Assembly: GCA_965369835.1 (NCBI GenBank)
Contig: CBDUSE010000001.1
Coordinates: 4,393 to 68,392, forward strand
Source of the DNA: an uncultured bacterium
Lineage (GTDB): Bacteria > Auribacterota > JABMQX01 > JAFGEW01
Direction of reading: 5' to 3'
Length of the DNA stretch: 64,000 nucleotides
Part shown: positions 1 to 64,000 of the stretch, one piece after another
Numbering within the stretch: position 1 is the first letter of the stretch
Layout of the letters: the number at the start of each line of letters is the position of its first letter
Program-made: the position numbers and the translations under genes
The notes under the pieces: model-generated
Database searches by the model: none
Seen by the model: only the letters and a program-made list of their open reading frames with translations
What the model was told of the DNA's origin: nothing

Positions 1-2330
1 ACAACCGCCTCGAGGCCAAGAAAGGCCACGAGTTTCCTGAGGCAGTTGGTCCGGCGCGGTGCCCGGCCCTCGACGCGGCAGCTCTCTTCAACGTACCGCG
101 TTTGCCTGACAACGCGGGGGCTGAAGATCCAGAAACCTCGGCGTCTTCCTTTCTCGAAGTGCTCCAGGCGCCGGCTGGCATCTTCAAGTAGCCGCTTGTG
201 ATCCGCCTCTGCAGGGACTTGCACTTGCGCCGTGCCAAGCTCCTCGCGGGTCGTGGCCGTTGAGCTCAAGAGGGAATCCACGTCGCGGGCGAGGCGCTTC
301 CAGTGCTCCTGCCTTCCGACAAGCAAGTCCCTCAGGACTTCCTGCGCCAGCTCTCCCAGCGAACGCCTTGCCCGGGCGGCGTGTTCATCCAGAGCCGTGA
401 GAAAAGCCCGGGACTTCTCTAGACCTTCCACAGGGCTATCTCGAAGCACATCCAGCTTCTCGCGGACCACACTCCTCAGAGCCCGCTCTTCCGCGTCCTC
501 CGCAGCCTCGATCGCGCTCACGCTTGCAGCGAAGTCGTCTGGGTCTGCGAGTTGGAACTCGCCTGTCTCCAAGCGAAGCTCCTGGCACCAGTCCTGGGTT
601 GCCTGTGCATGCACTTCGGCAAGAAGCCTAATGTCTTCAAGGCCTAGAGGGAACGACGTGAGGTCATCGTGGAGGTGCGGGAGCCAGCCGAAGCTCTCGC
701 GCTCCTGCTCCAGCCGTCGTGCAATCTGGGCGGTGGTTCCCTGGTAGCCGCCGAGCAGTGTGCAGGAGTGCGTCTCGGCCTCGCGGGATTCGCGCAACTC
801 GCGGTCGATCTCGGCGCGCTTGTCCTCAAGCTGGTTCAACTCCTGCTCGAGCTGCTTGATCTTCTCCTGAGCCCAGTTCGGTCCCTGCCACTCGTTGTGT
901 CTTCGGAGGATGCCGTGAACCCCCTCGTCGAGAAGGCGCTGGTCGTCGCGCGTCGAGCCGAGGGCCGTAACACAGAGGTCGCGCAGATCATCCGGAAGCA
1001 GCCCCCGCAGGACGGTCAACGCCTTGGCAGTATGAGCCGTGACCAGAACGCGCTCACCGGAAGCCAACAGATGGCATATCATATTTGCTATTGTCTGGCT
1101 TTTCCCGGTCCCGGGCGGGCCTTTCACGAGCACGTACGGTTGCGCCCCGAGGCGATGGGCGATCCTGCGCTGCTCGTCGTTTGTCGGGAGAGGGAAGAGA
1201 AGGCGGTCCGCTGCTTGCCGCGTTGGATCGTAATGAGGAGGGCTGATTGTGGGATCAGATGAACCGGGCAATGACTCGCCTTCGCTCACAAACCGGTCCC
1301 ATGGTCCGGTGGTTGCAGGGGGCACATCGCCGTTGAAGCCCTTCAAGAAACCGGCGATGAGCTCCTCATAGGCGGTTGGTCGGCGCTCACGAAGCACAAC
1401 AGCCGGAGCGTACAGCACCCGAACTGTTTCATCGGCCCGATCCGCGGGACGGAGAGCTTTCTCATCCACTTCCGCGCTTGGAGTGGCCCGATTGGCTATC
1501 TCGCTCAGGATCTCACCGACCTTGGCGGTATCCCAAGCTTGGATGTCGAGTTCCTCCAGACGGTCTTCGAGGCCCGCTCCCTCGATCCGCGGCTGCTCGT
1601 GGAGCTCCAGCATGTCGAGCTCGATCCGGAAGCTCTGGAAGGAGGCTGAGGGTAGCACCGTCAGAACGCCACGCGCCGCGTCGAGCGAGATCTCAGCCGG
1701 CGCCGTCAGAAGGTGCCGCTTCACCGTTTTTCCGGTCGAGTCGCGCCACTGCAGAAGTCCGACAGCGAGGAGGAGCTCGTAGCGTTCTTCGGACTCCTCG
1801 AGGCGCCGCCGCATAAGGTCCACCTTCTCGTAAACGCGCTGAACTTCCTCCCACCTACGCAGCTCCTCCGCCCACGGCTCCCACTTGTTCACAAGATAGT
1901 CGAGCCAGGCTTCCTCTACCTCTGGATGATCGCTCAGGTGCTGCAACTCAGGAACCTTCGTAACCATCGTCACTTGTTGCTCAGGCGGGGCGTCAGGATC
2001 TGGCGCCTGTCTTTCGACTAGGAGGGTGATCTCAGGAAGAAGCTCCGGATCGTGTTGCGTCTGGTCCAAATCCTCAGGACGGACCCAATCCAGAACCATT
2101 TCGGGAACTGGCGGGCAGGTCGGCATGCGCTTCTTGCGGACCTCGAGCCAGATCTCGGGGAACTGTTCTGGATTCTCGGACAGAAGAGCAGAGCGGCACT
2201 CGCGCCGGTCCTTGGGGACGTCGGCGAACCACAGAAGCTCGTCGCCGGGCCTGTAGGAGGGGACGCGCTGGCGTCGGAGGGTGGCCGCATCCTTGAGAAA
2301 GGCGAGTAAAGAGGCCCCTTTGCCTAACAC
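1..2330 (-). CDS. Upf1-like superfamily-1 helicase, N-terminal part (partial; gene continues beyond window start). Runs off the window, so it is absent from the ORF track.
   Basis: Minus-strand frame reads without stops from a GTG at 2330 (SD GAGGAAAGG upstream) to position 1. It contains the Walker A motif VLVKGPPGTGKSQTIANMICHLLASGERVLVTAHTAKAL at about 1070-1140, typical of AAA_11/AAA_12 (Upf1/Sen1-like) helicases, preceded by a DUF4011-like N-terminal region of about 400 aa. Confidence 0.6.
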   Translation of the reverse strand, partial: MLGKGASLLAFLKDAATLRRQRVPSYRPGDELLWFADVPKDRRECRSALLSENPEQFPEIWLEVRKKRMPTCPPVPEMVLDWVRPEDLDQTQHDPELLPEITLLVERQAPDPDAPPEQQVTMVTKVPELQHLSDHPEVEEAWLDYLVNKWEPWAEELRRWEEVQRVYEKVDLMRRRLEESEERYELLLAVGLLQWRDSTGKTVKRHLLTAPAEISLDAARGVLTVLPSASFQSFRIELDMLELHEQPRIEGAGLEDRLEELDIQAWDTAKVGEILSEIANRATPSAEVDEKALRPADRADETVRVLYAPAVVLRERRPTAYEELIAGFLKGFNGDVPPATTGPWDRFVSEGESLPGSSDPTISPPHYDPTRQAADRLLFPLPTNDEQRRIAHRLGAQPYVLVKGPPGTGKSQTIANMICHLLASGERVLVTAHTAKALTVLRGLLPDDLRDLCVTALGSTRDDQRLLDEGVHGILRRHNEWQGPNWAQEKIKQLEQELNQLEDKRAEIDRELRESREAETHSCTLLGGYQGTTAQIARRLEQERESFGWLPHLHDDLTSFPLGLEDIRLLAEVHAQATQDWCQELRLETGEFQLADPDDFAASVSAIEAAEDAEERALRSVVREKLDVLRDSPVEGLEKSRAFLTALDEHAARARRSLGELAQEVLRDLLVGRQEHWKRLARDVDSLLSSTATTREELGTAQVQVPAEADHKRLLEDASRRLEHFEKGRRRGFWIFSPRVVRQTRYVEESCRVEGRAPRRTNCLRKLVAFLGLEAV

Positions 2331-2377
2331 GTGCGCACGCCTTTCCTCGGTTGGCCAATGTGCATCCGCCTAGACTC

Positions 2378-2409
2378 ATTATACTAGGGCAAAACCAGCG
2401 CGTTGTCAA
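2378..2409 (-). promoter_or_regulatory. Sigma70-type promoter for the helicase gene: -35 TTGACA, 17-nt spacer, -10 TAGTATAAT.
   Basis: On the minus strand, TTGACA (2409-2404) overlaps the carA stop codon. TAGTAT/TATAAT lies at 2386-2378, about 45 nt upstream of the GTG start at 2330. Confidence 0.5.
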
Positions 2410-3602
2410 TCGCGGACAGGGTGGCGTTCCATGAGCTGGATGAAGCGGGGGAAGAGGTAGGCGGCGTCGTGGGGGCCGGGCGAGGCTTCGGGGTGGTACT
2501 GGACGCTGAAGGCGGGGAGCTTCGTGTGCCGGAGGCCCTCGCTGGTGCGGTCGTTGAGGTTGAGGTGGGTCTGGACGACGGCGTCGGGGAGCGACTCGAT
2601 GTCCACCGCAAAACCGTGGTTCTGTGCGGTGATTTCGATCTTGCCGGTGGTGGTATCGAGCACGGGCTGGTTGGCGCCGCGGTGGCCGAACTTGAGCTTG
2701 TAGGTGGTGCCGCCACAGGCGAGGCCGAGCATCTGATGGCCGAGGCAGATACCGAAGATCGGCACCTTGCCGAGCAGCTTGCGGATGGTCTCAGAGGCGT
2801 ACGGCACGCCGGCGGGGTCGCCCGGGCCGTTGGACAGGAAGACGCCGTCGGGTTTGATTGCAAGCACGTCTCTGGCCTTCGCGTGGGCGGGGAAGACGGT
2901 GACGTCGCACCCCTCCTGGCGCAGGCGGCGGAGGATGTTGGTCTTGATGCCGTAGTCCATCGCCGCGACGCGGAGGCGCGGCTCGGGCAACTCGGCTCGT
3001 TCGGGATCGGTTGTCCACTGGCGGCTCAGCTTGCCGTCGGGGTCCCAGTTGTACGCCTCGGTGCACGTGACGTGCTTGACCAGGTCCTCGCCGACGAGGC
3101 CGACCCAGTCGCGCGCTTTGCGAACGAGCGATTTCTCGTCGAGGTCCACGCTCGAGATGACGCCCTTCATCGCGCCGACGGTGCGGATGTGCTTGGTGAG
3201 CATCCGGGTGTCTATCCCTTGGATGCCGGGGACGTTGCCGGCGACGAGGAACTCGTCGAGCGTGGCGGTGTGGCGCCAGTTCGACGGGATGCGGCTCAGC
3301 TCGCGCACGACGAAGCCCTCGACCCAGATGCGCGCAGACTCGACGTCCTCGCGGTTCACGCCGTAGTTACCGATGAGCGGGTAGGTCATCGTGACGATCT
3401 GGCCGCAGTACGACGGGTCGGTGAGGATTTCCTGATAGCCGGTCATCGAGGTGTTGAAGACGACCTCGCCGACGCGCTCGCCCTCGGCGCCGAACGCGTC
3501 GCCGCGGAAAACCGTGCCGTCCTCGAGCGCCAGGATCGCGGGTTTTCTCTTCGAGGATTGTGTCACGTTTTGTCTGTGTGATCTGTGGCCGGTTACCTTC
3601 AT
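2406..3602 (-). CDS. carA: Carbamoyl-phosphate synthase small (glutaminase) subunit
   Basis: 398 aa. Shows the GATase class-I motifs ([10 protein letters not shown], catalytic Cys-His region) and an N-terminal CPSase small-chain domain ([11 protein letters not shown]). The ATG overlaps the pyrC stop (ATGA). Confidence 0.9.
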
Positions 3603-4906
3603 GCTTTCGCCGCCTCACGCGCGTTCCAGACGACGTGGCCGGCGACGATGGTGGCGACCGGTGCGCCCGTGAGCTGCCATCCGCCGAACGGCGTGTTGCG
3701 GCTCTTGCTGGCGAACTCGTCGGGGTTGACGGTGACCTTGGCGTCGGGGTCGAAGATCGTTACGTCGCCGTCCATGCCAGACTTGAGCGAGCCTTTCTTT
3801 TCGAGGTGCAGAATGCGCGCCGGGGCAAGCGATATCTTCTCGACGAGCTGCCGCAGGCTGAGCACGTTCTTGTGCAGCAGCTCGTTCAGCGCGAGCGAGA
3901 CGGCGGTTTCGAGCCCGATCACGCCGAAGGCGGCGAGCGGGAACTCGACCTGCTTGTCGTTATACGCGTGCGGGGCGTGGTCGGTGGCGATGCAGTCTAT
4001 CGTGCCGTCGCGAAGGCCTTCGAGCAGCGCGAGCCGGTCCTCCTCGCTCCGGAGCGGCGGGTTCATTTTGTAGTTGGCGTCGTAGGTAGCGACGCACGCG
4101 TCGTTGAGCGTGAAGTGGTGCGGCGTCACCTCCGCCGTGATCGGCACGCCGCGTGCCTTCGCCTCGCGCACGATGCGGACCGAGCCGATCGTGCTGATGT
4201 GGGCGATGTGCGAGGGCGTGCCCGTGAGTTCCGAGAGGATCGCGTTGCGCGCCACGTGCACCTCCTCGGCCGCCGACGGGATGCCGCTCAGGCCAAGCAG
4301 CGTCGAGTAGTGGCCCTCGTGCATGACGCCGTCGGCGGCGAGGCGCTTGTCCTCGGCGTGCGAGATGTAGGGCACGCCGAACATGTTGGCGTAGTCGAGC
4401 GCGCGACGGAGCACGTAGTTGTCCTGCGAGCCCACGCCGTCGTCGCTCACGGCCACGGCGCCGGCCTCGACGAGCGAGCCGATGTTGGCGATGTCCTTGC
4501 CCTCGAGGCCGGGACTGATTGCGCCGATCGGGAAGACGTTGACGACGCCGACGGCCTCGGCGCGCATCATGATGAGGTCTATCACGCCCGAGGTGTCAAT
4601 GACGGGATTGGTGTTCGGCATGCAGGCGACCGAGGTGAAGCCGCCGTGCGCAGCGGCCCGCGTGCCGCTCTCGATGTCCTCCTTGTGCTCGAAGCCCGGC
4701 TCGCGCAGGTGCACGTGCATGTCTATGAAGCCGGGTGCGACGACACGCCCCGACGCCTCGAGCACCTCCACGCCGTCGGCGGCGATGCTCTGGCCGATCT
4801 CGGCGACCCGGCCGTCGCGGATGAGCACGTCGGCCGTCTCGTCGAGGTCCTGGGATGGGTCAATGACCCGGCCGCCTCGGATGAGGATTGTTCCGTTTCG
4901 CTTCAT
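3599..4906 (-). CDS. pyrC: Dihydroorotase
   Basis: Internal start [16 protein letters not shown] chosen at 4906; the upstream part of the longer ORF is Arg-rich junk. Metal-binding motifs [10 protein letters not shown] and DHAPH are present. Confidence 0.88.
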
Positions 4907-4917
4907 CGTCGGCTCCC

Positions 4918-5883
<966 letters not shown>

Positions 5884-5927
5884 AGTGCCTCCTCGTGTGG
5901 CTCCGGTCACGCCTGCCGGCCCTCGCC

Positions 5928-6491
5928 TCATGGGCTCTCCCGCTTGAGGAGCACCACCTCGTCTATGCCGTCCACCTCGACGAGGCTCACCTGCACGTCC
6001 TCGCCGCGCATGGTCGGGACATTCTTGCCGACGATGTCGGCGCGGATGGGGAGTTCGCGATGGCCGCGGTCAATGAGCACGGCGAGCATGATGCGGCGCG
6101 GACGGCCGAAGTCCATAATCGCGTCGAGCGCGGCGCGCACGGTGCGGCCGGTAAAAAGCACGTCGTCCACGATGACGAGGTCCCTGTCGGTCAGGTCGAA
6201 GCCGAAGTGGGTGCTTTTGACCTCGGGCTGGTCGAGCCGAGTGCCGAGGTCGTCGCGGTAGAACGTGATGTCGAGTTCGCCCACGGGCGGCTCGAGGTCG
6301 CAGACGGACTGTATGTTGGCCGCAGTGCGCTGCGCGAGCGGCACCCCGCGCACGTGGATGCCAATGAGGCCGAGGGACGCGACGTCGTCGTGTTTCTCCA
6401 CAATCTCGTGCGCCATTCGCATGAGCGTGCGGGACATCTGCGTGGCGTCAACAAGCTGGACGCGCGTCGTGCCGGTATCAGGATTGCCCAT
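5928..6491 (-). CDS. pyrR: Bifunctional pyrimidine operon regulator / uracil phosphoribosyltransferase PyrR
   Basis: 187 aa. Shows the PRTase motif [12 protein letters not shown] and a PyrR-like N-terminus. It is the first gene of the pyrR-pyrB-pyrC-carA operon. Confidence 0.88.
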
Positions 6492-6513
6492 CAGTTCGCC
6501 TCCTGCCCGGCGA

Positions 6514-6600
6514 CGAAAAAAACGCCCCTGCCTGTGCAGCGGGCTTCTTCACTTCGGATGTCGTGTTCATCTCGTGCCCTTCCTCGCCTCACGGGACGAA
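6514..6600 (-). promoter_or_regulatory. PyrR-dependent transcription attenuator (binding loop plus intrinsic terminator) in the pyrR leader
   Basis: The minus-strand RNA contains UCCCGUGAGGCGAGGAAGG, resembling the PyrR binding loop consensus UCCAGAGAGGCU. It is followed by a GC-rich hairpin (CCGCUG...CAGGGG) and a U7 run ending about 23 nt upstream of the pyrR ATG, with a GGAGG SD. Confidence 0.5.
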
Positions 6601-6785
6601 GTTAAAAGGCCTTAGGACAGATTCAGGAAGCACAGCAGTCTTCTAGCGGCGGCGTGGAGACGGTGTCAAGGAAAATCGTGTGGATGCGGCACGCTGGTTG
6701 AGCAGTCGGCAGGCGAGGCGCGGATTGACACCGGTGGCGGCTGTTCGTATTGTGCTTCGGGAGTGGCAAGGAGCGGAGGCGTCCG

Positions 6786-7850
6786 ATGGCCGGCGGAGAG
6801 ATGAAGCGCGTCTACCGAGGCATTACGTTTGGCGTGGCGCTGGTCGGCGGCGTCATCCTGCTCGTGAAGTTGCGGCAGATCGTGCTGATGGCGTTCCTCG
6901 GTGTGACTGTGGCGGTGCTGTTCAACTGGCTCGCGGGACTGCTTCGGCGGGTGGTCCCGAGGCTGGGGCAGGGCGTGGCGCTGGCGATCGTCGTGGTGGC
7001 GGTGCTCGCGGCGGTCGTAGGGCTGGCGAACCTGATCGCCCGTCCCATCGTCAGCGAGTTGAGCGACCTGGTCAAGAACCTGCCGGGTTACCTGGAAGAC
7101 ATCCAGGACCGGTTCGAGGAGTGGAGCGAGACGCACCTTGGGTCCGGCAAGGGGATAGACGTCGGTGGCTTCGCCAACGAGTTGTTCAAGTCGACGGGCA
7201 AGGTGGTCGCTTTCGTCATCGGCCTTCTGTCGGCGACGGGGGACGTTCTGCTCAAGATATTCGTCGTGTTGTCGCTCGGCGTGTTCTTCTCGATCAAACC
7301 GAGCCAATACAACAACCTGCTGCTCAGGTACGTGGGCGACGCGAACCGCGATCGGGCAAAGCGCGCGCTCGACGGGATCGCGGCGAAGCTCCGGGGCTGG
7401 CTTGGCGGGACGCTTTTCTCGGCGCTCTTCATCGCCGTTTTCTCAACGGCCGGGCTATTGCTCATCGGCGTGAAGTATGCCTATGTGTTCGGCCTGATCG
7501 GGGGGTTGATGGCCTTCATTCCGTACTTCGGCTCGATCATTGCCGTAGTACCGCCGGCGCTGTTCGCCCTGCTCGACCCGCACCCGGTCAAGGCGCTGTG
7601 GGTCGTTGTGCTCTTCGTGTGCGTGCAGACGGTCGAGGCGAACATGTTTACGCCGATGGTGATGCAGCGGCGTGTGGACTTGCCGCCGGCCGTCGTCGTG
7701 CTGGCGGTGTTGGTGATGGGCGCGCTGCTGGGGTTTCTCGGCGCGGTGCTCGCGCTGCCGTTGACGCTCGCGATCCAGACGTTCCTCGACGAGTTCGTCT
7801 TGAACAAGCGGGCATCTGTTTCTCTCAAGTCCGCGGCGGGCGGGGCATAA
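6786..7850 (+). CDS. AI-2E family (PerM/YhhT-like, UPF0118) membrane transporter
   Basis: About 8 predicted TM helices and typical AI-2E family topology and length. Start chosen at MAGGEM, with GGAGG 6 nt upstream. Confidence 0.65.
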   Translation: MAGGEMKRVYRGITFGVALVGGVILLVKLRQIVLMAFLGVTVAVLFNWLAGLLRRVVPRLGQGVALAIVVVAVLAAVVGLANLIARPIVSELSDLVKNLPGYLEDIQDRFEEWSETHLGSGKGIDVGGFANELFKSTGKVVAFVIGLLSATGDVLLKIFVVLSLGVFFSIKPSQYNNLLLRYVGDANRDRAKRALDGIAAKLRGWLGGTLFSALFIAVFSTAGLLLIGVKYAYVFGLIGGLMAFIPYFGSIIAVVPPALFALLDPHPVKALWVVVLFVCVQTVEANMFTPMVMQRRVDLPPAVVVLAVLVMGALLGFLGAVLALPLTLAIQTFLDEFVLNKRASVSLKSAAGGA

Positions 7851-7857
7851 GCGCTTG

Positions 7858-9447
7858 CTATTGATCCTCTTTGTGGCCGGCCTCTTCCTTCAGGATGATC
7901 CAGTCGAAGCCGGCTTCCGGCGGGAACTCGACCCAGATCGTGAAGATCGTGAAGCCGTGCTCGGTAAGCACGCGACCGAGCTCGAGCAGGCGGTCGGGCG
8001 CCTCGGGTCGGTGGCGGAAGAACATGACGGAGGCGCAATCGCGGTCGTCCACGACGCGGTACATGAACGCGGGTTCACCTTGGGGGTTGGCAATCATCAG
8101 CTCGGGTGGCGGCTTGATCTTCTCGAGCTTCTCTGCGCGTGCGAGCACCTCGAACAGAACGAGCTCACCCTCAGCCTTGCCGACGTACACTTTCTTGTCG
8201 GCGTCGTGAGCATTGATGTTGCGTGCATGCTCGCTCAGGCGCTCGGACTGCCGCCGGAGCAGCACGGAGCAGGCGTGGAGCCGTCCGCTCGGGAAGCGCG
8301 TCCTGTGGTGGAACGGGAGTGCGAGGAAGCTCACGGCCGCGACCGCGCCGACGATGACGACGCGCACAGCAGTGGCTAGCCGTGGCGGCCTGAACTGCCA
8401 GATTGCGCCCGCCACGAGCATGAAGAGGGTGAAGTAGGCCGGCATGTTGTGCCGAGCGCTGTTGCCGCGGATGACCATCCAGAACAGAATGAGCGGCAGC
8501 GCCCACAGGAGCGCGAATGCGACGAGCCGGCGGCGTTTCTTGACGATCAGGACCACGAGGCCGACAAGTGCGGCGGGCACGGCCGCCACGCCGCCGCCGA
8601 TCAGCAGGGCGCGCACGTTGTAGAGCCACGCCTCACCGTCGAGGCCGATGAAGAAGTGCGACGACCAGTTTCCGACGAATCCCGCCGCCGACGCCTCACC
8701 GCGGGAGAGAAAGAGCTGCGGGAGCAGCGCGCACACGATGCCGGTGGCGAGCCCGATCAGGGCGACCCATCCGGTCCGGCGCCACATCCGGCGCCCGTCG
8801 AGGAGCACGAGGCCAAGCATCGCCCCGCCGCACAGGAGCACGTCGGCCTTGGTCAAGCCGGTGAGCACGAAGAGCAACCACGCGGGCGCGAGCCACGCGA
8901 GTGGCCGTTTCGCCGTAAGCGCCGCGTCGAAGAGCACCAAGCCCCAGAGGAAGAAAGCGTAGGCGGGCATGTGGGGCATGCCGTAGATGCTCCCTTGCCA
9001 GACGGCCGGAGTAAGCAGCGTGAGGCCGACCGCCGCGCCGGCGCCCTCCCAGGGCAGGAACCGCCTCGCCAGCAGGTAGAGCGCCCCCGCGATCGTCGCA
9101 CCCGCTACCGCGCTGAGCCAGTTCATCCACGCGGGCAGTTGCGCAGGGGTCGCAACGCCCGAGCTGATGAGCGTTCTGAGCCACAGCACGTAGAGCGGGC
9201 TTGAACGGACGCGGTAGTCGGCCCAGTCCGAGCCGCTGAGCCGGCCGGTCAGGCGCCAACGGATCGCGTCGTTGGCGAGTCGCGCTGCGTCCGATTCGCC
9301 GAACGAATGGCGCAGCACGTAAGGGGAGTGAACGGCAAAGGTGGCGAGGATCAGCGCGAGCACGATGACTCGGTCGAGCCGGTGCACGCGGCGGCACGCG
9401 GAGATCGGCGCGTGCAGGCTCGGGGCGGCGGTGTCGGCGCTCGTCAC
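7858..9447 (-). CDS. Polytopic membrane protein with GT-C-like (ArnT/PMT-type) glycosyltransferase features and a C-terminal soluble domain
   Basis: 529 aa, more than 10 hydrophobic helices in the N-terminal 400 aa and an acidic first-loop region (FGESDAARLANDAIRW). Family assignment is tentative. Confidence 0.35.
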   Translation of the reverse strand: MTSADTAAPSLHAPISACRRVHRLDRVIVLALILATFAVHSPYVLRHSFGESDAARLANDAIRWRLTGRLSGSDWADYRVRSSPLYVLWLRTLISSGVATPAQLPAWMNWLSAVAGATIAGALYLLARRFLPWEGAGAAVGLTLLTPAVWQGSIYGMPHMPAYAFFLWGLVLFDAALTAKRPLAWLAPAWLLFVLTGLTKADVLLCGGAMLGLVLLDGRRMWRRTGWVALIGLATGIVCALLPQLFLSRGEASAAGFVGNWSSHFFIGLDGEAWLYNVRALLIGGGVAAVPAALVGLVVLIVKKRRRLVAFALLWALPLILFWMVIRGNSARHNMPAYFTLFMLVAGAIWQFRPPRLATAVRVVIVGAVAAVSFLALPFHHRTRFPSGRLHACSVLLRRQSERLSEHARNINAHDADKKVYVGKAEGELVLFEVLARAEKLEKIKPPPELMIANPQGEPAFMYRVVDDRDCASVMFFRHRPEAPDRLLELGRVLTEHGFTIFTIWVEFPPEAGFDWIILKEEAGHKEDQ

Positions 9448-9557
9448 GTTGTCGCTCCGCTCGTCGTGAGGAGTGTCGCGGCGCGTTGCGCGCCGCGAGG
9501 AACAGTAGCCGCTTCATGCTGCGCTGGCAAGAGGCGCGACCGGCAGGATGCGGAAGC

Positions 9558-12020
9558 CTATCGCCGGGAACCGGGCCACTGCGGCCCCTTGCGGGACCGG
9601 CGGAAGAGGCTGAACCGGGTGCCGGGCGGTGGGCTCGACCTCAGTTGCTCGAAGAAGGCGTACTGGAAAGCGTAGAAAGCAAGCATCGCCTCGGCAAACC
9701 TGACCGGGTTTTCCGCGCCGTAGAGCTTGCTTGTCAGCACGTAGATGTACCAGTAGTCGGCGCTCAGCCGTGGCGCGTGCTCGGAGAGCGCCTTGATCGT
9801 CTCGACGAACTGGCGGCGCACGCGCTCGATGTCGGGCTCTCCCTCGTGCAGCTCGTGGGGCGTCACGACGCGCAGCAGCAACATGCACGAGACCTCGAGG
9901 TGCTCGACCGCTTCGCTCCATTCGTGGGCTTGGTAATGCTCGAGGGCCTGGCCGAGGTGAGCGCTCATTTCGACCAGGCAGGCTTTTTCCTGCACGGCGT
10001 CCTCGGTCCTGAAGCGGATCACGCGGGTGTACCGACCCTTCAGCTCGCGGCGGCACGCGCGCACAATCCGCTCAACCTCTTGCGCCTCGACGGCGATCTC
10101 CTTGGTGAGCACCGTGTAGAACTCACCCTCGGTACCGAGCAGGTTGCCGAGCGCGATGGCGAGCTGGCGTTTGACGATTTGATTCCTCGTCCGGCGCAGC
10201 TCGGGCAGGATATGGTGGATCGCCTGGATTTCCCCGAGCCTGGCCAGCGCCTCGACGACGGTCTCGACGGTCGCGGGGTCGTTCTCGGCGGCGAGCAACC
10301 GGAGCAGGTGCTGCGACGCCCGAGGGTCGCGGATCTCGCCGAGGGCGCGCACGATGTCTTTCTTGAGCGCCCGGTCGGTCGTCGGCAGCGTCTCGATGAG
10401 CGCCTCGACGCTGCGCTGGTGACGAATCTTTCCGAGCGCCTTGGCGGACTGCGTCTGGATTTTCGACTCGGGCGACCGCATTTTCTCGATGAGCGGCTCG
10501 ATGGCTCTGGCGTCGGAGATCTTGCCGAGCGCGGTGGCGGCTTCCTCGCGCACCTCGAGGCTCGGGTCGTCGAGTGCCTTGACGAGCTCGTCGGTGGCGA
10601 TCGAGCTGCCGGTCTCGCCGAGCGCCTTGGTGGCCTTGACGCGCCTGGGCTCGTCGGGTGATCCGGCCAGGATCTGGCAGTAGCGGACAACGCGCATCGG
10701 CACGCCGGCGACGAACTGGCGCAGGAAGGCGCCGGTCGGCGCGCCCCTGGTGTCGCGCACAATCATGAGCAGCGGCAGCACGGCCACGCGCAGGACGGCC
10801 GAGAGCAAGAACAGGAGCTTGTAGTTCGAGATCTCGACGACCAGCGAGCCGCGGAACCCGGCGGTGGCTGCAAGGAACAGGCCGCCAAGGACCGGCGCCG
10901 CCGCAGCGACGATGCCAACCACGGAGTTCAGCGCAGCGAGGTAGGTTGAGCGCTGCTGGCGCGGGGCAAGGCCGATTGAGAGCGGGATCGTTGAGACGTT
11001 GATGCCGGCGTTGACGATCCCATCGAGGAACATGAGCCAGGTCAGCATGTACGCGAAGTTGCCGCGGGTGGCGATCACGAAAGCGAGCGGCGCCAGTGGC
11101 TTGAGGTACATACAGAGCGACATGATCGGCTTCGGGCCGAAGCGGTCTACGAGGTAGCCCCAGAACTTCGACGAGACGACGGAGCCGAGGATGTTCAGCC
11201 CCGAGATCGCGGCGATCCAGATGTAGGGAAGCTGTAGCTCTCGGATGAAGAAGACGGCGATGAACGGCACCATGATCCAGCAGGCGAAGTTGAACGCTGA
11301 GATGTAGATAAGGTAACGGACGAACGTGTTTTGGCGAAACGGGGCGGCGAGCATTTTCAGAAACCGGGATGGGCGGTCCGGGGGGCCGATCCGGGGCTCG
11401 GGAATGCGGTAGTGGAGGAGGATCATCGCGACGCCGAAGACGATCGCGATCCCGAAGAGCGCGATGAAGCCGTCGAGACGCTCGCGGCCCACCGAGTCCA
11501 CCAGCAGCGAGGCGCCGACTATGGCGACGAGCATGCTGAGGTTGACGATGCCGTTCCGCCTGCCCCAGAAGGCGCCCTCGGTGCGCTGCGGCACGATCTC
11601 GGCTATCCAAGCCATCCAGACCGGTGCGCTTGCGGCGGCGCACAAGCTGTTGAGAAACACGGCGCTGAGCAGCAGGGCAAGGCGCACGTCCTTGGAGTCG
11701 CCGGGCACGACGATCGGGGTGAGCACGTAGAGGATGACGCTCGCGTACATGGCCCATGCCGCGACGAGCCACAGGCGTTTGCGTATGCCATAGCGTTCCG
11801 CTACGTAGGCCGAGAGGGCGGCCGCCGGAAGCGTGATGAGCGGGAAGGCGCCGAGAAGGCCGATCGTGACCGAGCCGGCGCCGAGCAGCAGCGCGTAGCC
11901 GGTCAGGAAGGTGCCGGTCACCAGCGCGAGCGCGGCCATGCCGAGGCCGCTGGCGACGACGCTCAGGCGCATCGCCTTCTGCGCCTCGAGCGGTGTGAGG
12001 GCGGTCGGGTGGCTTGACAT
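9558..12020 (-). CDS. MFS-type permease fused to a C-terminal cytoplasmic HEAT/PBS-lyase repeat domain
   Basis: 820 aa. The N-terminal ~430 aa have about 12 TM helices with an MFS-like layout. The C-terminal region has repeated motifs DPSLEVREEAATALGKI, SAKALGKI, VRALGEI and VVEALARLG, typical of E-Z type HEAT repeats. Confidence 0.6.
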   Translation of the reverse strand: MSSHPTALTPLEAQKAMRLSVVASGLGMAALALVTGTFLTGYALLLGAGSVTIGLLGAFPLITLPAAALSAYVAERYGIRKRLWLVAAWAMYASVILYVLTPIVVPGDSKDVRLALLLSAVFLNSLCAAASAPVWMAWIAEIVPQRTEGAFWGRRNGIVNLSMLVAIVGASLLVDSVGRERLDGFIALFGIAIVFGVAMILLHYRIPEPRIGPPDRPSRFLKMLAAPFRQNTFVRYLIYISAFNFACWIMVPFIAVFFIRELQLPYIWIAAISGLNILGSVVSSKFWGYLVDRFGPKPIMSLCMYLKPLAPLAFVIATRGNFAYMLTWLMFLDGIVNAGINVSTIPLSIGLAPRQQRSTYLAALNSVVGIVAAAAPVLGGLFLAATAGFRGSLVVEISNYKLLFLLSAVLRVAVLPLLMIVRDTRGAPTGAFLRQFVAGVPMRVVRYCQILAGSPDEPRRVKATKALGETGSSIATDELVKALDDPSLEVREEAATALGKISDARAIEPLIEKMRSPESKIQTQSAKALGKIRHQRSVEALIETLPTTDRALKKDIVRALGEIRDPRASQHLLRLLAAENDPATVETVVEALARLGEIQAIHHILPELRRTRNQIVKRQLAIALGNLLGTEGEFYTVLTKEIAVEAQEVERIVRACRRELKGRYTRVIRFRTEDAVQEKACLVEMSAHLGQALEHYQAHEWSEAVEHLEVSCMLLLRVVTPHELHEGEPDIERVRRQFVETIKALSEHAPRLSADYWYIYVLTSKLYGAENPVRFAEAMLAFYAFQYAFFEQLRSSPPPGTRFSLFRRSRKGPQWPGSRR

Positions 12021-12180
12021 CGTTGGGAGGCTCGGGTCCCCTGCTTCGGCGGAATGTCAGTTCGCAACGAGGGAGTGCGTCACGTGCTGCCCCGCCGGGC
12101 CTTGTCTCATCTCATGACATGAGGACAGGCCGCCACCCGTACCAGGCAGCGGCCCGCGGATAAGCGCGTCTCTACTGTTC

Positions 12181-12861
12181 CTAGAAGGTGGTCACCCAGT
12201 TGAGGCGAATGGTGATCGTGTCTTCGGCGCCGTCCACCGTGGTCCACGTGTACCAGCTCTCGAGCACGAAGTGCAGCGGCAGCCCGTACTCGAAGCCCGC
12301 GCTCACGAGCCACTCGTCCCCGTCGTCGGTCTGGAGCACGTCGAGCCCGACGGTGGCGGGCAGCTCGAGGAAGTCGAAGCTGGTGTCCACGCCGGCGAAG
12401 AAAGCCTCGTCCTCGTCTTGGAAGCTGTAGCCGAGGTGGCCGCGCACGGGGCCGAAGTCGTGCATGGCAACGAGATAGGGATCAATGTTGCCGTTCTTGT
12501 CCTCGTCGTCGGTCACGTTCTGGATGCCGAAGCCGACGTTCGGGAGCCCTTCGCCGAGTGGGTAAACGAGCTTGCCGAAGAAGCGGATGTCGCCCTGGTC
12601 CTCGTCCGTCGGGCCGAGCATGCCGTAGATGCCGACCTCGGCGTAGTCGAGGATGCCGACGTTGACGACGCCCCACCAGTCGGGCTCCTCGCCTTTGCCG
12701 GTGGTGACCCACGTCGAGATCTCGAAGCTCCGCCACGCCAGGACCTCGGCGATCGGTATGTCGTTCAGATTGGTCCCGGGGTTGCCGGGCGCGACCGTCC
12801 ACGCGAGCGCCACGCTCAGGCAGACAGCGACCAGCACCGGGTTGCGAATCGTTCGAGCCAT
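12181..12861 (-). CDS. Small secreted outer-membrane beta-barrel protein
   Basis: Signal peptide MARTIRNPVLVAVCLSVALAWTVAPG, alternating amphipathic strands, Asp/Gly-rich loops and a C-terminal ...NWVTTF ending in Phe. Confidence 0.45.
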   Translation of the reverse strand: MARTIRNPVLVAVCLSVALAWTVAPGNPGTNLNDIPIAEVLAWRSFEISTWVTTGKGEEPDWWGVVNVGILDYAEVGIYGMLGPTDEDQGDIRFFGKLVYPLGEGLPNVGFGIQNVTDDEDKNGNIDPYLVAMHDFGPVRGHLGYSFQDEDEAFFAGVDTSFDFLELPATVGLDVLQTDDGDEWLVSAGFEYGLPLHFVLESWYTWTTVDGAEDTITIRLNWVTTF

Positions 12862-13181
12862 TCCTTACCTCCCTTCGCAGCGGCGGTTCCATACGTTTGT
12901 TCGGGCCGGCACGACCCGATTTCGCAGCGAAAGTAGGTGACCGGCCTGCCCCTGTCAAGCGCGTTTTAGCGAGGAAGGGCGGTGTCCGAGGCTTTGTCCG
13001 CTTCTGACTTGAGCCACGTAATGGACGGCGTTCATGGTTGTCAGGTTTCCAGTGCCGTTCCGTGTAGCGCCGGCATCTTGCCGGCTGTCCGGTGGGCATC
13101 TTGCCCACCGAGGTGATCGGAGCGGCCGGGTACCGCGACGGCGTCCTCAAAGCGATCATCAAGCCCTGAATCCTCCGCATC

Positions 13182-13197
13182 TGGCAACGTCCTTGCT
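13182..13197 (+). promoter_or_regulatory. Sigma54 (-24/-12) promoter TGGCAA-N5-TTGCT
   Basis: GG and GC elements are exactly 10 nt apart, about 100 nt upstream of the PAS-HisKA gene. Confidence 0.5.
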
Positions 13198-13297
13198 GCG
13201 AGACTCGCCCGCGGGCTCTCTGCCGGGCGCACTTCTCTGCGTTCTCGACGAGGGAGCGCCTCGGAGGCCCGGAGCAGGCAACGAAGACGGTGTGGTC

Positions 13298-13996
13298 ATG
13301 GCCATCATGCGGCGTTGGGAAAACCACGAGCAAGACCTGACCAAGTCAGCCCCCGGGCCCGATGCGGAGGCAAAACGCCTGGCCGAGCTCGAGGAAACCG
13401 CGAGGCGTTATCGCGAGCTCAAAAGGGCCATAGGCGACATGATGTTTGTCGTGGACGGCAGGGGACGCTTCCTCGACGTGAACGAGCGCTTCACGCGGCG
13501 CCTTGGGTACGGCGCATCCGAGCTCTTTGAGATGAAGCTCTACGAGGTGGTCGAGGACGAGGCTGAGGATCCCCGCCAGAGGATGATGCCGTTCTTCGCG
13601 CGCAGCGGCGGTCGCCAGACGTTGCGGGCCAAGAACGGCGAGCGAATGCACGTCCTTGTCAGCTCCGTGGGGCGCTACGACGAAGTGGGACAGTTCGCGG
13701 GGGCACTGGTGGTGTGCCGCGACGTTTCGGACGACAAGGGGAACGCCGAAGCGATCGTCGAGGCGGCCCAGGAGATGAACCAGCCGCTCTCGGGGATCTA
13801 CGGGTACTCGGAGCTGCTGAAAGGCAGCGTCGGCCCGCGTGATCCGGCGTATCGGTACGCGAGAAAGATCTACGAGCAGAGTGAACGGCTTGCCTCGCTT
13901 GTCAAGCGGATCAAGGCCGAGCAGGGCGTGCCTCCCAGCGGGCTTGCGTCAGGCAAGCAGCCCAACAAGCGGGAGAAAGAGGAGGACCATCCATGA
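13298..13996 (+). CDS. PAS domain plus HisKA (dimerisation/phosphoacceptor) protein lacking an HATPase domain
   Basis: Start chosen at MAIMRRWENHEQ. A PAS-like segment is followed by the H-box EMNQPLSGIYGYSELL. The ORF ends about 60 aa after the H-box with no N/G1/G2 boxes. Confidence 0.55.
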   Translation: MAIMRRWENHEQDLTKSAPGPDAEAKRLAELEETARRYRELKRAIGDMMFVVDGRGRFLDVNERFTRRLGYGASELFEMKLYEVVEDEAEDPRQRMMPFFARSGGRQTLRAKNGERMHVLVSSVGRYDEVGQFAGALVVCRDVSDDKGNAEAIVEAAQEMNQPLSGIYGYSELLKGSVGPRDPAYRYARKIYEQSERLASLVKRIKAEQGVPPSGLASGKQPNKREKEEDHP

Positions 13997-14385
13997 GTGG
14001 GCGCATCAGGGTGCTAGTGGTTGATGATGAGAAGATCATCCGTGAGATCATCGAGGACATCCTCGCTTGCGAGGGGGACGACGTGGAAGTGGTGGGAGTC
14101 GGCACGTGCGACGAAGCGCTGCAGCAGGTTCGGGAGCAGGAGTTCGATGTGATCTTCCTCGACGTGTGCATGGACGAATGCGACGGCGTCGAGCTGCTTC
14201 GCCGGATCAAGGAGTTTAGGCCGGACCCCCACATCTATATGATCACCGGCTATCAAGTGGATGACCAGATCCGGACCGCCCTCGCCGAGGGTGCCGCCGG
14301 GGCAATTCACAAGCCTTTCAAGGTCAGGGAGATTCTCGCGGTCCTGCCCGGAGCGTCCTCGGAGCCTGCGCCGCTCTCAGAATGA
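13993..14385 (+). CDS. Single-domain CheY-like response regulator receiver
   Basis: 130 aa. Shows VLVVDDE, the phospho-acceptor D in FLDVCMDECDG, and the K box (HKPF). The ATGA start overlaps the upstream stop. Confidence 0.8.
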   Translation: MSGRIRVLVVDDEKIIREIIEDILACEGDDVEVVGVGTCDEALQQVREQEFDVIFLDVCMDECDGVELLRRIKEFRPDPHIYMITGYQVDDQIRTALAEGAAGAIHKPFKVREILAVLPGASSEPAPLSE

Positions 14386-14573
14386 TTGGCGTGTCGCGTT
14401 TTCCTACTATATTGAAAGGCCGATTCCGGGACCGGCTGCTGGTTATGAAACCTGCCGCGCGAACTTCCCTCAGTTCGTGCTCTTCATAAGTCGCTAACAA
14501 GCGGGTGGTTGCGACTGTCGCGCCGGTTGCCGTGCGCCGGGACCGATGCAGTCCGTGTTTCTATCCACATCGG

Positions 14574-14589
14574 TGGCATGTTCTTTGCA
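14574..14589 (+). promoter_or_regulatory. Sigma54 promoter TGGCAT-N5-TTGCA (near-perfect consensus)
   Basis: GG-N10-GC spacing is exact. Located 37 nt upstream of the ATG of the PseG-like gene. Confidence 0.55.
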
Positions 14590-14625
14590 TGACTCGCAGC
14601 CCGTGCGGTACGCATCGCGTGAGGA

Positions 14626-15654
14626 GTGGGGATGCAACGTTCCGTTGTGATTCGGGCAGATGGGGGTCATCAAATCGGCACCGGGCACTTCGCTAGAATG
14701 TTCCGTCTCGCCGATCGCTTCAACCAATCGGGCAGTACGGTGACGTTCGTGTCACAATCGCTCGACGGATGCGCCGGCCTGTTCGAGAGGCGCAGCCACG
14801 AACTTATCCTCCTCCCCCCCATCTCCGAAGGCTCGAGCGCGCAGGCGGCTTCTGCGGTCGGCGCGCTCGAGCCTGATCTTATTCTAAACGACGTCCGGGA
14901 CACTTCGGACGACTACATGCGCGCGCTCCGCGCCGGCGGCGCGCGAATCGTCAACTTTGACGACTGGGGCGCCGGCGCGGCGCTGGCGGACCTGCTGGTG
15001 GACGCCAACCGCCTGCCTGAGGAGACGGACGATGGAGCGAACCCCCGCGTGCTTTTCGGGCCGGACTACATCGTGCTCGACGAGGCGTTCGAGCAGGCGC
15101 ACGGCCGGCCGAAGCCCATCCGCGGGCGGGTCGAGGAGTTCCTGGTTTTCATGGGCGGCAGCGACCCGGCGGGCCTGACGCTCGAGGCGCTGCGGGCGAT
15201 CGAGCTGCTCGAACCGGAGTGGCATACGACCGTCGTGCTCGGCTACGCCTTCCAAGACCGCGCCGAGGTGGAGGCGTTAGCGGCACGCTGCCGGAACGCG
15301 GAGGTCGTCGCCGGGGCGGACGACCTAGCGCCGAGAATGCACGGGGCCGACATGGCGCTCTCATCGGGCGGGATCGCAATGTTCGAGCTCGCGTGCGTGG
15401 GCACACCCTCGATCGTCCGGTGCCAGGTGCCGCACGAGCTCGAGAATGCGCGGCTCTTTGCCGATCGGGGCATCGTCCGATGCCTTGGGCTCGGCAGCGG
15501 TCTGGGGGCCGAGGCGGTGGCGCAAGCGCTCAGCGCGCTGGCGGCCGACGCTGCGGCGCGCCGGGCGATGAGCGAGGCGGGCAAACGGACCGTTGACGGG
15601 CGCGGACTGAGCCGTGTGATGGAGGCAATCGAACAGTGCGTCCAGCAATCATGA
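14626..15654 (+). CDS. PseG-like (MurG/GT28 C-terminal fold) UDP-sugar hydrolase / glycosyltransferase
   Basis: N-terminus VVIRADGGHQIGTGHFARMFRLA matches the PseG/GT28 signature (IRADAS..IG.GH..R). 342 aa. Confidence 0.6.
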   Translation: MGMQRSVVIRADGGHQIGTGHFARMFRLADRFNQSGSTVTFVSQSLDGCAGLFERRSHELILLPPISEGSSAQAASAVGALEPDLILNDVRDTSDDYMRALRAGGARIVNFDDWGAGAALADLLVDANRLPEETDDGANPRVLFGPDYIVLDEAFEQAHGRPKPIRGRVEEFLVFMGGSDPAGLTLEALRAIELLEPEWHTTVVLGYAFQDRAEVEALAARCRNAEVVAGADDLAPRMHGADMALSSGGIAMFELACVGTPSIVRCQVPHELENARLFADRGIVRCLGLGSGLGAEAVAQALSALAADAAARRAMSEAGKRTVDGRGLSRVMEAIEQCVQQS

Positions 15655-16868
15655 TCGTTGGGGCCGGCATCCTTCAGGAGCCGGCCATTCGAATCGCGAA
15701 GTCGCTCGGCTACGTGGTGATCGCCACGGACATCGTTCCCACCGCGCCCGGCCTACGCTGGGCCGACCGTGCCGGCATGGTCAGCAAGTTCGACGTCGAG
15801 GGGCACGTGCGCTTCGCGAAGGCGTGCTGCAAGGAGTTCGACCTGCGCGGCGTGCTCACGATCGGGACCGATGCCTCGTGCGCGGTCGCGGGCGTCGCTT
15901 CGGCGCTCAACCTGCCCGGCGTGGATCCGCGCACCGCGTTTATGGCGACGCACAAGGCGGCGATGCGGCGGCGGCTCAGGCAGTGCGATGTGCCCTGCCC
16001 GGACTTCCGCGAGGTGCGCCAGCTCGGCGAGGCGCTTTCGGCCGCCAAGGCGATCGGCTACCCGCTCGTCATCAAGCCGGTGGACAATATGGGCGCACGC
16101 GGCGTGCGGCGCATTGATACGCCCGAGGAGCTGCGCGACTTTTTCCCCGTCACGATCTTCAACAGCCGGGAGGGGGGCGCCGTTGTCGAACAGTACATGG
16201 AAGGGCCCGAGGTGAGCATTGACACGATCGTCGAGAACGGCGAGGTGCACCTGCTCACGATCGCCGACCGCCACATCACGAACGCGCCGTACTTCATCGA
16301 GGTCGGCCACACGCTTCCCTCGGCGCTGTCGCAGGACGTGCTCGACGACGTGTTCGAGGTGATGCGCCTCGGCATCGAGGCGCTGGGTATCATGACCGGC
16401 GCCTCGAAGGGCGATATCAAGATCACAGCCGGGGGGGCGAAGATCGGGGAGATGACCGCCCGTATGAGCGGCGGCTTCCACTGCCAGTACACCGACCCGC
16501 TGGCGACGGGGATGAACTCGATTAAGGCGGCCATTGACCTCGCGCTCGGCCATCGGCTCGACCTCGCGGACGTCACGCCGCGCTGGCATCGCGCCGCCGC
16601 CGAGCGGGCGATCCTCGCCGGGCCGGGTGTAGTCACGGTGATCGAGGGCGTGGACGAAGCGCTGCAGATCCGGGGCGTCGAGCACGTTTTCCTCAACGTG
16701 AAGGAAGGGAGTGTCGTGGCGCCGTTGACGAGCAACATGGGCAAACCCGGTCACGTGATTACGTCGGGCGAGACGCGCGCTCAGGCGATCGCGGCGGCCA
16801 ACCGTGCGCTGGAAACCATCCGGATCATCACTGCGCCGGTTACCGAGAAGGCGGCGGCCCACTCATGA
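15636..16868 (+). CDS. ATP-grasp domain ligase (sugar or amino-acid ligase in the glycan pathway)
   Basis: A pre-ATP-grasp region is followed by an ATP-grasp core (GYPLVIKPVDNMGARGV, EQYMEGPEVSIDTIV). An alternative start at 15651 (ATGA overlap) is possible. Confidence 0.6.
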   Translation: MRPAIMIVGAGILQEPAIRIAKSLGYVVIATDIVPTAPGLRWADRAGMVSKFDVEGHVRFAKACCKEFDLRGVLTIGTDASCAVAGVASALNLPGVDPRTAFMATHKAAMRRRLRQCDVPCPDFREVRQLGEALSAAKAIGYPLVIKPVDNMGARGVRRIDTPEELRDFFPVTIFNSREGGAVVEQYMEGPEVSIDTIVENGEVHLLTIADRHITNAPYFIEVGHTLPSALSQDVLDDVFEVMRLGIEALGIMTGASKGDIKITAGGAKIGEMTARMSGGFHCQYTDPLATGMNSIKAAIDLALGHRLDLADVTPRWHRAAAERAILAGPGVVTVIEGVDEALQIRGVEHVFLNVKEGSVVAPLTSNMGKPGHVITSGETRAQAIAAANRALETIRIITAPVTEKAAAHS

Positions 16869-16874
16869 GGGCCG

Positions 16875-17885
16875 ATGCGTGAGGGCTCACGTGTGAGCTG
16901 GAAGCGAAAAAGAGTTCTGGTCACCGGCGCCGGCGGCTTCATCGGGAGCCACCTCGTCGAGGCGTTGGTGCGTCGCGGCGCGAGGGTGCGCGCGTTTGTC
17001 CATTACAACTCGCGCAACGACTGGGCGCAGCTCGAGCGTGTGCCCCGCTCCGTGCTCGGGAACATCGAGGTGGTGGCCGGCGACGTGCGCGATCCGTTCT
17101 TTGTGAGGACGGCGGTCGAAGGGTGCGAGGTCGTTTTCCACCTCGCGGCCCTCATTGCGATCCCGTACTCGTACCAGGCGCCGCAGAGCTTCGTCGAGAC
17201 GAACGTGCTCGGCACGCTCAACGTGCTCGAGGCGTGCCGGGCGGTGGGCGTGGTACGGATGGTGCACACCTCGACGAGCGAGACCTACGGCACGGCCGAG
17301 CGCGTGCCGATGGATGAGACCCACCCGTTGCACGCGCAGTCGCCGTACGCGGCGAGCAAGATCGGGGCGGACACGCTCGTCGAGAGCTATGTGCGCTCGT
17401 ACGGCGTGCCGGCGGTGACGGTGCGGCCGTTCAACACCTACGGACCGCGCCAGTCGGCGCGGGCCGTGATCCCGGCGATCGCCACGCAGACGCTCGCTCG
17501 ACGCAAGCGGATTGCACTCGGCTCGCTCACGCCGGTCCGGGACTTCAACTACGTGAGCGACACGGTGCGCGGCTTTCTCAGCGTGGCCGAGCTCGACGAC
17601 GCGTCCGGCGAGGTGTTCAACGTCGGCACGGGCAAGGGGGTGGCGATCGGCGAGGTGGGCCGCGCGATCATTGATCTGTGCGGCAACGGGGCGCGCCTCG
17701 TCCGCGACGAGCAGCGCGTGCGGCCCGATTCGAGCGAGGTAATGCACCTTGTCTGCGACAGCTCGAAGCTGCGGACGTGCACGAGCTGGCAGCCACAGGT
17801 CTCGTTGCACGAGGGGCTCGAGCGCACGGTCGAGTTTGTGGCCCGACACCTCGGCGCATACAAGGCGGACCTCTACAATGTGTAG
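16875..17885 (+). CDS. NAD-dependent NDP-sugar epimerase/4,6-dehydratase (extended SDR family)
   Basis: VLVTGAGGFIGSHLVEAL Rossmann motif and a catalytic YAASK (YxxxK). An alternative GTG start near 16896 is possible. Confidence 0.8.
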   Translation: MREGSRVSWKRKRVLVTGAGGFIGSHLVEALVRRGARVRAFVHYNSRNDWAQLERVPRSVLGNIEVVAGDVRDPFFVRTAVEGCEVVFHLAALIAIPYSYQAPQSFVETNVLGTLNVLEACRAVGVVRMVHTSTSETYGTAERVPMDETHPLHAQSPYAASKIGADTLVESYVRSYGVPAVTVRPFNTYGPRQSARAVIPAIATQTLARRKRIALGSLTPVRDFNYVSDTVRGFLSVAELDDASGEVFNVGTGKGVAIGEVGRAIIDLCGNGARLVRDEQRVRPDSSEVMHLVCDSSKLRTCTSWQPQVSLHEGLERTVEFVARHLGAYKADLYNV

Positions 17886-17894
17886 GCAACGCGT

Positions 17895-18608
17895 ATGAAA
17901 GCGGTTGTGCTCGCCGGTGGCAAGGGAACGCGGCTCCGGCCCTACACGGCCGTGCTGCCGAAGCCGCTTGTGCCTGTTGGCGACACACCGATCCTCGAGA
18001 TCATCCTCTCGCAGCTCAGCCGTGCCGGTATGACCGACGTGACGATCACCGTCGGCCATCTCGCCTCGCTGATCGAGACCTTTTTCGGCGACGGCAGCCG
18101 GTTCGGTCTCCGCATCGAGTACTTCCGCGAAGAGACCCCGTTGAACACCGTCGGCTCCCTGCCGCTTATTGACGAGCTGACCGAGCCGTTCCTCGTCATG
18201 AACGGCGACGTACTGACCGATATTAATCTCGACAAGCTCGTCGCGTTTCACCGCGAGAAGCGGTGCATTGCGACGATCGCCACGGCGCCGCGCGAGCAAA
18301 AGGCGGACTTCGGCGTCGTGCGGTGGGACGGCGACACGCGGATCGTCGAGTTCCTCGAAAAACCGATGTCGCGCTATCACGTGAGCATGGGCGTGTACGT
18401 CTTCTCGCACGCCGTGCTCGAATATATTCCCTCGGGCAAGCCCTTCGGCTTTGACGAGCTGATGCGGGTGATGCTCGAGGCCGGCGAGCGGGTCTTTTCC
18501 TACCCGCACGACGGCTACTGGCTCGACTTGGGCCGGCCCGATGACTACGAACGCGCCATCGAGGATTTCGCTCGGATGCGGGAGCATTTCGTGGGAGCGC
18601 AACCATGA
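17895..18608 (+). CDS. Sugar-1-phosphate nucleotidyltransferase (RfbA/RfbF-like)
   Basis: MKAVVLAGGKGTRLRPYT...LPKPLVPV is the NTP_transferase signature. Confidence 0.8.
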   Translation: MKAVVLAGGKGTRLRPYTAVLPKPLVPVGDTPILEIILSQLSRAGMTDVTITVGHLASLIETFFGDGSRFGLRIEYFREETPLNTVGSLPLIDELTEPFLVMNGDVLTDINLDKLVAFHREKRCIATIATAPREQKADFGVVRWDGDTRIVEFLEKPMSRYHVSMGVYVFSHAVLEYIPSGKPFGFDELMRVMLEAGERVFSYPHDGYWLDLGRPDDYERAIEDFARMREHFVGAQP

Positions 18609-19786
18609 CGTGGGCGGTGCCATTGGCGGGCCTCGACTTCGATGAGGCGGAAGCGCGCGCGGTCCTCGACGTGCTCGAGAGCAAGTGGCTCACGATGGGT
18701 CCGGTGACCGAGCGCTTCGAACACGCGTTCGCCTCGGCCGTTGGCGTGCGCCACGCGGTGGCGGTCTCGAACGGCACGGCCGCCCTGCACCTCGCCTGCC
18801 GCGCGCTGGGAATTGGTCCCGGTGACGAGGTGATTGTGCCGTCGTTGACCTTCGTGGCGACGGCGAACGCGGTGGTCTACTGCGGGGCGACGCCGGTCTT
18901 TGCCGATATCACATCCGAGGACGATTGGACCGTTTCGCCAGACGATATCGAACGGCGCATTACCGATCGGACAGTGGCGATCATCGTGATGCACTACGGT
19001 GGTTACCCGTGCGATATGGCCGCGATCCTCGACGTGGCGCGCCGCCACGGCGTGCCGGTGATCGAGGACTGCGCCCACGCCCCGCTGGCGCGTCTCGATG
19101 GGCGCGTGGCCGGCACGTTCGGCGCGATCGGCTGTTTCAGCTTCTACACGAACAAAAACCTTGCGGTGGGCGAGGGCGGCATGCTGGTGACCGACGCCGC
19201 TGCGCTCGCTTCTCAAGCGCGCCTTATGCGGTGCCACGGCCTGTCGAGCGTGTGCGCCGATCGGCACCGTGGCGCCGGGCCGCTCTACGACGTGACCGAG
19301 CTTGGGTACAACTACCGGCTCGATGAGATGCGCGCGGCGATCGGGCTGGTGCAGCTCGACAAACTCGCCCGGAATAACCGGCGCCGTGGCACGCTCATGG
19401 CGCGATACCGCGAATTGATCTCGGGCATCGAGGGGGTGCGGCTCCCGTTCGCCACGCCGCGAGGCGAGCCGGCGCACCACATCTGTCCTGCGCTGCTCGA
19501 TGAGGATGTGGATCGGCAACGGTGCATCGAGGGGCTGCACGAACGCGGCATCCAGACGAGCGTGCACTACACGCCGGTTCACTTGTTCCGCTACTACCGC
19601 GAGCGGTTCGGCAGCGGCGCGGGCGAGTTGCCGCTGACCGAGGGGGTCGCGGCACGTGAGATTACGTTGCCATTACATCCGCTCCTGACCGAGCAGGAGG
19701 TGAGCGAGGTTGTCCGAGCGCTCGGGGAAGCGCTCGACGCGCGGCGGCACGCGCCGCCGCCACAGGGAGCGGTTGTTGTTGCTTGA
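18605..19786 (+). CDS. DegT/DnrJ/EryC1/StrS-family PLP-dependent sugar aminotransferase
   Basis: Matches the DegT family throughout (AVSNGTAALHLA, FSFYTNKNLAVGEGG with the PLP lysine, GYNYRLDEMRAA). ATGA overlap with the upstream gene. Confidence 0.85.
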   Translation: MTWAVPLAGLDFDEAEARAVLDVLESKWLTMGPVTERFEHAFASAVGVRHAVAVSNGTAALHLACRALGIGPGDEVIVPSLTFVATANAVVYCGATPVFADITSEDDWTVSPDDIERRITDRTVAIIVMHYGGYPCDMAAILDVARRHGVPVIEDCAHAPLARLDGRVAGTFGAIGCFSFYTNKNLAVGEGGMLVTDAAALASQARLMRCHGLSSVCADRHRGAGPLYDVTELGYNYRLDEMRAAIGLVQLDKLARNNRRRGTLMARYRELISGIEGVRLPFATPRGEPAHHICPALLDEDVDRQRCIEGLHERGIQTSVHYTPVHLFRYYRERFGSGAGELPLTEGVAAREITLPLHPLLTEQEVSEVVRALGEALDARRHAPPPQGAVVVA

Positions 19787-19955
19787 GGCCCGAGGGTCGA
19801 GTTGCGCGTGATGCGCCCAGCTTGGCCAGGGGGATTCGATTCCCGAGGGTCGGTCGGAGCAGTTCGGAGGTCAGTTGCGCAGCAGGCATGGGGGGATGCC
19901 GTGTTGATTCTCCGTGCTGGTCTCAGGGTTATTCGTGAAAGAAAAGGGGAACCTG

Positions 19956-20690
19956 ATGACCACGAAGCAGGAGCGTCTCATCGTTCTTGGACGTCTCTCT
20001 TCCGTGCTCGCCCACGAGATCCGAAATCCGCTGGCCGGCATTAGTGCGGCAATACAGGTGCTCGGCGGAAAGATTGCGGAAGCGGATCCGCGGAGGAAGT
20101 ACGTCGGCATGATCCTCAAGGAGGTCGAGCGCGTCAACGACATCGTGAAGAACCTGCTCGACTTCTCGCGCGAGGGCCGGGCGTACATGATGCCGGCGCG
20201 TGTCCGCACGCTCGTCGAGCATGCGCTCGAGCAGTTCGCCCGGCAGTGCGAGCACGCCGGCATCCATGTCGAGACCGATCACGACGACGACCTGCCCGTT
20301 GTCGTGTGCGACGTGGAGCAGATGGGGCGGGTCTTTCGCAATCTCATCGCGAACGCCGTTGACGCGATGCCCCGAGGCGGCACGCTGACGGTGCGGACCG
20401 CGCATAACGCGGCGACGGGGCAGGTCGCCGTCAGCTTCGAGGACACGGGCATCGGCACCGACGTAGCGGATCTGGGCGAGCTCTTCTCACCGTTCTACAC
20501 GACCAAGACGAAGGGGAACGGGCTTGGTCTGCCCGTGGCGCTCAAGTGCATCGAGGAACATGGGGGAACGATCACCGCGCAGCGCGGGGAGCCGTGCGGA
20601 TTGACGATGGTTGTCCAGTGGCCCGTCAAGCCACTCAACGAGGCGGGCACCCCGAACAATGCAGCACAGACGACGCACCTTATCGGCTAG
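19956..20690 (+). CDS. Cytoplasmic sensor histidine kinase core (HisKA + HATPase), FlgS-like
   Basis: H-box LAHEIRNPLAGI lies about 15 aa from the N-terminus. N, G1 and G2 boxes are present (NLIANAVDAM, DTGIG, GNGLGL). No TM or sensor domain. Confidence 0.8.
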   Translation: MTTKQERLIVLGRLSSVLAHEIRNPLAGISAAIQVLGGKIAEADPRRKYVGMILKEVERVNDIVKNLLDFSREGRAYMMPARVRTLVEHALEQFARQCEHAGIHVETDHDDDLPVVVCDVEQMGRVFRNLIANAVDAMPRGGTLTVRTAHNAATGQVAVSFEDTGIGTDVADLGELFSPFYTTKTKGNGLGLPVALKCIEEHGGTITAQRGEPCGLTMVVQWPVKPLNEAGTPNNAAQTTHLIG

Positions 20691-20702
20691 ACAGGGGAGA
20701 GT

Positions 20703-22067
20703 ATGGACACGTCTATTCTTATCGTTGATGATGAAGAGGCGATTCGCCTCTCGCTGACCGAGGCGCTCAGCGACGAGGGATATACGGTCATCGCGGCCGC
20801 CTCAGGCGAGGAGGCGATCGCCCTTGTGCGCCGTAGACGCCCGGACCTTATGTTGCTTGACATGAAGCTGCCGAAAGCGAGCGGCATGGAGGTGCTCAAG
20901 CAGGCGAAGAAGATCCAGAACGACATCGTGGTGATTATCATGACCGCGTTCGCCGACGTCGCCAGCGCGGTCAAGTGCATGAAGCGCGGCGCCTACGACT
21001 ACCTGAACAAGCCGTTCAGTCTCGACGCGCTCAAGCTCGTGGTCCGCAAGGCGCTCGAGACGCTCTCGCTCAAGAAGGAGCTCTCGATCGTGCGCGAGCG
21101 CGCGCAGCGCGATTTTGAGGCCGATTTTATCATCGGTGAGAGCTCGAAGATGCGTAAGGTCTACGAATACGTCAAGCGCGTGGCCCGCAGCAACTCCTCG
21201 ACGGTGCTCGTTCAGGGCGAGAGCGGCACGGGCAAGGAGCTCATCGCGCGGGCGATCCACTACTTGAGCTTTCGGCACGACAAGATGTTCGTTGACTTCA
21301 ACTGCACGGCCGTTCCGGAGGCGCTTGTGGAGAGCGAGCTCTTCGGGTTCGAGAAGGGCGCCTTCACGGATGCGAAGCACCAGAAGACGGGCTTGTTCGA
21401 ACTGGCGGACAAGGGCACGCTGTTCCTCGACGAGATTGGCGACATGAGCTATCACCTCCAGGCGAAGCTCTTGCGGGCGCTGCAGGAGCGTTCGTTCACC
21501 CGCGTCGGTGGCATCTCCAAGATCCACGTGGACATCCGCATCATCGCCTCGACGCACCGCGACCTGAAGGCCGCGATGGCCGCTGCGAAGTTCCGCGAGG
21601 ACCTCTACTACCGACTCAACGTGGTACCGATCTCGCTGCCGCCGCTTCGCGATCGCGGCCCGGACATCCTGCTACTGGCGAAGCACTTCATTGACCGCTT
21701 CAATCGCGAGTTCAAGAAGAACGTCTACAAGATGGCGCCCGAGACAGAGCAGCTCATGCTCGGGTACCATTGGCCGGGCAATGTGCGCGAGCTGCAGAAC
21801 ACCATCGAACGGGCCATCCTGCTCGAGTGTGACGACGTGCTCTTGCCTGAGCACCTGCTGTTCGCCGAAGCTGAGACCACGCCGGCACCGGAGAGCTCGC
21901 CCGTACCAAGGGCCACCGACATGACCCTCGACGATGTTGAGAAGGAGTACATCCTCCGTGTGATCGAGGCGGTCGGCTGGAACAAGAACCGCGCGGCGAA
22001 GAAGCTCGGCATTGATCGCACCACCCTCTATACTAAGATCAAGAAGTACAGTCTCGCGCGCACGTGA
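20703..22067 (+). CDS. Sigma54-dependent response regulator (NtrC family; REC + AAA+ sigma54-activator + Fis-type HTH), FlgR/FleR-like
   Basis: Receiver domain, GESGTGKE Walker A, the GAFTGA-type loop (EKGAFTDA), ESELFGFEKGAFT, and a C-terminal HTH (NKNRAAKKLGIDRTTLYTKI). Confidence 0.9.
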   Translation: MDTSILIVDDEEAIRLSLTEALSDEGYTVIAAASGEEAIALVRRRRPDLMLLDMKLPKASGMEVLKQAKKIQNDIVVIIMTAFADVASAVKCMKRGAYDYLNKPFSLDALKLVVRKALETLSLKKELSIVRERAQRDFEADFIIGESSKMRKVYEYVKRVARSNSSTVLVQGESGTGKELIARAIHYLSFRHDKMFVDFNCTAVPEALVESELFGFEKGAFTDAKHQKTGLFELADKGTLFLDEIGDMSYHLQAKLLRALQERSFTRVGGISKIHVDIRIIASTHRDLKAAMAAAKFREDLYYRLNVVPISLPPLRDRGPDILLLAKHFIDRFNREFKKNVYKMAPETEQLMLGYHWPGNVRELQNTIERAILLECDDVLLPEHLLFAEAETTPAPESSPVPRATDMTLDDVEKEYILRVIEAVGWNKNRAAKKLGIDRTTLYTKIKKYSLART

Positions 22068-22266
22068 TGTCCCGAATCTCGACGGGTTGTCGGAATTGCC
22101 GACAAGCGTGCGACCGTTCAATCACTGAACGTACGCTGGCCGGTTGGACCGACGGTTCTCGTCGAAGAATGCCGCCGGAGTGACCGGTCTCTCTTTCCTG
22201 TGTTGCCCCACCCCATCGCGTCTGCGCTCGGCGTGTGCGTTCGGTCCGAGTGTGTCGCTTGGTGCT

Positions 22267-22282
22267 TGGTACAGAAGTTGCT
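22267..22282 (+). promoter_or_regulatory. Sigma54 promoter TGGTAC-N5-TTGCT
   Basis: GG-N10-GC spacing is exact. The -12 element lies 38 nt upstream of the lipoprotein ATG at 22320. An adjacent 6-bp-stem palindrome GTTGCTCAAAGCAAC overlaps it. Confidence 0.5.
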
Positions 22283-22319
22283 CAAAGCAACCTGCGTAGG
22301 TTCATGTATCAAGGAAAAG

Positions 22320-22760
22320 ATGATGCGAGCTGCCTGGATCGTCGTAGGGATGCTGATCGCCGCAATGCTGGTTGCAATGATGGGGTGCCGGTTCGGCACT
22401 CGCACGCCGACGCGCGAGCAGACTCGCCCGTACGATCTCGTGCCGCAGTCGGGCTATCTTGCCGACGGACCGACGGTGAGTCCGGACTACGCGGCGCCGC
22501 CCGCGTCCGAGGATGACGACAGCGGCACCAACGAAGCGGCGTATCGGGCGGCGATTCAGAAGGACCTCGTGCGCATCAATGTGCTGCTCACGGAGAACGA
22601 ACGGCTGCGTCAGGAGCTTGCGGCCACGAAGCTGATGCTCGACGAGGCCCGAGACGAGATCGAGAAGCTTCGAAAGGCGATCACCACGCTCGAGGCGAAG
22701 CTCGAGCGCGTGAAGGCACGAGCTAAACGCCGCGGGGGAAACGTCCCGGGCGAGGAGTAG
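22320..22760 (+). CDS. Lipoprotein with a coiled-coil C-terminal domain
   Basis: Signal peptide with lipobox (LVAMMGC), then an Ala/Pro-rich linker and a heptad-like ERLRQELAATKLMLDEARDEIEKLRKAITTLEAKLERVKARAKR. Confidence 0.5.
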   Translation: MMRAAWIVVGMLIAAMLVAMMGCRFGTRTPTREQTRPYDLVPQSGYLADGPTVSPDYAAPPASEDDDSGTNEAAYRAAIQKDLVRINVLLTENERLRQELAATKLMLDEARDEIEKLRKAITTLEAKLERVKARAKRRGGNVPGEE

Positions 22761-22850
22761 CAACCTCCGGGAGCCCGAGCGGTTTTGCGCAGCAACGAAG
22801 CCTCCTCCCAGCGAAGCGTCTGTGAACCTGGGCGACGAATCGAGCGGGCA

Positions 22851-24359
22851 ATGAAGGGATCAATCCTGATCGTTGATGACGAGGCCACTCTGGCCGAGAC
22901 GATCCGTGACTATTTCGTCGCGGATGGCCTCGACGCTGCGTGCGTACAGTCGGCCGAAGAGGCCCTGGAGTTCGCTCGTGCGCGGCAGTTCCATGTGGTC
23001 GTCACCGACATGAAGATGCCCGGGATGAGCGGCATTGATTTGCTGCGCGCGCTCGGGGAAGCGCCGGACCCGCCGTCGGTCATCCTAATGACCGCCTACG
23101 GGACAATGGAATCCACTGTTGAAGCATTCCGGCTCGGGCTGTTCGATTTTCTGCAGAAACCGGTCTCACTCGACGAGCTGAGCAAGAGCGTCGAGCGCGC
23201 ACTCAACGCGCGCGCCTCGCGGGTCAACGACACCCCGCTGCCGGTGCCTCTACACGTGTTGCGCGAGCGCTCGCGCCGTGTCGGTGCCGTGCGGGCCGAG
23301 GTGGCGGGCGACTCCTCGGCCGCCCAGGCGACGGCGGTCTGGCGGCTGCGCGCGCTTGATCGGCAGCGGGCGGGCTTTGTGTGGGCACACGTGGCACCAG
23401 GCAGTCGGTTCGCGGTCGCCGCTCGCTTGGTCATCAGGACGCTGGCGGACGCGCTTGACCTCGGTGCGCCCCGCGAAGCGCTCGAGACGATTATGCGTCA
23501 TTTGACGGACCTCGACTGTGGCTCCACGTTGCGCGCGCTTGCTGTCGGCGTGGTTGAGTCGGAACCGAGCCGTCGCCTCTATGGCGCCGCGCTTGGCCAT
23601 GCCGGGCTCTTCCGCCTCGACGCGAGCGGTTCGGCTCCCGAGTCCCTCGCGGGCGGGCCGCGGGACGCCACGCGCACGTGGGAGGCGAGCCTGGCGCCGG
23701 AAGATGTATTGCTGCTCGCCGACCCGCGCTTGGTGTCGGCGGCGGCGGAGCGCTGGTCCGACGTGCTCGCGGCGACCAGGAAGCTGATTGCGGAGGGCGA
23801 GCCGAACCCGGCGCGGCGGGCGCTCGCGATGGTGCCCGAAGTCGCCGGCGAAGCGCCGGTCGTGATCGCGCTTCGCCTCGGCAAAGCGATCCGGCCCGAC
23901 GGGCTGACGCATGTGCGCGTCTCATCGAACCGGGCAAGTCTCGGTCACGTGCGCGACGTGGCGGAGCGGTTCGCGCTTGGCGTGCCGCTCAGTGGGCAGG
24001 CGGCTCACGAGGTGGTGACCGCAGTTCAGGAAGCGGTGCTTAACTGCATGCGCTGGGCCTACGCGGGCGGGGAGGGCCCCGTTTGCCTAACGCTCTCGTG
24101 CGAGGGCGGGCGCATGCGGGCGAGCGTGCGCGACCGCGGTCTCGGCTTCGATGTGGGCGAGACCTTCCGCCGCACGAGCGATCCGTCACAGGACCCGCTG
24201 CGGCGCTCGGGCCGTGGCCTGATGCTGATGCACCGGCTCGCGGACCGGTTCGAACTGACTTCAAGACCGGGCCGCGGCACGAACGTCGTGTTGGAAAAGG
24301 ACTTCGACGCGCCGTTCACCGACGGCGCCGACGAGCGAGAGGCCGAGCAGGTGCGATGA
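22851..24359 (+). CDS. Fusion protein: REC receiver, then a PP2C/SpoIIE-like (apparently degenerate) phosphatase domain, then an RsbW/SpoIIAB-like anti-sigma serine kinase (HATPase_c_2)
   Basis: N-terminal ILIVDDE...VVVTDMKMPGMSG...LQKP is the receiver. The middle region has an RsbU-like layout (LYGAALGHAGLFRL, DVLLLADPRL) but lacks the canonical GD.SGHG metal site. The C-terminus (VTAVQEAVLNCMRWAY...GRGLMLMHRLADRFEL) is RsbW-like. Confidence 0.55.
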   Translation: MKGSILIVDDEATLAETIRDYFVADGLDAACVQSAEEALEFARARQFHVVVTDMKMPGMSGIDLLRALGEAPDPPSVILMTAYGTMESTVEAFRLGLFDFLQKPVSLDELSKSVERALNARASRVNDTPLPVPLHVLRERSRRVGAVRAEVAGDSSAAQATAVWRLRALDRQRAGFVWAHVAPGSRFAVAARLVIRTLADALDLGAPREALETIMRHLTDLDCGSTLRALAVGVVESEPSRRLYGAALGHAGLFRLDASGSAPESLAGGPRDATRTWEASLAPEDVLLLADPRLVSAAAERWSDVLAATRKLIAEGEPNPARRALAMVPEVAGEAPVVIALRLGKAIRPDGLTHVRVSSNRASLGHVRDVAERFALGVPLSGQAAHEVVTAVQEAVLNCMRWAYAGGEGPVCLTLSCEGGRMRASVRDRGLGFDVGETFRRTSDPSQDPLRRSGRGLMLMHRLADRFELTSRPGRGTNVVLEKDFDAPFTDGADEREAEQVR

Positions 24360-24745
24360 ATCGAAGCGCGTTAGGGCACGACGATAAGCCGGTGGTGGTA
24401 GCAGTCATAGACGAGCTGGTGTTCGAGTCGGCCGAGCCGGCGGAGCAACTGCACGAGCTGCTCCGGGCGGGCACGTGCCGCATCGTGCTCGACTTGCGGC
24501 AGGCGACGTATGTCTCGGGCGTTGGTCTTGGCCTTGTGGCGGACGTGGCGAAGCAGGCGCGGCGAGGCGGCGGCGACGTGAAGCTCGTCGTGCACGGCTC
24601 CGAGGTGCGCCGCGTGTTCGAGCTCGGCGAGCTCGATTCGCTACTCGAGTTCTACGATGACATCGAGAGCGCGTGCAACGCCTTCACCGACTCCGTCGGC
24701 GAGGTGGAGCGCACGCTCTTGTGGCGGCAGTTTGACGATGAGTGA
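24356..24745 (+). CDS. STAS-domain anti-sigma-factor antagonist (SpoIIAA/RsbV-like)
   Basis: 129 aa with STAS pattern (VVVAVIDELVFESA...RIVLDLRQATYVSGVGLGLVADVAKQARRGGGDVKLV). The ATGA start overlaps the kinase stop. Confidence 0.7.
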   Translation: MNRSALGHDDKPVVVAVIDELVFESAEPAEQLHELLRAGTCRIVLDLRQATYVSGVGLGLVADVAKQARRGGGDVKLVVHGSEVRRVFELGELDSLLEFYDDIESACNAFTDSVGEVERTLLWRQFDDE

Positions 24746-25520
24746 GACACAAGCAGACAACACCGACGCGCCGGCACAAGTCACTCAGGCGCCCGCGCAA
24801 GTTGGCGGTGGCACACCGGTCGAGGTGATGCCGCTGGAGGCGGCTGAACTGGCCGCCGGCGCGCGGCAGCGTCGTCGCAGGCTTGTGCTGTATTTCGCCG
24901 CGCCCGCGATCGTGATCGGTCTCGTAATCACCGCGACGCAGGTGAAGCTGGGCGGGCGCTCGGGGGCGAGGTCGCCGGTTGTGCGCGACTGGGAATCGGG
25001 CATGGCACTGATCGAAACAGGGCGAATATCGAAGGGGCTCGAAACGCTCGAGAACGTGGTGACGCAGCTTCCGAAAGGGCCGGAACGCATCCGGGCGTAC
25101 GTGCGCCTCGCTGAGGTCTACTGCATGCTCGGTGAGAACGAGCCGCACTACCTGAACTCAGCTATCCGCCACTATGCGACCGTGCTTGATTCGGCCGGCG
25201 ATGCCGCGTCGCTCGATGGCGCTGTGACGGTTGACGAGTTGCTCTACGAGACCGGCCGCTGCTTTGTCGCCCTCGGCTCGTACGAAACGGCGCTCGAGTT
25301 TTTCGAGCAGATTGACGTCGAGTTCCCTGCGAGCCTCTTCAGGCCGCAGGCGCGACTTGAGATCGGTGAGAGCTACCTGGCGATCGGCCAGTACCAGCGG
25401 GCGCGCCGGGTGCTTGCCGAGGTGGCCGAGACGTACCGGGGCGATCCACTTGGCGAGAAGGCCTTCTTCCGTTTCGCCGATTCCTTCGACGAGCAGGCCG
25501 GATTATTGAGGGGAGAGTGA
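24738..25520 (+). CDS. Membrane-anchored TPR-repeat protein
   Basis: One TM helix (LVLYFAAPAIVIGLVITAT) followed by TPR-like repeats. Confidence 0.5.
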   Translation: MSETQADNTDAPAQVTQAPAQVGGGTPVEVMPLEAAELAAGARQRRRRLVLYFAAPAIVIGLVITATQVKLGGRSGARSPVVRDWESGMALIETGRISKGLETLENVVTQLPKGPERIRAYVRLAEVYCMLGENEPHYLNSAIRHYATVLDSAGDAASLDGAVTVDELLYETGRCFVALGSYETALEFFEQIDVEFPASLFRPQARLEIGESYLAIGQYQRARRVLAEVAETYRGDPLGEKAFFRFADSFDEQAGLLRGE

Positions 25521-27385
25521 TGGTGCCGCCGCGCGCGCGTAGCAGGGATCGAACGCGGGTCACCGCGATGCTGATCGCGGCGGCGTTTCTGTGCGCACTT
25601 GCACCACCGGCTCAAGCCGGGCCGTTGCAGTTGGGCGGCGAAGGGCCGCTGCTGCCGCGTTCAAGCGGGCCACGCAGTTCGCGCACCCTGGTGCCGACCG
25701 CCGAGGAGACCGCCGTACCGGCTGAGCGTTCCGAGGTGCTGAAGGCAGCGGGCACCGAGGACGAGCGCGAGGGAGCGGCGCCCGAGGAAGCCACGAGCAC
25801 GCTGCGCGCGTTCCTCAACGAGATGCTCGAGCAGGGTGCCCTGTGGAAGGTGCTCCCGATCCACATGGGCGTCGCGGCGCGCCGCACCTATCTCGAGGAC
25901 CGCAGCATCCGCAGCTATCGTGAAGGCATTTTCCGGTTTCCGGACTCACCGTTCGTGCCGGCGGCGCACTTGAGGATCGCCTCGATCTACGCGCGGCGCG
26001 GCGACCGCCGGGCGGCGCTCCGCGAGTACGCGACGCTGCTCGAGCGTTTCCCGGACCACGACAGCGCCGACGACGCGCGCTTGGCAAGGGCCCAGATGAT
26101 GTTTGCGGCAGGCGACTACGCCGGCGCCAGGGACGAAGGCTACCTGTTGATGGATAGGTACACCGAGAGCGTGCTCGTGGCGGACGCGTACCTGCTTGTG
26201 GCCCACGCGCACGAGCTGCTGGGCGAATTCGAGGAGGGCCAACTGGCCTACATGCACGTGCTGGAGCGAACGGCGGCCGGCGACGAGCGGTCCGTTCGGG
26301 CGTGCGAGGGCCTCGCCTCGCTCGAGCTGGCCGCAGGCAACGCCGAGAGGGGGATCAAGATCTACAAGCAGTTGCTGGAGGAAGCACCGACCCAGGCCGC
26401 GCGGGACGCCCGCGAGTTCAAGCTCGCGAGCGTTTACCTCGACGTGGGCGAGACGGTGCGTGCGCGCACGCTGTTCCGGCGAATTCTCCGCGGCTACGAG
26501 CTCAACGCCTACCGCGCCGCCGCCGCTTTTCTACTCGCGGACTCCTACTACGCCGACGGGGAAATGCCCCAGGCGGCGCAATACTACACGGGCGCCTTGC
26601 TCGACTTTCCGACCTTCGAGGAGCGCATTCCGGCGCTGTTCCGCGCGGCGGACGCCTACAAGGGGCTCGTGCTCTACGAGGAGGCGCTTGCGATGGTGTG
26701 CCAGGTTGCGAAGGCGCGCGATCCGGCGCCGACGCCGCACCAGCGCGCCCGGGCCAAGCTCATCGCGGGGGAGATCCTATTCTTCAACGAGCAGTATGGC
26801 GCGGCACTCGAGGAACTGTACGGGGCGCTCGTCGGGGAGCTGACGACGTCCGAGCGAGAACGGGCGGCCTACCGCATCGGGCAATGCTACTACCGCAGCG
26901 GGTACTACAACGAGGCGCTCGAGGCCTTTGACGCCGCGCTCGGGCAAGCGCCACAGCACGAGCTCGCTTTCGAGGCGTTGCAGGCGGTGGCGGACTGCTA
27001 CGAGAAGAAGGGATGGCTCGACGACGCGCGGCAGCGCTACAAGGCGATCCTCGATGCGGCAAGCGAGGACGACTCGCCCGAGCAGCTCGCCGCGCGATCG
27101 AGCGTCGTCTTCAGGCTGCTCAATACCTATGACGACCGCGGCCTGTACCAGGAGGAGCTCAACGCCGCGAGGGAGCTCCTCGAGCGCAAGTACGCCTTTC
27201 TCGACGAGACGCGGCTGCTCTACCGGATGGCGCGTGCCTACGAGCGTTTGAATAACCCGGTCGAGGCCGAGACGCTCTACGCGCAGGTGCGCTCGCGATT
27301 TCCCGGCAGCACGTGGGCGCAGCAGGCCGATGTCAAGATACGGCATATGCGGATGCTCAAGCAGATCAAGGCGTTATCGAACTAG
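25520..27385 (+). CDS. Secreted multi-TPR repeat protein
   Basis: Signal peptide MLIAAAFLCALAPPAQAG, then more than 12 TPR-like units (AEAYLLVAHAHELLGEFEEGQLAY and similar). The start overlaps the upstream stop. Confidence 0.6.
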   Translation: MVPPRARSRDRTRVTAMLIAAAFLCALAPPAQAGPLQLGGEGPLLPRSSGPRSSRTLVPTAEETAVPAERSEVLKAAGTEDEREGAAPEEATSTLRAFLNEMLEQGALWKVLPIHMGVAARRTYLEDRSIRSYREGIFRFPDSPFVPAAHLRIASIYARRGDRRAALREYATLLERFPDHDSADDARLARAQMMFAAGDYAGARDEGYLLMDRYTESVLVADAYLLVAHAHELLGEFEEGQLAYMHVLERTAAGDERSVRACEGLASLELAAGNAERGIKIYKQLLEEAPTQAARDAREFKLASVYLDVGETVRARTLFRRILRGYELNAYRAAAAFLLADSYYADGEMPQAAQYYTGALLDFPTFEERIPALFRAADAYKGLVLYEEALAMVCQVAKARDPAPTPHQRARAKLIAGEILFFNEQYGAALEELYGALVGELTTSERERAAYRIGQCYYRSGYYNEALEAFDAALGQAPQHELAFEALQAVADCYEKKGWLDDARQRYKAILDAASEDDSPEQLAARSSVVFRLLNTYDDRGLYQEELNAARELLERKYAFLDETRLLYRMARAYERLNNPVEAETLYAQVRSRFPGSTWAQQADVKIRHMRMLKQIKALSN

Positions 27386-27410
27386 ACATGCTCAAGGAGG
27401 TGCGTGAGCG

Positions 27411-27845
27411 ATGGAGAACACGCTGCTCAAAACCCTGCACGACGGGATCCGAGAGGAGATTGCGCACTATGAGCAGCTCCTCGATCTCACGACGCGGGAG
27501 CACGAGATCCTCGCCGAGGAGAGCTACAACACAGAGCTAGCGACGCTGGCGGCCAAGAAGCTCAGGATCATGCGCGAGATCAACGACCTGACCATGCGCA
27601 TCGGCCCGCTCAAGGTGCGCTGGAAGCTCGAGGAGCCGCGCGACGAGGCGAACGAGGATGCCGGGGAGATTTCGCCGCTGCTCGAGGAGCTCGGTGCGCT
27701 GCTCGAGAAGATCCTCGACGTAGACGAGGGGAACCAGCGGATCCTTTCGCGCCTCATCGGGGCCACGGACACCACCGAGGCGAGCAAGAGCCTCAACACG
27801 GCCTCCGCCGCGCGCGCCTATGACCGGACGACGCCAAAGGCATAG
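27411..27845 (+). CDS. FlgN-like putative flagellar export chaperone
   Basis: 144 aa helical protein with FlgN-like heptad pattern (HYEQLLDLTTREHEILAE...LAAKKLRIMREINDL). Confidence 0.35.
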   Translation: MENTLLKTLHDGIREEIAHYEQLLDLTTREHEILAEESYNTELATLAAKKLRIMREINDLTMRIGPLKVRWKLEEPRDEANEDAGEISPLLEELGALLEKILDVDEGNQRILSRLIGATDTTEASKSLNTASAARAYDRTTPKA

Positions 27846-27881
27846 CGCCGGTTCTCGCGCATCGGGCGGAGCAGGAGGACA

Positions 27882-29180
27882 ATGATGGAGAGCACCGTTG
27901 CGTCCGAACAGGCCACGGGTGAGGGCATGTTCGCTGACGCGCTCACGGAACATGGCGTAGGTGGGGCCGGTGATATCGAGCGCCTGGCCGAGGCGTTCGA
28001 GCGCTTCACGAGGAAAGCCGCGAAGCTCCGGGGCGCCTATAACAAGCTCAAGCGACACGTGGGAGCGGTCAACCGCGAGCTCGAGGAAAAGAACGTCGAG
28101 CTACGGCACAAGATCGAGGAGCTCGACTCGACCCGCACGTACCTGAATAACGTGCTCGAGAGCATGGGAAGCGGCGTGATCGCCGTTGATGCGCTCGGAC
28201 GGATCACCACATTCAACGCGGCGGCCGAGCAGATGACCGGCTACAGGCGCAACGAGGTGCTCGGGCGCCCCTACGGCGAGGTCTTCCCCGAGCGGGACGA
28301 CGGCCCGCCGGCGATCCTTCTGTCACTCGAGACGCACAGGCCCCACATCGTCAAGGAGCGCGCCCTGCACCGCCACGACGGTCGGGCCGTACCAGTCGGC
28401 GTGAGCAGCTCGCCGTTTCGCGACTCGAACGGCGCTCTCTCCGGCGCGCTCGAGATCTTCCACGATCTTACTGAGGTGAAGTTGCTCGAAGAGCGCGTGC
28501 GTTGCGCCGATCGGCTCGCTGCGCTCGGTCAGATGGCAGCGACGGTGGCGCACGAGATCCGCAACCCGCTCGGCGGCATCGAGGGGTTCGCGGCGCTGCT
28601 CGAGCGCGATCTGGCGGACCGGCCCGACAAGCGCGAGATGGCGAGCCAGATCGTCCAGGGCGCCCGGGCGCTCAACCGCATCGTTGCCTGCCTGCTTGAT
28701 TTCACGCGCCCGGTCGCGCTCAAGCTGCGCTGGGTGAGTCTGGGCGAGATTGCCGACGCGGCGCTCGCGGTCGTCGAGCAGGAGATGGGCGCGCAGGGCC
28801 CGCGGGTCACCATCGTTCGGGACTACGCCGAGGAGGACATGGCGATCGTTGACCCGGAACAGATGTACGGGGTGGTGCTCAACCTTGCGCGCAACGCGTG
28901 GCAAGCGATGCACGAGGACGGCGAGATCATCGTGAAAATCGGGAGCGACGAGAACACCGTGACGCTCAGCGTGCGCGACACCGGATGCGGCATGACCGAG
29001 GAGGTCCGTGCAAAGCTCTTCTCACCGTTCTTCACGACGAAAGAGACCGGCACGGGCCTGGGACTGAGCATCGTGCGCAAGATTGTGCTCGCGCACGGCG
29101 GCACCATCGAGGTAGAGAGCGCGCCGGGTGCGGGCACCACGTTCACCGTCAAGATCCTTCGGCGCCTGCGAGCGGCCTGA
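27882..29180 (+). CDS. PAS-domain sensor histidine kinase (FlgS/NtrB-like)
   Basis: PAS segment (GSGVIAVDALGRITTFNAAAEQMTGY), H-box VAHEIRNPLGGI, and an HATPase region (RNAWQAM, DTGCGM, GTGLGL). Confidence 0.85.
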   Translation: MMESTVASEQATGEGMFADALTEHGVGGAGDIERLAEAFERFTRKAAKLRGAYNKLKRHVGAVNRELEEKNVELRHKIEELDSTRTYLNNVLESMGSGVIAVDALGRITTFNAAAEQMTGYRRNEVLGRPYGEVFPERDDGPPAILLSLETHRPHIVKERALHRHDGRAVPVGVSSSPFRDSNGALSGALEIFHDLTEVKLLEERVRCADRLAALGQMAATVAHEIRNPLGGIEGFAALLERDLADRPDKREMASQIVQGARALNRIVACLLDFTRPVALKLRWVSLGEIADAALAVVEQEMGAQGPRVTIVRDYAEEDMAIVDPEQMYGVVLNLARNAWQAMHEDGEIIVKIGSDENTVTLSVRDTGCGMTEEVRAKLFSPFFTTKETGTGLGLSIVRKIVLAHGGTIEVESAPGAGTTFTVKILRRLRAA

Positions 29181-29237
29181 GCACGAGACAGCAGGGACAA
29201 CACCAGAGACCACTGGAACACAGAGAGAGGCAAGAGG

Positions 29238-30629
29238 ATGGCCATCCAACACGTCCTCGTCGTTGATGACGAGCCGCTGATCCGCAAGTTCCTCGTCGAG
29301 ACGCTGAAGCGAATGGGCTTTGCCGTCCAGGATGCGTCGGACGGCGCGCAGGCGCTGCGAAAGATCAAGTCCGAAACGTTCGACCTGATCTTTACCGATA
29401 TCAAGATGCCGAGCCTGAGCGGCATGGAGCTGCTGCGCAAGGTGCGCGAGGTGTCGCCCGAGTCGGTCATCGTGATGATGACCGCTTACGCGACCGTCGA
29501 AAGCGCGGTCGAGGCGATGAAGATGGGCGCCTTCGACTACATCATCAAGCCGTTCTCGCCCGACCAGATTGAGATGGTCACCCGTCGGGCGACCGAGCGG
29601 CAGAGCCTCATCGAGGAGAACCAGTACCTGCGCAGCGAGATCCTCAAGGAGTACGGGTTCGGCGAGATCATCGGCAACGCTCCGGTGATGCACAGCATCT
29701 TTGAGGTGATCAAGAAGGTGGCCAACAGCCGGGCCACCATGCTTGTGCAGGGCGAGAGCGGCACCGGCAAGGAGCTGGCCGCGCGAGCGATCCATTTCAG
29801 CAGCGTACGCTCGAACGCACCGTTCATCAAGGTCAATTGCGCCGCTCTGCCGGAGAACCTGCTCGAGAGCGAGCTGTTCGGCCACGAGAAGGGTGCGTTC
29901 ACGGGCGCTGTGACGCGCCGCTTGGGCCGCTTCGAGCTCGCGCACCGCGGGACCCTGTTGCTCGACGAGGTGAGCGAGATCCCGCTCGGGCTCCAGGCGA
30001 AGCTGCTCCGGGTGCTCCAGGAGCGCGAGTTCGAGCGCGTCGGTGGCACCCGGCCGGTCAAGGTTGACGTGCGCATCGTGGCGACGACGAACCGGAACCT
30101 CGATGAGGAGATCGAGGCGAAGCGGTTTCGCGAGGACCTGTTCTTCCGGCTCAACGTCATCCCGATCACGCTGCCGCCACTGCGTGAGCGAGACGGCGAC
30201 GTGCCGTTGCTCGCGCAGCATTTCGTTGATCGCTACTGCCGCGAGAACAACCGGTCGCATAAGCAGATCGTGCCCGAAGCGCTCGAGATGATGTGCCACT
30301 ACGCATGGCCGGGCAACGTGCGCGAGCTGCAGAACGTGATCGAGCGCGCGGTGGTGCTCGATGCCGACGAGGTGATCCGGCCCGAGCACCTCGCGCTTCG
30401 CCCGTCCAGTTCGAGCGAAAGCGACAGCGACGAGATCGTTGATGCGGTCGGCAGGACGGTAGCGGAGATGGAGCGCCGGCTGATTCTCAAGACACTCCAG
30501 GCGCTCGAAGGGAACCGCGGCAGGACGGCCGAGATGCTCCAGATCAGCGTGCGCACGTTGCGCAACAAGCTTAACCAATACCGGGTGCAGGGACAGTTCG
30601 CTGACTCGAAGCCGGCCTGTGCGTCATGA
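29238..30629 (+). CDS. Sigma54-dependent response regulator (NtrC family), second FlgR/FleR-like paralog
   Basis: REC domain, GESGTGKE, ESELFGHEKGAFTGA, and a C-terminal HTH (NRGRTAEMLQISVRTLRNKL). Confidence 0.9.
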   Translation: MAIQHVLVVDDEPLIRKFLVETLKRMGFAVQDASDGAQALRKIKSETFDLIFTDIKMPSLSGMELLRKVREVSPESVIVMMTAYATVESAVEAMKMGAFDYIIKPFSPDQIEMVTRRATERQSLIEENQYLRSEILKEYGFGEIIGNAPVMHSIFEVIKKVANSRATMLVQGESGTGKELAARAIHFSSVRSNAPFIKVNCAALPENLLESELFGHEKGAFTGAVTRRLGRFELAHRGTLLLDEVSEIPLGLQAKLLRVLQEREFERVGGTRPVKVDVRIVATTNRNLDEEIEAKRFREDLFFRLNVIPITLPPLRERDGDVPLLAQHFVDRYCRENNRSHKQIVPEALEMMCHYAWPGNVRELQNVIERAVVLDADEVIRPEHLALRPSSSSESDSDEIVDAVGRTVAEMERRLILKTLQALEGNRGRTAEMLQISVRTLRNKLNQYRVQGQFADSKPACAS

Positions 30630-30672
30630 GCATGCAGGCCGGTTCTCGAGCGGGTTGGCCAGAAAAAACCGG

Positions 30673-30688
30673 TGGCATAGATATTGCT
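30673..30688 (+). promoter_or_regulatory. Sigma54 promoter TGGCAT-N5-TTGCT upstream of flgB
   Basis: Exact GG-N10-GC spacing, about 60 nt upstream of the flgB start. Confidence 0.55.
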
Positions 30689-30747
30689 CAACTCCTATGT
30701 GAATGCGGCAAAAGCTGCAGGTCAGAGCCGTCAGAGGAGCGACGTTC

Positions 30748-31113
30748 GTGAAGACACTGTTCCAGCCGGAAGCGCTCAAGCTGTACGAGAAGATGTTGGA
30801 TTTCGCGGCGCTTCGCCACAAGGTGATCGCCAACAACATCGCCAACATCAACACGCCGAACTTCCGGCGCTCGGATGTCGAGTTCGCCGACGAGCTGGAC
30901 CGCGTGTTGCGCGACAAGGGCATCAAGGGCGTCAAGGACCTGCGCTTTCGCATCACCAAGCCAAACACCACCGCGTTCCGTAACGACAACAACAACGTGA
31001 GCATTGATACCGAGATGGCGGTGCTCGCCGAGAACGCCATCCTTTACCAGGTTTATGCACAGCTCATGGCGCGGCGGTTCCGCAAGCTCCACGACATTAT
31101 CAAGGAGGCCTAA
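30748..31113 (+). CDS. flgB: Flagellar basal-body rod protein FlgB
   Basis: Rod N-terminal motif VIANNIANINTPNFRR. Probable GTG start at 30748; the ORF track ATG is at 30703. Confidence 0.85.
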   Translation: MKTLFQPEALKLYEKMLDFAALRHKVIANNIANINTPNFRRSDVEFADELDRVLRDKGIKGVKDLRFRITKPNTTAFRNDNNNVSIDTEMAVLAENAILYQVYAQLMARRFRKLHDIIKEA

Positions 31114-31115
31114 CG

Positions 31116-31547
31116 ATGGGCGAAGGCATCTTCAGCTCGTTCGACATCAGCGCCTCGGGCATGACGGCCGAACGGCTGCGCATGAACGTGATCGCTTTCA
31201 ACATCGCCAACGCCAACACGACCCGCAGTGCCGACGGCGGGCCGTATCGGAAGCGCTACGTCGTGTTCGAGGAAGTGCTCGCCGATGCGCAGCGCAACCT
31301 CGACGGCTTGATGCGTGACGTCGGCTCGGGCGTTCGTGTCGTCGAGGTCAGTCGCGACAACGAACCGGGCCCGAAGCGCTACCTCCCGGGCCACCCGGAC
31401 GCCGACGAGGACGGCATGGTCGAGATGCCGAACGTCAATCCGGTGATGGAGATGCTCGACATGATTAACGCGTCGCGCGGGTATGAGGCCAACGTCATGG
31501 CGATCAGCGCGGCGAAGCAGATGATCCTCAAGGCGCTTGAGATCTAG
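31116..31547 (+). CDS. flgC: Flagellar basal-body rod protein FlgC
   Basis: SGMTAERLRMNVIAFNIANANTT and a C-terminal GYEANVMAISAAKQM. Confidence 0.9.
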   Translation: MGEGIFSSFDISASGMTAERLRMNVIAFNIANANTTRSADGGPYRKRYVVFEEVLADAQRNLDGLMRDVGSGVRVVEVSRDNEPGPKRYLPGHPDADEDGMVEMPNVNPVMEMLDMINASRGYEANVMAISAAKQMILKALEI

Positions 31548-31579
31548 CCGCGGCACACGCGCAGCGTGGGAATGGAGCA

Positions 31580-31879
31580 ATGACAGAGATTTCGAAGATA
31601 GGGCGACACCTTCCACTGCTCGATCCGGCGCAGGCGGGCCGCGTGCAGCCGCCGGCGGGCGGCTCCTTCAAGGACGTGCTCGGCGGCTTCCTCGAGGAGG
31701 TCAACGACCTGCAGCTCGACATGGATGAGACGATCAAGAAGTTCGCTGCGGGCGAGATCAAGGACGTGCATCAGGTCATGATCGCCGCCGAGGAAGCAGA
31801 CATCGCCTTCCAACTTATGATGAAGATCCGCAGCAAGCTGCTCAAGGCGTACGAAGAAGTGATGAAGATGCAGGTGTAG
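31580..31879 (+). CDS. fliE: Flagellar hook-basal body protein FliE
   Basis: 99 aa, FliE pattern (FKDVLGGFLEEVNDLQ...VMIAAEEADIAFQLMMKIRSKLLKAYEEVMKM). Confidence 0.85.
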   Translation: MTEISKIGRHLPLLDPAQAGRVQPPAGGSFKDVLGGFLEEVNDLQLDMDETIKKFAAGEIKDVHQVMIAAEEADIAFQLMMKIRSKLLKAYEEVMKMQV

Positions 31880-31901
31880 GCCGGACCGGAGAAGCACGGG
31901 C

Positions 31902-33524
31902 ATGGATAAGCTGAACGCGATTGGCAAGCAGCTCGCCGCGATCTGGAAACGGATCGGGTTCAACCAGCGGGTCTCGATTGTGCTCGTGGCCGTTGTCGGA
32001 CTCCTCGGTTTGTGGATGTTCGCCAGGCTCTCGCATCGCCCGTCGAGCGCGCTCCTGTATCCCCAGGCGCTCGACCCAGGCGACGCTGCGGCAATCGCCG
32101 ACATGCTCCGCGACGAGAACGTCAAGTTCGAGGTGCGCAACGGTGGCCGTCGCATCTACGTGCCCGCGCACCGCGTCAACGAGCTCCGCCTGACGATGGC
32201 CGGCGCCGGCCTGCCGGCAAGCACCGGCGGGACCGGATGGGGCGATATCTTCGACAAAGGCGGCCTCGGCGGGCAGTCGGAGACGATGGTCAATATCAAC
32301 AAGCTCCGCGCGTTGCAGGGCGAGCTTGCCCGAACGATCTCGGCACTTGCAGGCGTGCAGAGCGCGCGGGTGCATCTGGTGATGCCGAAGGAACGACTGT
32401 TCAAGCAGGACCAGGAGCCGGCGAAGGCGTCAATCGTGCTCACCCTCAGGCCCGGCTACGGCCTCGGCCCCTCGGAGATCAGCGGTATCCGCTACCTGTG
32501 CGCAAGCGCGATCGAGGGGCTCAAGACGAACAACATCACCATCCTCGACGGGACCGGGCAGATCCTGGCGAAGCCCAGGGGCAAAGATACGATACTCGAC
32601 GTAGGCTCGGAGCAGTTCGCGCTCACTCGCCATGTCGAGAAACAGCTTGCCGAGAAGATCGCGGCCCAGCTCGACCCCGCGATCGGCCCGGGCAACTGGA
32701 CGGCGACAGTGACGGTTGATCTCAACAACGAGAGCCTCGAGACAGAGGAGATCAAGAGCACCGGCGGAGCCGTGATCGAGGAGGAGACCTCCGAGCGTAA
32801 GAGCGACAGCTCGAAGGGGGCCGCAGGCGGCGAGCCGGGAGCGGTGCCGAACGTTGACGTGAGCGCCGCTGGCGGCGGGTCGAGCGGACACTCGACCGAT
32901 GCAACCACAACGATGAGGACGCGGACCATGCCGAACACGACGACCAGGAAGGTCGTTGTGCCGCCGGGCAGCATCAAGAAAGTGAGCGCCTCGGTTATCG
33001 TCAACAAGGATCGTAAACCAACCGCCGCCGACGGCACGACGCTGAGCGTGTCGGACGTTGAGGAGCTCGTCAAAGCGGTCATCATGTACGATCCGACGCG
33101 CAACGATCAGGTCAGCGTCCACGAGGCGTCGTTTGTCAAGGCGGAGACAGGTGATCAGCAGTTGGCGGAGCCGCCGAGCCCGATCATGACCGCCGTTGCC
33201 AAGCACGGGCCGGCGGCCATCGTTTCCATCGCGCTGCTCGGCTTCCTCTGGGTCGTCATGAAGAAGACGAGGTACGCCGATCACGGGCCGGAAGCCACCA
33301 GAACCGTGATCGCGGCGACGGCGGCCGCCGCGCCGGGCGGTGGCGAAAGGGAGACCGTGATCCCAGATGCGGTCACTTCGGACAGGAAGGTCCAGGAGAT
33401 CTTCAACGACATCGTGCTCGAGGATAGCGAGGCGGAACTTCGCGGCCTGCGCGAGGCCATGAACAAGCTGGTGGAGCAGAAGCCGGAGAGCATTGCCGCG
33501 GTGATTCGCCAGTGGATTAGCTAA
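31902..33524 (+). CDS. fliF: Flagellar MS-ring protein FliF
   Basis: 540 aa with an N-terminal TM helix, the YscJ/FliF domain and a C-terminal TM helix. Confidence 0.9.
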   Translation: MDKLNAIGKQLAAIWKRIGFNQRVSIVLVAVVGLLGLWMFARLSHRPSSALLYPQALDPGDAAAIADMLRDENVKFEVRNGGRRIYVPAHRVNELRLTMAGAGLPASTGGTGWGDIFDKGGLGGQSETMVNINKLRALQGELARTISALAGVQSARVHLVMPKERLFKQDQEPAKASIVLTLRPGYGLGPSEISGIRYLCASAIEGLKTNNITILDGTGQILAKPRGKDTILDVGSEQFALTRHVEKQLAEKIAAQLDPAIGPGNWTATVTVDLNNESLETEEIKSTGGAVIEEETSERKSDSSKGAAGGEPGAVPNVDVSAAGGGSSGHSTDATTTMRTRTMPNTTTRKVVVPPGSIKKVSASVIVNKDRKPTAADGTTLSVSDVEELVKAVIMYDPTRNDQVSVHEASFVKAETGDQQLAEPPSPIMTAVAKHGPAAIVSIALLGFLWVVMKKTRYADHGPEATRTVIAATAAAAPGGGERETVIPDAVTSDRKVQEIFNDIVLEDSEAELRGLREAMNKLVEQKPESIAAVIRQWIS

Positions 33525-33570
33525 CACAGCGGGGCTCCGACGACACACCACGCCCCGGGAGATCAACGAG

Positions 33571-34635
33571 ATGGCACAGAAACGTCGGCGTAAAGGCGAC
33601 GAGGAGGAAGAGGCACAGGAGAAGGAAGTGCGGCCGCTTACGGGCAAGCAGAAGGCGGCGATCCTGCTGATCGTGCTCGGCACCTCGAAGGCGGCCAAGG
33701 TCTTCAGGCATCTCGAGGACACCGAGGTCGAGAAGGTGATCGGTTCGCTCGCCGAGGTCCGCAACGTGCCGGCGCCGGCACAGGAGCAGGTGCTCGAGGA
33801 GGCGATCGCCGGTGCCTACAAGGGGGGAACGGCGGCCTCCGGCGGCATCGGCTTTGCCAAGAAGGTGCTTGAGGAGGCGCTGGGCGCGCGCAAGGCGGCC
33901 GACATCATCAACCGCATTGATGTGGTTATGGCCAAGAGCACCTCGTTCGAGGTGTTTCACAAGGTCGGCGCCAGCCAGCTCGTCAACGTGCTCGTCAAGG
34001 AACAACCGCAAACGATTGCGCTGGTCCTCGCGCACCTGCCGCCGTTCCAGGCCGCGCAGATCCTGTCCGGCCTGCCCGAGGAGATGCAGAACGAGGTGAT
34101 CCTGCGCATCGCCAAGATGGACAAGGCGGACCCGGAGGTGGTCGCACAGATCGAGGCCGTGCTGCGCAAGCAGGTTTCGACCTACAAGCAGAACCTGCGC
34201 ACCGTCGGCGGTGCGCGCGCTGTGGCGAGCGTATTGAACCTGATCAACCGCACTATGGAGAAGCACATTCTCGAATCGCTCAAGGAGAAGGAGTGGGAAA
34301 TCGCCGAGGAAGTCAAAAAGCTGATGTTCGTCTTCGAGGACCTCGTGCTCGTCGAGGACAAGTCCATGCAGCGGGTGCTCAAGGAGATTGATATCAAGGA
34401 CGTGACGGTCGCGCTCAAGGCTGCTAGCGACGAGGTGAAGCAGAAGTTCTTCTCGAACCTTTCGAAGCGTGCCGTCGAGATGATCGAGGAGGAGCTCGAG
34501 TACATGGGCCCGGTCAAGCTCAAGACAGTCGAAGAGGCCCAGCAGAAAATCGTCAACGTCGTGCGTACGCTTGACGAGCAGGGCGAGGTTCTGATCGCGG
34601 GCCGCGGCGGCAGGGAGGATGAGGTCCTTGTCTAG
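33571..34635 (+). CDS. fliG: Flagellar motor switch protein FliG
   Basis: FliG N, middle and C domains (LTGKQKAAILLIVLG, EVILRIAKMDKADPEV, and the C-terminal charged helix). Confidence 0.92.
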   Translation: MAQKRRRKGDEEEEAQEKEVRPLTGKQKAAILLIVLGTSKAAKVFRHLEDTEVEKVIGSLAEVRNVPAPAQEQVLEEAIAGAYKGGTAASGGIGFAKKVLEEALGARKAADIINRIDVVMAKSTSFEVFHKVGASQLVNVLVKEQPQTIALVLAHLPPFQAAQILSGLPEEMQNEVILRIAKMDKADPEVVAQIEAVLRKQVSTYKQNLRTVGGARAVASVLNLINRTMEKHILESLKEKEWEIAEEVKKLMFVFEDLVLVEDKSMQRVLKEIDIKDVTVALKAASDEVKQKFFSNLSKRAVEMIEEELEYMGPVKLKTVEEAQQKIVNVVRTLDEQGEVLIAGRGGREDEVLV

Positions 34636-35272
34636 CTCGGTGGTGAAACGAAGCCGTTTGCTCCTCGATCCGTACCAGGTCGGCGGCAAGCCTGAGCGAA
34701 TGATCAGCCAGAGCGAGCTTGACGAGATCCTCGAGCGCAAGAGGGTCGAGGCGTTCGAGGTGGGCTTTGAGCAAGGCTCGGCCAAAGGCTACGAGCTTGG
34801 CGAGCGCGAAGGAAGCCAGCGTGCGGCCGAGGAAGTGGCCGCGCGGTTCAAACAGGAGTTTGCCGAAAGGTTCGCCGCCGTTGACGCGCTCATCAGCGAG
34901 ATCACGGCCGCCCGCGAGCGCCTGATCCGATCGGCCGAGCGCGACGTGGTGGCGCTGGCCATCATGATCGCTTCCCGCGTGCTGGTGAGCGAGGTCAAGG
35001 AGTCGAGCATAACGCCTGAGCTCGTCGAGGAAGCAGTGCGCCAGACGATGGATCGCAAGCACGTGGTGGTCCGGCTCAATCCGGCTGACCGCGAGGCGAT
35101 GACCCAGGACGGCCGGCCGCTCGAGGCGATATTCGAGGGCGCCGCGGCGGTCGAGTTCGTTGACGACGAGTCGGTCGGCCGATGCGGCTGCATTGTCGAG
35201 TCGAACATGGGCATCGTGGACGCCCAGCTCGACAAGCAAATCGAGCAACTCCGCGAGGCGCTGCTCGCGTAG
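34619..35272 (+). CDS. fliH: Flagellar assembly protein FliH
   Basis: 217 aa, FliH-like (EAFEVGFEQGSAKGYELGEREG...). Confidence 0.8.
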   Translation: MRSLSSSVVKRSRLLLDPYQVGGKPERMISQSELDEILERKRVEAFEVGFEQGSAKGYELGEREGSQRAAEEVAARFKQEFAERFAAVDALISEITAARERLIRSAERDVVALAIMIASRVLVSEVKESSITPELVEEAVRQTMDRKHVVVRLNPADREAMTQDGRPLEAIFEGAAAVEFVDDESVGRCGCIVESNMGIVDAQLDKQIEQLREALLA

Positions 35273-35278
35273 CGCCTT

Positions 35279-36661
35279 GTGCGCCGTCCAAGGGGGAGCG
35301 CGGTGACAACTTCTCTCGTGGAGCGATATGCCGAGCGCGTGGCTCGCGCCCGCGCCATGCAGGTGCGTGGGCGCATCACGCACGTGCTCGGTCTCGTTGT
35401 CGAGTCGCAGGGGCCGGCGGTCTCCGTCGGTGAGCTCTGCACGGTGAGCGGCGAGGACGGCGTTCGGATCGTGGCGGAAGTCGTCGGTTTCCGGGACCAG
35501 AAAGTGCTCCTCATGCCGCTCGGCGACATGAAGGGCATTCACCCGGGAAGCGAGGTGGTCGCGGCGGGGCATCAGCTTCTCGTTCCGGCGGGGCGCCAGT
35601 TGCTCGGGCGCATTCTCGACGGGCTGGGCCACCCGATTGACGGGCGGGGGCCGCTCGAGGCCGAGGCGCAGTGCCCGATCGAGCGCGACCCGATCAACCC
35701 GCTCGTGCGCAAGCGCATCACCGAGCCGCTCGGCACCGGCATCCGCGCTATTGACGCTGTGCTCACCTGCGGCCGGGGCCAGCGCGTCGGGATCTTCAGC
35801 GGCAGCGGCCTGGGCAAGAGCGTGCTGCTCGGGATGATCGCTCGCCAAACGGAGGCGGACGTCAACGTCATCGGCCTGATCGGCGAGCGCGGTCGCGAGG
35901 TGCGCGAGTTCCTCGAAAAAGACCTTGGCGAGGAGGGCCTGAAGCGGTCGGTCGTCGTGGTGGCGACCTCGGACCAGCCGGCGCTCGTGCGCGTGAAAGG
36001 CGCGCATACCATGGCGGCCATCGCCGAGTACTTCCGCGACCAGGGGCATGATGTGATGCTTATGATGGACTCGATAACGCGCTACGCCATGGCGCTGCGT
36101 GAGATCGGGCTCTCGATCGGCGAGCCGCCGACGACGAAGGGCTACACACCATCGGTTTTCGCGGCGCTGCCAAGGCTGCTCGAGCGCGCGGGCACCTCGG
36201 ATACCGGCAGCATCACGGGGCTTTATGCCGTGCTCGTCGAGGCGGACGACATGAGCGAGCCGGTTTCCGACGCGGTGCGCGCCATCCTCGACGGGCACAT
36301 AGTGCTCTCGCGCGAGCTTGCGGCACGCAACCACTACCCTGCCATTGATGTGCTCGACAGTATCAGCCGCGTGATGATTGACATCGTGCCGCGCGAGCAC
36401 CTCGACGCGGCGCGGCACTTGCAGCATCACGTCGCGGTTTTCACCCGGGCGCAGGACCTGATCAACATCGGCGCCTATAAACACGGGAGCAACCCGGAGA
36501 TTGATCGCGCGATCGCCATGATCGTCAAGATCGAGACGTTCCTGCGCCAGGAGATTGAAGAGCGAAGCGACTACCGCACCGCCGTGCACGGGCTCATCGA
36601 GCTCATCGGGAGCGAGGCGACGCTCGGGACGGCCGCCACCGGGGCAGGAGAAGAGGCGTGA
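35279..36661 (+). CDS. fliI: Flagellum-specific ATPase FliI
   Basis: Walker A GIFSGSGLGKS, Walker B LMMDSITR, and F1-ATPase beta-like fold. The start may be a downstream GTG near 35303. Confidence 0.92.
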   Translation: MRRPRGSAVTTSLVERYAERVARARAMQVRGRITHVLGLVVESQGPAVSVGELCTVSGEDGVRIVAEVVGFRDQKVLLMPLGDMKGIHPGSEVVAAGHQLLVPAGRQLLGRILDGLGHPIDGRGPLEAEAQCPIERDPINPLVRKRITEPLGTGIRAIDAVLTCGRGQRVGIFSGSGLGKSVLLGMIARQTEADVNVIGLIGERGREVREFLEKDLGEEGLKRSVVVVATSDQPALVRVKGAHTMAAIAEYFRDQGHDVMLMMDSITRYAMALREIGLSIGEPPTTKGYTPSVFAALPRLLERAGTSDTGSITGLYAVLVEADDMSEPVSDAVRAILDGHIVLSRELAARNHYPAIDVLDSISRVMIDIVPREHLDAARHLQHHVAVFTRAQDLINIGAYKHGSNPEIDRAIAMIVKIETFLRQEIEERSDYRTAVHGLIELIGSEATLGTAATGAGEEA

Positions 36662-37119
36662 AACGGTTCGCGTTCAGATTCAGGCGGGTGCTCGAGACGA
36701 AACGCCACCTCGAAGAGATGAAGAAGAACGAGTTGGCCGCGCTCATGGGGCAGCGGCTTCAAGACGAGCGACAGCTCTTCTCGATCCAGGGCGAGCTGCT
36801 CGACCAGCAGCGAGAGCTGGCGGGCCGTGCCGAGGAGCGCGAGACGCTTCCGGACCTCGCACGGCTCACGCGGTACTTCTACAAGCTCGCCGATGACATC
36901 CGGCGCTTCCAGGAGCAGCTTGGCCGGTGGGACGAGCTGATCGAGGCGAAGCGCGCCGAGCTCGTCGAGGCCAAGCGCGAGACACGGATCCTCGAGAAGC
37001 TCGAGGAGACCGACCGCCGAGCCTACGACAAAGCCGTGGCCGATTGGGAGCAGAAGCTCATTGACGAAGTGGCTACCGGTCGCTACGTGCGCCGCATGCA
37101 CGAAGAGGTTCATCAATGA
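36658..37119 (+). CDS. fliJ: Flagellar export protein FliJ
   Basis: 153 aa coiled coil with a FliJ-like N-terminus (FRFRRVLETKRHLEE). Confidence 0.75.
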   Translation: MKRFAFRFRRVLETKRHLEEMKKNELAALMGQRLQDERQLFSIQGELLDQQRELAGRAEERETLPDLARLTRYFYKLADDIRRFQEQLGRWDELIEAKRAELVEAKRETRILEKLEETDRRAYDKAVADWEQKLIDEVATGRYVRRMHEEVHQ

Positions 37120-37751
37120 AAGCGATCAAGCAGTTCCTGTTGACGTTGCTGGGCGCGATTCTCGTCGTGATCGGCGCCGAGGTCGCGATCGTCAAGGCCG
37201 TGGGCAAGGACGGGCTCCGGCAGGTGCCGATCGTGGGCGATCTGTTCACCGTCGTCGAGGCGACCGGTGCGATCGAAGAGCCCCACGACGAACGCTTCGA
37301 CGAGATCGAAAACATCCTTGCCCGGCTCAAGGAGCGCGAGGAGTTGGACGCCCGGCAGGACGATCACCTCGACCAGATGCACAAGATGAAGGCGGACCTC
37401 GAAGCGATCGAGCGGCGCAATCGGCAACTGTTCGACCACATCAGGCAGCTCTATCCCATCATTAGCGAGGCGCGACAGGAGACGCTCAAGGTGCTCGCGA
37501 AGAAGTACGAGAAGGCGTCACCGGAAACGGTCGCGCAGATCTTCGATGGCATGAGCGATCTCGAGTGCGCCGAGTTGCTCCTCGTGATGAACGATCGCTC
37601 GACGGCCAAGGTGCTCGAAGCGTTCACCAAGATGGGCGAGAGCGCAATCGAGCGGGAACGCAACCGCAAACGCACCACGAAGATCAACCAGCTCATGCGC
37701 AACACGCTTCTGCTCTCCGATGAGAAGGCGGCGCTCTTCTCGCCGCCGTAG
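37116..37751 (+). CDS. YlxF-like flagellar protein with an MgtE_N-type domain
   Basis: Sits where ylxF sits in the B. subtilis fla operon (after fliJ). Has an N-terminal TM helix and an MgtE_N-like region (DGMSDLECAELLLVMNDRSTAKVLEAFTKMG). Confidence 0.55.
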   Translation: MKAIKQFLLTLLGAILVVIGAEVAIVKAVGKDGLRQVPIVGDLFTVVEATGAIEEPHDERFDEIENILARLKEREELDARQDDHLDQMHKMKADLEAIERRNRQLFDHIRQLYPIISEARQETLKVLAKKYEKASPETVAQIFDGMSDLECAELLLVMNDRSTAKVLEAFTKMGESAIERERNRKRTTKINQLMRNTLLLSDEKAALFSPP

Positions 37752-37874
37752 CGGCCGCGATCGCGAAAGCGGCAGTTTCTTCCCGTCGGCCGGAACTTCC
37801 TTCCCTTCGACGCCCGCCCGTATGTGTCTCGCGTTTCGCGCAGCCGGGCCCGGTGGCGGGCCTTCTTCCCTGTC

Positions 37875-37890
37875 AGCGTTGCGCAACGCT
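37875..37890 (+). terminator. Perfect 16-bp palindrome AGCGTTGCGCAACGCT followed by a T/C-rich tract; candidate intrinsic terminator or operator
   Basis: Lies in the 276-nt gap between the ylxF-like gene and fliK. Followed by TTTCCCCTTCTTTCC. Confidence 0.3.
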
Positions 37891-37916
37891 TTCCCCTTCT
37901 TTCCGATTTGTGCGCG

Positions 37917-37932
37917 TGGAACGGCAAATGCG
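37917..37932 (+). promoter_or_regulatory. Candidate sigma54 promoter TGGAAC-N5-ATGCG upstream of fliK
   Basis: GG-N10-GC spacing is exact. The -12 element deviates from the consensus. Confidence 0.3.
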
Positions 37933-38027
37933 TCGCACCTTTTCGGGGTGAAAAGAGCGGGTACACAACTTGCTCATCTGCGTTGCACGCCTGTTTGGGA
38001 CACCCATTTATCACAAGGGAAGTCGGG

Positions 38028-40031
38028 ATGGAGAGCGTGCCGAACATCATCGGCGCTTCGGATTCGATCGAGGTCATGGCCCAGGGCCGTCCCGGGCCCG
38101 GCGCCGGTCCGCCGGGAGATTTCCTGGCCGTCTTGCTCCAGAGCCTCCCTGATAAGCCGCATGAGCCGCCGGTACCGACCCGGCCCAAGCGGGAGGGCCG
38201 CTTCTTCGAGGACGACGTGTCGCCCGACCGGCCCTTTGCTCCTACGCGTGAGGCAGTCAGGACGGAATCGCCGATCCGGCCCGAGGAAGTGAGTCGGCCT
38301 GATGAGCTGCTCGCTGAAGCGGAGTTAGCACCCGAGTCGAAAATCGCCGGCCGCATAGCTTTTTCCGACATCCCTTCGACGCAGCCGAAAGAGAAAGGGG
38401 AAGGCCGGGCAGAGACTATTCCGACAAGCACTTCACTCATCAACGCACAAGAGCGCGGCGTGATCGCAGTCGAGGCTCGGATCGTGGTTGGTGAGCTAAA
38501 GACGGACATATCTTCCGAGGCACTCAGGCTTGAGGAAGCGGCCGCGGGTGAGCGAGCCAAGGTCGCGGCCGAGGGCGATCGAGCCGAGACGGCAACCGAG
38601 ACACCCGGCTCCAGTTCATCGGGCGATGCCTCGAGGGGAGGACTTCAGCCGAACGCCGTGCCCGAGCGTGCGGCGCCGGTGCAGCACCTTCCCGAGGGTC
38701 CCGAAGAACCGGATGCTGCTCGCGCATTCCTGCGTGGCGACGGAGGCCCCCCGGCAGACTTGATAGAGGCAGGGGAACGCTCAGACGTCGTCGAGGCCGG
38801 CGAGGCGCCGCCCACCAATGTGCGGGCCACGGTTTCGCTCCAACAGCCGGGCGAGCTTGTGGAGACCATGGAGATCCTCGTCGAGGACTCGCCGGCCGCA
38901 GTCCAACCCTCATCCGGACCGGTCGCTCCAAACGCTTCGCTCGAGCAGACAGCGGCGCGAGTGGTGGTCGCCACGGAGGATGCGCCGCTCGATGAGGCCG
39001 CTGCCGAGGGGAAAGAGACGCCGCATGTTGATGAGGCTCCCACGCCGATCGAGACGAAGCCGCTCGAGCGAGAAGTCCCAGAGAACGCGCGCGAGTTCAC
39101 GCTGCGGCAGATGCCCGATGCCCCGGACGAGGGGGCGCCTGAAGAAGTTCAGCCGCCTCCGGACGAAGCGGGCAGAAACGCGGGACACGTGCTTGCAGAT
39201 TCGCGCGTGCCCCGGCCTGGTGCGGGACACGGGGTGGAGCCCGCAGCGCACGAGAGCGCGGCCCGCGACGTGACGCTCACGAGTGCTGAAGCCGAGGAGA
39301 CTATGCTGCGCGCGCTTGGCCCGCGAGACCAGGCGCCGGCGAATCCATCAACGGCTTCGCCGGACGCCGTGTTGTCCGCCGAATTGTCGTCGGGCGCCGA
39401 CGGCGCCGGCAATGAGGGAAAGCAGGCCGCCCTGCGCGCCTTCGCCTCGAGCGTGAGCACGCCCGAGAGTGCCGGCGCTCCGGAGGGGGAAGCGACTGAG
39501 CGGCTCGACGCGGTGTTCAAGCAGGTGCTTTCGACCGCGGCGTTGCCGCTTGATTTGCGCCAGCGGATCGAGCTTGCCCGTTCGATCGGTCGCCAGGTGA
39601 TTCGCAGCGCGGTGGTCAGCGTCAAGAACGGCCAGACGCACGTTGTGCTGCAGCTCCGGCCGCCCTCGCTCGGCGCGGTACGGATGCAGCTTACCACCGA
39701 GGGTAAGGCGGTTTCAGTGAGGCTCAGCGTCGAGAACGAGCTCGTGCGCGGCGTGGTCGAGCAGCACCTCTCGCAGCTCCGCTCGGTCCTGCTTGAGGAG
39801 GGTTTCAACCTCGAGCGGTTCGAGGTCTCGGTGCGCAGCCAGACCGGTTCCGACGCGTGGGTTTCCGGGCACGCCGAGGGCAATGGACGGCGCGAGGGCC
39901 GCGCCGACGCCGCCGAGCGAGACGAAGCGCACGACAAGCGTGCGTCCGACGAGCGCACCGACGAGGCGCCGCTTAGCGTCGCGGCCGGTTCGGCCTTGGT
40001 CCACGATGGAACTGTTGACTACTTGGCATAG
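38028..40031 (+). CDS. fliK: Flagellar hook-length control protein FliK
   Basis: Long Pro/Ala/Glu-rich region and a C-terminal Flg_hook domain (GQTHVVLQLRPPSLGAVRMQLTTEGKAVSVRLSVENELV). Start at MESVPN, with an AAGGGA SD. Confidence 0.8.
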   Translation: MESVPNIIGASDSIEVMAQGRPGPGAGPPGDFLAVLLQSLPDKPHEPPVPTRPKREGRFFEDDVSPDRPFAPTREAVRTESPIRPEEVSRPDELLAEAELAPESKIAGRIAFSDIPSTQPKEKGEGRAETIPTSTSLINAQERGVIAVEARIVVGELKTDISSEALRLEEAAAGERAKVAAEGDRAETATETPGSSSSGDASRGGLQPNAVPERAAPVQHLPEGPEEPDAARAFLRGDGGPPADLIEAGERSDVVEAGEAPPTNVRATVSLQQPGELVETMEILVEDSPAAVQPSSGPVAPNASLEQTAARVVVATEDAPLDEAAAEGKETPHVDEAPTPIETKPLEREVPENAREFTLRQMPDAPDEGAPEEVQPPPDEAGRNAGHVLADSRVPRPGAGHGVEPAAHESAARDVTLTSAEAEETMLRALGPRDQAPANPSTASPDAVLSAELSSGADGAGNEGKQAALRAFASSVSTPESAGAPEGEATERLDAVFKQVLSTAALPLDLRQRIELARSIGRQVIRSAVVSVKNGQTHVVLQLRPPSLGAVRMQLTTEGKAVSVRLSVENELVRGVVEQHLSQLRSVLLEEGFNLERFEVSVRSQTGSDAWVSGHAEGNGRREGRADAAERDEAHDKRASDERTDEAPLSVAAGSALVHDGTVDYLA

Positions 40032-40045
40032 AGGACGCGCGAACG

Positions 40046-40870
40046 ATGGACTTGCCGGCTTCATATTACGTTCCTCCGGCCGACTCGACCCAGTACGGCA
40101 CGTCGGCCGGATCGAGCGACCCGCGGGCGCTCGGCAAACACGACTTCCTCAAGCTGCTCGTGGCGCAGCTCCGCTACCAGGACCCGATGCAGCCTTTGAA
40201 CAACGCGGAGTTCATGTCGCAGATCGCGCAGTTCAGCACGCTCGAGGAGCTACAGAACCTCAACGCTGCGTTCGAGCGGTCCGCCTTTGTCCAGAAGCTC
40301 ACCCAGGCTGCGGGCATGGTCGGGATGCGCGCACAGGTGCACGACCCGGTCTCGGGCGAGCTCATCACGAGCCCGATCACGGGGCTGACGATCCAGGGCG
40401 GCGACGTGTACTTCATTATCAACGAGATCGCCTACCGGTTCGAGGACCTCGTCGAGATCTACGGGCCGCAGAGCGCGATCGAGGATCAGCTCGAGTACGG
40501 TCTCGGGCTGATCGGCAAGACCGTCACGATCGAGGATGCGGACGGCGTCGAGCACACGGGCACCGTGTGGGCCATCGAGGTGGACGAAGGCAAGGTGTAC
40601 GTCCGCATCTCCGACGACGAGGACCACTACCCGATCGAGGACATCGTGCAGGTGAGCCAGCCCGGGCCCGGCGCGTTGAGCGCCGCTGAGGTCGCCGAGG
40701 CGGCGGGCCTCATCGGCAAGTACGCCAGGGTGGAGCATCCGAATACCGGAGAGATCGTGGAGGGCGTGATCGAGGGGATCGCCTTCAGCAACAACAGCGG
40801 CCTCCACGTCACCATCAACGGCGGCCACTACAGCTACGCGGACATCATCGAGATTGTGTCGAACCCGTAA
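40046..40870 (+). CDS. flgD: Flagellar hook assembly/capping protein FlgD
   Basis: FLKLLVAQLRYQDPMQPLNNAEFMSQIAQFSTLEEL is the canonical FlgD N-terminus. Confidence 0.9.
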   Translation: MDLPASYYVPPADSTQYGTSAGSSDPRALGKHDFLKLLVAQLRYQDPMQPLNNAEFMSQIAQFSTLEELQNLNAAFERSAFVQKLTQAAGMVGMRAQVHDPVSGELITSPITGLTIQGGDVYFIINEIAYRFEDLVEIYGPQSAIEDQLEYGLGLIGKTVTIEDADGVEHTGTVWAIEVDEGKVYVRISDDEDHYPIEDIVQVSQPGPGALSAAEVAEAAGLIGKYARVEHPNTGEIVEGVIEGIAFSNNSGLHVTINGGHYSYADIIEIVSNP

Positions 40871-41036
40871 CAAGAAAACTCGCGGCGCATACCCCACAGG
40901 GAACGAGGGCGATGCGCGGCGGGAGCCGCGGCGCGCGAGTGGCGCACCGCACACAACATCGAAACAGAGTTGGGCGGTCACGGAGAGGCGTCAAACTCGA
41001 GCTGTCGTCGGACAGCACTGAAGGAGGACCTGACAC

Positions 41037-42275
41037 ATGTTGCGCTCATTGTTCACAGGCCTGACGGGTCTCAGGAGCTCCCAACTCGGCATGGATGTCA
41101 TCGGGAACAACATCGCCAACGTCAACACCGTGGGCTACAAGAGCTCTCGCGCCACCTTCAAGGAGATGCTCTTGCAGACCATACGCTCGGCCTCGTCCGG
41201 GGGCACCGGCGTCGGCGGCGTCAACGCCATGCAGGTGGGTCTCGGCGTCGCGGTGGGCAGCATTGACCGCAACCTGCTGCAAGGCGTGCCCATGGTGACC
41301 AACCGGCAGACCGACTTCTGCATCGAGGGCAATGGTTGGTTCATCCTGAGCGACGGGTCGAGCAACTACTACTCGCGGGCGGGCAACTTCGACGTGGACT
41401 ACAACGGTTACCTCGTCTCGCCGTTCAACGGCTACCGCGTGCAGGGCGTGGCGGCGGTCAATGGCCAAATCCCCGCCAACGGCAACATCAGCGACATCCA
41501 GATCCCGTACGACTCCGTTATGGCGCCGGTGGCCAGCAGCCAGCTCGACTTCGGCGGCAACCTGGACGGGCGGGCGGCGGTCGGCGACACTTACTCGACC
41601 CAGGTGGACATCTACGACAGCAGGGGCGGCAGCACGACACTGACGGTCACGTTCCTCAAGACCGACAACAACATGTGGGACGTCTCGCTCGACGTCGCCA
41701 CCGGCACCGATCCGGTCGGCTTCGAGACGCTGCGCTTCAACGGCGACACCGGCTTGATGTCCGGCACGAGCGAGTTCAACTTCACCTGGACCCCGTTTGG
41801 CGCAAGCAGCCCGCTGACGCTCACGCTCGACTTCGGCACCGACGGTTCGGTGGACGGGCTTACGCAGTTCAACAAGGACGCCTCGCCCACGGTGACCAGC
41901 CGCAACGGCTACACCTCCGGGTCGTTGAAACGGTTCCTCGTCGATGAGAGCGGGGTGTTCACCGGCATCTTCTCGAACGGTGAGCAGCAGGCCATCGCGC
42001 AGCTCTACCTCGCGAACTTCAACAACCCGGCCGGGCTCTTCAACCTCGGCGGCGGGCTGTTTATCGAGTCGCCCAACTCGGGGCCGGCGGGGATCGCCGC
42101 GGCCAACGCCGGCTCGAACGGCAAGATCGTTCAGGGCACGCTCGAGATGTCGAACGTGGACCTGGCCGAGGAGTTCACCAACATGATCATCACCCAGCGC
42201 GCCTTTCAAGCCAACGCCCGTGTGATCTCCACTTCCGAGGAGCTGCTGACCGAGCTGCTGAACCTGAAGCGATAA
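41037..42275 (+). CDS. flgE: Flagellar hook protein FlgE
   Basis: MLRSLFTGLTGLRSSQLGMDVIGNNIANVNTVGYK, and the C-terminal ANARVISTSEELLTELLNLKR. Confidence 0.92.
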   Translation: MLRSLFTGLTGLRSSQLGMDVIGNNIANVNTVGYKSSRATFKEMLLQTIRSASSGGTGVGGVNAMQVGLGVAVGSIDRNLLQGVPMVTNRQTDFCIEGNGWFILSDGSSNYYSRAGNFDVDYNGYLVSPFNGYRVQGVAAVNGQIPANGNISDIQIPYDSVMAPVASSQLDFGGNLDGRAAVGDTYSTQVDIYDSRGGSTTLTVTFLKTDNNMWDVSLDVATGTDPVGFETLRFNGDTGLMSGTSEFNFTWTPFGASSPLTLTLDFGTDGSVDGLTQFNKDASPTVTSRNGYTSGSLKRFLVDESGVFTGIFSNGEQQAIAQLYLANFNNPAGLFNLGGGLFIESPNSGPAGIAAANAGSNGKIVQGTLEMSNVDLAEEFTNMIITQRAFQANARVISTSEELLTELLNLKR

Positions 42276-42331
42276 ACTACGGCAGGCTGCGTGAGGGCGC
42301 GGGTGCGCGCGCGTGAAGCACGGAGGGCCGC

Positions 42332-42589
42332 ATGATTAAGCTGACGCGGCTGGACAAGAAAGAACTGTGCATCAACCCGGACCTGATCAAGACGGCCGAG
42401 GCGATCCCGGACACGATCATCACGCTCACTACCGGCGAGCGGATGTACGTGACCGAAACCGTTGAGGAGGTCGTGGCGCGTTTCGTGGCGTACCAGCACA
42501 TGATCCGCGAGCGGCACGCACGGGGCGTGCTCGCGCCGCCCGCCGACGATGGGATCGCCGCCGAGCACGTGGCAGCAGGCTTGCCGTAG
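42332..42589 (+). CDS. flbD: Flagellar protein FlbD
   Basis: MIKLTRLDKKELCINPDLIKTAEAIPDTIITLTTGERMYV matches FlbD. Confidence 0.8.
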   Translation: MIKLTRLDKKELCINPDLIKTAEAIPDTIITLTTGERMYVTETVEEVVARFVAYQHMIRERHARGVLAPPADDGIAAEHVAAGLP

Positions 42590-42609
42590 CCGCAGGGGCG
42601 AGGTAGAGG

Positions 42610-43407
42610 ATGGACATCACCACCGTCATCGGGATCATTCTCGGCTTCGTGCTGGTGAGCAGCGCCATCGCGATGGGCGGCGGTGCGGCCGGGTTCATTC
42701 ATGTCCCCTCGATGCTCATCACGATGGGCGGCACCGTGGCGGCCACGATGATCGCCTTCTCGCTCAAGGAGCTCACGGGCGCCGCCTCGGTGACCCGCAA
42801 GGCGTTCTTTCACAAAGCCGACGACATTCCGGGAATCATCAGGACGATGCTCCGCTTTGCGCTCAAGGCCCGGCGCGAAGGGATCCTCGCACTCGAAGGC
42901 GAGGTGGAGACGGTGGACGACCCGTTTATCGTCAAGAGCCTCCAGCTCGCCATTGACGGCACCTCGCCCGAGATCATGGAGGAGGTCTTGCGCACGGAAG
43001 TGCAGCGCATCGAGGACCGGCACGGTCTTGGCCAGCGTCTCTTCAAAGCGATGGGGTCGTACGCCCCCGCGTTTGGCATGGTTGGCACGCTCATCGGCCT
43101 GGTGAAGATGCTCGGGAATATGGCCGATCCGTCAGCGCTCGGGCCGGGCATGGCGGTTGCGCTGATTACCACGTTCTACGGGGCGTTGACGGCGAACCTG
43201 GTCTTCCTGCCGATCGCGGCGAAGCTCAAGATGCGTTCGGAGCAAGAGCTCCTCGTCAAGGAGGTCATCATCGCCGGCATCCTCTCGATTCAGTCCGGCG
43301 ACAACCCGCGCATCGTCGAGCAGAAGCTCCAGGTCTTCATCGCGCCGAAGCAGCGCACCAACGCGCTCGAGGAGGTCTCCCGTGGCGAGCGGAAAACCTC
43401 CGGCTAA
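42610..43407 (+). CDS. motA: Flagellar stator protein MotA
   Basis: Four TM helices and the conserved plug/loop region. 265 aa. Confidence 0.9.
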   Translation: MDITTVIGIILGFVLVSSAIAMGGGAAGFIHVPSMLITMGGTVAATMIAFSLKELTGAASVTRKAFFHKADDIPGIIRTMLRFALKARREGILALEGEVETVDDPFIVKSLQLAIDGTSPEIMEEVLRTEVQRIEDRHGLGQRLFKAMGSYAPAFGMVGTLIGLVKMLGNMADPSALGPGMAVALITTFYGALTANLVFLPIAAKLKMRSEQELLVKEVIIAGILSIQSGDNPRIVEQKLQVFIAPKQRTNALEEVSRGERKTSG

Positions 43408-44173
43408 GAAGCAGGAAGAGTGCGAGGCGGGGTCGCCGGCGTGGATGACCACGTTCGGTGACATGATGACCCTTCTGCTCACGTTTTTTGTGTTGCTGGT
43501 ATCCATGTCAGTGATCCGCGAGGAGGAGTTCGAGGCGGCCAAGAAGTCGCTGCGGGAGGTGTTCCTGTACGGCTACTGGAAACCGACTCGGACGCCGATC
43601 GAGTCCGAAAAGGAGCAGCTCGAGGCGGAGCGGAGCAGCCCCGAGGCGGGAAGCAAGGGCCCGGACATCTCCGAGGAGACGGCGGTTCAGCGCATCAAGC
43701 AGGAGATTGATTCGCGCCTGGAACAGATCGGCCTGGGCGGCATGATTACCTCGTACATCAACGTGCGGGAGGTGCGTATCCGGATTCCGGACCGGATCCT
43801 GTTCGGTGTGGATTCCGCCGAGCTCAAGGACCTGTTTGCGTTCGAGGTGCTCTACGGGATCGCGCAGGTGCTCAAGGACATGGACTACTGCATCAACATC
43901 GAGGGCCATACCGCCGACAGGGACATCGTTGGCGGGGAGTTCAAAGACCTGTGGGAGCTGTCCGCGGCGCGGGCGATCACCGTGCTGCGCTATTTCGAGG
44001 AGAACGGGATTGATACGAATCGCCTCGCGGCCGTGGGCCACGGTTCGACTCGCTCGGTCGAGGACAACAGCACGTTTCGGGGGCGGGCCCTGAACCGGCG
44101 CGTCGAGATCGTGGTGAGGGACGTCAACCCGAAGGATCTTCAGGAGCGGTCGAAGCCGGACCGTGGGAGGTAA
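43382..44173 (+). CDS. motB: Flagellar stator protein MotB (OmpA-like peptidoglycan-binding C-terminus)
   Basis: WMTTFGDMMTLLLTFFVLL with the conserved Asp, and an OmpA domain (NIEGHTADRD...SAARAITVLRYF). Confidence 0.9.
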   Translation: MASGKPPAKKQEECEAGSPAWMTTFGDMMTLLLTFFVLLVSMSVIREEEFEAAKKSLREVFLYGYWKPTRTPIESEKEQLEAERSSPEAGSKGPDISEETAVQRIKQEIDSRLEQIGLGGMITSYINVREVRIRIPDRILFGVDSAELKDLFAFEVLYGIAQVLKDMDYCINIEGHTADRDIVGGEFKDLWELSAARAITVLRYFEENGIDTNRLAAVGHGSTRSVEDNSTFRGRALNRRVEIVVRDVNPKDLQERSKPDRGR

Positions 44174-44176
44174 CCG

Positions 44177-44704
44177 ATGCCGGTCGAAAAGTTTTCCGAA
44201 GAGGGGGAAACCGCCCAGAGTGGGGCGGCGGAGGCGTCCTCCGATGAGGGAGTTCTCAACACCGGCGGCGGCCGCGCGTTGCTTGGGCGGCTCAAAGTCC
44301 CTGCCGGCGTCGGCGTTGCCCTGGCTCTTGTCGTCCTAGCATACTTCTTGCTCACTGGGCACTGGGGTCGGCCGAAGACCGGCTCGTCCGGAGGCGACGG
44401 CACGTTGGTGCTGCTGGAGCCACAGACGATCAGCCTTGCGGAGCCCGGCACACATCTCGAGGTACGCATCGTGCTCGAAGCGTCCTCAACCGAGTTCTCC
44501 GTGCTCTTGCGGCGGCGCACGGCGCAACTGGCCGACATCGCCATTACGGTCATCAGCACCAAGAAGATCGGCGAGATCGACTCCGAGCTCGAGCGCAACC
44601 GTCTGAAGCGGGAGCTGGCGGACGCGATCGGCCAGCGGCTGCGCTCGGATGATGCGCATATAACAAACGTGTACTTCACGCGTTTCTATTACAGGTCGAA
44701 GTGA
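44177..44704 (+). CDS. fliL: FliL-family flagellar basal-body-associated protein (paralog 1)
   Basis: Single TM helix plus a FliL-like C-terminal domain (HLEVRIVLEASS...RLKRELADAIGQRL...NVYFTRFYY). Confidence 0.55.
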   Translation: MPVEKFSEEGETAQSGAAEASSDEGVLNTGGGRALLGRLKVPAGVGVALALVVLAYFLLTGHWGRPKTGSSGGDGTLVLLEPQTISLAEPGTHLEVRIVLEASSTEFSVLLRRRTAQLADIAITVISTKKIGEIDSELERNRLKRELADAIGQRLRSDDAHITNVYFTRFYYRSK

Positions 44705-45240
44705 TGTGGAAGTCGGCGGACGGTGACAAGGACGCGGGGGGCGACGCCAAGGGTGCGGCCGCCGCCGCGTCGAAAGGCGCTGCGGACGAACCGGCCAAGG
44801 GCGGCCGCTCGCTTCTCGGCAAGAAGCTGATCGTGCTGCTCGTGGGGGGGCTCGTGCTCGCCGGGGGCGGCATCGGCGCCGCCAAGTTCCTTGGCCGCGG
44901 CGGCGGCGAGGAGAAGCCGGAGAAGAAGAAGAAGGTAGTGGCGCCGCTGACATACGAAGTTGCCGACCTCGTGGTCAACATCCTCGATACGCGCGACACG
45001 CGCGTGCTCCGCTTCGTGATCCACCTCGAGGTGGACAATCCTAAGGCGCTCGACGAGCTCAGGTTGCGCGAGGTGGTCTATCGGGACGAGATCCTCGAGA
45101 TTCTCCGGTCGAAAACGCTCGATGACCTCAAGTACCCGGGCGACAATGCGATCAAGCGCCAGATTCGTGATCGCCTGAACCGGATGATGGTCAATGGGAG
45201 CGTGGTCGAAGTGTACTTCAAGGAGTTCCTGATTCACTAG
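44701..45240 (+). CDS. fliL: FliL flagellar basal-body-associated protein (paralog 2, canonical)
   Basis: PLTYEVADLVVNILDTRDTRVLRFVIHLEVDNPKA...LRSKTLDDL...VVEVYFKEFLI. Confidence 0.8.
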   Translation: MMWKSADGDKDAGGDAKGAAAAASKGAADEPAKGGRSLLGKKLIVLLVGGLVLAGGGIGAAKFLGRGGGEEKPEKKKKVVAPLTYEVADLVVNILDTRDTRVLRFVIHLEVDNPKALDELRLREVVYRDEILEILRSKTLDDLKYPGDNAIKRQIRDRLNRMMVNGSVVEVYFKEFLIH

Positions 45241-45263
45241 CGGTCAGGAAAGGCTCGAGGCAC

Positions 45264-46235
45264 GTGTCGGATATCCTTTCACAGGAAGAGATTGATGCCC
45301 TGCTCGGGGCGGTGGCGACCGGCCAGGTCAAGGTCGAGGAGAAAGAGCATATCGTCATCGACAAGGCCTCGATCACGAACTACGACTTCCGCCGGCCCAA
45401 GCTCATCAGCAAGGACCAGATGCGGACCCTGCATATGCTCAACGACACGTTCGCCAAGGCGTTTGCCAACACGCTGTCGCTCTACCTCAGAACGATCGTC
45501 AATGCGAACCTGGCGCTCGTCGAGCAGTTTACCTATGGCGAGTTCATCATGAGCTTGCCGAACCCGACGTGCATCTCGGTCTTCAGCATGCAGCCGCTCG
45601 ACGGGCTGGCGATCCTCGAGATCAACCCGGTGCTCGTGTTCGTCATTGTGGACCGGCTGCTCGGCGGGGGCGGCCAGCCGCCCAAGGAGATCCGTGAGCT
45701 CACCGAGATCGAGAACCAGATCATCCTCACGGTGATCAACATGGCGCTCGACAAGTTCCAGGAGACCTGGAAGCACGTGACCCAGGTGCGCTGCGTGCTC
45801 GAGGGGCGCGAGTCGAACCCGCAGTTTGCGCAGATCACCACGATGACCGACAACGTGCTGCTGATCACGCTCAACGTGGAGATCGCCGACAACACGGGGA
45901 TGGTCAGCCTGTGCATTCCGATCAGTACGCTGGCGCCGGTGCTTGGCAACCTGAGCGCACAGAAGTGGATCTCGTCCGCGCAGCGCACCACCAGCGCGGG
46001 CGGGCAGTGCACGCAGTTCCTGGAGGAGACGGACGTTCAGTTGAGCGCGATCCTTGGGACTTCGGAGATGAAGATCAATGAGCTGATCAATGTGCAGCCG
46101 GGCGATGTGGTGGTGCTCGACAGGCACGCCGAAGAGGATATCGTGTTGAACGTTGAGAACTCGCCGAAATTCTACGCGAGGCCCGGGATCATTACCGGGC
46201 GCCGCGGCGTTCAAATTGTCCGTACATTCGAGTAG
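45264..46235 (+). CDS. fliM: Flagellar motor switch protein FliM
   Basis: N-terminal CheY-P binding motif LSQEEIDALL and the FliM middle domain. Confidence 0.92.
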   Translation: MSDILSQEEIDALLGAVATGQVKVEEKEHIVIDKASITNYDFRRPKLISKDQMRTLHMLNDTFAKAFANTLSLYLRTIVNANLALVEQFTYGEFIMSLPNPTCISVFSMQPLDGLAILEINPVLVFVIVDRLLGGGGQPPKEIRELTEIENQIILTVINMALDKFQETWKHVTQVRCVLEGRESNPQFAQITTMTDNVLLITLNVEIADNTGMVSLCIPISTLAPVLGNLSAQKWISSAQRTTSAGGQCTQFLEETDVQLSAILGTSEMKINELINVQPGDVVVLDRHAEEDIVLNVENSPKFYARPGIITGRRGVQIVRTFE

Positions 46236-46266
46236 CGAACCGGCCGATAGCGAAGGATAGGGGACC

Positions 46267-46824
46267 ATGGGCGACAACGAACTATCCCAGGATGACATTG
46301 ACACGCTGTTCGATAAAACCGGGGCAGCGTCCGGGGAAGGCGCCGGTGGAGAGGACAAGGCCGCCCTTGCCGAGCAGACCGCTCCCGCCGAGCAGGCCGC
46401 CCCCGCAGCGGTCGCGGAGTCGAGTGACGCGGTGCACGTGCGCCAGAAGGCAGGTTTGTCAGAGGTGTCAGTCAGTGTGGCGACGAGTCCCAACGAGAAA
46501 GAACAGGTGGACACGCAGCCGGTCGAGTTCTCGCAGTTGACGGGCCAGGCCGGAGCGGGCGAGGTCCGCAAGATAGACTTCCTGCTCGACGTGCCGGTGA
46601 CGATCACCGTCGAGCTCGGGCGCACCGCTATGGTCATCCGCGACGCGATCAACCTTGGCAGCGGCTCGGTCGTCGAGCTAAACAAGCTCGCCGGTGAGCC
46701 GGTGGACCTGCTCATCAACAACAAGCTCGTGGCGCGCGCCGAGGTCGTCGTGGTCAACGAGAACTTCGGCGTCAAGGTCATCGATATCGTCTCGCCCGAG
46801 GAACGCCTCCGCTACCTCAGGTAG
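46267..46824 (+). CDS. fliN: Flagellar motor switch protein FliN
   Basis: C-terminal SpoA/FliN domain (IDFLLDVPVTITVELGRTAMVIRDAINLGSGSVVELNKLAGEPVDLLINNKLVARAEVVVVNENFGVKVIDIV). Confidence 0.9.
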   Translation: MGDNELSQDDIDTLFDKTGAASGEGAGGEDKAALAEQTAPAEQAAPAAVAESSDAVHVRQKAGLSEVSVSVATSPNEKEQVDTQPVEFSQLTGQAGAGEVRKIDFLLDVPVTITVELGRTAMVIRDAINLGSGSVVELNKLAGEPVDLLINNKLVARAEVVVVNENFGVKVIDIVSPEERLRYLR

Positions 46825-47013
46825 GGCCGGCCCCGCTTCGTCGCGAAACTCGACAAGCGTTCTCGTCGTATCGCATTTCTCGACGGCAAAATCTTCCCGC
46901 CCCCCTCTTCCTCTCCTTTCCCTGGGCCTCTCCTTCGTTGGTATAGGACTTGCTCAATCGTGCCGGTGAGGGGGCAAAAAGGTCCGGGTCGTTTCGAAAG
47001 GAAGGAGAACACG

Positions 47014-47619
47014 ATGCTGCGCACGCTGTCATGCCTGGTCGCCGCGCTGATTGTCGTGTCTGTTGTGCATGCCCCGCTCGCCGCCGGCGTGGACGCCGAA
47101 GCCGCCGGCGTGGACGCCGAAGCCGCCGGCGTGGACGCCGAAACCGCCGGCGCAGACGCCGAAGCCGCCGGCGCGGACGCCGAGACGACTGGCGCTCCCG
47201 AGGTGATCGAAGGCGGCGAGGCGGACGACACGGGCGGGTTCCTCTCCTACGAGGAGCCGCCGGCGCACCCGCGCCGGAGCTTCGCGAGCCTCATACTGCG
47301 GCTCGTGCTCTCGATGGCGGTCATCCTGGGCCTCATCTACGGCGGGCTCATGCTCGTGAGACTGTTGGCGCGCAAGGCCAAGGTGGCGCCCAAGTCCGAG
47401 AAGCTCATCCGCATCGTGGATCGCGCGGCGCTCGACCAGAAGCGAGCCGTCTACCTCATCAAGGTCGTTGATCGCCTCCTTGTGGTGGGCGTCGGGACGA
47501 ACGAGATCCGCACGTTGGCGCAGATCGAGGACGAGACGGCGATCGAGAACGTGCAGGAGACCGAGTTCACGGGCCACTTGCAGTCGTTGCTCGGCCGGCT
47601 TGCCGGCCGCCGGAACTGA
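47014..47619 (+). CDS. fliO: Flagellar biosynthesis protein FliO/FliZ
   Basis: Sits immediately upstream of fliP, with a signal/TM segment and a TM helix (LVLSMAVILGLIYGGLMLV). ATG at 47014 with a GGAGAA SD. Contains an AAGVDAE heptad repeat region. Confidence 0.65.
   Translation: MLRTLSCLVAALIVVSVVHAPLAAGVDAEAAGVDAEAAGVDAETAGADAEAAGADAETTGAPEVIEGGEADDTGGFLSYEEPPAHPRRSFASLILRLVLSMAVILGLIYGGLMLVRLLARKAKVAPKSEKLIRIVDRAALDQKRAVYLIKVVDRLLVVGVGTNEIRTLAQIEDETAIENVQETEFTGHLQSLLGRLAGRRN
47080..47184 (+). repeat. Five tandem copies of a 21-bp in-frame repeat (GCCGCCGGCGTGGACGCCGAA and variants) encoding (AAGVDAE)n inside fliO
   Basis: Direct reading: three identical units and two diverged units. Confidence 0.85.
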
Positions 47620-47628
47620 GGCACGCTC

Positions 47629-48390
47629 ATGAGGCCGAATGCGCGGACATGGTTCGTGGCGATCGCCCTGGTGCTCGGCACGCTCGCTGCTGCACCGGCG
47701 CTCGGCGCCTCGCCCATCAACATCACCATTGACCTGGGCGAGGGCGGTGGTCGCCAACAAGTGAGCACCGGCCTGCAGCTCGTGGCGCTACTCACGGTGC
47801 TCTCGATCGCGCCGGCGCTCCTGGTGCTGCTTACCTCGTTTACCCGCATCGTCATCGTGCTCTCGTTCCTCAAGCGTTCGCTCGGCACCGGCTCGCAGCC
47901 GTCGAATCAGATCCTGGTGAGCCTGGCGCTGTTCCTGACGTTCTTCATCATGGCGCCGGTGTGGCAGAAGGTAAACGCCGAGGCGCTCAAGCCGTACATG
48001 ACCGAGGAGATCGGCCCGCAGGAAGCACTCGGCAAGGGCCTCAAGCCGATTCGCGATTTCATGTGGCGCCAGACGCGCGAGAAGGACCTGGCGCTCTTTG
48101 TTTATGTCTCGAAGATGGAACGGCCCGAGAGCATTGACGACGTGCCGACCCACGTGCTCATCCCGGCGTTCGTCCTGAGCGAGTTGCGCACCGCGTTCAC
48201 TATGGGGTTCGTGTTGTTCCTGCCGTTTTTGGTGATCGACATGGTCGTGGCAAGCGTGCTCCTCTCGATGGGCATGATGATGCTCCCGCCGGTGATGGTC
48301 TCGCTGCCGTTCAAGATCCTGCTCTTCATTATGGTGGACGGGTGGTACCTGATGATGCGCTCGCTCGTGGCGAGCTTCGGCACCGGGTAG
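47629..48390 (+). CDS. fliP: Flagellar biosynthesis protein FliP
   Basis: Signal peptide plus conserved FliP TM core (QLVALLTVLSIAPALLVLLTSFTRIVIVLSFLK). Confidence 0.92.
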   Translation: MRPNARTWFVAIALVLGTLAAAPALGASPINITIDLGEGGGRQQVSTGLQLVALLTVLSIAPALLVLLTSFTRIVIVLSFLKRSLGTGSQPSNQILVSLALFLTFFIMAPVWQKVNAEALKPYMTEEIGPQEALGKGLKPIRDFMWRQTREKDLALFVYVSKMERPESIDDVPTHVLIPAFVLSELRTAFTMGFVLFLPFLVIDMVVASVLLSMGMMMLPPVMVSLPFKILLFIMVDGWYLMMRSLVASFGTG

Positions 48391-48392
48391 CA

Positions 48393-48515
48393 GCCCGATC
48401 GGAATCGGGTCAAAGCCCGATAGGAATCGGGTTAGAGCCCGATCGGAATCGGGTTAGAGCCCGATAGGAATCGGGTCAAAGCCCGATAGGAATCGGGTTA
48501 GAGCCCGAACAGACA
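48393..48515 (+). repeat. About 5.5 tandem copies of a 22-bp unit AGCCCGAT(C/A)GGAATCGGGT(C/T)A(A/G). Each forms a 6-bp-stem hairpin CCCGAU-(C/A)GGA-AUCGGG with a GGA-containing tetraloop.
   Basis: Direct reading of the 143-nt fliP-fliQ intergenic region. The units are perfect, or differ by a single base at two positions. Confidence 0.85.
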
Positions 48516-48533
48516 TGGAGGCGAGAGAAGACG

Positions 48534-48803
48534 ATGACGCCCGAGCTGACGGTGACGTTGATGAAGCAGACGCTCTACACCGTGCTGATGGTTGCCGGCC
48601 CGCTGCTCGCTGCCGGGCTGATCATCGGCGTGCTGGTGAGCATTTTCCAGACGGTGACGCAGATCCGCGAGATGAGCCTGACGTTTGTGCCGAAGATCGT
48701 CGGCGTGCTGTTCGTTCTGGCGATCTTTGCGCCGTGGATGGCCGCCGCGCTCATTGACTTCACGCTCAACATCTTCCGCTATCTGCCTCGGTTCGCGCAC
48801 TAG
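48534..48803 (+). CDS. fliQ: Flagellar biosynthesis protein FliQ
   Basis: 89 aa, two TM helices, conserved FliQ sequence. Confidence 0.9.
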   Translation: MTPELTVTLMKQTLYTVLMVAGPLLAAGLIIGVLVSIFQTVTQIREMSLTFVPKIVGVLFVLAIFAPWMAAALIDFTLNIFRYLPRFAH

Positions 48804-48844
48804 GCGCGGCCGGCGACGAAAGCACCTCAAGGGCGCAGCGATGC

Positions 48845-49624
48845 ATGAAGCTCGACGAGTGGCTTACAGCGCACGTTCAGATGTTCGCCCTGATCTTTTT
48901 CAGGGTGATGAGCCTGTGTCTCATTGCGCCGATCTTCGGCAACAGGGCGGTGAGCCCGCGGCTCAAGGTCGGGTTGGGGTTCTTCCTGACGCTCATGCTG
49001 ATGCCGCTGATGATGCGCACGCAGTCGGTGGCGCTACGCCCGTGGTCGCACCTGCCGCTGCTGATCCTCGAGGAATGCTCCGTGGGCTTCATGATCGGGC
49101 TGATATCGAGCCTGCTGTTTGCCGTCACGCACCTGTCGGGCGAAATCCTCGGGCGGCACATGGGCTTCGGCATGGCCAAGGTGATCGACCCGACCTTCGG
49201 CGGCCAGACGTCGGTGGTGGCGCAGTTCGAGAACCTGATGGCCCTCATGCTCTTTCTCGCGATCAGCGGCCATCATCTGCTCGTGCTGGCGCTCTGCGAC
49301 AGCTTCGAGATCGTGCCGATCGGCGGCGTGCAGTGCGACTCGGGGATGGCGATGGAGGTGATCCGCGTGACCGGGCGCATCTTTCCCTTAGCGATCAAGA
49401 TCACGGCGCCCGCCTTTGTGATGCTGATGGTGACGACCGTCGTGATCGGGCTCGTGGCGCGCTGCGTGCCGCAGATGAACGTGCTGATTGTCGGGCTGCC
49501 GCTCAAGATCGGCGTGGGGCTGATCGGGCTGGCGGCTTGCGTACCGATGTTCTCGTACATCTTCGAGAAGATGCTGCGGGTGACCGCCGCGGATATCTAC
49601 ACCATGCTCGAACAGATGCACTAA
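48845..49624 (+). CDS. fliR: Flagellar biosynthesis protein FliR
   Basis: 259 aa polytopic protein with FliR topology. Confidence 0.88.
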   Translation: MKLDEWLTAHVQMFALIFFRVMSLCLIAPIFGNRAVSPRLKVGLGFFLTLMLMPLMMRTQSVALRPWSHLPLLILEECSVGFMIGLISSLLFAVTHLSGEILGRHMGFGMAKVIDPTFGGQTSVVAQFENLMALMLFLAISGHHLLVLALCDSFEIVPIGGVQCDSGMAMEVIRVTGRIFPLAIKITAPAFVMLMVTTVVIGLVARCVPQMNVLIVGLPLKIGVGLIGLAACVPMFSYIFEKMLRVTAADIYTMLEQMH

Positions 49625-49639
49625 CGCGTGGGCTGAGCG

Positions 49640-50731
49640 ATGCCGGACGAGGACAAAGAAGCACGAACAGAGAAAGCGACGCCGAAGCGCCGCAGCGAAA
49701 CGCGCGAGAAGGGCAACGTCGCCCAGAGCCCCGAGGTGGGCTCGGTGGTCGTGCTGTTCCTCGGCATCGTGTCTATCTGGTTTGCCGGGTCGTTCATCAG
49801 CGGGCGGTTTCAGGAATTGATGCGGACGACCTTTACCACGTACACGAGCGTCGAGCTGACGCCCTCGAGCGTGCAGCAGCTCCTCGTCGGGACCGTGGCG
49901 CGGATGGCGGTCATGATCGCGCCCATTATGCTCGTGTTGGTGCTGGCGGCGTTCGCGGCCTCGGCCATGCAGTTCGGTTTTCTCTGGGCGCCGCAGGCGC
50001 TCAAGCCGAAGCTGAGCCAGATCCAGCCGAAGCTGAGCCGGCTCAACTTCCTCAGCAAGGACAAGCTGATAGACCTGGCCGTCGCGGTCGGCAAGATCAC
50101 CTTGATCAGCCTCGTGGCGTATTGGTCGCTCAAGGCGTACCTGCCCCGCTTCCTGCCGCTGATGGACCAGACGGTGCCGCAGATTGCCGACTTCACCGTC
50201 GGGATCGCCTTCCGGATAGTAATCCGCATCATTGTGCTGCTCATCGTGCTGGCGGCGCTCGACTATCTGTGGAAGCGGCACCGCTACGAGGACAAGATCA
50301 AGATGACCAAGCAGCAGGTCAAGGACGAGCGCAAGAACGTCGAGGGCGACCCGATGATCAAGGGCCACATCCGCGGCCTGCAGCTCAAGGCCAGCATGCA
50401 GCGCATGATGCAGGATGTGCCCAAGGCGGACGTGGTGATTACCAACCCGACGCACTACGCGATCGCGCTTCGCTACGAGCCGGAAACGATGCCGGCGCCC
50501 AAGGTCGTCGCCAAGGGCGCCCGCCTGTTGGCCGAGCGGATCATCGAGCTGGCAAAGATGCACCACGTGCCGATTGTCGAGAACGCGCCGCTCGTGCAGG
50601 CGCTCTACAAGGTGGTCGAGGTCGGTGGCTACGTGCCGGTGGCCTTCTATCACGCCGTGGCCGAGGTGCTTGCCTATGTCTTTGCGATCGGCCGTGCACG
50701 TCGGGGAGTGCCGGTCGGGTCGCCATCGTAG
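49640..50731 (+). CDS. flhB: Flagellar export apparatus protein FlhB
   Basis: N-terminal EKTEKATPKRR, four TM helices, and the NPTH autocleavage motif (ITNPTHYAIAL). Confidence 0.92.
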   Translation: MPDEDKEARTEKATPKRRSETREKGNVAQSPEVGSVVVLFLGIVSIWFAGSFISGRFQELMRTTFTTYTSVELTPSSVQQLLVGTVARMAVMIAPIMLVLVLAAFAASAMQFGFLWAPQALKPKLSQIQPKLSRLNFLSKDKLIDLAVAVGKITLISLVAYWSLKAYLPRFLPLMDQTVPQIADFTVGIAFRIVIRIIVLLIVLAALDYLWKRHRYEDKIKMTKQQVKDERKNVEGDPMIKGHIRGLQLKASMQRMMQDVPKADVVITNPTHYAIALRYEPETMPAPKVVAKGARLLAERIIELAKMHHVPIVENAPLVQALYKVVEVGGYVPVAFYHAVAEVLAYVFAIGRARRGVPVGSPS

Positions 50732-50763
50732 AAGCGCACGCAACGCACTGTTCGTAGAGGGAC

Positions 50764-52866
50764 ATGATGCTGGGAGCGGGCCGGGAGACAAAACTCGCGA
50801 GGTTCGGCAACATCGGGCTTGCCGTGGCGATCGTCGGCGTGCTGGTCGCCATCATCATCCCACTGCCGAGCAACGTCCTCGACGTCCTGCTCACTGTAAA
50901 CATTACCCTCTCGGTGCTCATTCTGCTCGTTGTGATCTACACCGAGAGAAGCCTCGACCTGGCGGTCTTTCCCTCGCTCCTGCTGTTCACGACGCTCTTT
51001 AGGCTTTCGCTCAACGTGGCGACAACGCGCCGCATCCTGCTCGACGGCGAGGCGGGCCGCGTGATCGAGGCGTTCGGCAACTTCGTCGTGGGCGGCAACT
51101 TCGTCGTCGGCGCGGTCATCTTCCTGATCCTGATCATCATCCAGTTCGTCGTCATCACTAAGGGTACTACTCGCATCGCCGAGGTGACGGCGCGCTTTAC
51201 ACTCGATGCGATGCCCGGCAAGCAGATGGCGATTGATGCGGACCTCAACACGGGCCTCATCACCGAGGAGGAGGCGCGCGCGCGGCGGCAGCAGATCGGG
51301 CGCGAGGCGGATTTTTACGGCGCCATGGACGGCGCGAGCAAGTTCGTGCGCGGCGACGCGATGGCGGGCCTCCTTATTACCGTGATCAACGTGCTCGGCG
51401 GCCTCTCAATCGGCGTCTTCCAGCGCGGCATGGCGGTCGGCGTGGCCGCGCAGCACTACACGCTGCTCACGATCGGCGACGGGCTGGTCGCGCAGATCCC
51501 CTCGCTCATCGTCGCCACCGCGGCCGGCGTGCTCGTGAGCCGCGCCGGCTCGACGGAGAAAAGCATCGGCGAGGACCTTGCCTCGCAGCTCCTCAAGAAG
51601 CCGCACGCGCTGCTCGTGACAGCGTGCATGCTCGGCTTCTTCGCGATCATGCCCGGCCTGCCGGCGCTGCCGTTCCTGCTGCTCGGGGCCGTCACGGGCA
51701 CGGTCGGCTACCTGACCATGCGGGCCACGAAGCACAAGGAGGAGGCGATCGAGGCCGAGGAGGCGGAGAAGGTCGAGGTGCCTGAGCCGGAACGCGTCAA
51801 GCGGCTGCTGCACGTGGACCCGATGGAGCTCGAGATCGGCTATGGCCTCATCCCGCTCGTGGACGCCTCGCAGGGCGGTGACATTCTGGACCGGATCACG
51901 ATGCTGCGCCGCGAGTTCGCCACGGAGCTGGGCCTGGTGGTGCCGCCGATTCGCATCCGCGACAACCTCGAGCTCGAGCCGAACAACTACCGGCTCAAGA
52001 TCGAGGGGACGCGGGTCGCCGGCGGCGAGCTGATGGTCGGCATGTACATGGCGCTCAACACCGCCGCCGCGGCCGGGGAGCTGCAGGGCATCCCGACCAC
52101 GGAGCCGTCCTTCGGCCTGCCCGCGGTGTGGATCAGCGACGCGCAGAAGGATCGCGCCGAGGCGCTCGGCTACACCGTGGTGGACACCTCGAGCGTGCTG
52201 GCGACGCACCTGTCCGAGACGATCCGGCAGCACGCGGCCGAGCTGCTGAGCCGGCAGGCAGTGCAGGAGCTGCTCGACAGCGTCAAGAAGAACTACCCGG
52301 TGCTCGTCGAGGAGCTGGTGCCCAACGTGCTCGGCGTCGGGCAGGTCCAGCGCGTGCTACAGAACCTGCTCGGCGAGCGCGTCAGCATCCGCCAGTTGCC
52401 GACGATTCTCGAGACGCTTTCCGACTACGGCACGATGACCAAGGACGTTGACGTGCTCAGCGAGTACGTGCGCCACGCGCTGGCCCGCGTGATCACGACG
52501 CAGTACGCCGACGCCGAGGGCAAGGTCAACGCGGTGCTGATTGATCCGCAGCTCGAGCCGCAGCTCGTCAATTCGGTCCAGAAGACCGCGCACGGCTCGG
52601 CGCTCGTGCTCGATCCGAACACCGGTCGCCAGCTCACTGAGGCGATCAGCCGGACCGTGCAGGAGGCGACGGCCGTGGCGCCCAACCCGGTCGTGCTCTG
52701 CTCGCCCACGCTGCGGCTTGCGCTCAAGCGCTTCCTCGGGCGCGAGCTGTCCAAGCTGGCCGTGCTCTCGTATAGCGACATCACCTCCGAGGCGGAGATT
52801 CAGTCGGTGGGCCTGGTGCGGCTCGAGCCGCAGGCCGAGCCCGCGGCCGAGCCGGCGGGGGTTTGA
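50764..52866 (+). CDS. flhA: Flagellar export apparatus protein FlhA
   Basis: 700 aa with the FHIPEP signature and conserved TM and cytoplasmic domains. Confidence 0.93.
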   Translation: MMLGAGRETKLARFGNIGLAVAIVGVLVAIIIPLPSNVLDVLLTVNITLSVLILLVVIYTERSLDLAVFPSLLLFTTLFRLSLNVATTRRILLDGEAGRVIEAFGNFVVGGNFVVGAVIFLILIIIQFVVITKGTTRIAEVTARFTLDAMPGKQMAIDADLNTGLITEEEARARRQQIGREADFYGAMDGASKFVRGDAMAGLLITVINVLGGLSIGVFQRGMAVGVAAQHYTLLTIGDGLVAQIPSLIVATAAGVLVSRAGSTEKSIGEDLASQLLKKPHALLVTACMLGFFAIMPGLPALPFLLLGAVTGTVGYLTMRATKHKEEAIEAEEAEKVEVPEPERVKRLLHVDPMELEIGYGLIPLVDASQGGDILDRITMLRREFATELGLVVPPIRIRDNLELEPNNYRLKIEGTRVAGGELMVGMYMALNTAAAAGELQGIPTTEPSFGLPAVWISDAQKDRAEALGYTVVDTSSVLATHLSETIRQHAAELLSRQAVQELLDSVKKNYPVLVEELVPNVLGVGQVQRVLQNLLGERVSIRQLPTILETLSDYGTMTKDVDVLSEYVRHALARVITTQYADAEGKVNAVLIDPQLEPQLVNSVQKTAHGSALVLDPNTGRQLTEAISRTVQEATAVAPNPVVLCSPTLRLALKRFLGRELSKLAVLSYSDITSEAEIQSVGLVRLEPQAEPAAEPAGV

Positions 52867-54074
52867 CGCGGGCGCTCGCGTGTAAACGGCAACACAACGC
52901 AAGGGGACAGACAGGGTGAAGGTCAAACGATACACAGCGGGGACAATGCAGGAGGCGATTGATCAGATCCGTCACGACCTCGGGCCGAACGCCGTGATCC
53001 TGCACTCGCGCAAGGTCGGCCGTGGCGGGGTGCTCAGCCTGCTCGGCAAACCGGTCATCGAGGTCACGGCCGCCGTGGACGCCGAGGCCGCGCTGCACCA
53101 CGAGCCGGAACCGGCGCCTCGCGTCGAGAGCGGCAGCGGCGCGAGCGAGCCGGGTATGGACCCCCGTCTCGCGGCCTACCTCAACTCGCCGCGGCCCGAG
53201 CACGGACCGATCGGGTCGCCCATGGCCCCCGAGGCGGTCGGGCCGACGGGTGTCGTCGAGAGCATCCGCCGCCAGCTCGTCGGCAACGACGTGGACGAGC
53301 TGCTCGCCGAGGCGCTGCTGCGCTCTGCGGTCGAAGACCTGCATACGACGGACAACGAGGGCCTTATTAAGGAATACATCGAGAAGCGGATCGAGCGCTT
53401 CATCCGTGTGACCGGGCCGATCACGTGTGAGCCGGGCAAGGCGAAGATCGTCGCGCTCGTCGGGCCGACCGGTGTCGGCAAGACCACCACCGTCGCCAAG
53501 CTCGCCGCTCACTTCTCCGTGTTCGAGCGCAAGAACGTGGCGATCATCACCGTGGACGTGTTCCGGGTCGCCGCCATCGAGCAGATGCGCGTCTACGCTA
53601 GGCTGCTCAAGGTCCCGATCGAGGTAGTGCTCACCCCGACCGACCTGAAGAGCACGATCGCCGCTCACCGCGACAAGGACCTGGTCCTTGTAGATTCGGG
53701 TGGGCGCAGCCAGTACAACTGGATGCAAGTGCTTGAACTGACAAGCTTTCTCAAGGAACTCAGCGAGGCCGAGGTGCATCTGGCCCTCAGCGCCACCACG
53801 CGCTGCAAGGAGAACCTGGCCGTGGTTGAGCGATTCTCCTCGATGCGTATTCACAGTCTCCTCTTCACGAAGCTCGATGAGACGAGGGACTACGGGTCGC
53901 TTCTGACCCTGGCGGTCAAGTCGAAGCGGCCGATTTCGTATCTGACGACGGGGCAAAACATTCCCGAGAACATCGAGCCTGCCTCCGCCACGAAGTTGGC
54001 ACGAATGATTCTACGCACAGAGGTCGAACGGAAGGTCGGGCCGCCGGAACTGCCCGATATGCAAGAAGAGGAAG

Positions 54075-54963
<889 letters not shown>

Positions 54964-54983
<20 letters not shown>

Positions 54984-55245
54984 ATTGGCGCTCGGCCTGG
55001 CCGTGATGGCGTTTGTGGTGGTGGCGGTCTCGTCGTCGTTGGCGGGGGCCTCGCCGATGAGCGTCATCTCGCGCGGGGTCGTCGCGTTCGTGGTCTTCGG
55101 GGTCTTCGGCCTCGTCGCGCTGCGCGGTGTGGTCTACAGCGTGATCAGCGATCTCGCCAGGCAGGCCGAGGAGAAGAGGCGCAAGGAGGAAGAAGAGAAG
55201 CAGGCCCAGAAGGAACAGGAGCAGAACTTCTCGCTCCCGGAGTAA
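54964..55245 (+). CDS. Small two-TM membrane protein with a Lys/Glu-rich C-terminal tail
   Basis: 93 aa ORF between flhG and fliA with two hydrophobic helices and an EEKRRKEEEEKQAQKEQEQ tail. Confidence 0.3.
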
Positions 55246-55270
55246 GCGGTGAGCAGAGGGCAGCGACCAG

Positions 55271-56080
55271 ATGAGCGACACCATCGAGACAGTGTGGCAG
55301 CAGTACCTCGCGGACCGCACTCACGCGGCCGCTAAGGACAAGCTCGTTCTCAACTACCTGCCGCTGGTCAAGTACGTGGCCGGGCGGCTCGCGATCACCC
55401 TGCCGTCCCATGTGGACATCAACGACCTGATTAGCTCGGGCGTGATTGGGCTGATCAGCGCCCTGGAGAATTTCGAACCGAAGTTCAAGACCAAGTTTGA
55501 GACCTACGCGATCATTCGCATCCGGGGCGCCATGCTCGATGAGCTCCGCTCGCTCGACTGGGTGCCGCGCTCGATGCGCGAGAAGTTCTGTGCGCTCCAG
55601 CGGGCGCACGTGAGCCTCGAGCAGGAGCTCGGCCGTCCCGCACGCGACGACGAGGTGGCGGCGAGGCTCAACATCGGCGTGAGCGATCTCGATGCCCTGA
55701 TGAATGAGGAGCGTTCGGTGGCGTTCCTCTCGCTCAACGAGCTGCTGAACCCCGACGACGGTGATCGTAAGGCGGTGAGCATGATTGACTCGGTCCACGA
55801 CGAGAACCAGCCGTCGCCGCTTACCGCGGCGGACACGAAGGAGAAGAGGGCGATCCTGGCGCAGGCGATCCAGGAGCTACCCGAGCAGGAGCGGATCGTC
55901 ATCGCGCTCTACTACTACGAACGGCTCATGCTCAAGGAGATCGGCGCGGTGCTCGGCATTTCCGAGTCTCGCGTCTCGCAGGTACACACCAAGGCATTGA
56001 CCCGGCTTGGCGGAAAACTACGGCGCTGCGATTCGCCCGTCCGAGCCCTGGCCCGTGCCGGCCACTCCGGCGACGAGTAG
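55271..56080 (+). CDS. fliA: Flagellar sigma factor sigma28 (FliA/SigD)
   Basis: Sigma70 regions 2, 3 and 4 are present (YLPLVKYVAGRL, region 4 ERIVIALYYYERLMLKEIGAVLGISESRVSQVHTKAL). Confidence 0.9.
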   Translation: MSDTIETVWQQYLADRTHAAAKDKLVLNYLPLVKYVAGRLAITLPSHVDINDLISSGVIGLISALENFEPKFKTKFETYAIIRIRGAMLDELRSLDWVPRSMREKFCALQRAHVSLEQELGRPARDDEVAARLNIGVSDLDALMNEERSVAFLSLNELLNPDDGDRKAVSMIDSVHDENQPSPLTAADTKEKRAILAQAIQELPEQERIVIALYYYERLMLKEIGAVLGISESRVSQVHTKALTRLGGKLRRCDSPVRALARAGHSGDE

Positions 56081-56128
56081 TCGCCGGGCGGCGTGTCGCG
56101 CCGCCGGTCGCGCCGCGAGGGGGCCGAA

Positions 56129-56449
56129 ATGGTCGAACCGGTCAACTACCAACACACGCTCGCGCGCACTCAGATCGCCGAACAGATGCAGGAGACGGCG
56201 AAGCAGCAGCACATCGGCGACGAGCAGGCGTTCGCCGACGAGCTGACCAAGCTCGAGAAGGCGCGTGAAAAGCAGGTCCAGCACACGGAGCAGGATCAGG
56301 AAGGCGTCAAGGTGCGCGAGGAGGAGCAGCAGAAAAAAGGTCACGAGGAAGGCAAGGAGCGAGGGGAACATGGACCTGAAAAGGAACCACATGCCCCACC
56401 CGACGAGATCACGGACGATCCAGACCATCACATTGACATCACCGTCTAG
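56129..56449 (+). CDS. Acidic, low-complexity small protein downstream of fliA
   Basis: ATG with a GAGGGGG SD. 106 aa, Glu/Lys/Gln-rich. No recognisable domain. Confidence 0.3.
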   Translation: MVEPVNYQHTLARTQIAEQMQETAKQQHIGDEQAFADELTKLEKAREKQVQHTEQDQEGVKVREEEQQKKGHEEGKERGEHGPEKEPHAPPDEITDDPDHHIDITV

Positions 56450-56485
56450 GCAGCCATCGCTGCCCGGCGGCCGGGAGGAAGTCGC

Positions 56486-57196
56486 ATGAAACAACGAGCA
56501 TTCTGGATCGTTCTGATCGCCCTGGCATGCCTGCAGGCAGGCTGCGGGACGATGAGGAAGCGAGCGAGGCTGCACTTCGCGCCGCAGCATGCCATCACCA
56601 ACTGGTCGCGCGATCCCCGGTTCGAGCGGCTCGGCATCCGGCGCGTCGCCGTGCTGCCTTTTGTTGACCGGAGCCGGTACGCCGAGGCGTCCGCGCGCCT
56701 GACCGAGGCGTTCACGCTCGAGCTCAGGAAGACGAGGAAGTTCGACGTGATGGCGTGCCGGCGCGAGATGCCGCTGGCGCACCTGGCCGCCTCGCGCTCG
56801 AAGTTCGATGCGGTCGAGGCGCGGCTGCTCGGCGAGACACTCAATGTGGACGCCGTGATCCTGGGCGAAATCGTTGAGTACGAGCCGTACAGGCCGATCG
56901 CTATCGGCCTGCGCGTCGTCATGATTGACGCGCGCAGCGGGCGCGTGGTGTGGACCGTGGACGAGATGCTCGACACCGGCGAGCTCGCCGTGGCGAACCT
57001 GGCGCGGCAGTACTACTACGATGTGGTGGACCCGAAGGCGTCGGAGTTCCTCGACGACCGCGTGCTGCTCAGCATGCGGACGTTCGCGCGTTGTGTCTGC
57101 TACCACTTAGTCAGAACGCTCGACCGTCCGCTCTCGGTGAAGGTCGAGGCCCCGGCGAGCGCTGGGGCGACCGGAGCTGTTTCAGGCGGTCTCTGA
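56486..57196 (+). CDS. Outer-membrane-type lipoprotein (FlgP/LpoB/CsgG-N-like fold), possibly flagellum-associated
   Basis: Lipobox LQAGC, then the VAVLPFVDRS...LTEAFTLEL...VDAVILGEIVEYEP pattern. Confidence 0.4.
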   Translation: MKQRAFWIVLIALACLQAGCGTMRKRARLHFAPQHAITNWSRDPRFERLGIRRVAVLPFVDRSRYAEASARLTEAFTLELRKTRKFDVMACRREMPLAHLAASRSKFDAVEARLLGETLNVDAVILGEIVEYEPYRPIAIGLRVVMIDARSGRVVWTVDEMLDTGELAVANLARQYYYDVVDPKASEFLDDRVLLSMRTFARCVCYHLVRTLDRPLSVKVEAPASAGATGAVSGGL

Positions 57197-59069
57197 CCAC
57201 CTCGGCGTGTGGCCCGTCGGGCGCGGTGCGAAGATAGTTTGCGTAGTCCGCCTTGGCTTTGTCGAAGACGGCCGCTCGGTCGTAGGCAAGGCCGCGGCGA
57301 TAGAAGTTTTCGGGATTCTCGGGCTCGAGCTTGATGGCTTCGGCGTACGCCTCGATGGCGCGGCGGTACTCCTTCTTCGCCATGTACGCGGCGCCGAGGT
57401 TCTTCCAGGCTGGAAGGTATCGAGCGTTGAGCTCCAGGGCTCTTTGGTAAGACGTGATTGCCGTGTCCGTGCGGCCGGCCATAAGCAGGGCGTTCGCGAG
57501 GCTGTTACGTGCCGCAGCGGTCTCGGAGAGCTTGACCGCCTCGACGAGCTGGGCCACCGCGTCCTTGTAGCGTTCCTGGTCGTAGCAGAGCAGGCCGTAG
57601 TTGTAGCGCGCGTCAAACAGCTTGGGGTCTTTGGCGATAGCCGTCTCGAAGACCTTGGCCGCCGCGTCGAGCTTCTTGGCGTGGTAGAGCGCGGTGGCGA
57701 GGTTCGAGCGAAACAGCGCGTCGTCGGGCGCGTGCTTGATGGCGAGCTTGTACGCCTCGATCGCATCGGCGAGCCGGCCCTGCATGAAGTGCAGGTTGCC
57801 GAGGTTGTTGTGGGCGCGTGCGTCGTCGGGGCTGTGGCGGATCGCTTCGGCGAGCCGTTCGAGTGCTTCGTCGTAGCGGCCCGCCTCGAGCAGCGCCGTC
57901 CCGAGGTTGTAGAGAGCGCCCGCGTAGGCGGGGTTGACCTCGAGTGCGCGCCCGTAGGTCTCGATCGCGCGGTCGGTGTCGTGCTGCCTCAGGTAGACGT
58001 TGCCGAGGTTCGTATAGGCCGTCGCCGAGTCCGGTCGCATCATGAGCACCTGCTTGTAGGCCGCCTCGGCTTCGGTGAACTGGCCGAGTTGCTCGTTGAG
58101 GTAGCCGATGTGGAAGCGGACGTCCGCGGCCTCGGGCCGGAGCGAGGCGAGGCGCTCGAGCGCGCGTACGGCGTAGTCGTAATCGCCGGCGAGCTCGCAG
58201 GCGTGGCCGAGGCGCGAGTAGCCGAAGGTGGCGTCGGGCCGGAGCTCGACGACCTTGGCGAACGCCTCGATCGCCTCACGGTATCGGCCCTCGCTCTCGC
58301 GCACGCAGCCGAGGTTGTGCCAGCCGAGCGGCGAGTTCGGGCGCAGCGTTGTGACCTTGGCGAAAGCGCGCACCGCCTCGTCGAGCTTGCCCTGCTGGAA
58401 GGCGAGGCAGCCGAGGTTGTTATGCGGCGAGGCGAACCATGGCCGCTCGTCTATCGCCTGGCGGTACCGGAGCGCTGCCTTGTCGGTCTTACCGTCGAGG
58501 GCAAGGAGGCAACCAAGGTTGTAGAGCGCGACGGCGTCGTGCGGGTGCTTTGCGACGAAACTCTCGAGGAGGGCGAGTGCGTCGGCGCGCTTGTCCTGCG
58601 CGTTGAGCACGATGGCGAGGCTGTTGGCCGAGAGCGAGTGGTCCGGATCAATCTCGAGGCCCTTGCGGTACCAGGCCGTGGCGGTGTTCGAGTCGCCGGT
58701 GGCGAAGGCGATTTTGCCCTCGAGGTACGCCTGGTTGGCGGTGCCCTCGATGAGCCCGTCGAGCTTCTCGGCGAGCTGCTTGGCCTTGTAGAGATCGGCC
58801 GACCGTTCCTCGAGGAGGTATCGCTCGAGGTGCGAACGTGCGAGCAGCAGCAGCGCATCGGCGTTCTCCGGTTCGGCCTCGACGAGCTTGTCGAGCACGG
58901 CGATCGCTTCGGCGTACTCGTCGAGCTTGAAGTGCTCGACGGCCTGCTCGTGAAGTTCGGCGGCGCCGGTGGTGCCATCGTCCGCCGCGTTCGCGGGCGG
59001 CGTGAGCACAACGGCGACCAAAGAGATGACCGCAGCCAGGACAACTGTAAGGAGATCTTTAAGGTTCAT
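57111..59069 (-). CDS. Secreted multi-TPR repeat protein
   Basis: Signal peptide MNLKDLLTVVLAAVISLVAVVLTPPANA, followed by about 15 TPR units. An alternative start at 59084 is possible. Confidence 0.7.
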   Translation of the reverse strand: MNLKDLLTVVLAAVISLVAVVLTPPANAADDGTTGAAELHEQAVEHFKLDEYAEAIAVLDKLVEAEPENADALLLLARSHLERYLLEERSADLYKAKQLAEKLDGLIEGTANQAYLEGKIAFATGDSNTATAWYRKGLEIDPDHSLSANSLAIVLNAQDKRADALALLESFVAKHPHDAVALYNLGCLLALDGKTDKAALRYRQAIDERPWFASPHNNLGCLAFQQGKLDEAVRAFAKVTTLRPNSPLGWHNLGCVRESEGRYREAIEAFAKVVELRPDATFGYSRLGHACELAGDYDYAVRALERLASLRPEAADVRFHIGYLNEQLGQFTEAEAAYKQVLMMRPDSATAYTNLGNVYLRQHDTDRAIETYGRALEVNPAYAGALYNLGTALLEAGRYDEALERLAEAIRHSPDDARAHNNLGNLHFMQGRLADAIEAYKLAIKHAPDDALFRSNLATALYHAKKLDAAAKVFETAIAKDPKLFDARYNYGLLCYDQERYKDAVAQLVEAVKLSETAAARNSLANALLMAGRTDTAITSYQRALELNARYLPAWKNLGAAYMAKKEYRRAIEAYAEAIKLEPENPENFYRRGLAYDRAAVFDKAKADYANYLRTAPDGPHAEVVRDRLKQLRSPQRSPGPRPSPRADGRAF

Positions 59070-59212
59070 CGGTCCGGTCCTCATTGAATTGCTGACCGAT
59101 GTGCGCGGCGAAAACCGTTCCTCGACGAGAAACGTGCGCCGCATCCGGTACTGCTAGCACATGGCAGGCGCCGAGTCAAACCGAATGTCAGCGCGGCGAG
59201 AGGAGAGTCGCA

Positions 59213-60331
59213 GTGAAATCGTACGACATTGTCTGTATTGCACAGAGTTCGTGGAACGGCGTGTGGGCGCGACCGCAGCAGCTCATGAGCCGCTTCGCGC
59301 GCGACCACCGGGTGCTCTTCGTGCGACCGATCTCGGTCGCCCACCTCTTGAGCAACCCGAGCGAGCGTAACTGGAAGGCGTTCCGGTGGGTCGAGAGCAA
59401 TCTGTGGGTCTATTCACCGCTCGTGCTTCCGTTTGGGCGGGCGGTGCCCGGTGTGCGCCTGATCAACGAGGCGCGGATCCGCCGGCTTGTGCGCCGCACG
59501 GTCCGCCGGCTCGGCTTCCGGGAGTTCGTGCTCTGGTTCTACGCGCCGATGTCGGAGTACCTCGTCGGGCGTCTCGGTGAGACCGCCGTCGTGTATGACT
59601 GCACCGACGCCTGGGAGCAGTTCGAGAAGACGCCGCAGTTCTGCATCACGCGCGACCGCGCGCTCTCGAGCGAGGCGGACGTGCTCTTTGCGGGCACGCA
59701 CAAGGTGCACGAGACACGCCGCGAGTGGAACCCGAACTGCCACCTGTTTACCTGCGGCGTTGACTACGGCCACTTCGCTGAGCCGCCGCCGGCGCCGCCC
59801 GAGGACATGGCGGACATTCCGCGTCCGATCATCGGCTACGCCGGGCTTGTTGACGAGGCGCGCATGGACTGCAAGCTGCTCGAGCGCATGGCGTGCGAAC
59901 ATCCCGAGTGGTCCATCGTGCTCGTGGGCCCCGTGCAGGAGGATCTGCTGATCCGCACGCTGCGTCACCCGAACATCCGTTTCCTCGGGCTGAAGCCGTA
60001 CGCCGAGCTGCCTCGCTACGTCGCCGCCTTCGACGTGGCGATCGTGCCCTACAAGGTGGACGAGGCGACGCACAGCATCAATCCGACGAAGCTGCTCGAG
60101 TACATGGCGGCCGGCAAGCCGATCGTCTCGAGTGCGCTCGACGAGGTGAAGAGCTGCTACCTCGACCGCCTCTCGATCGCCGAGGGCCGCGACGACTTTA
60201 TCCGCAGCATCGAGCGGCTGCTCGGCGGCGAGGCGACGCTCCCGATCGAGGCGAACCAGGCGCTGGCGGCCGAGCAGTCGTGGGAGCGCGTCACGACCCA
60301 AATGCTGGACCTTGTGGAGGCGACGTTATGA
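59213..60331 (+). CDS. Glycosyltransferase family 4 (GT-B, GT1 clan)
   Basis: GTG start with an AGGAGAG SD. C-terminal GT4 motifs (FLGLKPYAELPRYVAAFDVAIVPY, NPTKLLEYMAAGKPIV). Confidence 0.75.
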   Translation: MKSYDIVCIAQSSWNGVWARPQQLMSRFARDHRVLFVRPISVAHLLSNPSERNWKAFRWVESNLWVYSPLVLPFGRAVPGVRLINEARIRRLVRRTVRRLGFREFVLWFYAPMSEYLVGRLGETAVVYDCTDAWEQFEKTPQFCITRDRALSSEADVLFAGTHKVHETRREWNPNCHLFTCGVDYGHFAEPPPAPPEDMADIPRPIIGYAGLVDEARMDCKLLERMACEHPEWSIVLVGPVQEDLLIRTLRHPNIRFLGLKPYAELPRYVAAFDVAIVPYKVDEATHSINPTKLLEYMAAGKPIVSSALDEVKSCYLDRLSIAEGRDDFIRSIERLLGGEATLPIEANQALAAEQSWERVTTQMLDLVEATL

Positions 60332-61320
60332 ACATGCCGTTTGCCCAGATCGAACCGACCACGGTGTGCAACCTGCGCTGCGCGATGTGCGAGCGCGACC
60401 GCCTCGACTCGGTCGGCCACATGCGGCTTGATCAGTTCGAGCATATCCTCGACGAGCTTGACGGCCTCAGCGCGGTCAAGCTCCAGGGGCTCGGCGAACC
60501 GATGCTCAATCCAGACTTCGTCCCGATGATGCAGGCGCTGAGGGCGCGCGGCATCCGTGCTTACTCGGCGCTCAACGCGACGCTGATCAACGCGGACAAC
60601 GCCGAGTCGCTCGCGTCGGTGGCCGACCGGATCGAGCTCTCGCTCGACAGCGCCGACCCGGCCCAGTTCAGCGCGATCCGGCGCGGCGCGTGCCTGGACG
60701 ACGTGCTGGACCGGATTCGCGTGCTCGTCGAGGCGCGCAACCGCCGGGGCCAGTTCCTCGAGTTGAGCGCCAACGCCGTCGTACACACCGCCGACCGGGG
60801 CGCGCTCAAGGCGCTTTTCGAGCTGATAAGTCGCCTGGGGCTCGACCGGCTCAACCTCAACGTGGTGCAGTTCTGGGACATCGGCGAGGGCGACGAGCCG
60901 GCCCCGAAAGGCGGCGCCGTGCTCGATGCCGAGGACCTCGACCGGATTCGGGCCGAGGTGGACTCGCTCTCATGGGACTGGAGCCTGCCTGCACGGATGA
61001 TGGGCCCCACGGAGGGCTACGAGAACTGCTCGTGGTATCGCGGCGGCATCTACGTCTCGTGGGAGGGCTACGTCACTCCGTGCTGCCAGCGACCTGACCC
61101 GCGCACGATCAACTTCGGCAACATCCTCGAGCAGTCTTTTGGGGCGATCTGGAACAGCGACGCGTACCGGCGCTTCCGCGAGGCGCTTGCCGCGGGCCGA
61201 CCGCCGGAGACGTGCCGCACCTGCACGATGTACTACACGCACGGCGAGGGAAAATGGACATCATCTACCTCTCGGGCTACGACCTCCGGGGCTTTGTCCG
61301 GTTCCGACCCCAACACCTGA
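60328..61320 (+). CDS. Radical SAM enzyme with a C-terminal SPASM/twitch domain
   Basis: CNLRCAMC (CX3CX2C) near the N-terminus, and C-terminal Cys clusters (CSWYRG...TPCCQR...CRTCTMYY). The ATGA start overlaps the GT4 stop. Confidence 0.75.
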   Translation: MNMPFAQIEPTTVCNLRCAMCERDRLDSVGHMRLDQFEHILDELDGLSAVKLQGLGEPMLNPDFVPMMQALRARGIRAYSALNATLINADNAESLASVADRIELSLDSADPAQFSAIRRGACLDDVLDRIRVLVEARNRRGQFLELSANAVVHTADRGALKALFELISRLGLDRLNLNVVQFWDIGEGDEPAPKGGAVLDAEDLDRIRAEVDSLSWDWSLPARMMGPTEGYENCSWYRGGIYVSWEGYVTPCCQRPDPRTINFGNILEQSFGAIWNSDAYRRFREALAAGRPPETCRTCTMYYTHGEGKWTSSTSRATTSGALSGSDPNT

Positions 61321-62435
61321 TGACGCGGCTGGCGCAGCGCCATCGGGTCCTCTACGTCGAGCCGACGCGCGCGGGCAAGTGGCGGCGGCCGTGGCGTTGG
61401 GGCCGCCTGCGCCGCGAGAGCGCCGGCCTGCTGATTCTTGAGCCGCCCGTGCTGCCCGGTTTGCGGTGGAGCCGTGCGGTCAGGGCGCTCAACGAAGCGC
61501 TGCTGCACCGGCGGATCAAGACTGTCATGCACCGCCTCAAGTTCCGTGACGCCGTGACCATTATCGGCACGCCTTTTGCAGCAAAAATTGCCGGTTCCCT
61601 GGGGGAGCGCCTCGTCGTCTACGACTGCAATGATGACTGGGCCGCGATCCCCAGGCTGCCCTCGGCGTACCTGCGGCGGCAGGAGGAGCAGCTTGCCCGG
61701 CGGGCCGACCTCGTGTTCGCCACGAGCCGGCGGCTCTTCGAGCGGTTGGCGCGCCTCAACGAGCGGACCCGGCTCCTACCGTCCGGCGTGGACGTGGAGC
61801 ACTTCGCTCGCGCCGGCGAGCCGGAGGAAGTGCCCGAGGAAATGCGCGGACTCGCGTCGCCGGTGATCGGCTCGATCGGGTCGGTCAACGCGACCAAGGA
61901 CGACCTCGACCTGCTCGAGGCGGTCGCCGCGCGGCGGCCAGCGTGGTCGTTCGTGTTCGTCGGGCCGGTCATGGCGGACGTGGACCTCGGGAAGTACCCG
62001 GCGCTACGCCAATGCGCGCGGTTCCTCGGCTCGCGACCATACGAGGCATTGCCGGCGTATGTGCGGGCGATGGACGTGTGCGTGCTCGCGTACAAGCGCA
62101 ACGCGTTCACCGCGTCGGCGAACCCGACGAAGGTGTTCGAGTACCTGAGCGCGGGCAAGCCGGTCGTAGCCACGCCGCTCGAGGACCTGGCGGAACTCGA
62201 CCGGTTCGTGGCGCTGGCCCGTGATACCGATGAGTTCGTCACCGCGATCGAGGCCGCGCTCGAGCGGGGTGATGACGACGCGATACGCAAGGCGCGCATC
62301 GAGCGCAGCCGGCAGCGGTCCTGGGAGACGATCGTGAGCGCCTTCGAGGCGCAGATTGAGCACCACCTGATGGAGAGAGGCAATGTATCGAATCGCGCTG
62401 TGCATCATTTCATACAACAGGCGGCCGTACACTGA
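61254..62435 (+). CDS. Glycosyltransferase family 4, paralog of the gene at 59213
   Basis: The N-terminus (DIIYLSGYDLRGFVRFRPQHLMTRLAQRHRVLYVEP) aligns with that of the first GT4, and the same C-terminal NPTKVFEYLSAGKPVV motif is present. It overlaps the three-prime end of the rSAM gene by 67 nt. Confidence 0.7.
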   Translation: MDIIYLSGYDLRGFVRFRPQHLMTRLAQRHRVLYVEPTRAGKWRRPWRWGRLRRESAGLLILEPPVLPGLRWSRAVRALNEALLHRRIKTVMHRLKFRDAVTIIGTPFAAKIAGSLGERLVVYDCNDDWAAIPRLPSAYLRRQEEQLARRADLVFATSRRLFERLARLNERTRLLPSGVDVEHFARAGEPEEVPEEMRGLASPVIGSIGSVNATKDDLDLLEAVAARRPAWSFVFVGPVMADVDLGKYPALRQCARFLGSRPYEALPAYVRAMDVCVLAYKRNAFTASANPTKVFEYLSAGKPVVATPLEDLAELDRFVALARDTDEFVTAIEAALERGDDDAIRKARIERSRQRSWETIVSAFEAQIEHHLMERGNVSNRAVHHFIQQAAVH

Positions 62436-63144
62436 GCGGACGCTCACGCCGCTGCTCGAGCAGCTCGAGAGCCCTGAACACGACCTGCACATCTTCATCT
62501 ATGACAACGCCAGCAGCGACTCGACGCCCGAGTACCTTCGCGAGATCGAGGCCCGTCACGAGAAGCTCACCGTGGTGTTCGGCGAGGAAAACATCGGGGT
62601 CACGAACGCCACGAAGCACCTGCTCGAGGACCTCGTTTACGACCACGGGTTTGACTTCATCGCCAAGAACGACGACGACGAGCTGCTGCCCGAGGACTGG
62701 ATGGGCGTGTGCGACTACTGGAGCCGGTTCGAGGCGGCGGGCGGCATCGTCCTCGGCTTCAAGCGGCAGGGGCTCGAGGACTATTTTGCGGGCCTCGAGT
62801 GGGTCAGTCGCCGGCGCGAGAACCTGACGCCGATCGTGGCGGGCCCCTATATCGGCTTCCTGAGCTACATCGTCCCCGGCTTCCAGATGACGACCGAGGC
62901 GTGGTGGCGCCGGATCGTGCCGCACCTGAGCGACTTCGGCCAGTCGCTCGGCGGCTGGGACCCCTCGATGGCGATGACCGTGCGCGACGTGCTCGGCAAG
63001 CAGTGTCTCGTCATCTTCAACCGTCTCTCGATCCACTTCCAGCGCGACGAGGATTACCCCGAATACTCGGCCTCGAAGAAGGAGCAGGTGGACAACGTCC
63101 GCGAGGCGGTCTTTGACCTGCGTCGTCAGGGCGCGCTCAAGTGA
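62383..63144 (+). CDS. Glycosyltransferase family 2 (GT-A fold)
   Basis: IALCIISYNRRPYTERTL...IFIYDNASSD...DDDE is a GT2 signature (DXD-like). Confidence 0.7.
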   Translation: MYRIALCIISYNRRPYTERTLTPLLEQLESPEHDLHIFIYDNASSDSTPEYLREIEARHEKLTVVFGEENIGVTNATKHLLEDLVYDHGFDFIAKNDDDELLPEDWMGVCDYWSRFEAAGGIVLGFKRQGLEDYFAGLEWVSRRRENLTPIVAGPYIGFLSYIVPGFQMTTEAWWRRIVPHLSDFGQSLGGWDPSMAMTVRDVLGKQCLVIFNRLSIHFQRDEDYPEYSASKKEQVDNVREAVFDLRRQGALK

Positions 63145-63175
63145 GCAAGGGCGCCCGAGCGAGGAGAACGACACG

Positions 63176-64000
63176 ATGGACAGGCGCTGCTTCTGCGACG
63201 AGTACATCCCCGGGGCGAAGTTCCTCGAGCTGACCGAGCGGCCGGTCCGGACACGCGAGGGCTATCTCTCGACGCTGGAGGCCTGCTACAATTTCAGGGC
63301 GGTCAGGCCGTTCCCGCTCAAGGTGATGGTCGAGTCGTCGAACCGCTGCATGCTTCACTGCTCGATGTGCCCGCGCGACCGCATGACGCGGGCGCAGGGC
63401 GACATGCCGTTCGAGTTGTTTGCGAAAGTGATTGACGAGGCCGCCGCCGGTGGGCTATATCACCTTTCGATGCACCAGCACGGCGAGCCGCTGATGAACG
63501 AGCGGCTGCCCGAGATGGTCCAAGCCGCCAAGACCCGCGGCATCCCCGTTGTCAATCTGACCACGAATGGGATTCTCCTGGACGAAACCGCGTCGCGCGC
63601 GCTCATCGAGGCGCGGCTCGACACGCTCGTCGTCTCGTTCGACGGCATCACGCGGGACGCCTACACGTTGCTGCGGGGCGTCGAGCGGTTCTACGACCGC
63701 GTGCGGGACAACATGCTTCGCTTCGTGCGGTTGCGGCGCGCCTACGGTTTCTCGAAGCCGTTCTTCCGCATCCACGCGCTGCGGCCGCCGGGCGTGACCG
63801 ACGAGGAGGTCGAAGCGTTCCGCGCCGAGTGGGACGGCGTGGCGGACGACGTCGGCATCGGCGAGATCGCCTCGTACGGCGAAGGCAACGAGATGTTCCA
63901 CCACGAGCGCGGTGTATCGGTGGCGCGAGTGCCGTGCCGCCACCTGTGGCAGCAGCTCATCGTGCTGCGCTCGGGTGATGTGGTCCCGTGCTGTGTGGAC
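63176..64000 (+). CDS. Second radical SAM/SPASM-domain enzyme (partial; runs off the window end). Not in the ORF track because it has no stop codon.
   Basis: CMLHCSMCPRD (CX3CX2C), then a radical-SAM core (GEPLMNERLPEMV, NLTTNG). The C-terminal PCRHLWQQLIVLRSGDVVPCCVD begins a SPASM domain. Confidence 0.7.
   Translation, partial: MDRRCFCDEYIPGAKFLELTERPVRTREGYLSTLEACYNFRAVRPFPLKVMVESSNRCMLHCSMCPRDRMTRAQGDMPFELFAKVIDEAAAGGLYHLSMHQHGEPLMNERLPEMVQAAKTRGIPVVNLTTNGILLDETASRALIEARLDTLVVSFDGITRDAYTLLRGVERFYDRVRDNMLRFVRLRRAYGFSKPFFRIHALRPPGVTDEEVEAFRAEWDGVADDVGIGEIASYGEGNEMFHHERGVSVARVPCRHLWQQLIVLRSGDVVPCCVD

Follow-up and report, generated by a model that had tools for sequence, protein, structure and literature searches.

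A bacterial MFS carrier fused to a cytoplasmic HEAT-repeat module belongs to a large transporter family that may be regulated by protein docking

The window, a stretch of 64,000 nucleotides of DNA from an uncultured bacterium, carries on its minus strand a single, uninterrupted open reading frame with an ATG start, at 9558..12020. It encodes a protein of 820 aa in which a transporter of the major facilitator superfamily (MFS) is followed by HEAT repeats and a further helical domain; an identical protein is present in the public collection as P0001. The features of the gene and of its flanks are as follows.

9558..12020, minus strand: whole gene of the MFS-HEAT fusion, 820 aa, from the ORF list (stop codon 9558-9560)
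10746..12020, minus strand: MFS_1 domain with 12 transmembrane (TM) helices, N-in/C-in (residues 1-425; Pfam, hydropathy, AlphaFold2 (AF2) and Foldseek)
10701..10745, minus strand: conserved linker from TM12 to the HEAT array (residues 426-440, with a short helix at 429-437 in AF2)
10137..10700, minus strand: cytoplasmic array of six PBS-lyase-type HEAT repeats, about 31 aa per repeat (residues 441-628)
9636..10136, minus strand: all-helical C-terminal domain, family-specific (residues 629-795)
9561..9635, minus strand: Pro/Arg-rich basic tail, predicted to be disordered (residues 796-820, SPPPGTRFSLFRRSRKGPQWPGSRR)
12111..12123, no strand: palindrome CTCATGACATGAG, arms CTCATG and CATGAG around a single A (6+1+6), immediately after the hairpin when read along the gene strand
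12125..12157, minus strand: G+C-rich RNA hairpin of 15 bp, terminator-like but with no U-tract, just 3' of the upstream gene's stop
12181..12861, minus strand: upstream neighbour, an ORF for a secreted protein of 226 aa with a signal-peptide-like N-terminus
7858-9447: PMT_2-like gene, downstream, absent from the orthologous loci

The N-terminal part had been taken, in a reading of the sequence alone, for a 12-TM MFS-like transporter, and this assignment held. Pfam MFS_1 (PF07690) matched with 112.9 bits against a cut-off of 33.4, in two stretches (residues 31-315 and beyond), so a different membrane protein family is not what lies here. Hydropathy gave 12 hydrophobic segments within residues 21-421 and none after 440, and the AF2 model of the 820-aa protein (pLDDT 86.2, pTM 0.72) has 12 TM helices. 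The loops hold 24 Lys and Arg residues on the inside and 6 on the outside, which places both termini and the HEAT domain in the cytoplasm, the side on which the HEAT domain had been expected.

The sequence motifs of MFS carriers were then located, with G-x-x-x-D-R/K-x-G-R/K-R/K in cytoplasmic loops 2-3 and/or 8-9 as the motif A consensus. Loop 8-9 carries a motif A-like sequence (WGYLVDRFGPKP, residues 287-298), loop 2-3 a partial match (AERYGIRKR), and the MFS signature W138...P144 (window numbering) follows TM4. In an alignment of 100 members, the columns are conserved at 100% for W138, 99% for P144, 93% for D292, 96% for G295 and 96% for K/R297. At some conserved positions the window clade differs from the consensus, with E148 for R, Y92 for R and A67 for Q. 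Conservation of the motif A-like loops suggests that the MFS half is an ordinary, cycling solute carrier. A small organic solute is hinted at as its substrate by weak secondary similarity to MFS_2/LacY-type carriers and by the frequency of carbohydrate genes nearby.

TM12 and the HEAT array are joined by a conserved junction, GAPTGAFLRQFVAGNPFR. Beyond it, both HEAT_2 (PF13646; 91.4 bits, cut-off 27.7) and HEAT_PBS (PF03130; 64.9 bits, cut-off 20.9) were matched in Pfam, as was HEAT in the region of residues 441-628. The AF2 model has 12 helices there, forming six helix-pair repeats, in line with the earlier estimate of about six PBS-type repeats, and a PDB sequence search matched alphaRep proteins to the array with E 3e-76. 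A Foldseek search of the PDB with the whole protein returned MFS transporters (VMAT2, TM 0.77) and also alphaRep/PBS-HEAT proteins. After the array the model has the helical C-terminal domain that had been described as lacking a database match: it is helical at 633-795, and no Pfam family matched these residues. The domain opens with a conserved G629-x4-F634-Y635 motif. The bundle has almost no invariant residues and so may be structural only. The model is disordered from residue 802, with pLDDT <50 at residues 802-820.

The 820-aa protein is the product of one gene, a 12-helix MFS carrier with a cytoplasmic HEAT domain. Orthologues at 68-75% identity are of equal length. An exhaustive profile (HMM) search, with clusters defined at 50% identity, gave at least about 94 clusters of fusion length (600-1000 aa) among the best 150 matches listed, and the weakest of these 150 still scored 523 bits. 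Most fusion-length matches run, in one or two stretches, from about profile position 5 to past 700. The window protein matches the full-length profile in a single stretch; it was among the sequences from which the profile was built, and independent evidence comes from the other clusters, roughly 90 in number. It carries the family signatures W138, P144, WG-x-L-x-D-[RK]-[FY]-G and G629/F634/Y635. The MFS and HEAT parts were found in 107 of the 107 sequences tested and the C-terminal domain was detectable in 70 of them, while all 60 members scanned with Pfam matched MFS_1, HEAT_2 and HEAT_PBS. Because dozens of independent clusters match the full-length architecture in one stretch, and because the junction is conserved, two genes separated by a frameshift are ruled out.

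Judged from these sequences, the MFS-HEAT fusion is not rare: it marks a large family that public databases already contain but that is unstudied. Its proteins carry the database label "MFS transporter" and nothing further, and no description of an MFS-HEAT-helical-bundle family was found in the literature on MFS-HEAT or on c-di-AMP with HEAT. Word-indexed searches recovered 19 full-length clusters and the exhaustive search more than 90, so routine word-indexed searches badly under-count the family.

The immediate neighbourhood of the gene was compared with that of its close orthologues. We infer from its sequence that the 226-aa upstream protein is probably an outer-membrane beta-barrel; it has alternating beta-strand-like segments and ends in ...WVTTF. 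It had no matches in Pfam or NCBIfam, and a PDB sequence search gave nothing below E 0.7. Of the close orthologues, L001, L004 and L005 keep its gene immediately upstream (73-81% identity), and so does locus L011, whose spacer starts with the same gene end. A tblastn search detected no copy in L002 or L006, and among more distant relatives the neighbour clusters contain no recurring gene of this type. In the window as in its orthologues, the opposite strand carries a PAS-HisKA gene and a response-regulator gene about 1 kb upstream. On the downstream side, the PMT_2-like gene was rejected as a functional partner, as in the orthologous loci an AI-2E transporter gene directly follows instead. This neighbourhood is conserved within the window clade (68-75% identity), which is too recent a divergence to be informative.

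Across the wider family, the clearest association is seen in a sister clade (30-34% identical), where a gene for a DarA/PstA-type c-di-AMP receptor lies directly upstream of the transporter gene in five of six lineages. This CdAMP_rec gene (109 aa; 63-110 bits against a cut-off of 27) is on the same strand in five sequence groups, either 51-121 nt upstream or overlapping by 4 nt. It was found in the sister clade only, at L018, L019, L020, L023, L024, L033 and L068; L021 also has it, cut off at the end of the locus. A single clade, only 44-55% identical internally, unites the four full-length representatives linked to DarA, and DarA plus transporter is the only gene pair common to all four. No DarA homologue was found by tblastn (E<1e-3) in the 64-kb window, and none of the four groups of the window's own clade has a DarA gene beside the transporter gene. 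Two other tight links to signalling genes are each seen in a single lineage: at L088 a methyl-accepting chemotaxis protein (MCP) gene and the start of the transporter gene share 4 nt, and at L089 a dCache-HAMP-guanylate-cyclase gene lies 16 nt downstream of it. A Pfam census of 109 neighbouring ORFs from non-redundant loci gave no family-wide partner. As no neighbour is conserved throughout the family, a single universal partner is unlikely.

The reading we favour, and hold with moderate confidence, is that proteins dock on the HEAT and helical module and so regulate a secondary transporter. This would be an inner-membrane MFS carrier with a six-repeat HEAT solenoid and a helical bundle on its cytoplasmic C-terminus. 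While the MFS half would go through an ordinary transport cycle, the module would give a regulator or signalling protein of the cytoplasm a place to dock, and the docked protein would switch or report transport, in parallel to the PII-family proteins that plug AmtB or SbtA. The sequence-only reading had suggested a transceptor or scaffold in which docking is coupled to transport; for this gene such a role would draw indirect support from relatives, through the tight linkage of family members to c-di-AMP receptor, MCP and dCache-HAMP nucleotide cyclase genes, and the sister-clade operon with the c-di-AMP receptor suggests that the HEAT domain is the docking site for regulator proteins. In that clade, the likely partner would be the DarA/PstA-type receptor encoded immediately upstream. 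A more specific version, in which the module is a docking platform for second-messenger receptors, DarA/PstA in the sister clade and a protein encoded elsewhere in the genome for the window, is possible but rather doubtful. If true, the sister-clade proteins would be solute carriers gated by c-di-AMP, and DarA-type receptors would have in them a first candidate class of targets. PII-family proteins are established transporter regulators. The role of DarA was called 'enigmatic' in a 2023 review (PMC10636490), which counts its function among the open questions on c-di-AMP and its partner in Firmicutes as still unknown.

The same signalling genes could also be explained if the protein were a transceptor or sensor, whose MFS half senses a solute, with or without transporting it, and whose module signals to chemoreceptors, cyclases or two-component systems. 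This is consistent with the overlap with the MCP gene and the short gap to the cyclase gene, with the response regulators found near several family members, and with the PAS-HisKA and response-regulator pair upstream of the window gene. However, response regulators are frequent as neighbours by chance, the MCP and cyclase links come from one lineage each, the conserved motif A-like loops favour a cycling carrier, and a fused output domain is absent. We consider a transceptor unlikely.

A membrane anchor or metabolon scaffold, whose HEAT solenoid tethers a cytoplasmic enzyme to the transporter and so passes the imported substrate straight on to metabolism, would account for a different set of neighbours. 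Two related lineages have a DUF4015 (glycoside-hydrolase-like) gene immediately before the transporter gene or overlapping it, and genes of sugar metabolism (ROK, SIS, GFO_IDH_MocA, PfkB, AP_endonuc_2, melibiase) occur near several members. Yet no enzyme family recurs, the most frequent being found in 3 of the 109 neighbour ORFs; no such enzyme gene is adjacent in the window; and PVC genomes are rich in carbohydrate genes anyway. The scaffold is thus a decidedly improbable account of the module.

The palindrome at 12111-12123 had been put forward in the sequence-only reading as the site of a dedicated repressor. The repeat does exist, with perfect inverted arms (6+1+6), and stands 91 nt ahead of the start codon, but the role assigned to it was not supported. 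The window contains 35 inverted repeats of the 6-1-6 type, and 39% of shuffles of the 160-nt spacer hold an inverted repeat with 6-bp arms and a spacer of 0-10. The sequence of the palindrome was found in none of the 86 loci compared, including the orthologous loci at 68-75% identity. A promoter/terminator consensus scan of the spacer gave no sigma-70-like promoter around the palindrome and no canonical terminator, and there is no adjacent regulator gene with a DNA-binding domain. The repeat abuts the hairpin at 12125-12157, a terminator-like element of the preceding gene. The RNA fold of 12085-12165(-) has an energy of -42.6 kcal/mol (z -2.6; 0 of 200 shuffles equally stable), and a hairpin occupies the equivalent relative position in L004, where a T-rich stretch follows, and in L011. 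Given the terminator-like hairpin alongside, the commonness of this type of repeat and its absence from the 86 loci, an operator for the MFS-HEAT gene is very improbable and close to refuted, and the palindrome is best regarded as an incidental repeat. Rfam gave no family in the window at gathering thresholds and none in 11900-13200 at E<=1, and thus no c-di-AMP or other riboswitch upstream of the gene.

Least credible of all is a HEAT domain that acts as an enzyme, PBS-lyase-like or handling a cofactor (CpcE/F-, NblB- or deoxyhypusine-hydroxylase-like), and not as a docking surface: the weak NCBIfam matches and the distant PDB matches to phycocyanobilin lyase and deoxyhypusine hydroxylase that speak for it reflect a generic repeat consensus, the best PDB matches being designed consensus alphaRep proteins, the NCBIfam scores lie far under the curated cut-offs (CpcE 62 against 330 bits, NblB 48.8 against 300, CpcF 23.5 against 220), on which ground a phycobilin-lyase function was rejected, and phycobiliprotein genes are absent near the gene.

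For the window gene itself the outcome is modest, a well-supported annotation as an MFS carrier, putatively a regulated one, with the palindrome dropped as a lead. Its wider interest lies in the family. Transporters fused to HEAT solenoids are widespread and none has a known function, and the sole published description is of the NTT/TLC type; what is new here is a second, large HEAT family of the MFS_1 type, with an extra conserved helical domain.

The NTT(TLC)-HEAT fusions are the nearest described relatives of the window protein. [quoted passage not shown] Both families combine a 12-TM carrier of the MFS clan with a C-terminal PBS-type HEAT_2/HEAT region, and both are genetically coupled to cyclic-nucleotide sensors: the NTT fusions to the cNBD, some clades of the present family to a c-di-AMP receptor or to a nucleotide cyclase. 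They differ in that the carrier of the window protein is MFS_1-type and in the additional helical bundle, about 165 aa long, that follows its HEAT repeats. TLC (PF03219) had no match in residues 1-432 of the window protein at E<=10 and none in 60 MFS-HEAT family members at E<=1e-3, and membership of the window protein in the NTT-HEAT clade was rejected for this absence. The cNMP_binding domain is likewise absent from the window protein and the 60 members, and the 25 Pfam families most often seen in neighbouring ORFs do not include cNBD.

With generic MFS_1 carriers the window protein shares the twelve TM helices, the two six-helix halves and the motif A-like loops. The nearest solved MFS folds are VMAT1/2, NupG/YegT, OxlT, SPNS2 and sialin (TM-score <=0.77), but the window protein is just 13-18% identical to them, so that a substrate cannot be transferred from any. 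None of the Foldseek matches listed spans both the MFS and the HEAT part. The HEAT array shares its 31-residue repeat consensus with CpcE/CpcF, NblB and designed alphaRep proteins; it differs from CpcE, CpcF and NblB in falling far under their equivalog cut-offs, and from PBS-lyase HEAT and alphaRep proteins in being tethered to a membrane transporter.

In glnK-amtB and sbtA-sbtB, the transporter gene has a gene of the PII family right next to it on the same strand. AmtB and SbtA both differ from the proteins described here in having no HEAT domain. The sister clade nevertheless resembles GlnK-AmtB and SbtB-SbtA in having a PII-like gene, of the CdAMP_rec type, immediately beside the transporter gene on the same strand, and this darA-transporter operon, conserved in one clade, offers a concrete candidate pair for the function of DarA.

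The MFS-HEAT gene was found as the sequence-only reading had placed it, at 9558..12020 on the minus strand, as an unbroken frame of 820 codons with an ATG start and no internal stops; it is not split into two genes by a frameshift or stop. Against Pfam the protein scored 112.9 bits for MFS_1 (gathering score 33.4), 91.4 for HEAT_2 and 64.9 for HEAT_PBS, with no other significant match. NCBIfam returned only far-sub-threshold matches, to phycobilin-lyase equivalogs and generic MFS models. The N-terminal domain thus scores as MFS, and is not a member of some other multi-pass family.

A 19-residue hydropathy scan gave 12 hydrophobic segments within residues 21–421 and none past residue 440. When these were taken as the transmembrane cores, the predicted cytoplasmic loops held 24 Lys+Arg and the other loops 6, which places both termini, and with them the entire C-terminal half, in the cytoplasm. 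From 16 family sequences, AlphaFold2 gave a model (mean pLDDT 86.2, pTM 0.72) with 12 TM helices, a short linker helix (429–437), 12 helices arranged as six helix-pair repeats (441–628), a further helical domain (633–795) and a disordered Pro/Arg-rich tail. In Foldseek searches of the PDB, the N-terminal half matched VMAT2 (TM 0.77), as well as NupG/YegT, OxlT, SPNS2 and sialin, at 13–18% identity, while the repeat region matched designed alphaRep/PBS-HEAT proteins, in agreement with a PDB sequence search. For residues 631–820, a Pfam search relaxed to E≤10 gave nothing that rose above noise; modelled separately, residues 596–820 formed a confident helical bundle (pLDDT 82.5). One gene therefore encodes a 12-TM MFS carrier of N-in/C-in topology, a HEAT solenoid of six repeats in the cytoplasm and a helical bundle specific to the family. 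This bears out the architecture and topology proposed from the sequence, including the helical C-terminal domain of no known family.

A word-indexed homologue search recovered this architecture in 19 clusters, of which seven are orthologues at 68–75% identity and the others have 25–33%, named, where a name was given, 'MFS transporter' or 'MFS family permease'. Rerunning it with alignments as query gave no further members. When 1.84 billion cluster representatives were searched exhaustively with a profile, about 94 of the best 150 matches were proteins of 600–1000 aa, most of which aligned, in one or two stretches, from profile position ~5 to past position 700. The remainder of these 150 were giant HEAT-repeat proteins, and the weakest still scored 523 bits. 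With 19 clusters from the word-indexed search vs more than 90 members within the best 150 HMM matches alone, fast-search estimates of family size for repeat-containing proteins can be several-fold too low.

Three part-specific sub-profiles detected a family-type MFS domain (223–624 bits) and a HEAT array in all 107 fusion-length sequences, and the C-terminal domain in 70 of them. Among 60 diverse members scanned against Pfam, MFS_1, HEAT_2 and HEAT_PBS were each present in 60, MFS_1_like in 21, MFS_2 in 17 and LacY_symp in 5, and TLC and cNMP-binding domains in none. The family is marked by W138 and P144, both invariant, after TM4, within W-x-x-D-L-V-P-x3-R-G-x-F-F-G-R-R, a loop 8–9 motif WG-x-L-x-D-[RK]-[FY]-G-x-[KR]-P, and G629-x4-F-Y635 opening the C-terminal domain. 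Where sources were named, they were Verrucomicrobiota MAGs and one Spirochaetia MAG; many metagenomic family loci carry DUF1559/N_methyl and DUF1501 genes, which are typical of Planctomycetota. The fusion is therefore neither rare nor an assembly artefact but defines a large, conserved, unstudied family. The window gene is an ordinary member of this database-visible, uncharacterised family, of which the open-access literature gave no description as an MFS_1-HEAT family.

The window's own clade comprises the window and the fetched public loci L001/L010, L004/L005/L012 and L011/L014, at 68–75% identity. Across it the gene order is kept: a response regulator gene and a PAS-HisKA gene are transcribed divergently from the gene for a 226-aa protein, which is followed in the same direction by the MFS-HEAT gene and then by a convergent AI-2E transporter gene. 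At such identity, conserved order tells little about function. The neighbours in the window are:

Neighbouring genes in the window
7858-9447, minus strand, PMT_2-like multi-pass membrane protein of 529 aa, with a sub-threshold match to PMT_2 (GT-C glycosyltransferase)
12181-12861, minus strand, 226-aa protein whose N-terminus resembles a signal peptide, with alternating beta-strand-like segments (about 12) and Phe as its last residue
13034-13996, plus strand, PAS + HisKA protein in which HATPase_c was not detected
13993-14385, plus strand, stand-alone receiver-domain gene, its start overlapped by 4 nt by the PAS + HisKA gene

The 226-aa protein is kept upstream of the transporter in close orthologues (73–81% identity). 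It matched nothing in Pfam, NCBIfam or the PDB and, judged by its sequence features, probably represents an undescribed family of small outer-membrane beta-barrels. The PAS-HisKA/receiver pair is also kept in orthologous loci, with a shorter kinase-like protein there (208–229 aa in L004 and L005). The PMT_2-like gene lies between the MFS-HEAT and AI-2E genes in the window alone, being missing from L001 and L004; its product was rejected as a partner of the transporter because the gene is absent from orthologous loci, and the segment looks like a lineage-specific insertion.

In the spacer upstream of the transporter, the palindrome CTCATGACATGAG is present and perfect at 12111-12123, as a 6-bp inverted repeat with one central base, but its reading as a repressor site was not supported. 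There are 35 perfect repeats of this 6-1-6 form in the window, and 39% of shuffles of the 160-nt spacer produced a 6-bp-arm inverted repeat (spacer 0–10). The palindrome was found in 0 of 86 loci, orthologue upstream regions among them, a promoter scan of the spacer found no sigma-70-like promoter near it, and no Rfam family matched the region. We treat it as incidental. It directly adjoins a G+C-rich hairpin of 15 bp (12125-12157), directly past the stop of the upstream gene. The 81-nt hairpin stretch has a folding energy of −42.6 kcal/mol (z = −2.6; no shuffle was equally stable), and hairpins occupy the same relative position in L011 and in L004, the latter with a T-rich stretch after it. 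In L001, whose locus is 75% identical, the same spacer is enlarged to ~630 nt and filled by tandem repeats of 19 and 21 bp (L001:7410-7933, a region also in L010; GCAACGGCCACGCCGACGAAG, with 97% matches over 5.5 copies).

For a wider sampling, 77 metagenomic loci were fetched by family motif and grouped at 80% identity with the earlier loci and the window, giving 27 groups, and the neighbouring ORFs were clustered. A Pfam census of 109 neighbouring ORFs across these groups found no family-wide conserved neighbour. In one lineage the start of the transporter gene lies in a 4-nt overlap with a gene for a 709-aa MCP (L088:1875-6508), and at L089:3664-8438 a DUF6614 gene (110 aa), the MFS-HEAT gene and a dCache-HAMP-guanylate-cyclase gene follow one another, spaced by 4 and 16 nt. 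A glycoside-hydrolase-like DUF4015 gene is directly upstream of MFS-HEAT in two related lineages (L007:5103-7004, with a 4-nt overlap, and L087:2034-3950), preceded in both by a LiaF-like membrane-protein gene. In two other related lineages a small gene for a PurA domain (PF04845, ssDNA/RNA-binding) is convergent with the MFS-HEAT 3' end:

PurA-domain genes
L002:4334-4651, minus strand, 39 nt downstream of MFS-HEAT in a Verrucomicrobiota MAG
L006:10508-10765, minus strand, overlapping the MFS-HEAT end by 4 nt

The most specific recurrent neighbour was a 109-aa gene immediately upstream of the transporter on the same strand, in five groups (L018/L033, L019, L020/L021, L023/L024 and L068), separated from it by 51–121 nt or, in L068, overlapping it by 4 nt. 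It matches Pfam CdAMP_rec (PF06153) over its full length at 63–110 bits (cut-off 27), the family of DarA/PstA, a PII-superfamily receptor for cyclic-di-AMP, and keeps a STGGFL-x-x-GN-x-T stretch, presumably that of Bacillus subtilis DarA.

CdAMP_rec genes directly upstream of family genes
L018:5553-5882, plus strand
L019:5558-5905, plus strand
L020:1250-1579, plus strand
L023:5597-5926, plus strand
L024:2640-2969, plus strand
L033 about 1952-2281, plus strand, from a tblastn match at 1952-2218
L068:245-574, plus strand

In a neighbour-joining tree, the four DarA-linked groups whose transporter gene is complete formed one clade with L016, which has no darA; L068, with only a partial transporter gene, was left out of this placement. 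The clade has an internal identity of only 44–55% and is separate from that of the window, and DarA and the transporter, which make up a conserved unit of two genes, are the only gene pair common to its sub-lineages. A tblastn search found no DarA homologue in the 64-kb window.

Since its motif A-like loops are conserved, the MFS half would work as a normal alternating-access carrier. MFS_2/LacY-type secondary similarity, together with the carbohydrate genes found near several family members, hints weakly at a small organic solute as substrate. The cytoplasmic HEAT and helical module may be a protein-docking surface, through which transport would be regulated or reported. This idea draws on the general role of HEAT solenoids, on the signalling genes, foremost that of the PII-like c-di-AMP receptor, that are repeatedly found in tight linkage with family members, and on precedent. 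PII-family genes adjoining transporter genes encode regulators of those transporters (glnK-amtB, sbtA-sbtB). In published NTT-HEAT fusions, a cyclic-nucleotide-binding domain follows or is fused (PMC5381601). The narrower proposal, that the module docks second-messenger receptors such as DarA, and does so in the window protein too, rests on the sister clade and seems rather unlikely. A search of the open-access literature found nothing that connects c-di-AMP receptors to transporters bearing HEAT repeats. [quoted passage not shown]

Compared with known systems, the window protein is a member of the MFS, with every feature open to testing present. Its HEAT repeats are of the same type as those of PBS-lyase proteins, but it scores far below the CpcE, CpcF and NblB equivalog thresholds. 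It was not placed among the PII-regulated transporters because an adjacent PII-like gene is missing from the window. The NTT-HEAT fusions are alike in design, but their clade is defined by a TLC domain, which was searched for in the window protein and not found, so that it falls outside. The window protein is a variant of the transporter-HEAT fusions.

Follow-up and report, generated by a model that had tools for sequence, protein, structure and literature searches.

We propose that five genes, g1 to g5, are probably transcribed as one sigma-54-dependent operon, whose enzymes would carry out the hexose-stage half of the synthesis of a legionaminic- or pseudaminic-type nonulosonic acid for the flagellum, with the NeuB half of the pathway encoded distally. 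(Positions refer to the window, which is the whole 64-kb stretch of DNA that we analysed; g1 to g5, the promoters, the regulators, and the distal genes within it are on the + strand.) We assigned every pathway step from homology. The steps of such a pathway each appear to be present once, except for the N-acetyltransferase, whose slot would be filled by the ATP-grasp enzyme g2.

Enzymes of the sugar operon

g1 (14632-15654; 340 aa, GT-B fold) belongs to the PseG/SpsG family of NDP-sugar hydrolases. It scored 146 bits against PseG (TIGR03590, cut-off 153.6) and 24 bits against MurG. A profile of the g1 family matched the structure of PseG over its full length (3HBM, E = 5e-33) and MurG over the C-domain alone (4e-13), which favors PseG over the MurG-like assignment that the earlier note had weighed against it. 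Also, g1 keeps the equivalent of PseG's catalytic-base histidine (His17), and several of its close homologues carry the JGI annotation "SpsG". Its remote homologues are PseG-PseH or PseF-PseG fusions or have NeuB as a neighbor.

g2 (15651 with an ATG start, or 15636 with a GTG start, to 16868) is an ATP-grasp carboxylate-amine ligase. Its subfamily, which had been left to profile searches, is the L-amino-acid-ligase type: the Pfam matches are LAL_C2 (72.6 bits) and ATP-grasp_4 (55.3 bits), both over the cut-off, and the closest solved relative is the L-amino-acid ligase BL00235 (3VOT, E = 5.6e-31).

g3 (16875-17885) is a LegB-like NAD-dependent NDP-HexNAc 4,6-dehydratase, with GxxGxxG, STSE, and YxxxK motifs in its translation. 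It scored 437.8 bits against LegB (TIGR04180, cut-off 475); the next family, dTDP-glucose dehydratase, reached 181 bits, and PseB just 58. The front end of the pathway therefore resembles the legionaminic acid route rather than the dTDP-viosamine route, which the earlier note had named as an example of a known O-antigen pathway that would count against its reading.

g4 (17895-18608) is a sugar-1-phosphate nucleotidylyltransferase (NTP_transferase in Pfam, 156.6 bits). Its best NCBIfam match is mannose-1-phosphate guanylyltransferase-like (181.6 bits, under the cut-off) and its best PDB matches are UTP-glucose-1-phosphate uridylyltransferase and GMPPB. The LegB-like partner g3 suggests that the nucleotide may be GDP; LegB from Campylobacter jejuni acts on GDP-GlcNAc (PMC7439481).

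g5 (18605-19786) is a DegT-family PLP-dependent nucleotide-sugar 4-aminotransferase (DegT_DnrJ_EryC1 in Pfam, 396 bits). It scored 342 bits against PseC (cut-off 423.5), 311 against ArnB, and 248 against LegC. ArnB was its best PDB match (E = 1e-80), with perosamine synthetase among the other top matches.

Because g1, g3, g5, and the distal NeuB homologue all fall just under the curated NCBIfam cut-offs, none of them is a certified equivalog. All five domain calls of the earlier note were borne out by the Pfam and NCBIfam searches, and the family matches fit its idea of an NDP-4-amino-4,6-dideoxy sugar that is N-acylated by the ATP-grasp enzyme. The genes are tightly packed, with junctions of -4 nt for g1/g2 (or -19 with the GTG start), +6 for g2/g3, +9 for g3/g4, and -4 for g4/g5. 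Third-position GC is 0.82-0.90 in all five genes, and the GC content of the operon equals that of its flanks, so nothing suggests recent transfer.

We predict that g4 would activate a HexNAc-1-phosphate to an NDP-sugar, g3 would dehydrate this to a 4-keto-6-deoxy sugar, and g5 would aminate C4. g2 would then activate a carboxylic acid, either an amino acid or a hydroxy acid, as its acyl-phosphate and use it to amidate the 4-amino group, which in the known pathways is done by the acetyl-CoA-dependent PseH or LegH. g1, translationally coupled to g2, would hydrolyse the NDP to free a 2-acetamido-4-acylamido-2,4,6-trideoxyhexose. The NeuB-family synthase would condense the free sugar with PEP, the cytidylyltransferase would activate the product as a CMP-sugar, and a further transferase would place the sugar on flagellin. 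The acyl donor and nucleotide in this scheme, and the order in which g2 and g1 act, are conjectural.

We found no acetyltransferase or NeuC-type epimerase match to Pfam among the window proteins that we scanned, and none is listed for the called genes of L176, a contig that continues the window. This leaves one candidate for each canonical step, provided that g2 fills the acyltransferase position. Carboxylates are what ATP-grasp ligases activate, and the sugar acid is itself a carboxylate, so g2 might instead amidate it (for instance at C1 of the nonulosonic acid), or might build a peptide or acid for later attachment, while an unlinked acetyltransferase does the N-acetylation. Our view covers 73 kb of the genome, and a variant locus (L102) keeps just g1 and g2, without the amine-forming enzymes. 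However, the ATG of g2 overlaps the stop codon of g1 (ATGA), and both this overlap and the pairing of the PseG-like gene with the ATP-grasp gene are conserved across phyla, which mirrors the PseG-PseH fusions; and neither half of the pathway has a detectable acetyltransferase. We consider another role for g2 to be unlikely, and we propose it as the N-acylating enzyme.

The sigma-54 promoter and its regulators

The earlier note placed a sigma-54 promoter ahead of the operon, and this held up. The -24/-12 element at 14574-14589 (TGGCATGTTCTTTGCA, or TGGCAT-N5-TTGCA) is an exact match to TGGCAY-N5-TTGCW. Both strands of the window contain exactly two matches to this pattern, with 0.08 expected, and none of 100 shuffles reached two. 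The other exact match, at 30673-30688, is 15 nt 5' of flgB (30703) and precedes the flgB-flgC-fliE-fliF operon, so promoters of one class stand ahead of both the sugar operon and the genes of the flagellar basal body. From the end of the upstream motif it is 36 nt to a GTG at 14626 and 42 nt to the ATG at 14632, which is the better supported start of g1 (it has a GGAG ribosome-binding site, and the gene is called from this start in two independent assemblies).

We aligned 11 regions upstream of g1 relatives (nine distinct sequences, with g1 proteins that are 66-73% identical). Besides the ribosome-binding site and the ATG, TGGCA plus TTGC is the sole invariant promoter-like block. In the nine distinct loci it is always 58-59 nt from the ATG, and the intergenic DNA around it has diverged. 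We infer that the operon depends on RpoN; transcription would start near 14600 and would require an enhancer-binding protein.

The window contains two sigma-54 activators. The likeliest one for this promoter would be the REC-AAA+-HTH_8 response regulator at 20703-22067 (Sigma54_activat, 235.6 bits); it and its kinase travel with the operon. The kinase is cytoplasmic and sensor-less (19956-20690; HisKA and HATPase_c). It directly follows the sugar genes in the variant locus L093 and in all Verrucomicrobiota-type loci that are long enough to include this region. The adjacency of the response regulator is conserved as well, even in L093, whose wider genomic context is different. These regulators had been described as FlgS/FlgR-like, which was not established: the activator scored 489 bits against AtoC and 334 against Campylobacter FlgR (cut-off 750), as for a generic NtrC/AtoC-type pair.

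Upstream of the promoter are a PAS-HisKA protein without an ATPase domain (13298-13996; Pfam PAS and HisKA, called as a gene in contig L001, where window position = L001 + 11381) and a stand-alone receiver domain (13993-14385; Response_reg, 94.5 bits). The PAS-HisKA protein is the upstream neighbor in most Verrucomicrobiota-type loci and in L102, and it is possibly part of the regulatory module. The receiver gene is present in L002, L012, L096, L097, L100, L101, and L102; it was not detected in L098, L099, or L163, where we also looked.

The flagellar array and the distal NeuB half

The genes called from 13034 to 57196 all share one strand, and the series extends from the operon by way of flgN, flgB to flhA, and flhF to fliA. 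A glycan cluster then begins between fliA and flgM, with genes for a GT-B enzyme (59213-60331), a radical SAM/SPASM protein (60328-61320), another GT-B enzyme (61320-62435), a GT2 enzyme (62383-63144), and a second radical SAM/SPASM protein (from 63176, truncated at the window edge). Over 11,618 nt, L176 matches window positions 52383-64000 with 100% identity, and it encodes a cytidylyltransferase (CTP_transf_3; equivalent to 64190-65371, about 0.2 kb past the window end) and a NeuB-family synthase (TIGR03569, 366 bits; equivalent to 65463-66509, about 1.5 kb past the end). Compared with the PseI model, the NeuB model gives this synthase the higher score. Both genes belong to the same co-directional array, where they follow fliA and precede flgM, about 45 kb downstream of g1 to g5. 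No sigma-54 motif was found ahead of this distal half.

The earlier note was right that the window has no NeuB/PseI-type synthase: six-frame tblastn searches of the window for NeuB, CMP-transferase, Maf, and flagellin sequences gave no match. Its impression of a non-canonical enzyme set comes only from where the window stops: the genes past 64000 indicate a split nonulosonic acid pathway rather than one lacking NeuB. We infer that the distal genes, from 59213 through NeuB, act in the same pathway as g1 to g5.

The position of both halves in one flagellar array, flanked by the regulators and flgN at one end and by fliA and flgM at the other, supports the flagellar link that had been suggested, with flagellin as the presumed target. 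We saw no flagellin, Maf, or recognisable FlmG-type transferase within 73 kb, and the 120 best matches of the GT-B enzymes near NeuB include no TPR-fused homologues. If flagellar position and sigma-54 control reflected shared regulation or chance, the nonulosonic acid could be destined for lipopolysaccharide, capsule, or the S-layer. Nonulosonic acids do occur on many other glycans, such as the Bacillus subtilis spore crust (PMC7439481) and the S-layer of T. forsythia; the genes beside NeuB are generic GT1/GT2 enzymes with widely occurring homologues; there is a weakly PMT_2-like membrane protein at 7858-9447; and the activator's second-best family is the PEP-CTERM exopolysaccharide regulator (438 bits, under the cut-off). 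However, neither half has a Wzx/Wzy, ABC exporter, initiating phosphotransferase, or ligase nearby, and in other phyla the cassette is linked to Maf genes, so we view a non-flagellar destination as quite improbable.

Related loci and known pathways

Genomes of Auribacterota, Omnitrophota, and UBP3 have the orthologous pair of PseG-like and ATP-grasp genes flanked on both sides by Maf genes (MptE-like, annotated as flagellin glycosyltransferases). Flagellin glycosylation is a known activity of Maf enzymes, which use CMP-ulosonic acids. Some Maf-linked loci have a TGGTAT-N5-TTGCT motif upstream, and FlgM is near the pair in one locus (L009). The Auribacterota-type loci showed no NeuB over a distance of 10 kb. 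The module varies in composition, as L093 lacks DegT and the sigma-54 motif and L102 has the pair only. The organisms that carry the cassette are all uncultured.

The C. jejuni CMP-legionaminic acid pathway (PtmE, LegB, LegC, LegH, LegG, LegI, and LegF, from the flagellin glycosylation locus) is also linked to the flagellum and has the same series of nucleotidyltransferase, LegB-type dehydratase, 4-aminotransferase, NeuB-family synthase, and cytidylyltransferase. Here, in contrast, an ATP-grasp ligase stands in for LegH and a PseG/SpsG-type hydrolase for the NeuC-type hydrolysing 2-epimerase LegG, g3 and g5 score under the cut-offs for LegB and LegC, the two ends of the flagellar array each hold part of the pathway, and no Maf gene was seen. 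[quoted passage not shown] That pathway has UDP-linked intermediates, an ordinary acetyltransferase (SpsD), a spore-crust target, and sporulation control, whereas this one has an ATP-grasp enzyme, a LegB-like dehydratase accompanied by a dedicated nucleotidyltransferase, control from a sigma-54 promoter, and a flagellar setting.

The pseudaminic acid pathway of Campylobacter and Helicobacter (PseB, C, H, G, I, and F) shares the PseG-family hydrolase and, presumably, the flagellin target; g5 scores best on PseC among NCBIfam models, and many genomes have PseG and PseH side by side or fused, a parallel to g1 and g2. However, we found no PseH and no PseB-type inverting dehydratase, and the NeuB homologue favors the NeuB model over PseI.

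Clostridium difficile has an ATP-grasp_4 enzyme encoded beside a DegT-family aminotransferase gene in the type B flagellin locus (GT1-3, CDR20291_0244-0247). This enzyme (CDR20291_0245) is required for a flagellin amino sugar with an amide-linked peptide, and its biochemical role is putative (PMC5207246). There the product is a hexose derivative in terminal position rather than a nonulosonic acid, and neither PseG nor NeuB is encoded in the locus. By analogy, g1 to g5 could make an NDP-4-(acyl)amino-4,6-dideoxy-HexNAc that g1, as a GT-B glycosyltransferase, transfers directly onto flagellin or a growing glycan. The complete GT-B C-domain of g1 also matches MurG and other transferases, g1 is below the PseG cut-off, and the lack of NeuB within 10 kb in the Auribacterota-type loci would fit. 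We give this reading the least credence of those considered here: the full-length match of g1 to PseG is 20 orders of magnitude better than to any transferase, the wider g1 family has ties to NeuB, PseH, and PseF, the same array encodes a CMP-transferase and a NeuB synthase and no hydrolase candidate besides g1, and the Maf neighbors in other phyla use CMP-ulosonic acids.

Spirochaete relatives with 44-49% identity to g2 are found in unrelated contexts, which counts against our reading. On an uncultured Treponema contig, an ATP-grasp gene (536 aa, 41% identical to g2) lies between flaB and flaA and adjoins genes for a CMP-transferase and a methyltransferase. The nonulosonic acid on T. denticola FlaB bears a 2-methoxy-4,5,6-trihydroxyhexanoyl group (PMC13439194), an example of a non-acetyl acyl substituent on a flagellin nonulosonic acid. 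The Treponema gene, which unlike g2 has no adjacent PseG-like partner, may be linked to that glycan. The nonulosonic acid pathway that we predict for g1 to g5 and the distal genes would thus be a variation on a known type, with an ATP-dependent ligase where an acetyltransferase is usual.

The putative synthase half and the five enzymes of the sugar operon

An overlapping contig (L176), which we found via the GT2 gene at 62383-63144, is 100% identical to positions 52383-64000 over 11,618 nt and runs 9.1 kb further. If the numbering of the window is carried past 64000, then the remainder of a radical SAM/SPASM protein (to 11780 of L176) is followed by a CTP_transf_3 protein of 393 amino acids (64190-65371), whose first ~120 residues match models of KdsB (CMP-Kdo synthetase). 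Next is a NeuB+SAF protein (65463-66509) that scores 366 bits against NeuB_NnaB (cut-off 399.65) and 318 bits against PseI (cut-off 340.25). The earlier note stated that there is no NeuB in the window, and a six-frame search of the window indeed found none. As we read it, the pathway nevertheless has a NeuB: a NeuB-family synthase and a CMP-transferase are on the same contig (64190-66509).

In the 73 kb that we have seen, nucleotidyl transfer, 4,6-dehydration, 4-amination, NDP removal, PEP condensation, and CMP activation thus have a single candidate apiece. No NeuC-type epimerase was detected across these 73 kb. The canonical route to pseudaminic or legionaminic acid includes an acetyl-CoA-dependent N-acetyltransferase (of the PseH, LegH or PglD type), whereas here none was detected: there was no GNAT or hexapeptide-repeat protein among the window proteins that were scanned or the genes that were called in L176.

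L176 continues with a mannonate-oxidoreductase-like SDR (327.5 bits, cut-off 281), a Zn-dehydrogenase, UxaE, and KduI (66832-71478, or 14450-19096 of L176), and then an HDOD protein and FlgM (72448-72756). The first four of these genes are of a hexuronate-metabolism type, and a position between NeuB and flgM, inside the flagellar array, is an odd one for catabolic genes. Also, the genes of two radical SAM/SPASM proteins (60328-61320 and 63176-64000 onward) alternate with glycosyltransferase genes, beside NeuB and the CMP-transferase. In the Auribacterota loci L005 and L022, the PseG-like/ATP-grasp pair has a radical SAM gene in its vicinity as well. These proteins may tailor the sugar.

For the five genes of the operon (g1 to g5, 14632-19786), comparisons to Pfam, NCBIfam, and PDB upheld the enzyme assignments that had been made from the sequence, with several key proteins scoring just under the curated family cut-offs. 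The PseG-like protein (g1) has no match in Pfam and scores 146.0 bits against NCBIfam's PseG model (TIGR03590; equivalog cut-off 153.55), so we place it in the PseG/SpsG family and do not call it a PseG equivalog. We rejected g1 as a MurG: it scores 24 bits against MurG, and a profile of its family (A2, 31 members) matches C. jejuni PseG (3HBM) at full length (E = 5e-33, residues 5-287 on 2-269), while its match to MurG (4e-13) is confined to the C-terminal domain. g1 keeps the N-terminal R-x-D-x4-IGxGH motif, and its IGTGH aligns with IGFGH(17) of 3HBM. His17 of C. jejuni PseG was reportedly identified as the catalytic base by Rangarajan et al. in 2009. As MurG likewise has a histidine in the equivalent loop, we view this conservation as supportive only. 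More distant homologues of g1 include PseG fusions with either a GNAT domain (PseH) or a cytidylyltransferase (PseF), and one homologue (33% identical) adjoins NeuB. These fusions and this neighbor tie the family to nonulosonic-acid synthesis, which is its known context, and we predict that g1 is a hydrolase.

The ATP-grasp protein (g2) is above the Pfam gathering scores for both LAL_C2 (72.6 bits, cut-off 29.4) and ATP-grasp_4 (55.3 bits, cut-off 27), and its best solved relative is the L-amino-acid ligase BL00235 (3VOT, E = 5.6e-31). By these matches it is an L-amino-acid-ligase-type enzyme, whose substrates are predicted only. The SDR (g3) matches LegB (TIGR04180, an NDP-GlcNAc 4,6-dehydratase family) over the full length of the model (437.8 bits, cut-off 475, E = 1.6e-131), with the next family at 181 bits, and has the STSE and YxxxK motifs. 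The best matches of g4, a short nucleotidyltransferase, are divided between guanylyl- and uridylyltransferases; C. jejuni LegB uses GDP-GlcNAc (PMC7439481). ArnB and perosamine synthetase, both C4 aminotransferases, are among the top solved relatives of the DegT aminotransferase (g5), and PseC is lower in the list. The combination of g1 and a LegB-like g3 is comparable to the sps genes of B. subtilis, where a PseG/SpsG-family enzyme and a non-inverting dehydratase lead to legionaminic acid (PMC7439481).

We propose that the operon is part of a legionaminic- or pseudaminic-type pathway, probably for flagellin, with the ATP-grasp ligase in the slot of the usual acetyltransferase. The only enzyme of the front operon that is left unassigned is the ATP-grasp, and the only step that is left unassigned is 4-N-acylation, so g2 would N-acylate the 4-amino group. 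The stop-start overlap of g1 and g2 parallels the PseG-PseH fusions in the wider family. The hexuronate-type genes beside NeuB might be the source of a sugar-acid acyl donor for the ligase. An L-Ara4N-like route is hinted at by ArnB being the best PDB match of g5, but g3 scores only 45-54 bits against the ArnA/UXS decarboxylase models, so we rejected it. A dTDP-viosamine or O-antigen pathway is rejected because g3 scores 438 bits against LegB versus 181 bits against dTDP-glucose dehydratase, and there is no Wzx/Wzy or initiating transferase nearby. The earlier reading of the operon is thus supported and extended. What would be new in this otherwise known type of pathway is the ATP-grasp enzyme in the acyltransferase slot and the conserved sigma-54 promoter.

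The predicted sigma-54 promoter and the surrounding regulators

The element TGGCATGTTCTTTGCA (14574-14589, coding strand) is 42 nt 5' of the ATG of g1 and has the GG/GC spacing of the sigma-54 -24/-12 consensus. (For an element of this type, we required GG and GC dinucleotides upstream of a gene, on its coding strand, at the spacing of TGGCAC-N5-TTGCW.) On both strands of the 64 kb, there are two exact matches to TGGCAY-N5-TTGCW versus 0.08 expected, and none of 100 shuffles had two or more; the other match is 15 nt upstream of flgB. We also aligned 11 loci (9 distinct sequences, with g1 proteins that are 66-73% identical) in the region that precedes the PseG-like gene. TGGCA and TTGC are invariant in all 9 distinct sequences, 58-59 nt from the ATG. 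The rest of the intergenic DNA is poorly conserved, apart from one long block with the ribosome-binding site and the start codon. Because the invariant bases stand amid diverged DNA, this predicted promoter is a phylogenetic footprint rather than a chance match, and the earlier claim of a sigma-54 promoter upstream of the operon holds up. The element is absent from the more distant variants L093 and L102.

The start of g1 at ATG 14632 agrees with the upstream alignment and with two independent gene calls. The gene junctions (-4 or -19, +6, +9, and -4 nt) fit a single operon. Three other plus-strand sites in the window resemble the sigma-54 motif with one mismatch and are upstream of genes: 13182-13197 (before the PAS-HisKA gene), 22267-22282 (before a 145-aa coiled-coil gene), and 46939-46954 (before fliO). 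These sites suggest a multi-operon sigma-54 regulon in this region, and we infer that the sugar operon is RpoN-dependent. Two proteins in the window have Sigma54_activat domains; rpoN was not seen in the window or its extension in L176 (73 kb).

We mapped the window from third-position GC content and Pfam/NCBIfam scans. Its G+C content is 62-68% throughout. Pyrimidine genes (2406-6491) are on the minus strand, and a plus-strand run of genes (~13.0-57.2 kb) starts with the PAS-HisKA protein and a receiver domain, before the sugar genes. These are followed by a sensor-less histidine kinase and a sigma-54 activator (19956-22067), the small coiled-coil protein, a receiver/anti-sigma-kinase-like protein with its STAS partner, two TPR proteins, and then flgN, a PAS kinase, and the second sigma-54 activator (27882-30629). 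The flagellar genes flgB, flgC, fliE-fliK, flgD, flgE, motAB, fliL-fliR, flhB, flhA, flhF, flhG, and fliA extend to 56080. Beyond a minus-strand TPR gene are two GT-B, two radical SAM/SPASM, and one GT2 genes (59213-64000).

The kinase/activator pair (19956-22067) trails the sugar genes in every Verrucomicrobiota-type locus that reaches that far, and also in L093. From this adjacency, we infer that the activator at 20703-22067 drives the promoter at 14574. Alternatively, the second activator (29238-30629), which is beside the flgB promoter, could drive it. There is no convincing terminator between g5 and the kinase gene. The gap between them contains a sigma-70-like element (19782-19813; CTTGAG, which overlaps the stop codon of g5, and a TATGAT-like box after 18 or 19 nt). 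As 7 related loci show partial or moderate conservation of this element, the kinase and activator genes may be transcribed from a promoter of their own besides read-through.

We did not find a convincing upstream activator site that is common to the sugar promoter and the other sigma-54 sites. The 9-mer TTCTCGTCG is present in 8 copies in the window versus 1.4 expected, with the coding copies inflated by codon bias. Three of the 8 copies are intergenic: two are 5' of the sigma-54-like sites of the 145-aa gene (22156-22164) and of fliO (46860-46868), and one is in the divergent TPR/GT-B promoter region (59123-59131). TCTCGACGG accompanies two of these three copies (with the additional positions 22077 and 46878 at these sites). 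TTCTCGTCG may be a binding site for a regulator.

Two incomplete kinases flank the sugar operon: a PAS + HisKA protein with no ATPase domain (13298-13996) and the HisKA + HATPase_c protein with no sensor domain (19956-20690). Together they may form a split or multi-component phosphorelay. At 22785-24745, a receiver domain is fused to an RsbW-like anti-sigma kinase domain (HATPase_c_2) and is followed by a STAS protein. By its domains, this is a partner-switching module amid flagellar regulators.

The PseG-like/ATP-grasp pair in other genomes

The genome collection has relatives of g2 at 560 places and the metagenome collection at 516, and a PseG-like partner is adjacent in just two groups. The nearest named relatives are MAG contigs titled Verrucomicrobiota, which have the same gene order and ATP-grasp proteins that are 77-81% identical. 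The order in this group is PseG-like, ATP-grasp, SDR, nucleotidyltransferase, DegT, kinase, activator. In the other group, from Auribacterota, Omnitrophota, and UBP3, identity is 49-55% for the ATP-grasp proteins; for the PseG-like proteins, it is 28-34% relative to their best-matching Verrucomicrobiota-type homologues. Unlike in the Verrucomicrobiota-type loci, this orthologous pair has adjacent Maf genes: its neighbors are two Maf (MptE-like) genes and the genes of a DegT aminotransferase, a GH57-like protein, and an NHL protein, with FlgM near in one locus. In three of these loci (two distinct sequences), TGGTATATTA[AT]TTGCT is ~100 nt upstream of the PseG-like gene.

Two variants have lower GC content. 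L093 keeps the SDR, the nucleotidyltransferase, the kinase, and the activator, without DegT or the motif. L102 retains only the PAS-HisKA, REC, PseG-like, and ATP-grasp genes. What these variants retain marks the PseG-like/ATP-grasp pair as the stable core.

Some of the neighbors also recur. The GH57-like protein (760-800 amino acids) is directly after the pair in 15 loci beside Maf genes (L004 12797-15163, L005 11209-13488, and equivalents). On the opposite strand upstream of the operon (12181-12861, minus strand), a protein of 226 amino acids that matches no family has 73-81% identity in 8 related loci by tblastn and was gene-called in L001-L003 too. A 529-aa protein (7858-9447, minus strand) has a weak, sub-threshold match to PMT_2 (GT-C membrane glycosyltransferase), and a PMT_2 gene is directly upstream of the pair in L005, L006, and L023.

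Two sets of apparent relatives were set aside. The SDR near the Auribacter locus joined g3 by single linkage, yet it is only 25% identical, so we do not consider it to be a LegB orthologue. The spirochaete ATP-grasp relatives (L027, L038, L075, and ~60 other loci) are 44-49% identical, and in most of them the protein is a fusion with an FMN-dependent 2-hydroxy-acid dehydrogenase domain. Most have neighborhoods (glpX, thiolase, acyl-CoA dehydrogenase, alanine racemase) that are unrelated to sugars or flagella, and we treated these relatives as paralogues. They form a separate, uncharacterised enzyme family.

Flagellin, transferases, and significance

Known Maf or FlmG glycosylation islands have a Maf or a TPR-plus-GT-B transferase and flagellin nearby, whereas here there are none in the window. 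Maf proteins are the known flagellin nonulosonic-acid transferases (PMC7591256). The related Verrucomicrobiota loci likewise contain no Maf or flagellin gene. Two candidates for an FlmG-like transferase were rejected: over the whole length of the 622-aa protein at 25517-27385, the only matches are to TPR families, and the homologues of the GT-B at 59213-60331 are all stand-alone GT-B proteins, with no TPR fusion among the 120 best matches. The GT-B enzymes beside NeuB have only generic stand-alone homologues among their 120 best matches.

ATP-grasp enzymes already have a foothold in the tailoring of flagellin glycans. In a Treponema contig, a 536-aa relative is located between flaB and flaA, with genes for a cytidylyltransferase and a methyltransferase beside it. 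In C. difficile, genetic data show that a peptidylamido sugar on flagellin depends on an ATP-grasp_4 enzyme (PMC5207246). FlaB of T. denticola carries a nonulosonic acid that is acylated with 2-methoxy-4,5,6-trihydroxyhexanoate (PMC13439194). Our literature search found no ATP-grasp enzyme that was biochemically characterised in a nonulosonic-acid route. A far more speculative idea, which we think is probably wrong, is that the pair is a general device for nonulosonic acids with a sugar acid or another 2-hydroxy acid on N7 instead of acetate. Here, the acid (mannonate or a 3-deoxyhexonate) would come from the SDR, Zn-dehydrogenase, UxaE, and KduI, and T. denticola flagellin, with its 2-methoxy-4,5,6-trihydroxyhexanoyl nonulosonic acid, would carry a related glycan.

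Sialic-acid-like flagellin glycosylation is well studied in a few pathogens. A full-text literature search found nothing on flagellin glycosylation in Verrucomicrobiota. To our knowledge, the enzymes that add non-acetyl N-acyl groups to sialic-acid-like sugars are mostly not known. This locus provides a concrete candidate: a PseG/SpsG-type hydrolase and an ATP-grasp ligase in translational coupling, a pair that is conserved in at least two or three phyla and is, in one lineage, under a sigma-54 promoter of the same class as that of the flagellar rod operon. The finding does not overturn any current view. If the biochemistry holds, then an ATP-dependent acylation route would join nonulosonic-acid biosynthesis, and glyco-engineers would have a new tailoring enzyme. 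If the N7 sugar-acid reading were also true, the Treponema glycan would gain a biosynthetic logic, and the same chemistry would be expected in bacteria of the PVC group.

Follow-up and report, generated by a model that had tools for sequence, protein, structure and literature searches.

Our analysis supports the view that the 64-kb stretch of DNA examined here (the window) carries a flagellar cluster under the control of sigma-54 and two two-component pairs, each made up of a histidine kinase (HK1, HK2) and a sigma-54 activator (EBP1, EBP2). The source is an uncultured bacterium that probably belongs to the PVC group. On balance, we favour a reading in which a conserved regulatory module drives the flagellar genes through sigma-54 in two tiers, EBP1 and then EBP2.

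Two kinase/activator pairs in a flagellar cluster

A first-pass annotation had located both pairs, and Pfam analysis confirmed their positions and domain content (Table 1). HK1 is indeed a sensor-less cytoplasmic kinase: it comprises HisKA and HATPase_c only, with the H-box HEIRNPL at residue 20, and no transmembrane segment or sensor domain was found in it. Its orthologues (236-248 aa) occupy the same position in the related loci L083-L086 and L106. HK2 is a PAS kinase, as had been proposed, and no transmembrane segment was found in it. Both regulators are full NtrC-type activators with receiver (REC), AAA+ and HTH_8 domains; HTH_8 is intact and invariant in both, and the recognition helix of each is unchanged across orthologues. 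The GAFTDA loop of EBP1 is kept by every syntenic orthologue, and a neighbour-joining (NJ) tree places EBP1 on the GAFTDA branch. The activators are 46% identical, and the kinases share 34% identity across the kinase core. Judged by the NJ tree, EBP1 and EBP2 are evidently old paralogues on separate NtrC-family branches, and a recent duplication is rejected.

Assignment of the pairs to the FlgS/FlgR type was not borne out. With scores of 334 and 358 bits, the activators fall short of the 750-bit cut-off of the NCBIfam FlgR model; both retain an intact HTH_8, and HK2 resembles FlrB/FleS. Their best NCBIfam match was the generic AtoC, under its cut-off; AtoC is also the JGI annotation of the relatives' activators. 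The AAA+ domains are nearer those of Aquifex NtrC1/NtrC4 than those of FlrA, FlrC or FleQ. Only the GAFTDA loop of EBP1 and the cytoplasmic location of HK1 recall FlgSR. The GAFTDA loop is also present in non-flagellar EBPs, and the nearest named EBP1 homologues include non-flagellar ones, such as a Geobacter pickeringii protein (L087) encoded beside a HAMP kinase and cytochromes.

HK2 and EBP2 come last in a regulatory operon of 8.3 kb whose genes are closely packed. This begins with genes for a coiled-coil lipoprotein (22320-22760) and a protein with REC, degenerate PP2C and RsbW-like kinase domains (22851-24359), followed by those for a STAS protein (24356-24745), a membrane-anchored TPR protein (24738-25520), a secreted TPR protein (25517-27385) and FlgN (27411-27845). 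The PP2C domain went undetected by Pfam; in an alignment with the L088 orthologue it matches that protein's SpoIIE domain and has lost the residues that correspond to its GDVGEKG motif. No FlgM was found in the window. Gene calls for the regulatory and flgB operons also came from the identical contig L081, and those for the fliK operon also from L103-L105; fliO-operon calls were of equal lengths on L103. That the genes follow a fla-type order with fliA (sigma-28; 55271-56080; 258 bits, NCBIfam FliA/WhiG cut-off 189.6) at its end was confirmed; its description as Firmicute-style was not, since the flgB...fliA order is not specific to Firmicutes. The cluster combines FlhF and FlhG with two-component systems for flagella, a combination also seen in the polar flagellar programme.

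Upstream of HK1, the sugar-modification operon encodes a PseG-like protein (146 bits, NCBIfam PseG cut-off 153.6), an ATP-grasp L-amino-acid ligase, a 4,6-dehydratase, a nucleotidyltransferase and a DegT aminotransferase. It is preceded by an accessory pair, present in some relatives and missing in others: a PAS protein (13298-13996) that has no ATPase domain and whose DHp-like domain has His replaced by Gln, with the motif AAQEM(N/S)QPL conserved in L092, and a stand-alone receiver (13993-14385).

Table 1. Features of the window, in order of position; bits are position weight matrix (PWM) scores.
Feature	Position	Strand	Description and basis
Weak sigma-54-like promoter TGGCAACGTCCTTGCT	13182..13197	+	14.1 bits; ATG 13298 is 102 nt downstream
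Accessory pair	13298..14385	+	Pfam
Degenerate UAS-A copy	14391..14409	.	183 nt upstream of pseG promoter (alignment)
pseG sigma-54 promoter TGGCATGTTCTTTGCA	14574..14589	+	18.6 bits; precedes pseG-like gene
Sugar-modification operon	14632..19786	+	Pfam; synteny in L089/L092
HK1	19956..20690	+	HisKA + HATPase_c
EBP1	20703..22067	+	REC + Sigma54_activat + AAA_lid + HTH_8 (Pfam); GAFTDA loop
UAS-A after EBP1	22067..22105	.	180 nt upstream of 22267 promoter
Second palindrome cCGTTCA-ATCAC-TGAACGT	22114..22132	.	Conserved in L083-L085 only
Post-EBP1 sigma-54 promoter TGGTACAGAAGTTGCT	22267..22282	+	17.3 bits
Regulatory operon	22320..30629	+	Gaps <=90 nt; Pfam/NCBIfam
HK2	27882..29180	+	N-terminal coiled coil + PAS + HisKA + HATPase_c
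EBP2	29238..30629	+	REC + Sigma54_activat + AAA_lid + HTH_8, as EBP1
flgB sigma-54 promoter TGGCATAGATATTGCT	30673..30688	+	18.2 bits; flgB GTG at 30748, 61 nt on
flgB operon	30748..37751	+	flgB flgC fliE fliF fliG fliH fliI fliJ, ylxF-like gene (211 aa); Pfam
fliK sigma-54 promoter GGGTACACAACTTGCT	37959..37974	+	55 nt ahead of fliK start 38028
fliK operon	38028..46824	+	fliK flgD flgE flbD motA motB fliL fliL fliM fliN; Pfam
Tandem UAS-A-like dyads	46838..46886	.	Upstream of fliO promoter (pattern search)
fliO sigma-54 promoter TGGTATAGGACTTGCT	46939..46954	+	17.3 bits; fliO ATG at 47014, 61 nt on
fliO operon	47014..56080	+	fliO fliP fliQ fliR flhB flhA flhF flhG, membrane protein (93 aa), fliA; Pfam

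Conserved sigma-54 promoters precede six operons

Promoter-like sites are strongly enriched over random expectation in the window, where a search for TGGYAY-N5-TTGCW gave four matches (0.08 expected) and the PWM gave four sites at >=17 bits (0.06 expected) and six at >=14 bits (0.67 expected), an enrichment of ~50- to 70-fold for high-scoring sites. All six -24/-12 promoters are intergenic on the + strand, 39-102 nt ahead of start codons and one per operon, and they are conserved across loci spanning 38-69% GC; an extended core, TGGYAYAGnnnTTGCTCA, is common to the four flagellar promoters. The earlier list of at least five promoters within 20 kb missed the strong site at 46939, and the five sites it noted cover ~24.8 kb. 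No rpoN gene was found within the 64-kb window.

The promoters proposed at 14574, 22267 and 30673 were confirmed: each is intergenic, points towards the gene that follows and recurs in orthologous loci. The pseG promoter is kept 58 nt ahead of the gene in L089, L090, L091 and L092, and the 22267 promoter, besides which no conserved promoter was found for the regulatory operon, is the same 16-mer in all five loci, including L086 (55% GC); L088 and L106 have an equivalent site after their EBP1 orthologue. L083-L086 and L106 retain the flgB promoter, and in L004, L008 and L046 a comparable site is found between an EBP gene and flgB/flgC. Conservation of the fliO promoter extends to three relatives (L103, L104 and L105). 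For fliK, the conserved promoter is found in L084, L085, L103 and L104, with CGGTATACTAATTGCT aligning at its position in L086/L105 and TGGTACATTTATTGCA as the equivalent site in L106. The site originally suggested for this gene, at 37917, is present in the sequence but was rejected: its -12 element reads ATGC, and the site is not retained in the distant relative L086. The 13182 site, which had been called canonical, is weaker; it recurs nearly identically in L092, the sole relative with the downstream gene pair, and both site and downstream genes are absent from L089/L090.

An upstream dyad marks three of the promoters

The dyad (T)GTCGG-N5-CCGAC(A), here called UAS-A, is found about 100-180 bp upstream of the pseG, post-EBP1 and fliO promoters, often in tandem. 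No UAS, and no conserved non-coding UAS-A dyad, was found at the flgB and fliK promoters; a UAS-A-like dyad within flgB (30875; also in L083) is coding sequence. The suggestion that the activators split the gene classes or control the glycan cluster fits this distribution.

Behind EBP1, a perfect dyad, TTGTCGG-AATTG-CCGACAA (22087-22105), is joined by a second, weaker dyad (22067-22085) lying 20 bp further upstream. This UAS-A is conserved in L083, L084 and L085, and the same place is held by TGTAGC..CCAACA in L086, TGTAGA..TCTACA in L106 and TGTCCG..TCTACA in L088. The arm changes are non-compensatory, which speaks for a site in the DNA and against a hairpin in RNA. UAS-A always adjoins the 3' end of the EBP1 gene, L088 and L106 included, and no UAS-A-like dyads were found in L004 and L008, loci without an EBP1-type gene. 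Where the window has its pseG copy, L092 carries a perfect dyad (TGTCGGATTTCCCGACA) and L091 a near-perfect one. Ahead of fliO, TCGTCGC-GAAAC-TCGACAA (46838) and GTATCGC-ATTTC-TCGACGG (46868) lie 101 and 71 nt from the promoter and are conserved in L103, L104 (perfect GTCGG-GAAAC-CCGAC) and L105. The second palindrome (Table 1) occurs once in the window.

A proposed two-tier cascade and its alternatives

We propose that the sensor-less HK1 would phosphorylate EBP1, and that EBP1~P would bind the UAS-A dyad and open a first tier with sigma-54 RNA polymerase. This tier would comprise a flagellin-glycan-type sugar operon, the regulatory operon (an HsbR/HsbA-like partner switch, two envelope TPR proteins, FlgN and HK2/EBP2) and fliOPQR-flhBA-flhFG-fliA, which would supply the export gate, placement factors and sigma-28. 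The PAS kinase HK2, like FlrB/FleS, would then phosphorylate EBP2, and EBP2~P would open a second tier: flgB-fliJ, for the rod, MS ring, rotor and ATPase, and fliK-fliN, for the hook, stator and switch. Late genes located elsewhere would come last, driven by FliA, perhaps with modulation by the partner switch. In alignments, a sigma-70-like element (TTGAGG-N17-TATGAT) precedes HK1 in relatives, as would suit EBP1 as the first activator of the cascade; the window's own copy is weak. Possible read-through of HK1/EBP1 from the pseG promoter would make EBP1 autoregulated. Several observations count against the cascade: no UAS was detected for flgB and fliK, the pseG UAS-A is degenerate and the sigma-70-like element weak in the window, and the tier content is unlike that of Vibrio/Pseudomonas.

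The same parts may be wired differently, which we consider unlikely: EBP2 could act on UAS-A (positive autoregulation plus fliO and pseG) and EBP1 on flgB/fliK, or both could act at all flagellar promoters, perhaps as mixed oligomers like Rhodobacter FleQ/FleT. The intact HTH_8 of both proteins and the extended core shared by the four flagellar promoters would suit such schemes, and EBP1 is the putative partner of UAS-A. EBP2 also lies directly upstream of flgB, yet its own operon begins at a UAS-A promoter; were EBP2 the sole controller of that operon, another factor would be needed to start expression. The constant position of UAS-A beside the EBP1 gene, and its absence from loci without an EBP1-type gene, likewise speak against the exchange.

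We give still less credence to the idea that HK1/EBP1 serves mainly the adjacent sugar-modification and envelope genes, only HK2/EBP2 being truly flagellar and pair 1 linked by co-location. HK1/EBP1 does directly follow the pseG...degT operon, which has UAS-A and a sigma-54 promoter, and EBP1 has non-flagellar homologues (Geobacter pickeringii) and a loop that is not flagellum-specific. UAS-A, however, also precedes fliO...fliA and the FlgN/HK2/EBP2 operon, and HK1/EBP1 keeps its place in the flagellar module in L088 and L106, whose upstream glycan genes are different. That the sites are chance matches, and the pairs generic AtoC/NtrC-type metabolic regulators that lie near flagellar genes by accident, is extremely improbable: the sub-cut-off AtoC matches and the JGI labels point that way, but the enrichment, the intergenic placement of all strong sites on the strand of the following gene, and above all the persistence of sites and synteny over 38-69% GC and several phyla effectively refute it.

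Comparison with known systems and distribution of the module

The proposed cascade, with two sigma-54 activators in series, resembles the sigma-54 flagellar hierarchies of Vibrio cholerae (FlrA to FlrBC) and Pseudomonas aeruginosa (FleQ to FleSR) (PMC3930126, PMC7064773). As with FlrBC/FleSR, the lower pair is a PAS kinase plus an EBP whose operon itself lies behind a sigma-54 promoter; FlhF/FlhG are present, rod and hook genes follow sigma-54 promoters and, as in Vibrio, fliA and export genes would belong to the upper tier. Unlike the orphan FlrA/FleQ with their degenerate receiver, the proposed upper activator here is a response regulator that can be phosphorylated, and it is paired with a dedicated kinase lacking a sensor. 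MS-ring/rotor genes share one operon with rod genes, and a partner switch and TPR proteins are co-operonic with the lower pair within a single fla-type super-cluster, also unlike Vibrio/Pseudomonas.

FlgS-FlgR of Campylobacter jejuni and Helicobacter pylori (PMC3760246, PMC3162934) likewise combines a cytoplasmic kinase with a sigma-54 activator for rod/hook genes, and the GAFTDA variant of EBP1 was reported for FlgR by Francke et al. Campylobacterota have one pair as opposed to two here, and FlgS has an N-terminal sensing region whereas HK1 has none. C. jejuni FlgR is not known to require a DNA-binding domain. H. pylori FlgR is without such a domain (PMC3162934), unlike both EBPs here, with their invariant HTH_8.

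In Desulfovibrio vulgaris, two EBPs also act on a sigma-54 flagellar regulon outside Gammaproteobacteria: DVU2894 (FlrA-like, GAFTHA) and the two-component flagellar EBP DVU1063 (PMC4641369). In that species no upstream UAS can be detected at many flagellar sigma-54 promoters, and the sites of DVU1063 lie downstream of promoters (PMC4641369); the flgB and fliK promoters here, for which no UAS was found, may be a parallel case. DVU2894 is, however, a one-component regulator with the motif yGTCA-N6-TGACr, and the D. vulgaris genes are dispersed over the genome, unlike here. Geobacter FgrM is an RpoN-dependent EBP needed for flagella (PMC8844916). The Geobacter homologue that we retrieved (L087) lies outside any flagellar locus. 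In work of Ueki et al. from 2012 in J Biol Chem, FgrM is said to be a response-regulator EBP in a multi-step phosphorelay that includes an N-terminal-receiver protein and the kinases GHK3/GHK4; by that description, a response-regulator EBP as master flagellar regulator, fed by such a phosphorelay, would be a likeness to the system here.

The REC + PP2C + GHKL kinase/anti-sigma protein followed by a STAS antagonist matches the partner-switching systems HsbR-HsbA (P. aeruginosa) and CrsR-CrsA (Shewanella), the former acting on motility via FlgM and FliA (PMC6482189). Unlike HsbR-HsbA, the pair here is embedded in a sigma-54-dependent flagellar operon, with a degenerate PP2C and no FlgM in the window.

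The order HK1-EBP1-[promoter]-lipoprotein-REC/PP2C/RsbW-STAS-TPR-TPR-(FlgN)-HK2-EBP2-[promoter]-flgB is shared with L083-L086 and L106, and an Auribacterota MAG (L088) has the whole dual-pair module minus flgB. The EBP, sigma-54 promoter and flgB arrangement also occurs in Nitrospinota and 'Proteobacteria' MAGs, and MAGs labelled as Planctomycetota and Chlamydiae have a PAS-HK + EBP unit beside genes of the flagellum. In the distant loci L004 and L046 a sigma-54 site precedes a TPR-PAS-HK-EBP operon, so the lower pair would be sigma-54 dependent there. The origin first suggested, a Firmicute operon that acquired epsilonproteobacterial control, does not agree with the same arrangement in several other phyla and a module syntenic over 38-69% GC. 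Two-step sigma-54 control of flagella is already known in Vibrio, Pseudomonas and Campylobacter; the variant described here appears to be new, and its dual-pair module looks like an old arrangement that has been vertically kept.

Gene content of the flagellar super-cluster

Pfam and NCBIfam scans, together with the genes called on L081, an identical metagenome contig, gave the gene order of a flagellar super-cluster that occupies one strand (+) from ~13 to 56 kb of the window, whose GC content is 65%. These scans detected no rpoN within the 64-kb window, and FlgM was likewise not found in it. A sigma-28 promoter scan returned nothing convincing, Rfam gave no matches, and a generic sigma-70 promoter and terminator scan was uninformative.

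Features of the flagellar super-cluster and its sigma-54 sites in window coordinates (HK, histidine kinase; EBP, sigma-54 activator; L083-L086 and L106, loci related to the regulatory module; L089-L092 and L103-L105, related loci covering the pseG and fliK...fliA regions, respectively)
Feature	Position	Strand	Basis, context or conservation
Weak sigma-54-like site	13182	+	14.1 bits; kept in L092 only, the sole relative with the PAS pseudo-kinase and receiver
PAS/DHp pseudo-kinase	13298-13996	+	Pfam
Stand-alone receiver	13993-14385	+	Pfam
Sigma-54 site	14574	+	before pseG; kept in L089-L092
PseG-like enzyme, ATP-grasp ligase, 4,6-dehydratase, nucleotidyltransferase, DegT aminotransferase	14632-19786	+	
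HK1	19956-20690	+	
EBP1	20703-22067	+	
Sigma-54 site	22267	+	before the lipoprotein gene; 16-mer identical in five loci, one at 55% GC
Lipoprotein	22320-22760	+	
REC + degenerate PP2C + RsbW-like kinase	22851-24359	+	
STAS	24356-24745	+	
Two TPR proteins (one membrane-anchored, one with signal peptide)	24738-27385	+	
FlgN	27411-27845	+	
HK2	27882-29180	+	
EBP2	29238-30629	+	
Sigma-54 site	30673	+	before flgB GTG at 30748; kept in L083-L086 and L106
flgB flgC fliE fliF fliG fliH fliI fliJ and ylxF-like gene	after EBP2	+	
Sigma-54 site GGGTACACAACTTGCT	37959	+	55 nt before fliK start at 38028; positionally conserved
fliK flgD flgE flbD motA motB fliL fliL fliM fliN	after ylxF-like gene	+	
Sigma-54 site	46939	+	before fliO ATG at 47014; kept in L103-L105
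fliO fliP fliQ fliR flhB flhA flhF flhG, small membrane protein, fliA	fliA 55271-56080	+	
FlhF and FlhG	52916-54983	+	Pfam

The pseudo-kinase at the start of the cluster has no ATPase domain and carries Gln in place of the phospho-acceptor His (AAQEMNQPL), a substitution kept in L092. The pair that it forms with the receiver is missing from L089 and L090, and could either inhibit a kinase (HK1 or HK2) or serve as its phosphate sink. The adjacent glycan operon encodes a PseG-like enzyme scoring just below its NCBIfam cut-off and an ATP-grasp L-amino-acid ligase, alongside a dTDP-sugar-type dehydratase, a transferase and an aminotransferase. This enzyme set suggests an amino-acid-decorated sugar under sigma-54 control, plausibly for flagellin glycosylation.

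The cluster borders show several further features. Immediately ahead of the weak site at 13182, positions 13100-13181 hold a deletion scar: the 3' remnant (ending in YRDGVLKAIIKP and a stop codon) of a Zn-alcohol-dehydrogenase-like gene, of which L092 has an intact copy. In L092, a long inverted repeat (AAAATAGGGACAGGCACCTATTTT ... AAAATAGGTGCCTGTCCCTATTTT; 4290-4395) that has no counterpart in the window lies between the dehydrogenase gene and the sigma-54-like site, and might derive from a small mobile element or function as a terminator. An 820-aa MFS transporter fused to C-terminal HEAT/PBS-lyase repeats (9558-12020, minus strand) is kept beside the cluster in L089 and L092. At the other end, two small ORFs without a Pfam match flank fliA, one of 93 aa with two TM segments and a charged tail (54964-55245) and one of ~106 aa that is highly charged (56129-56449), with similar-sized ORFs at equivalent places in L103-L105.

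Two kinase/activator pairs and their family membership

A first-pass annotation of this DNA had described two paralogous pairs of FlgS/FlgR type. Both pairs are indeed present and complete, each activator comprising a receiver (PF00072), an AAA+ domain (PF00158, Sigma54_activat; E = 3e-70 for EBP1 and 1e-71 for EBP2) and a Fis-type HTH_8 domain (PF02954). Their alignment shows the GESGTGKE, DE and GAFTDA (EBP1) or GAFTGA (EBP2) motifs of NtrC-family AAA+ proteins, and the acceptor Asp lies in the contexts LLDMKLP and FTDIKMP, respectively. HK1 begins straight at its DHp domain, with the H-box HEIRNPL at residue 20 and neither TM segment nor sensor domain, while HK2, a cytoplasmic protein without TM segments, combines a single PAS domain with a coiled coil at its N-terminus. 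EBP1 and EBP2 share 46% identity, which is ordinary between any two NtrC-family proteins. Each is nearer to proteins from other phyla (52-58% identity) than to the other, and a quick NJ tree placed them on separate branches, each with its own syntenic orthologues, which argues that they are ancient paralogues and not the products of a local duplication.

The FlgS/FlgR assignment itself did not hold. The NCBIfam FlgR model (NF049963, cut-off 750 bits) gave 333.8 bits for EBP1 and 358.2 for EBP2, and both scored higher on the AtoC, NtrC and PEP-CTERM regulator models. The AtoC scores were 489 and 551 bits (cut-off 714) and the FlbD scores 323 and 418 bits (cut-off 750), and neither protein reached any NCBIfam equivalog cut-off. 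Of the solved structures, Aquifex NtrC4 and NtrC1 are the closest to both. EBP2 comes somewhat closer than EBP1 to FlrA, FlrC and FleQ; AAA+ comparisons with these three gave 260-272 bits for EBP2 (FlrC 261, FlrA 272, compared with 360 for Aquifex NtrC4) and 213-241 bits for EBP1 (FlrC 213, FlrA 237). In FlgR of Campylobacterota, which activates independently of enhancers, the DNA-binding domain is absent or dispensable, whereas HTH_8 is kept in both activators here. FlgS is a cytoplasmic kinase that a checkpoint of MS ring, rotor and export apparatus activates through an N-terminal region; HK1 and HK2 both lack TM segments, and HK1 is devoid of such a region.

The trait that EBP1, but not EBP2, shares with FlgR is the loop variant GAFTDA, which occurs in EBP1 and every syntenic orthologue, while the loop of EBP2 orthologues reads GAFTGA or, as variants, GAFTSA or GAFTNA. 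This G5-to-D variant was reported by Francke et al. for epsilonproteobacterial FlgR (PMC3162934), and GAFTDA is a listed functional variant of the sigma-54 contact loop. It is not FlgR-specific, being found also in non-flagellar activators, among them D. vulgaris DVU2106 and a protein of Geobacter pickeringii encoded beside cytochrome genes. In an exhaustive HMMER scan, 61 of the best 150 representatives had D at this position and 63 had GAFTGA; an earlier count of 116 of 120 homologues was inflated by a word-indexed search and was discarded.

HK2/EBP2 instead match the architecture of FlrB/FlrC and FleS/FleR, a cytoplasmic PAS kinase and a receiver-containing activator alongside FlhF/FlhG, on the criteria of PMC7064773. 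EBP1 differs from FlrA/FleQ, which are orphan activators with a non-phosphorylatable FleQ-type N-terminus and no cognate kinase, in that its receiver is canonical (PF00072, 105 bits) and a kinase is encoded 13 nt upstream. Having nothing to sense with, HK1 would be either constitutive or partner-controlled, and the upstream DHp-only pseudo-kinase and stand-alone receiver are, speculatively, candidate controllers.

Sigma-54 promoters

The pattern TGGYAY-N5-TTGCW occurs four times in the window against 0.08 expected by chance, and a -24/-12 weight matrix found four sites at ≥17 bits (0.06 expected) and six at ≥14 bits (0.67 expected). All strong sites lie on the plus strand, between genes and 39-61 nt before a start codon. 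Of the GG-N10-GC type with the consensus TGGCAC-N5-TTGCW, in excess over chance, on the strand of the genes and upstream of them, they have the features of sigma-54 promoters, and their enrichment and conservation support the original proposal that the flagellar cluster is under sigma-54 control. The initial promoter list needed two changes. Its sites at 13182, 14574, 22267 and 30673 were retained, while that before fliK had been misplaced at 37917 (TGGAACGGCAAATGCG), which has a poor -12 element and nothing similar aligned in L086, when the conserved site is at 37959; the fliO promoter at 46939 had been missed. A 15.1-bit site at 61565, within a glycosyltransferase gene, probably arose by chance.

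Other promoter-associated sequences were also seen. TAGCATnnTTCTTGCTCA in the first fliL (44337-44352) resembles a local sigma-54 promoter with AG for GG and is kept in L103 (8069) and L104 (8075), but is coding sequence. At both the flgB and fliO promoters, GGCAAAA stands exactly 19 nt past the 3' end of the -24/-12 element. This type of heptamer occurs at 30707, 46885, 46973 and 37923 (the rejected 37917 site contains GGCAAAT). The 64 kb contain only seven copies of GGCAAAA, and only close relatives keep the heptamer, which might belong to the leader or serve as a downstream activator site.

An upstream dyad shared by three promoters

A perfect palindrome, TTGTCGG-AATTG-CCGACAA (22087-22105), emerged from alignment of the spacer between EBP1 and the lipoprotein gene. 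It lies 180 nt ahead of the 22267 promoter, is conserved in L083-L085 and has a second, weaker copy 20 bp upstream. Equivalent dyads occupy the same place in L086 (TGTAGC..CCAACA), L106 (TGTAGA-GAAGG-TCTACA) and the Auribacterota MAG L088 (TGTCCG..TCTACA). The changes in the arms are not compensatory, which favours a putative protein-binding site over an RNA hairpin. A search allowing ≤3 mismatches returned nine matches (3.1 expected), including TCGTCGC-GAAAC-TCGACAA (46838), which precedes the fliO promoter by 101 nt; this dyad and a copy 30 bp downstream are kept in L103, L105 and L104, the last with a perfect GTCGG-GAAAC-CCGAC. Independently, alignment of the pseG upstream region recovered the dyad 183 nt before the pseG promoter; L092 has a perfect copy and L091 a near-perfect one, whereas those of the window and L089 are degenerate.

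No conserved non-coding copy of the dyad, and no other upstream activator site, was found at the flgB and fliK promoters; a copy within flgB (30875, also in L083) is coding sequence. In D. vulgaris, too, many flagellar sigma-54 promoters lack upstream sites, or their sites lie on the downstream side (PMC4641369). Three further candidates were rejected: the palindrome TGCGCA-CGT-TGCGCA, located 123 nt ahead of the flgB promoter, codes for the HTH motif VRTLRN, and synonymous changes interrupt it in relatives; alignment of the region upstream of fliK showed no conservation of GTTGCGCAAC; and GGCARWWTCTTCCC, with four matches against 1.7 expected, is not significant. A second palindrome (cCGTTCA-ATCAC-TGAACGT, 22114-22132) begins 9 nt after the main dyad, is kept in L083-L085 and is unique in the window. 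Tandem dyads ~21 bp apart (GCCGGCA-TCT-TGCCGGC and GTGGGCA-TCT-TGCCCAC, 13069-13110) lie about 90-113 nt before the 13182 site and are not kept in L092.

Distribution and origin of the module

Synteny of the full dual-pair module extends to five further contigs (EBP2 identity 58-86%, GC 38-69%) and to the Auribacterota MAG. Among named genomes, a 'Verrucomicrobia bacterium' MAG is the nearest, and NCBI places Auribacterota in the PVC group. A contig scan with EBP2 gave homologues of ≤55% identity among the matches listed and EBP-flgB adjacency in other phyla. A PAS kinase, activator, sigma-54 site and flgB/flgC also occur together in two Nitrospinota MAGs (L004, L008) and, with two activators and a TPR gene, in a 'Proteobacteria' MAG (L046), while the PAS kinase and activator adjoin FlgN or FliE in MAGs labelled Chlamydiae and Planctomycetota. 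The flgB...fliA order is common to all these lineages. From this wide distribution and synteny, the dual-pair arrangement looks old and vertically maintained and unlike a recent hybrid, which speaks against the suggestion that epsilonproteobacterial control had been grafted onto a Firmicute-style operon.

In L046 (4285-11353) the order is an activator, a sigma-54 site, a single 951-aa TPR protein, a PAS kinase, a second activator, another sigma-54 site and flgB. Both activators have GAFTGA and there is no partner switch, and this simpler version suggests that TPR-HK-EBP is the ancestral core of the module.

A putative partner switch and a proposed two-tier cascade

REC, HATPase_c_2 and STAS domains were found by Pfam and NCBIfam in the proteins encoded at 22851-24745, while PP2C (SpoIIE) was detected only in the L088 and L106 orthologues; the window protein aligns end to end with that of L088 and has lost PP2C motif residues. 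The REC/PP2C/RsbW plus STAS architecture is that of HsbR/HsbA and CrsR/CrsA, except that the phosphatase domain is degenerate here. In Pseudomonas, HsbR/HsbA acts on FlgM/FliA and RpoS (PMC6482189); as no FlgM was found in the window, FliA could be the target of this switch.

The genes at 22320-30629 are separated by gaps of ≤90 nt, and no conserved promoter other than 22267 was found for them, so HK2/EBP2 expression should depend on sigma-54 and whichever activator binds the dyad. Covariation between the HTH and the dyad could not assign it to EBP1 or EBP2, because both HTH_8 recognition helices are invariant across orthologues. We gave the role to EBP1 since the dyad always abuts the 3' end of its gene, since relatives have a TTGAGG-N17-TATGAT-like sigma-70 element before HK1 (weak in the window), and since loci without an EBP1-type gene also lack the dyad.

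From the observed parts, promoters, dyad distribution, operon packing and conservation, we infer a wiring in which EBP1 would activate a first tier (the glycan operon, the regulatory operon and fliO...flhFG-fliA), HK2/EBP2 would drive a second (flgB...fliJ and fliK...fliN), and FliA would then drive late genes elsewhere. We consider this scheme as a whole slightly better than an even bet. It preserves in spirit the earlier idea that the activators divide the flagellar classes or control glycan genes, while the family assignment and evolutionary origin attached to that idea fall away. With the recognition helices uninformative, the same parts might be wired differently, which we regard as unlikely given the evidence linking the dyad to EBP1. 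Still less probable is that pair 1 is mainly a glycan or envelope regulator; the dyad does precede pseG, and it also precedes the regulatory and fliO operons.

The two-tier scheme follows the logic of the FlrA-to-FlrBC and FleQ-to-FleSR sigma-54 hierarchies (PMC3930126), with HK2/EBP2 in the FlrBC/FleSR position, and also that of the polar programme, in which FlhF/FlhG are coupled to a flagellar two-component system with PAS-type (FlrB, FleS) or FlgS-type kinases (PMC7064773). By this analogy, HK2/EBP2 may work like FlrBC or FleSR. The upper tier is unlike FleQ/FlrA, EBP1 being no orphan but a genuine response regulator with a cognate kinase. A further analogue is Geobacter FgrM, a sigma-54 activator (PMC8844916) and response regulator that is reportedly fed by GHK3 and GHK4; the genomic context of the Geobacter EBP1 homologue is not FgrM-like.

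Implications for flagellar regulation in uncultured lineages

To our knowledge, nearly all dissection of sigma-54 flagellar hierarchies has been done in Proteobacteria and Campylobacterota. The conserved sigma-54 flagellar module described here is real. It appears to show a known logic of activator cascade, FlhF/FlhG and sigma-28 last, and its synteny is fixed across metagenome contigs of 38-69% GC that carry no label and across uncultured lineages labelled Verrucomicrobia and Auribacterota. Three of its features have not been described in model systems: a proposed two-component top tier, a putative HsbR/HsbA-type switch in the regulatory operon, and envelope TPR proteins predicted to be co-transcribed with the lower kinase. 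The module further suggests that an activator before flgB is an old arrangement and no epsilonproteobacterial speciality, and the six promoters, one dyad motif and two regulons form a testable map.

The conserved block runs from a sensor-less kinase, a GAFTDA activator and a lipoprotein through REC/pseudo-PP2C/RsbW and STAS to a membrane TPR, a periplasmic TPR, FlgN, a PAS kinase and a second activator. It is a long shot that this block is an undescribed type of flagellar master switch in several uncultured PVC-group and neighbouring lineages, with the envelope TPR proteins and partner switch reporting assembly or envelope state to HK2/EBP2 and sigma-28. If so, the TPR proteins and partner switch would replace FlrA/FleQ or FlhDC and FlgM.
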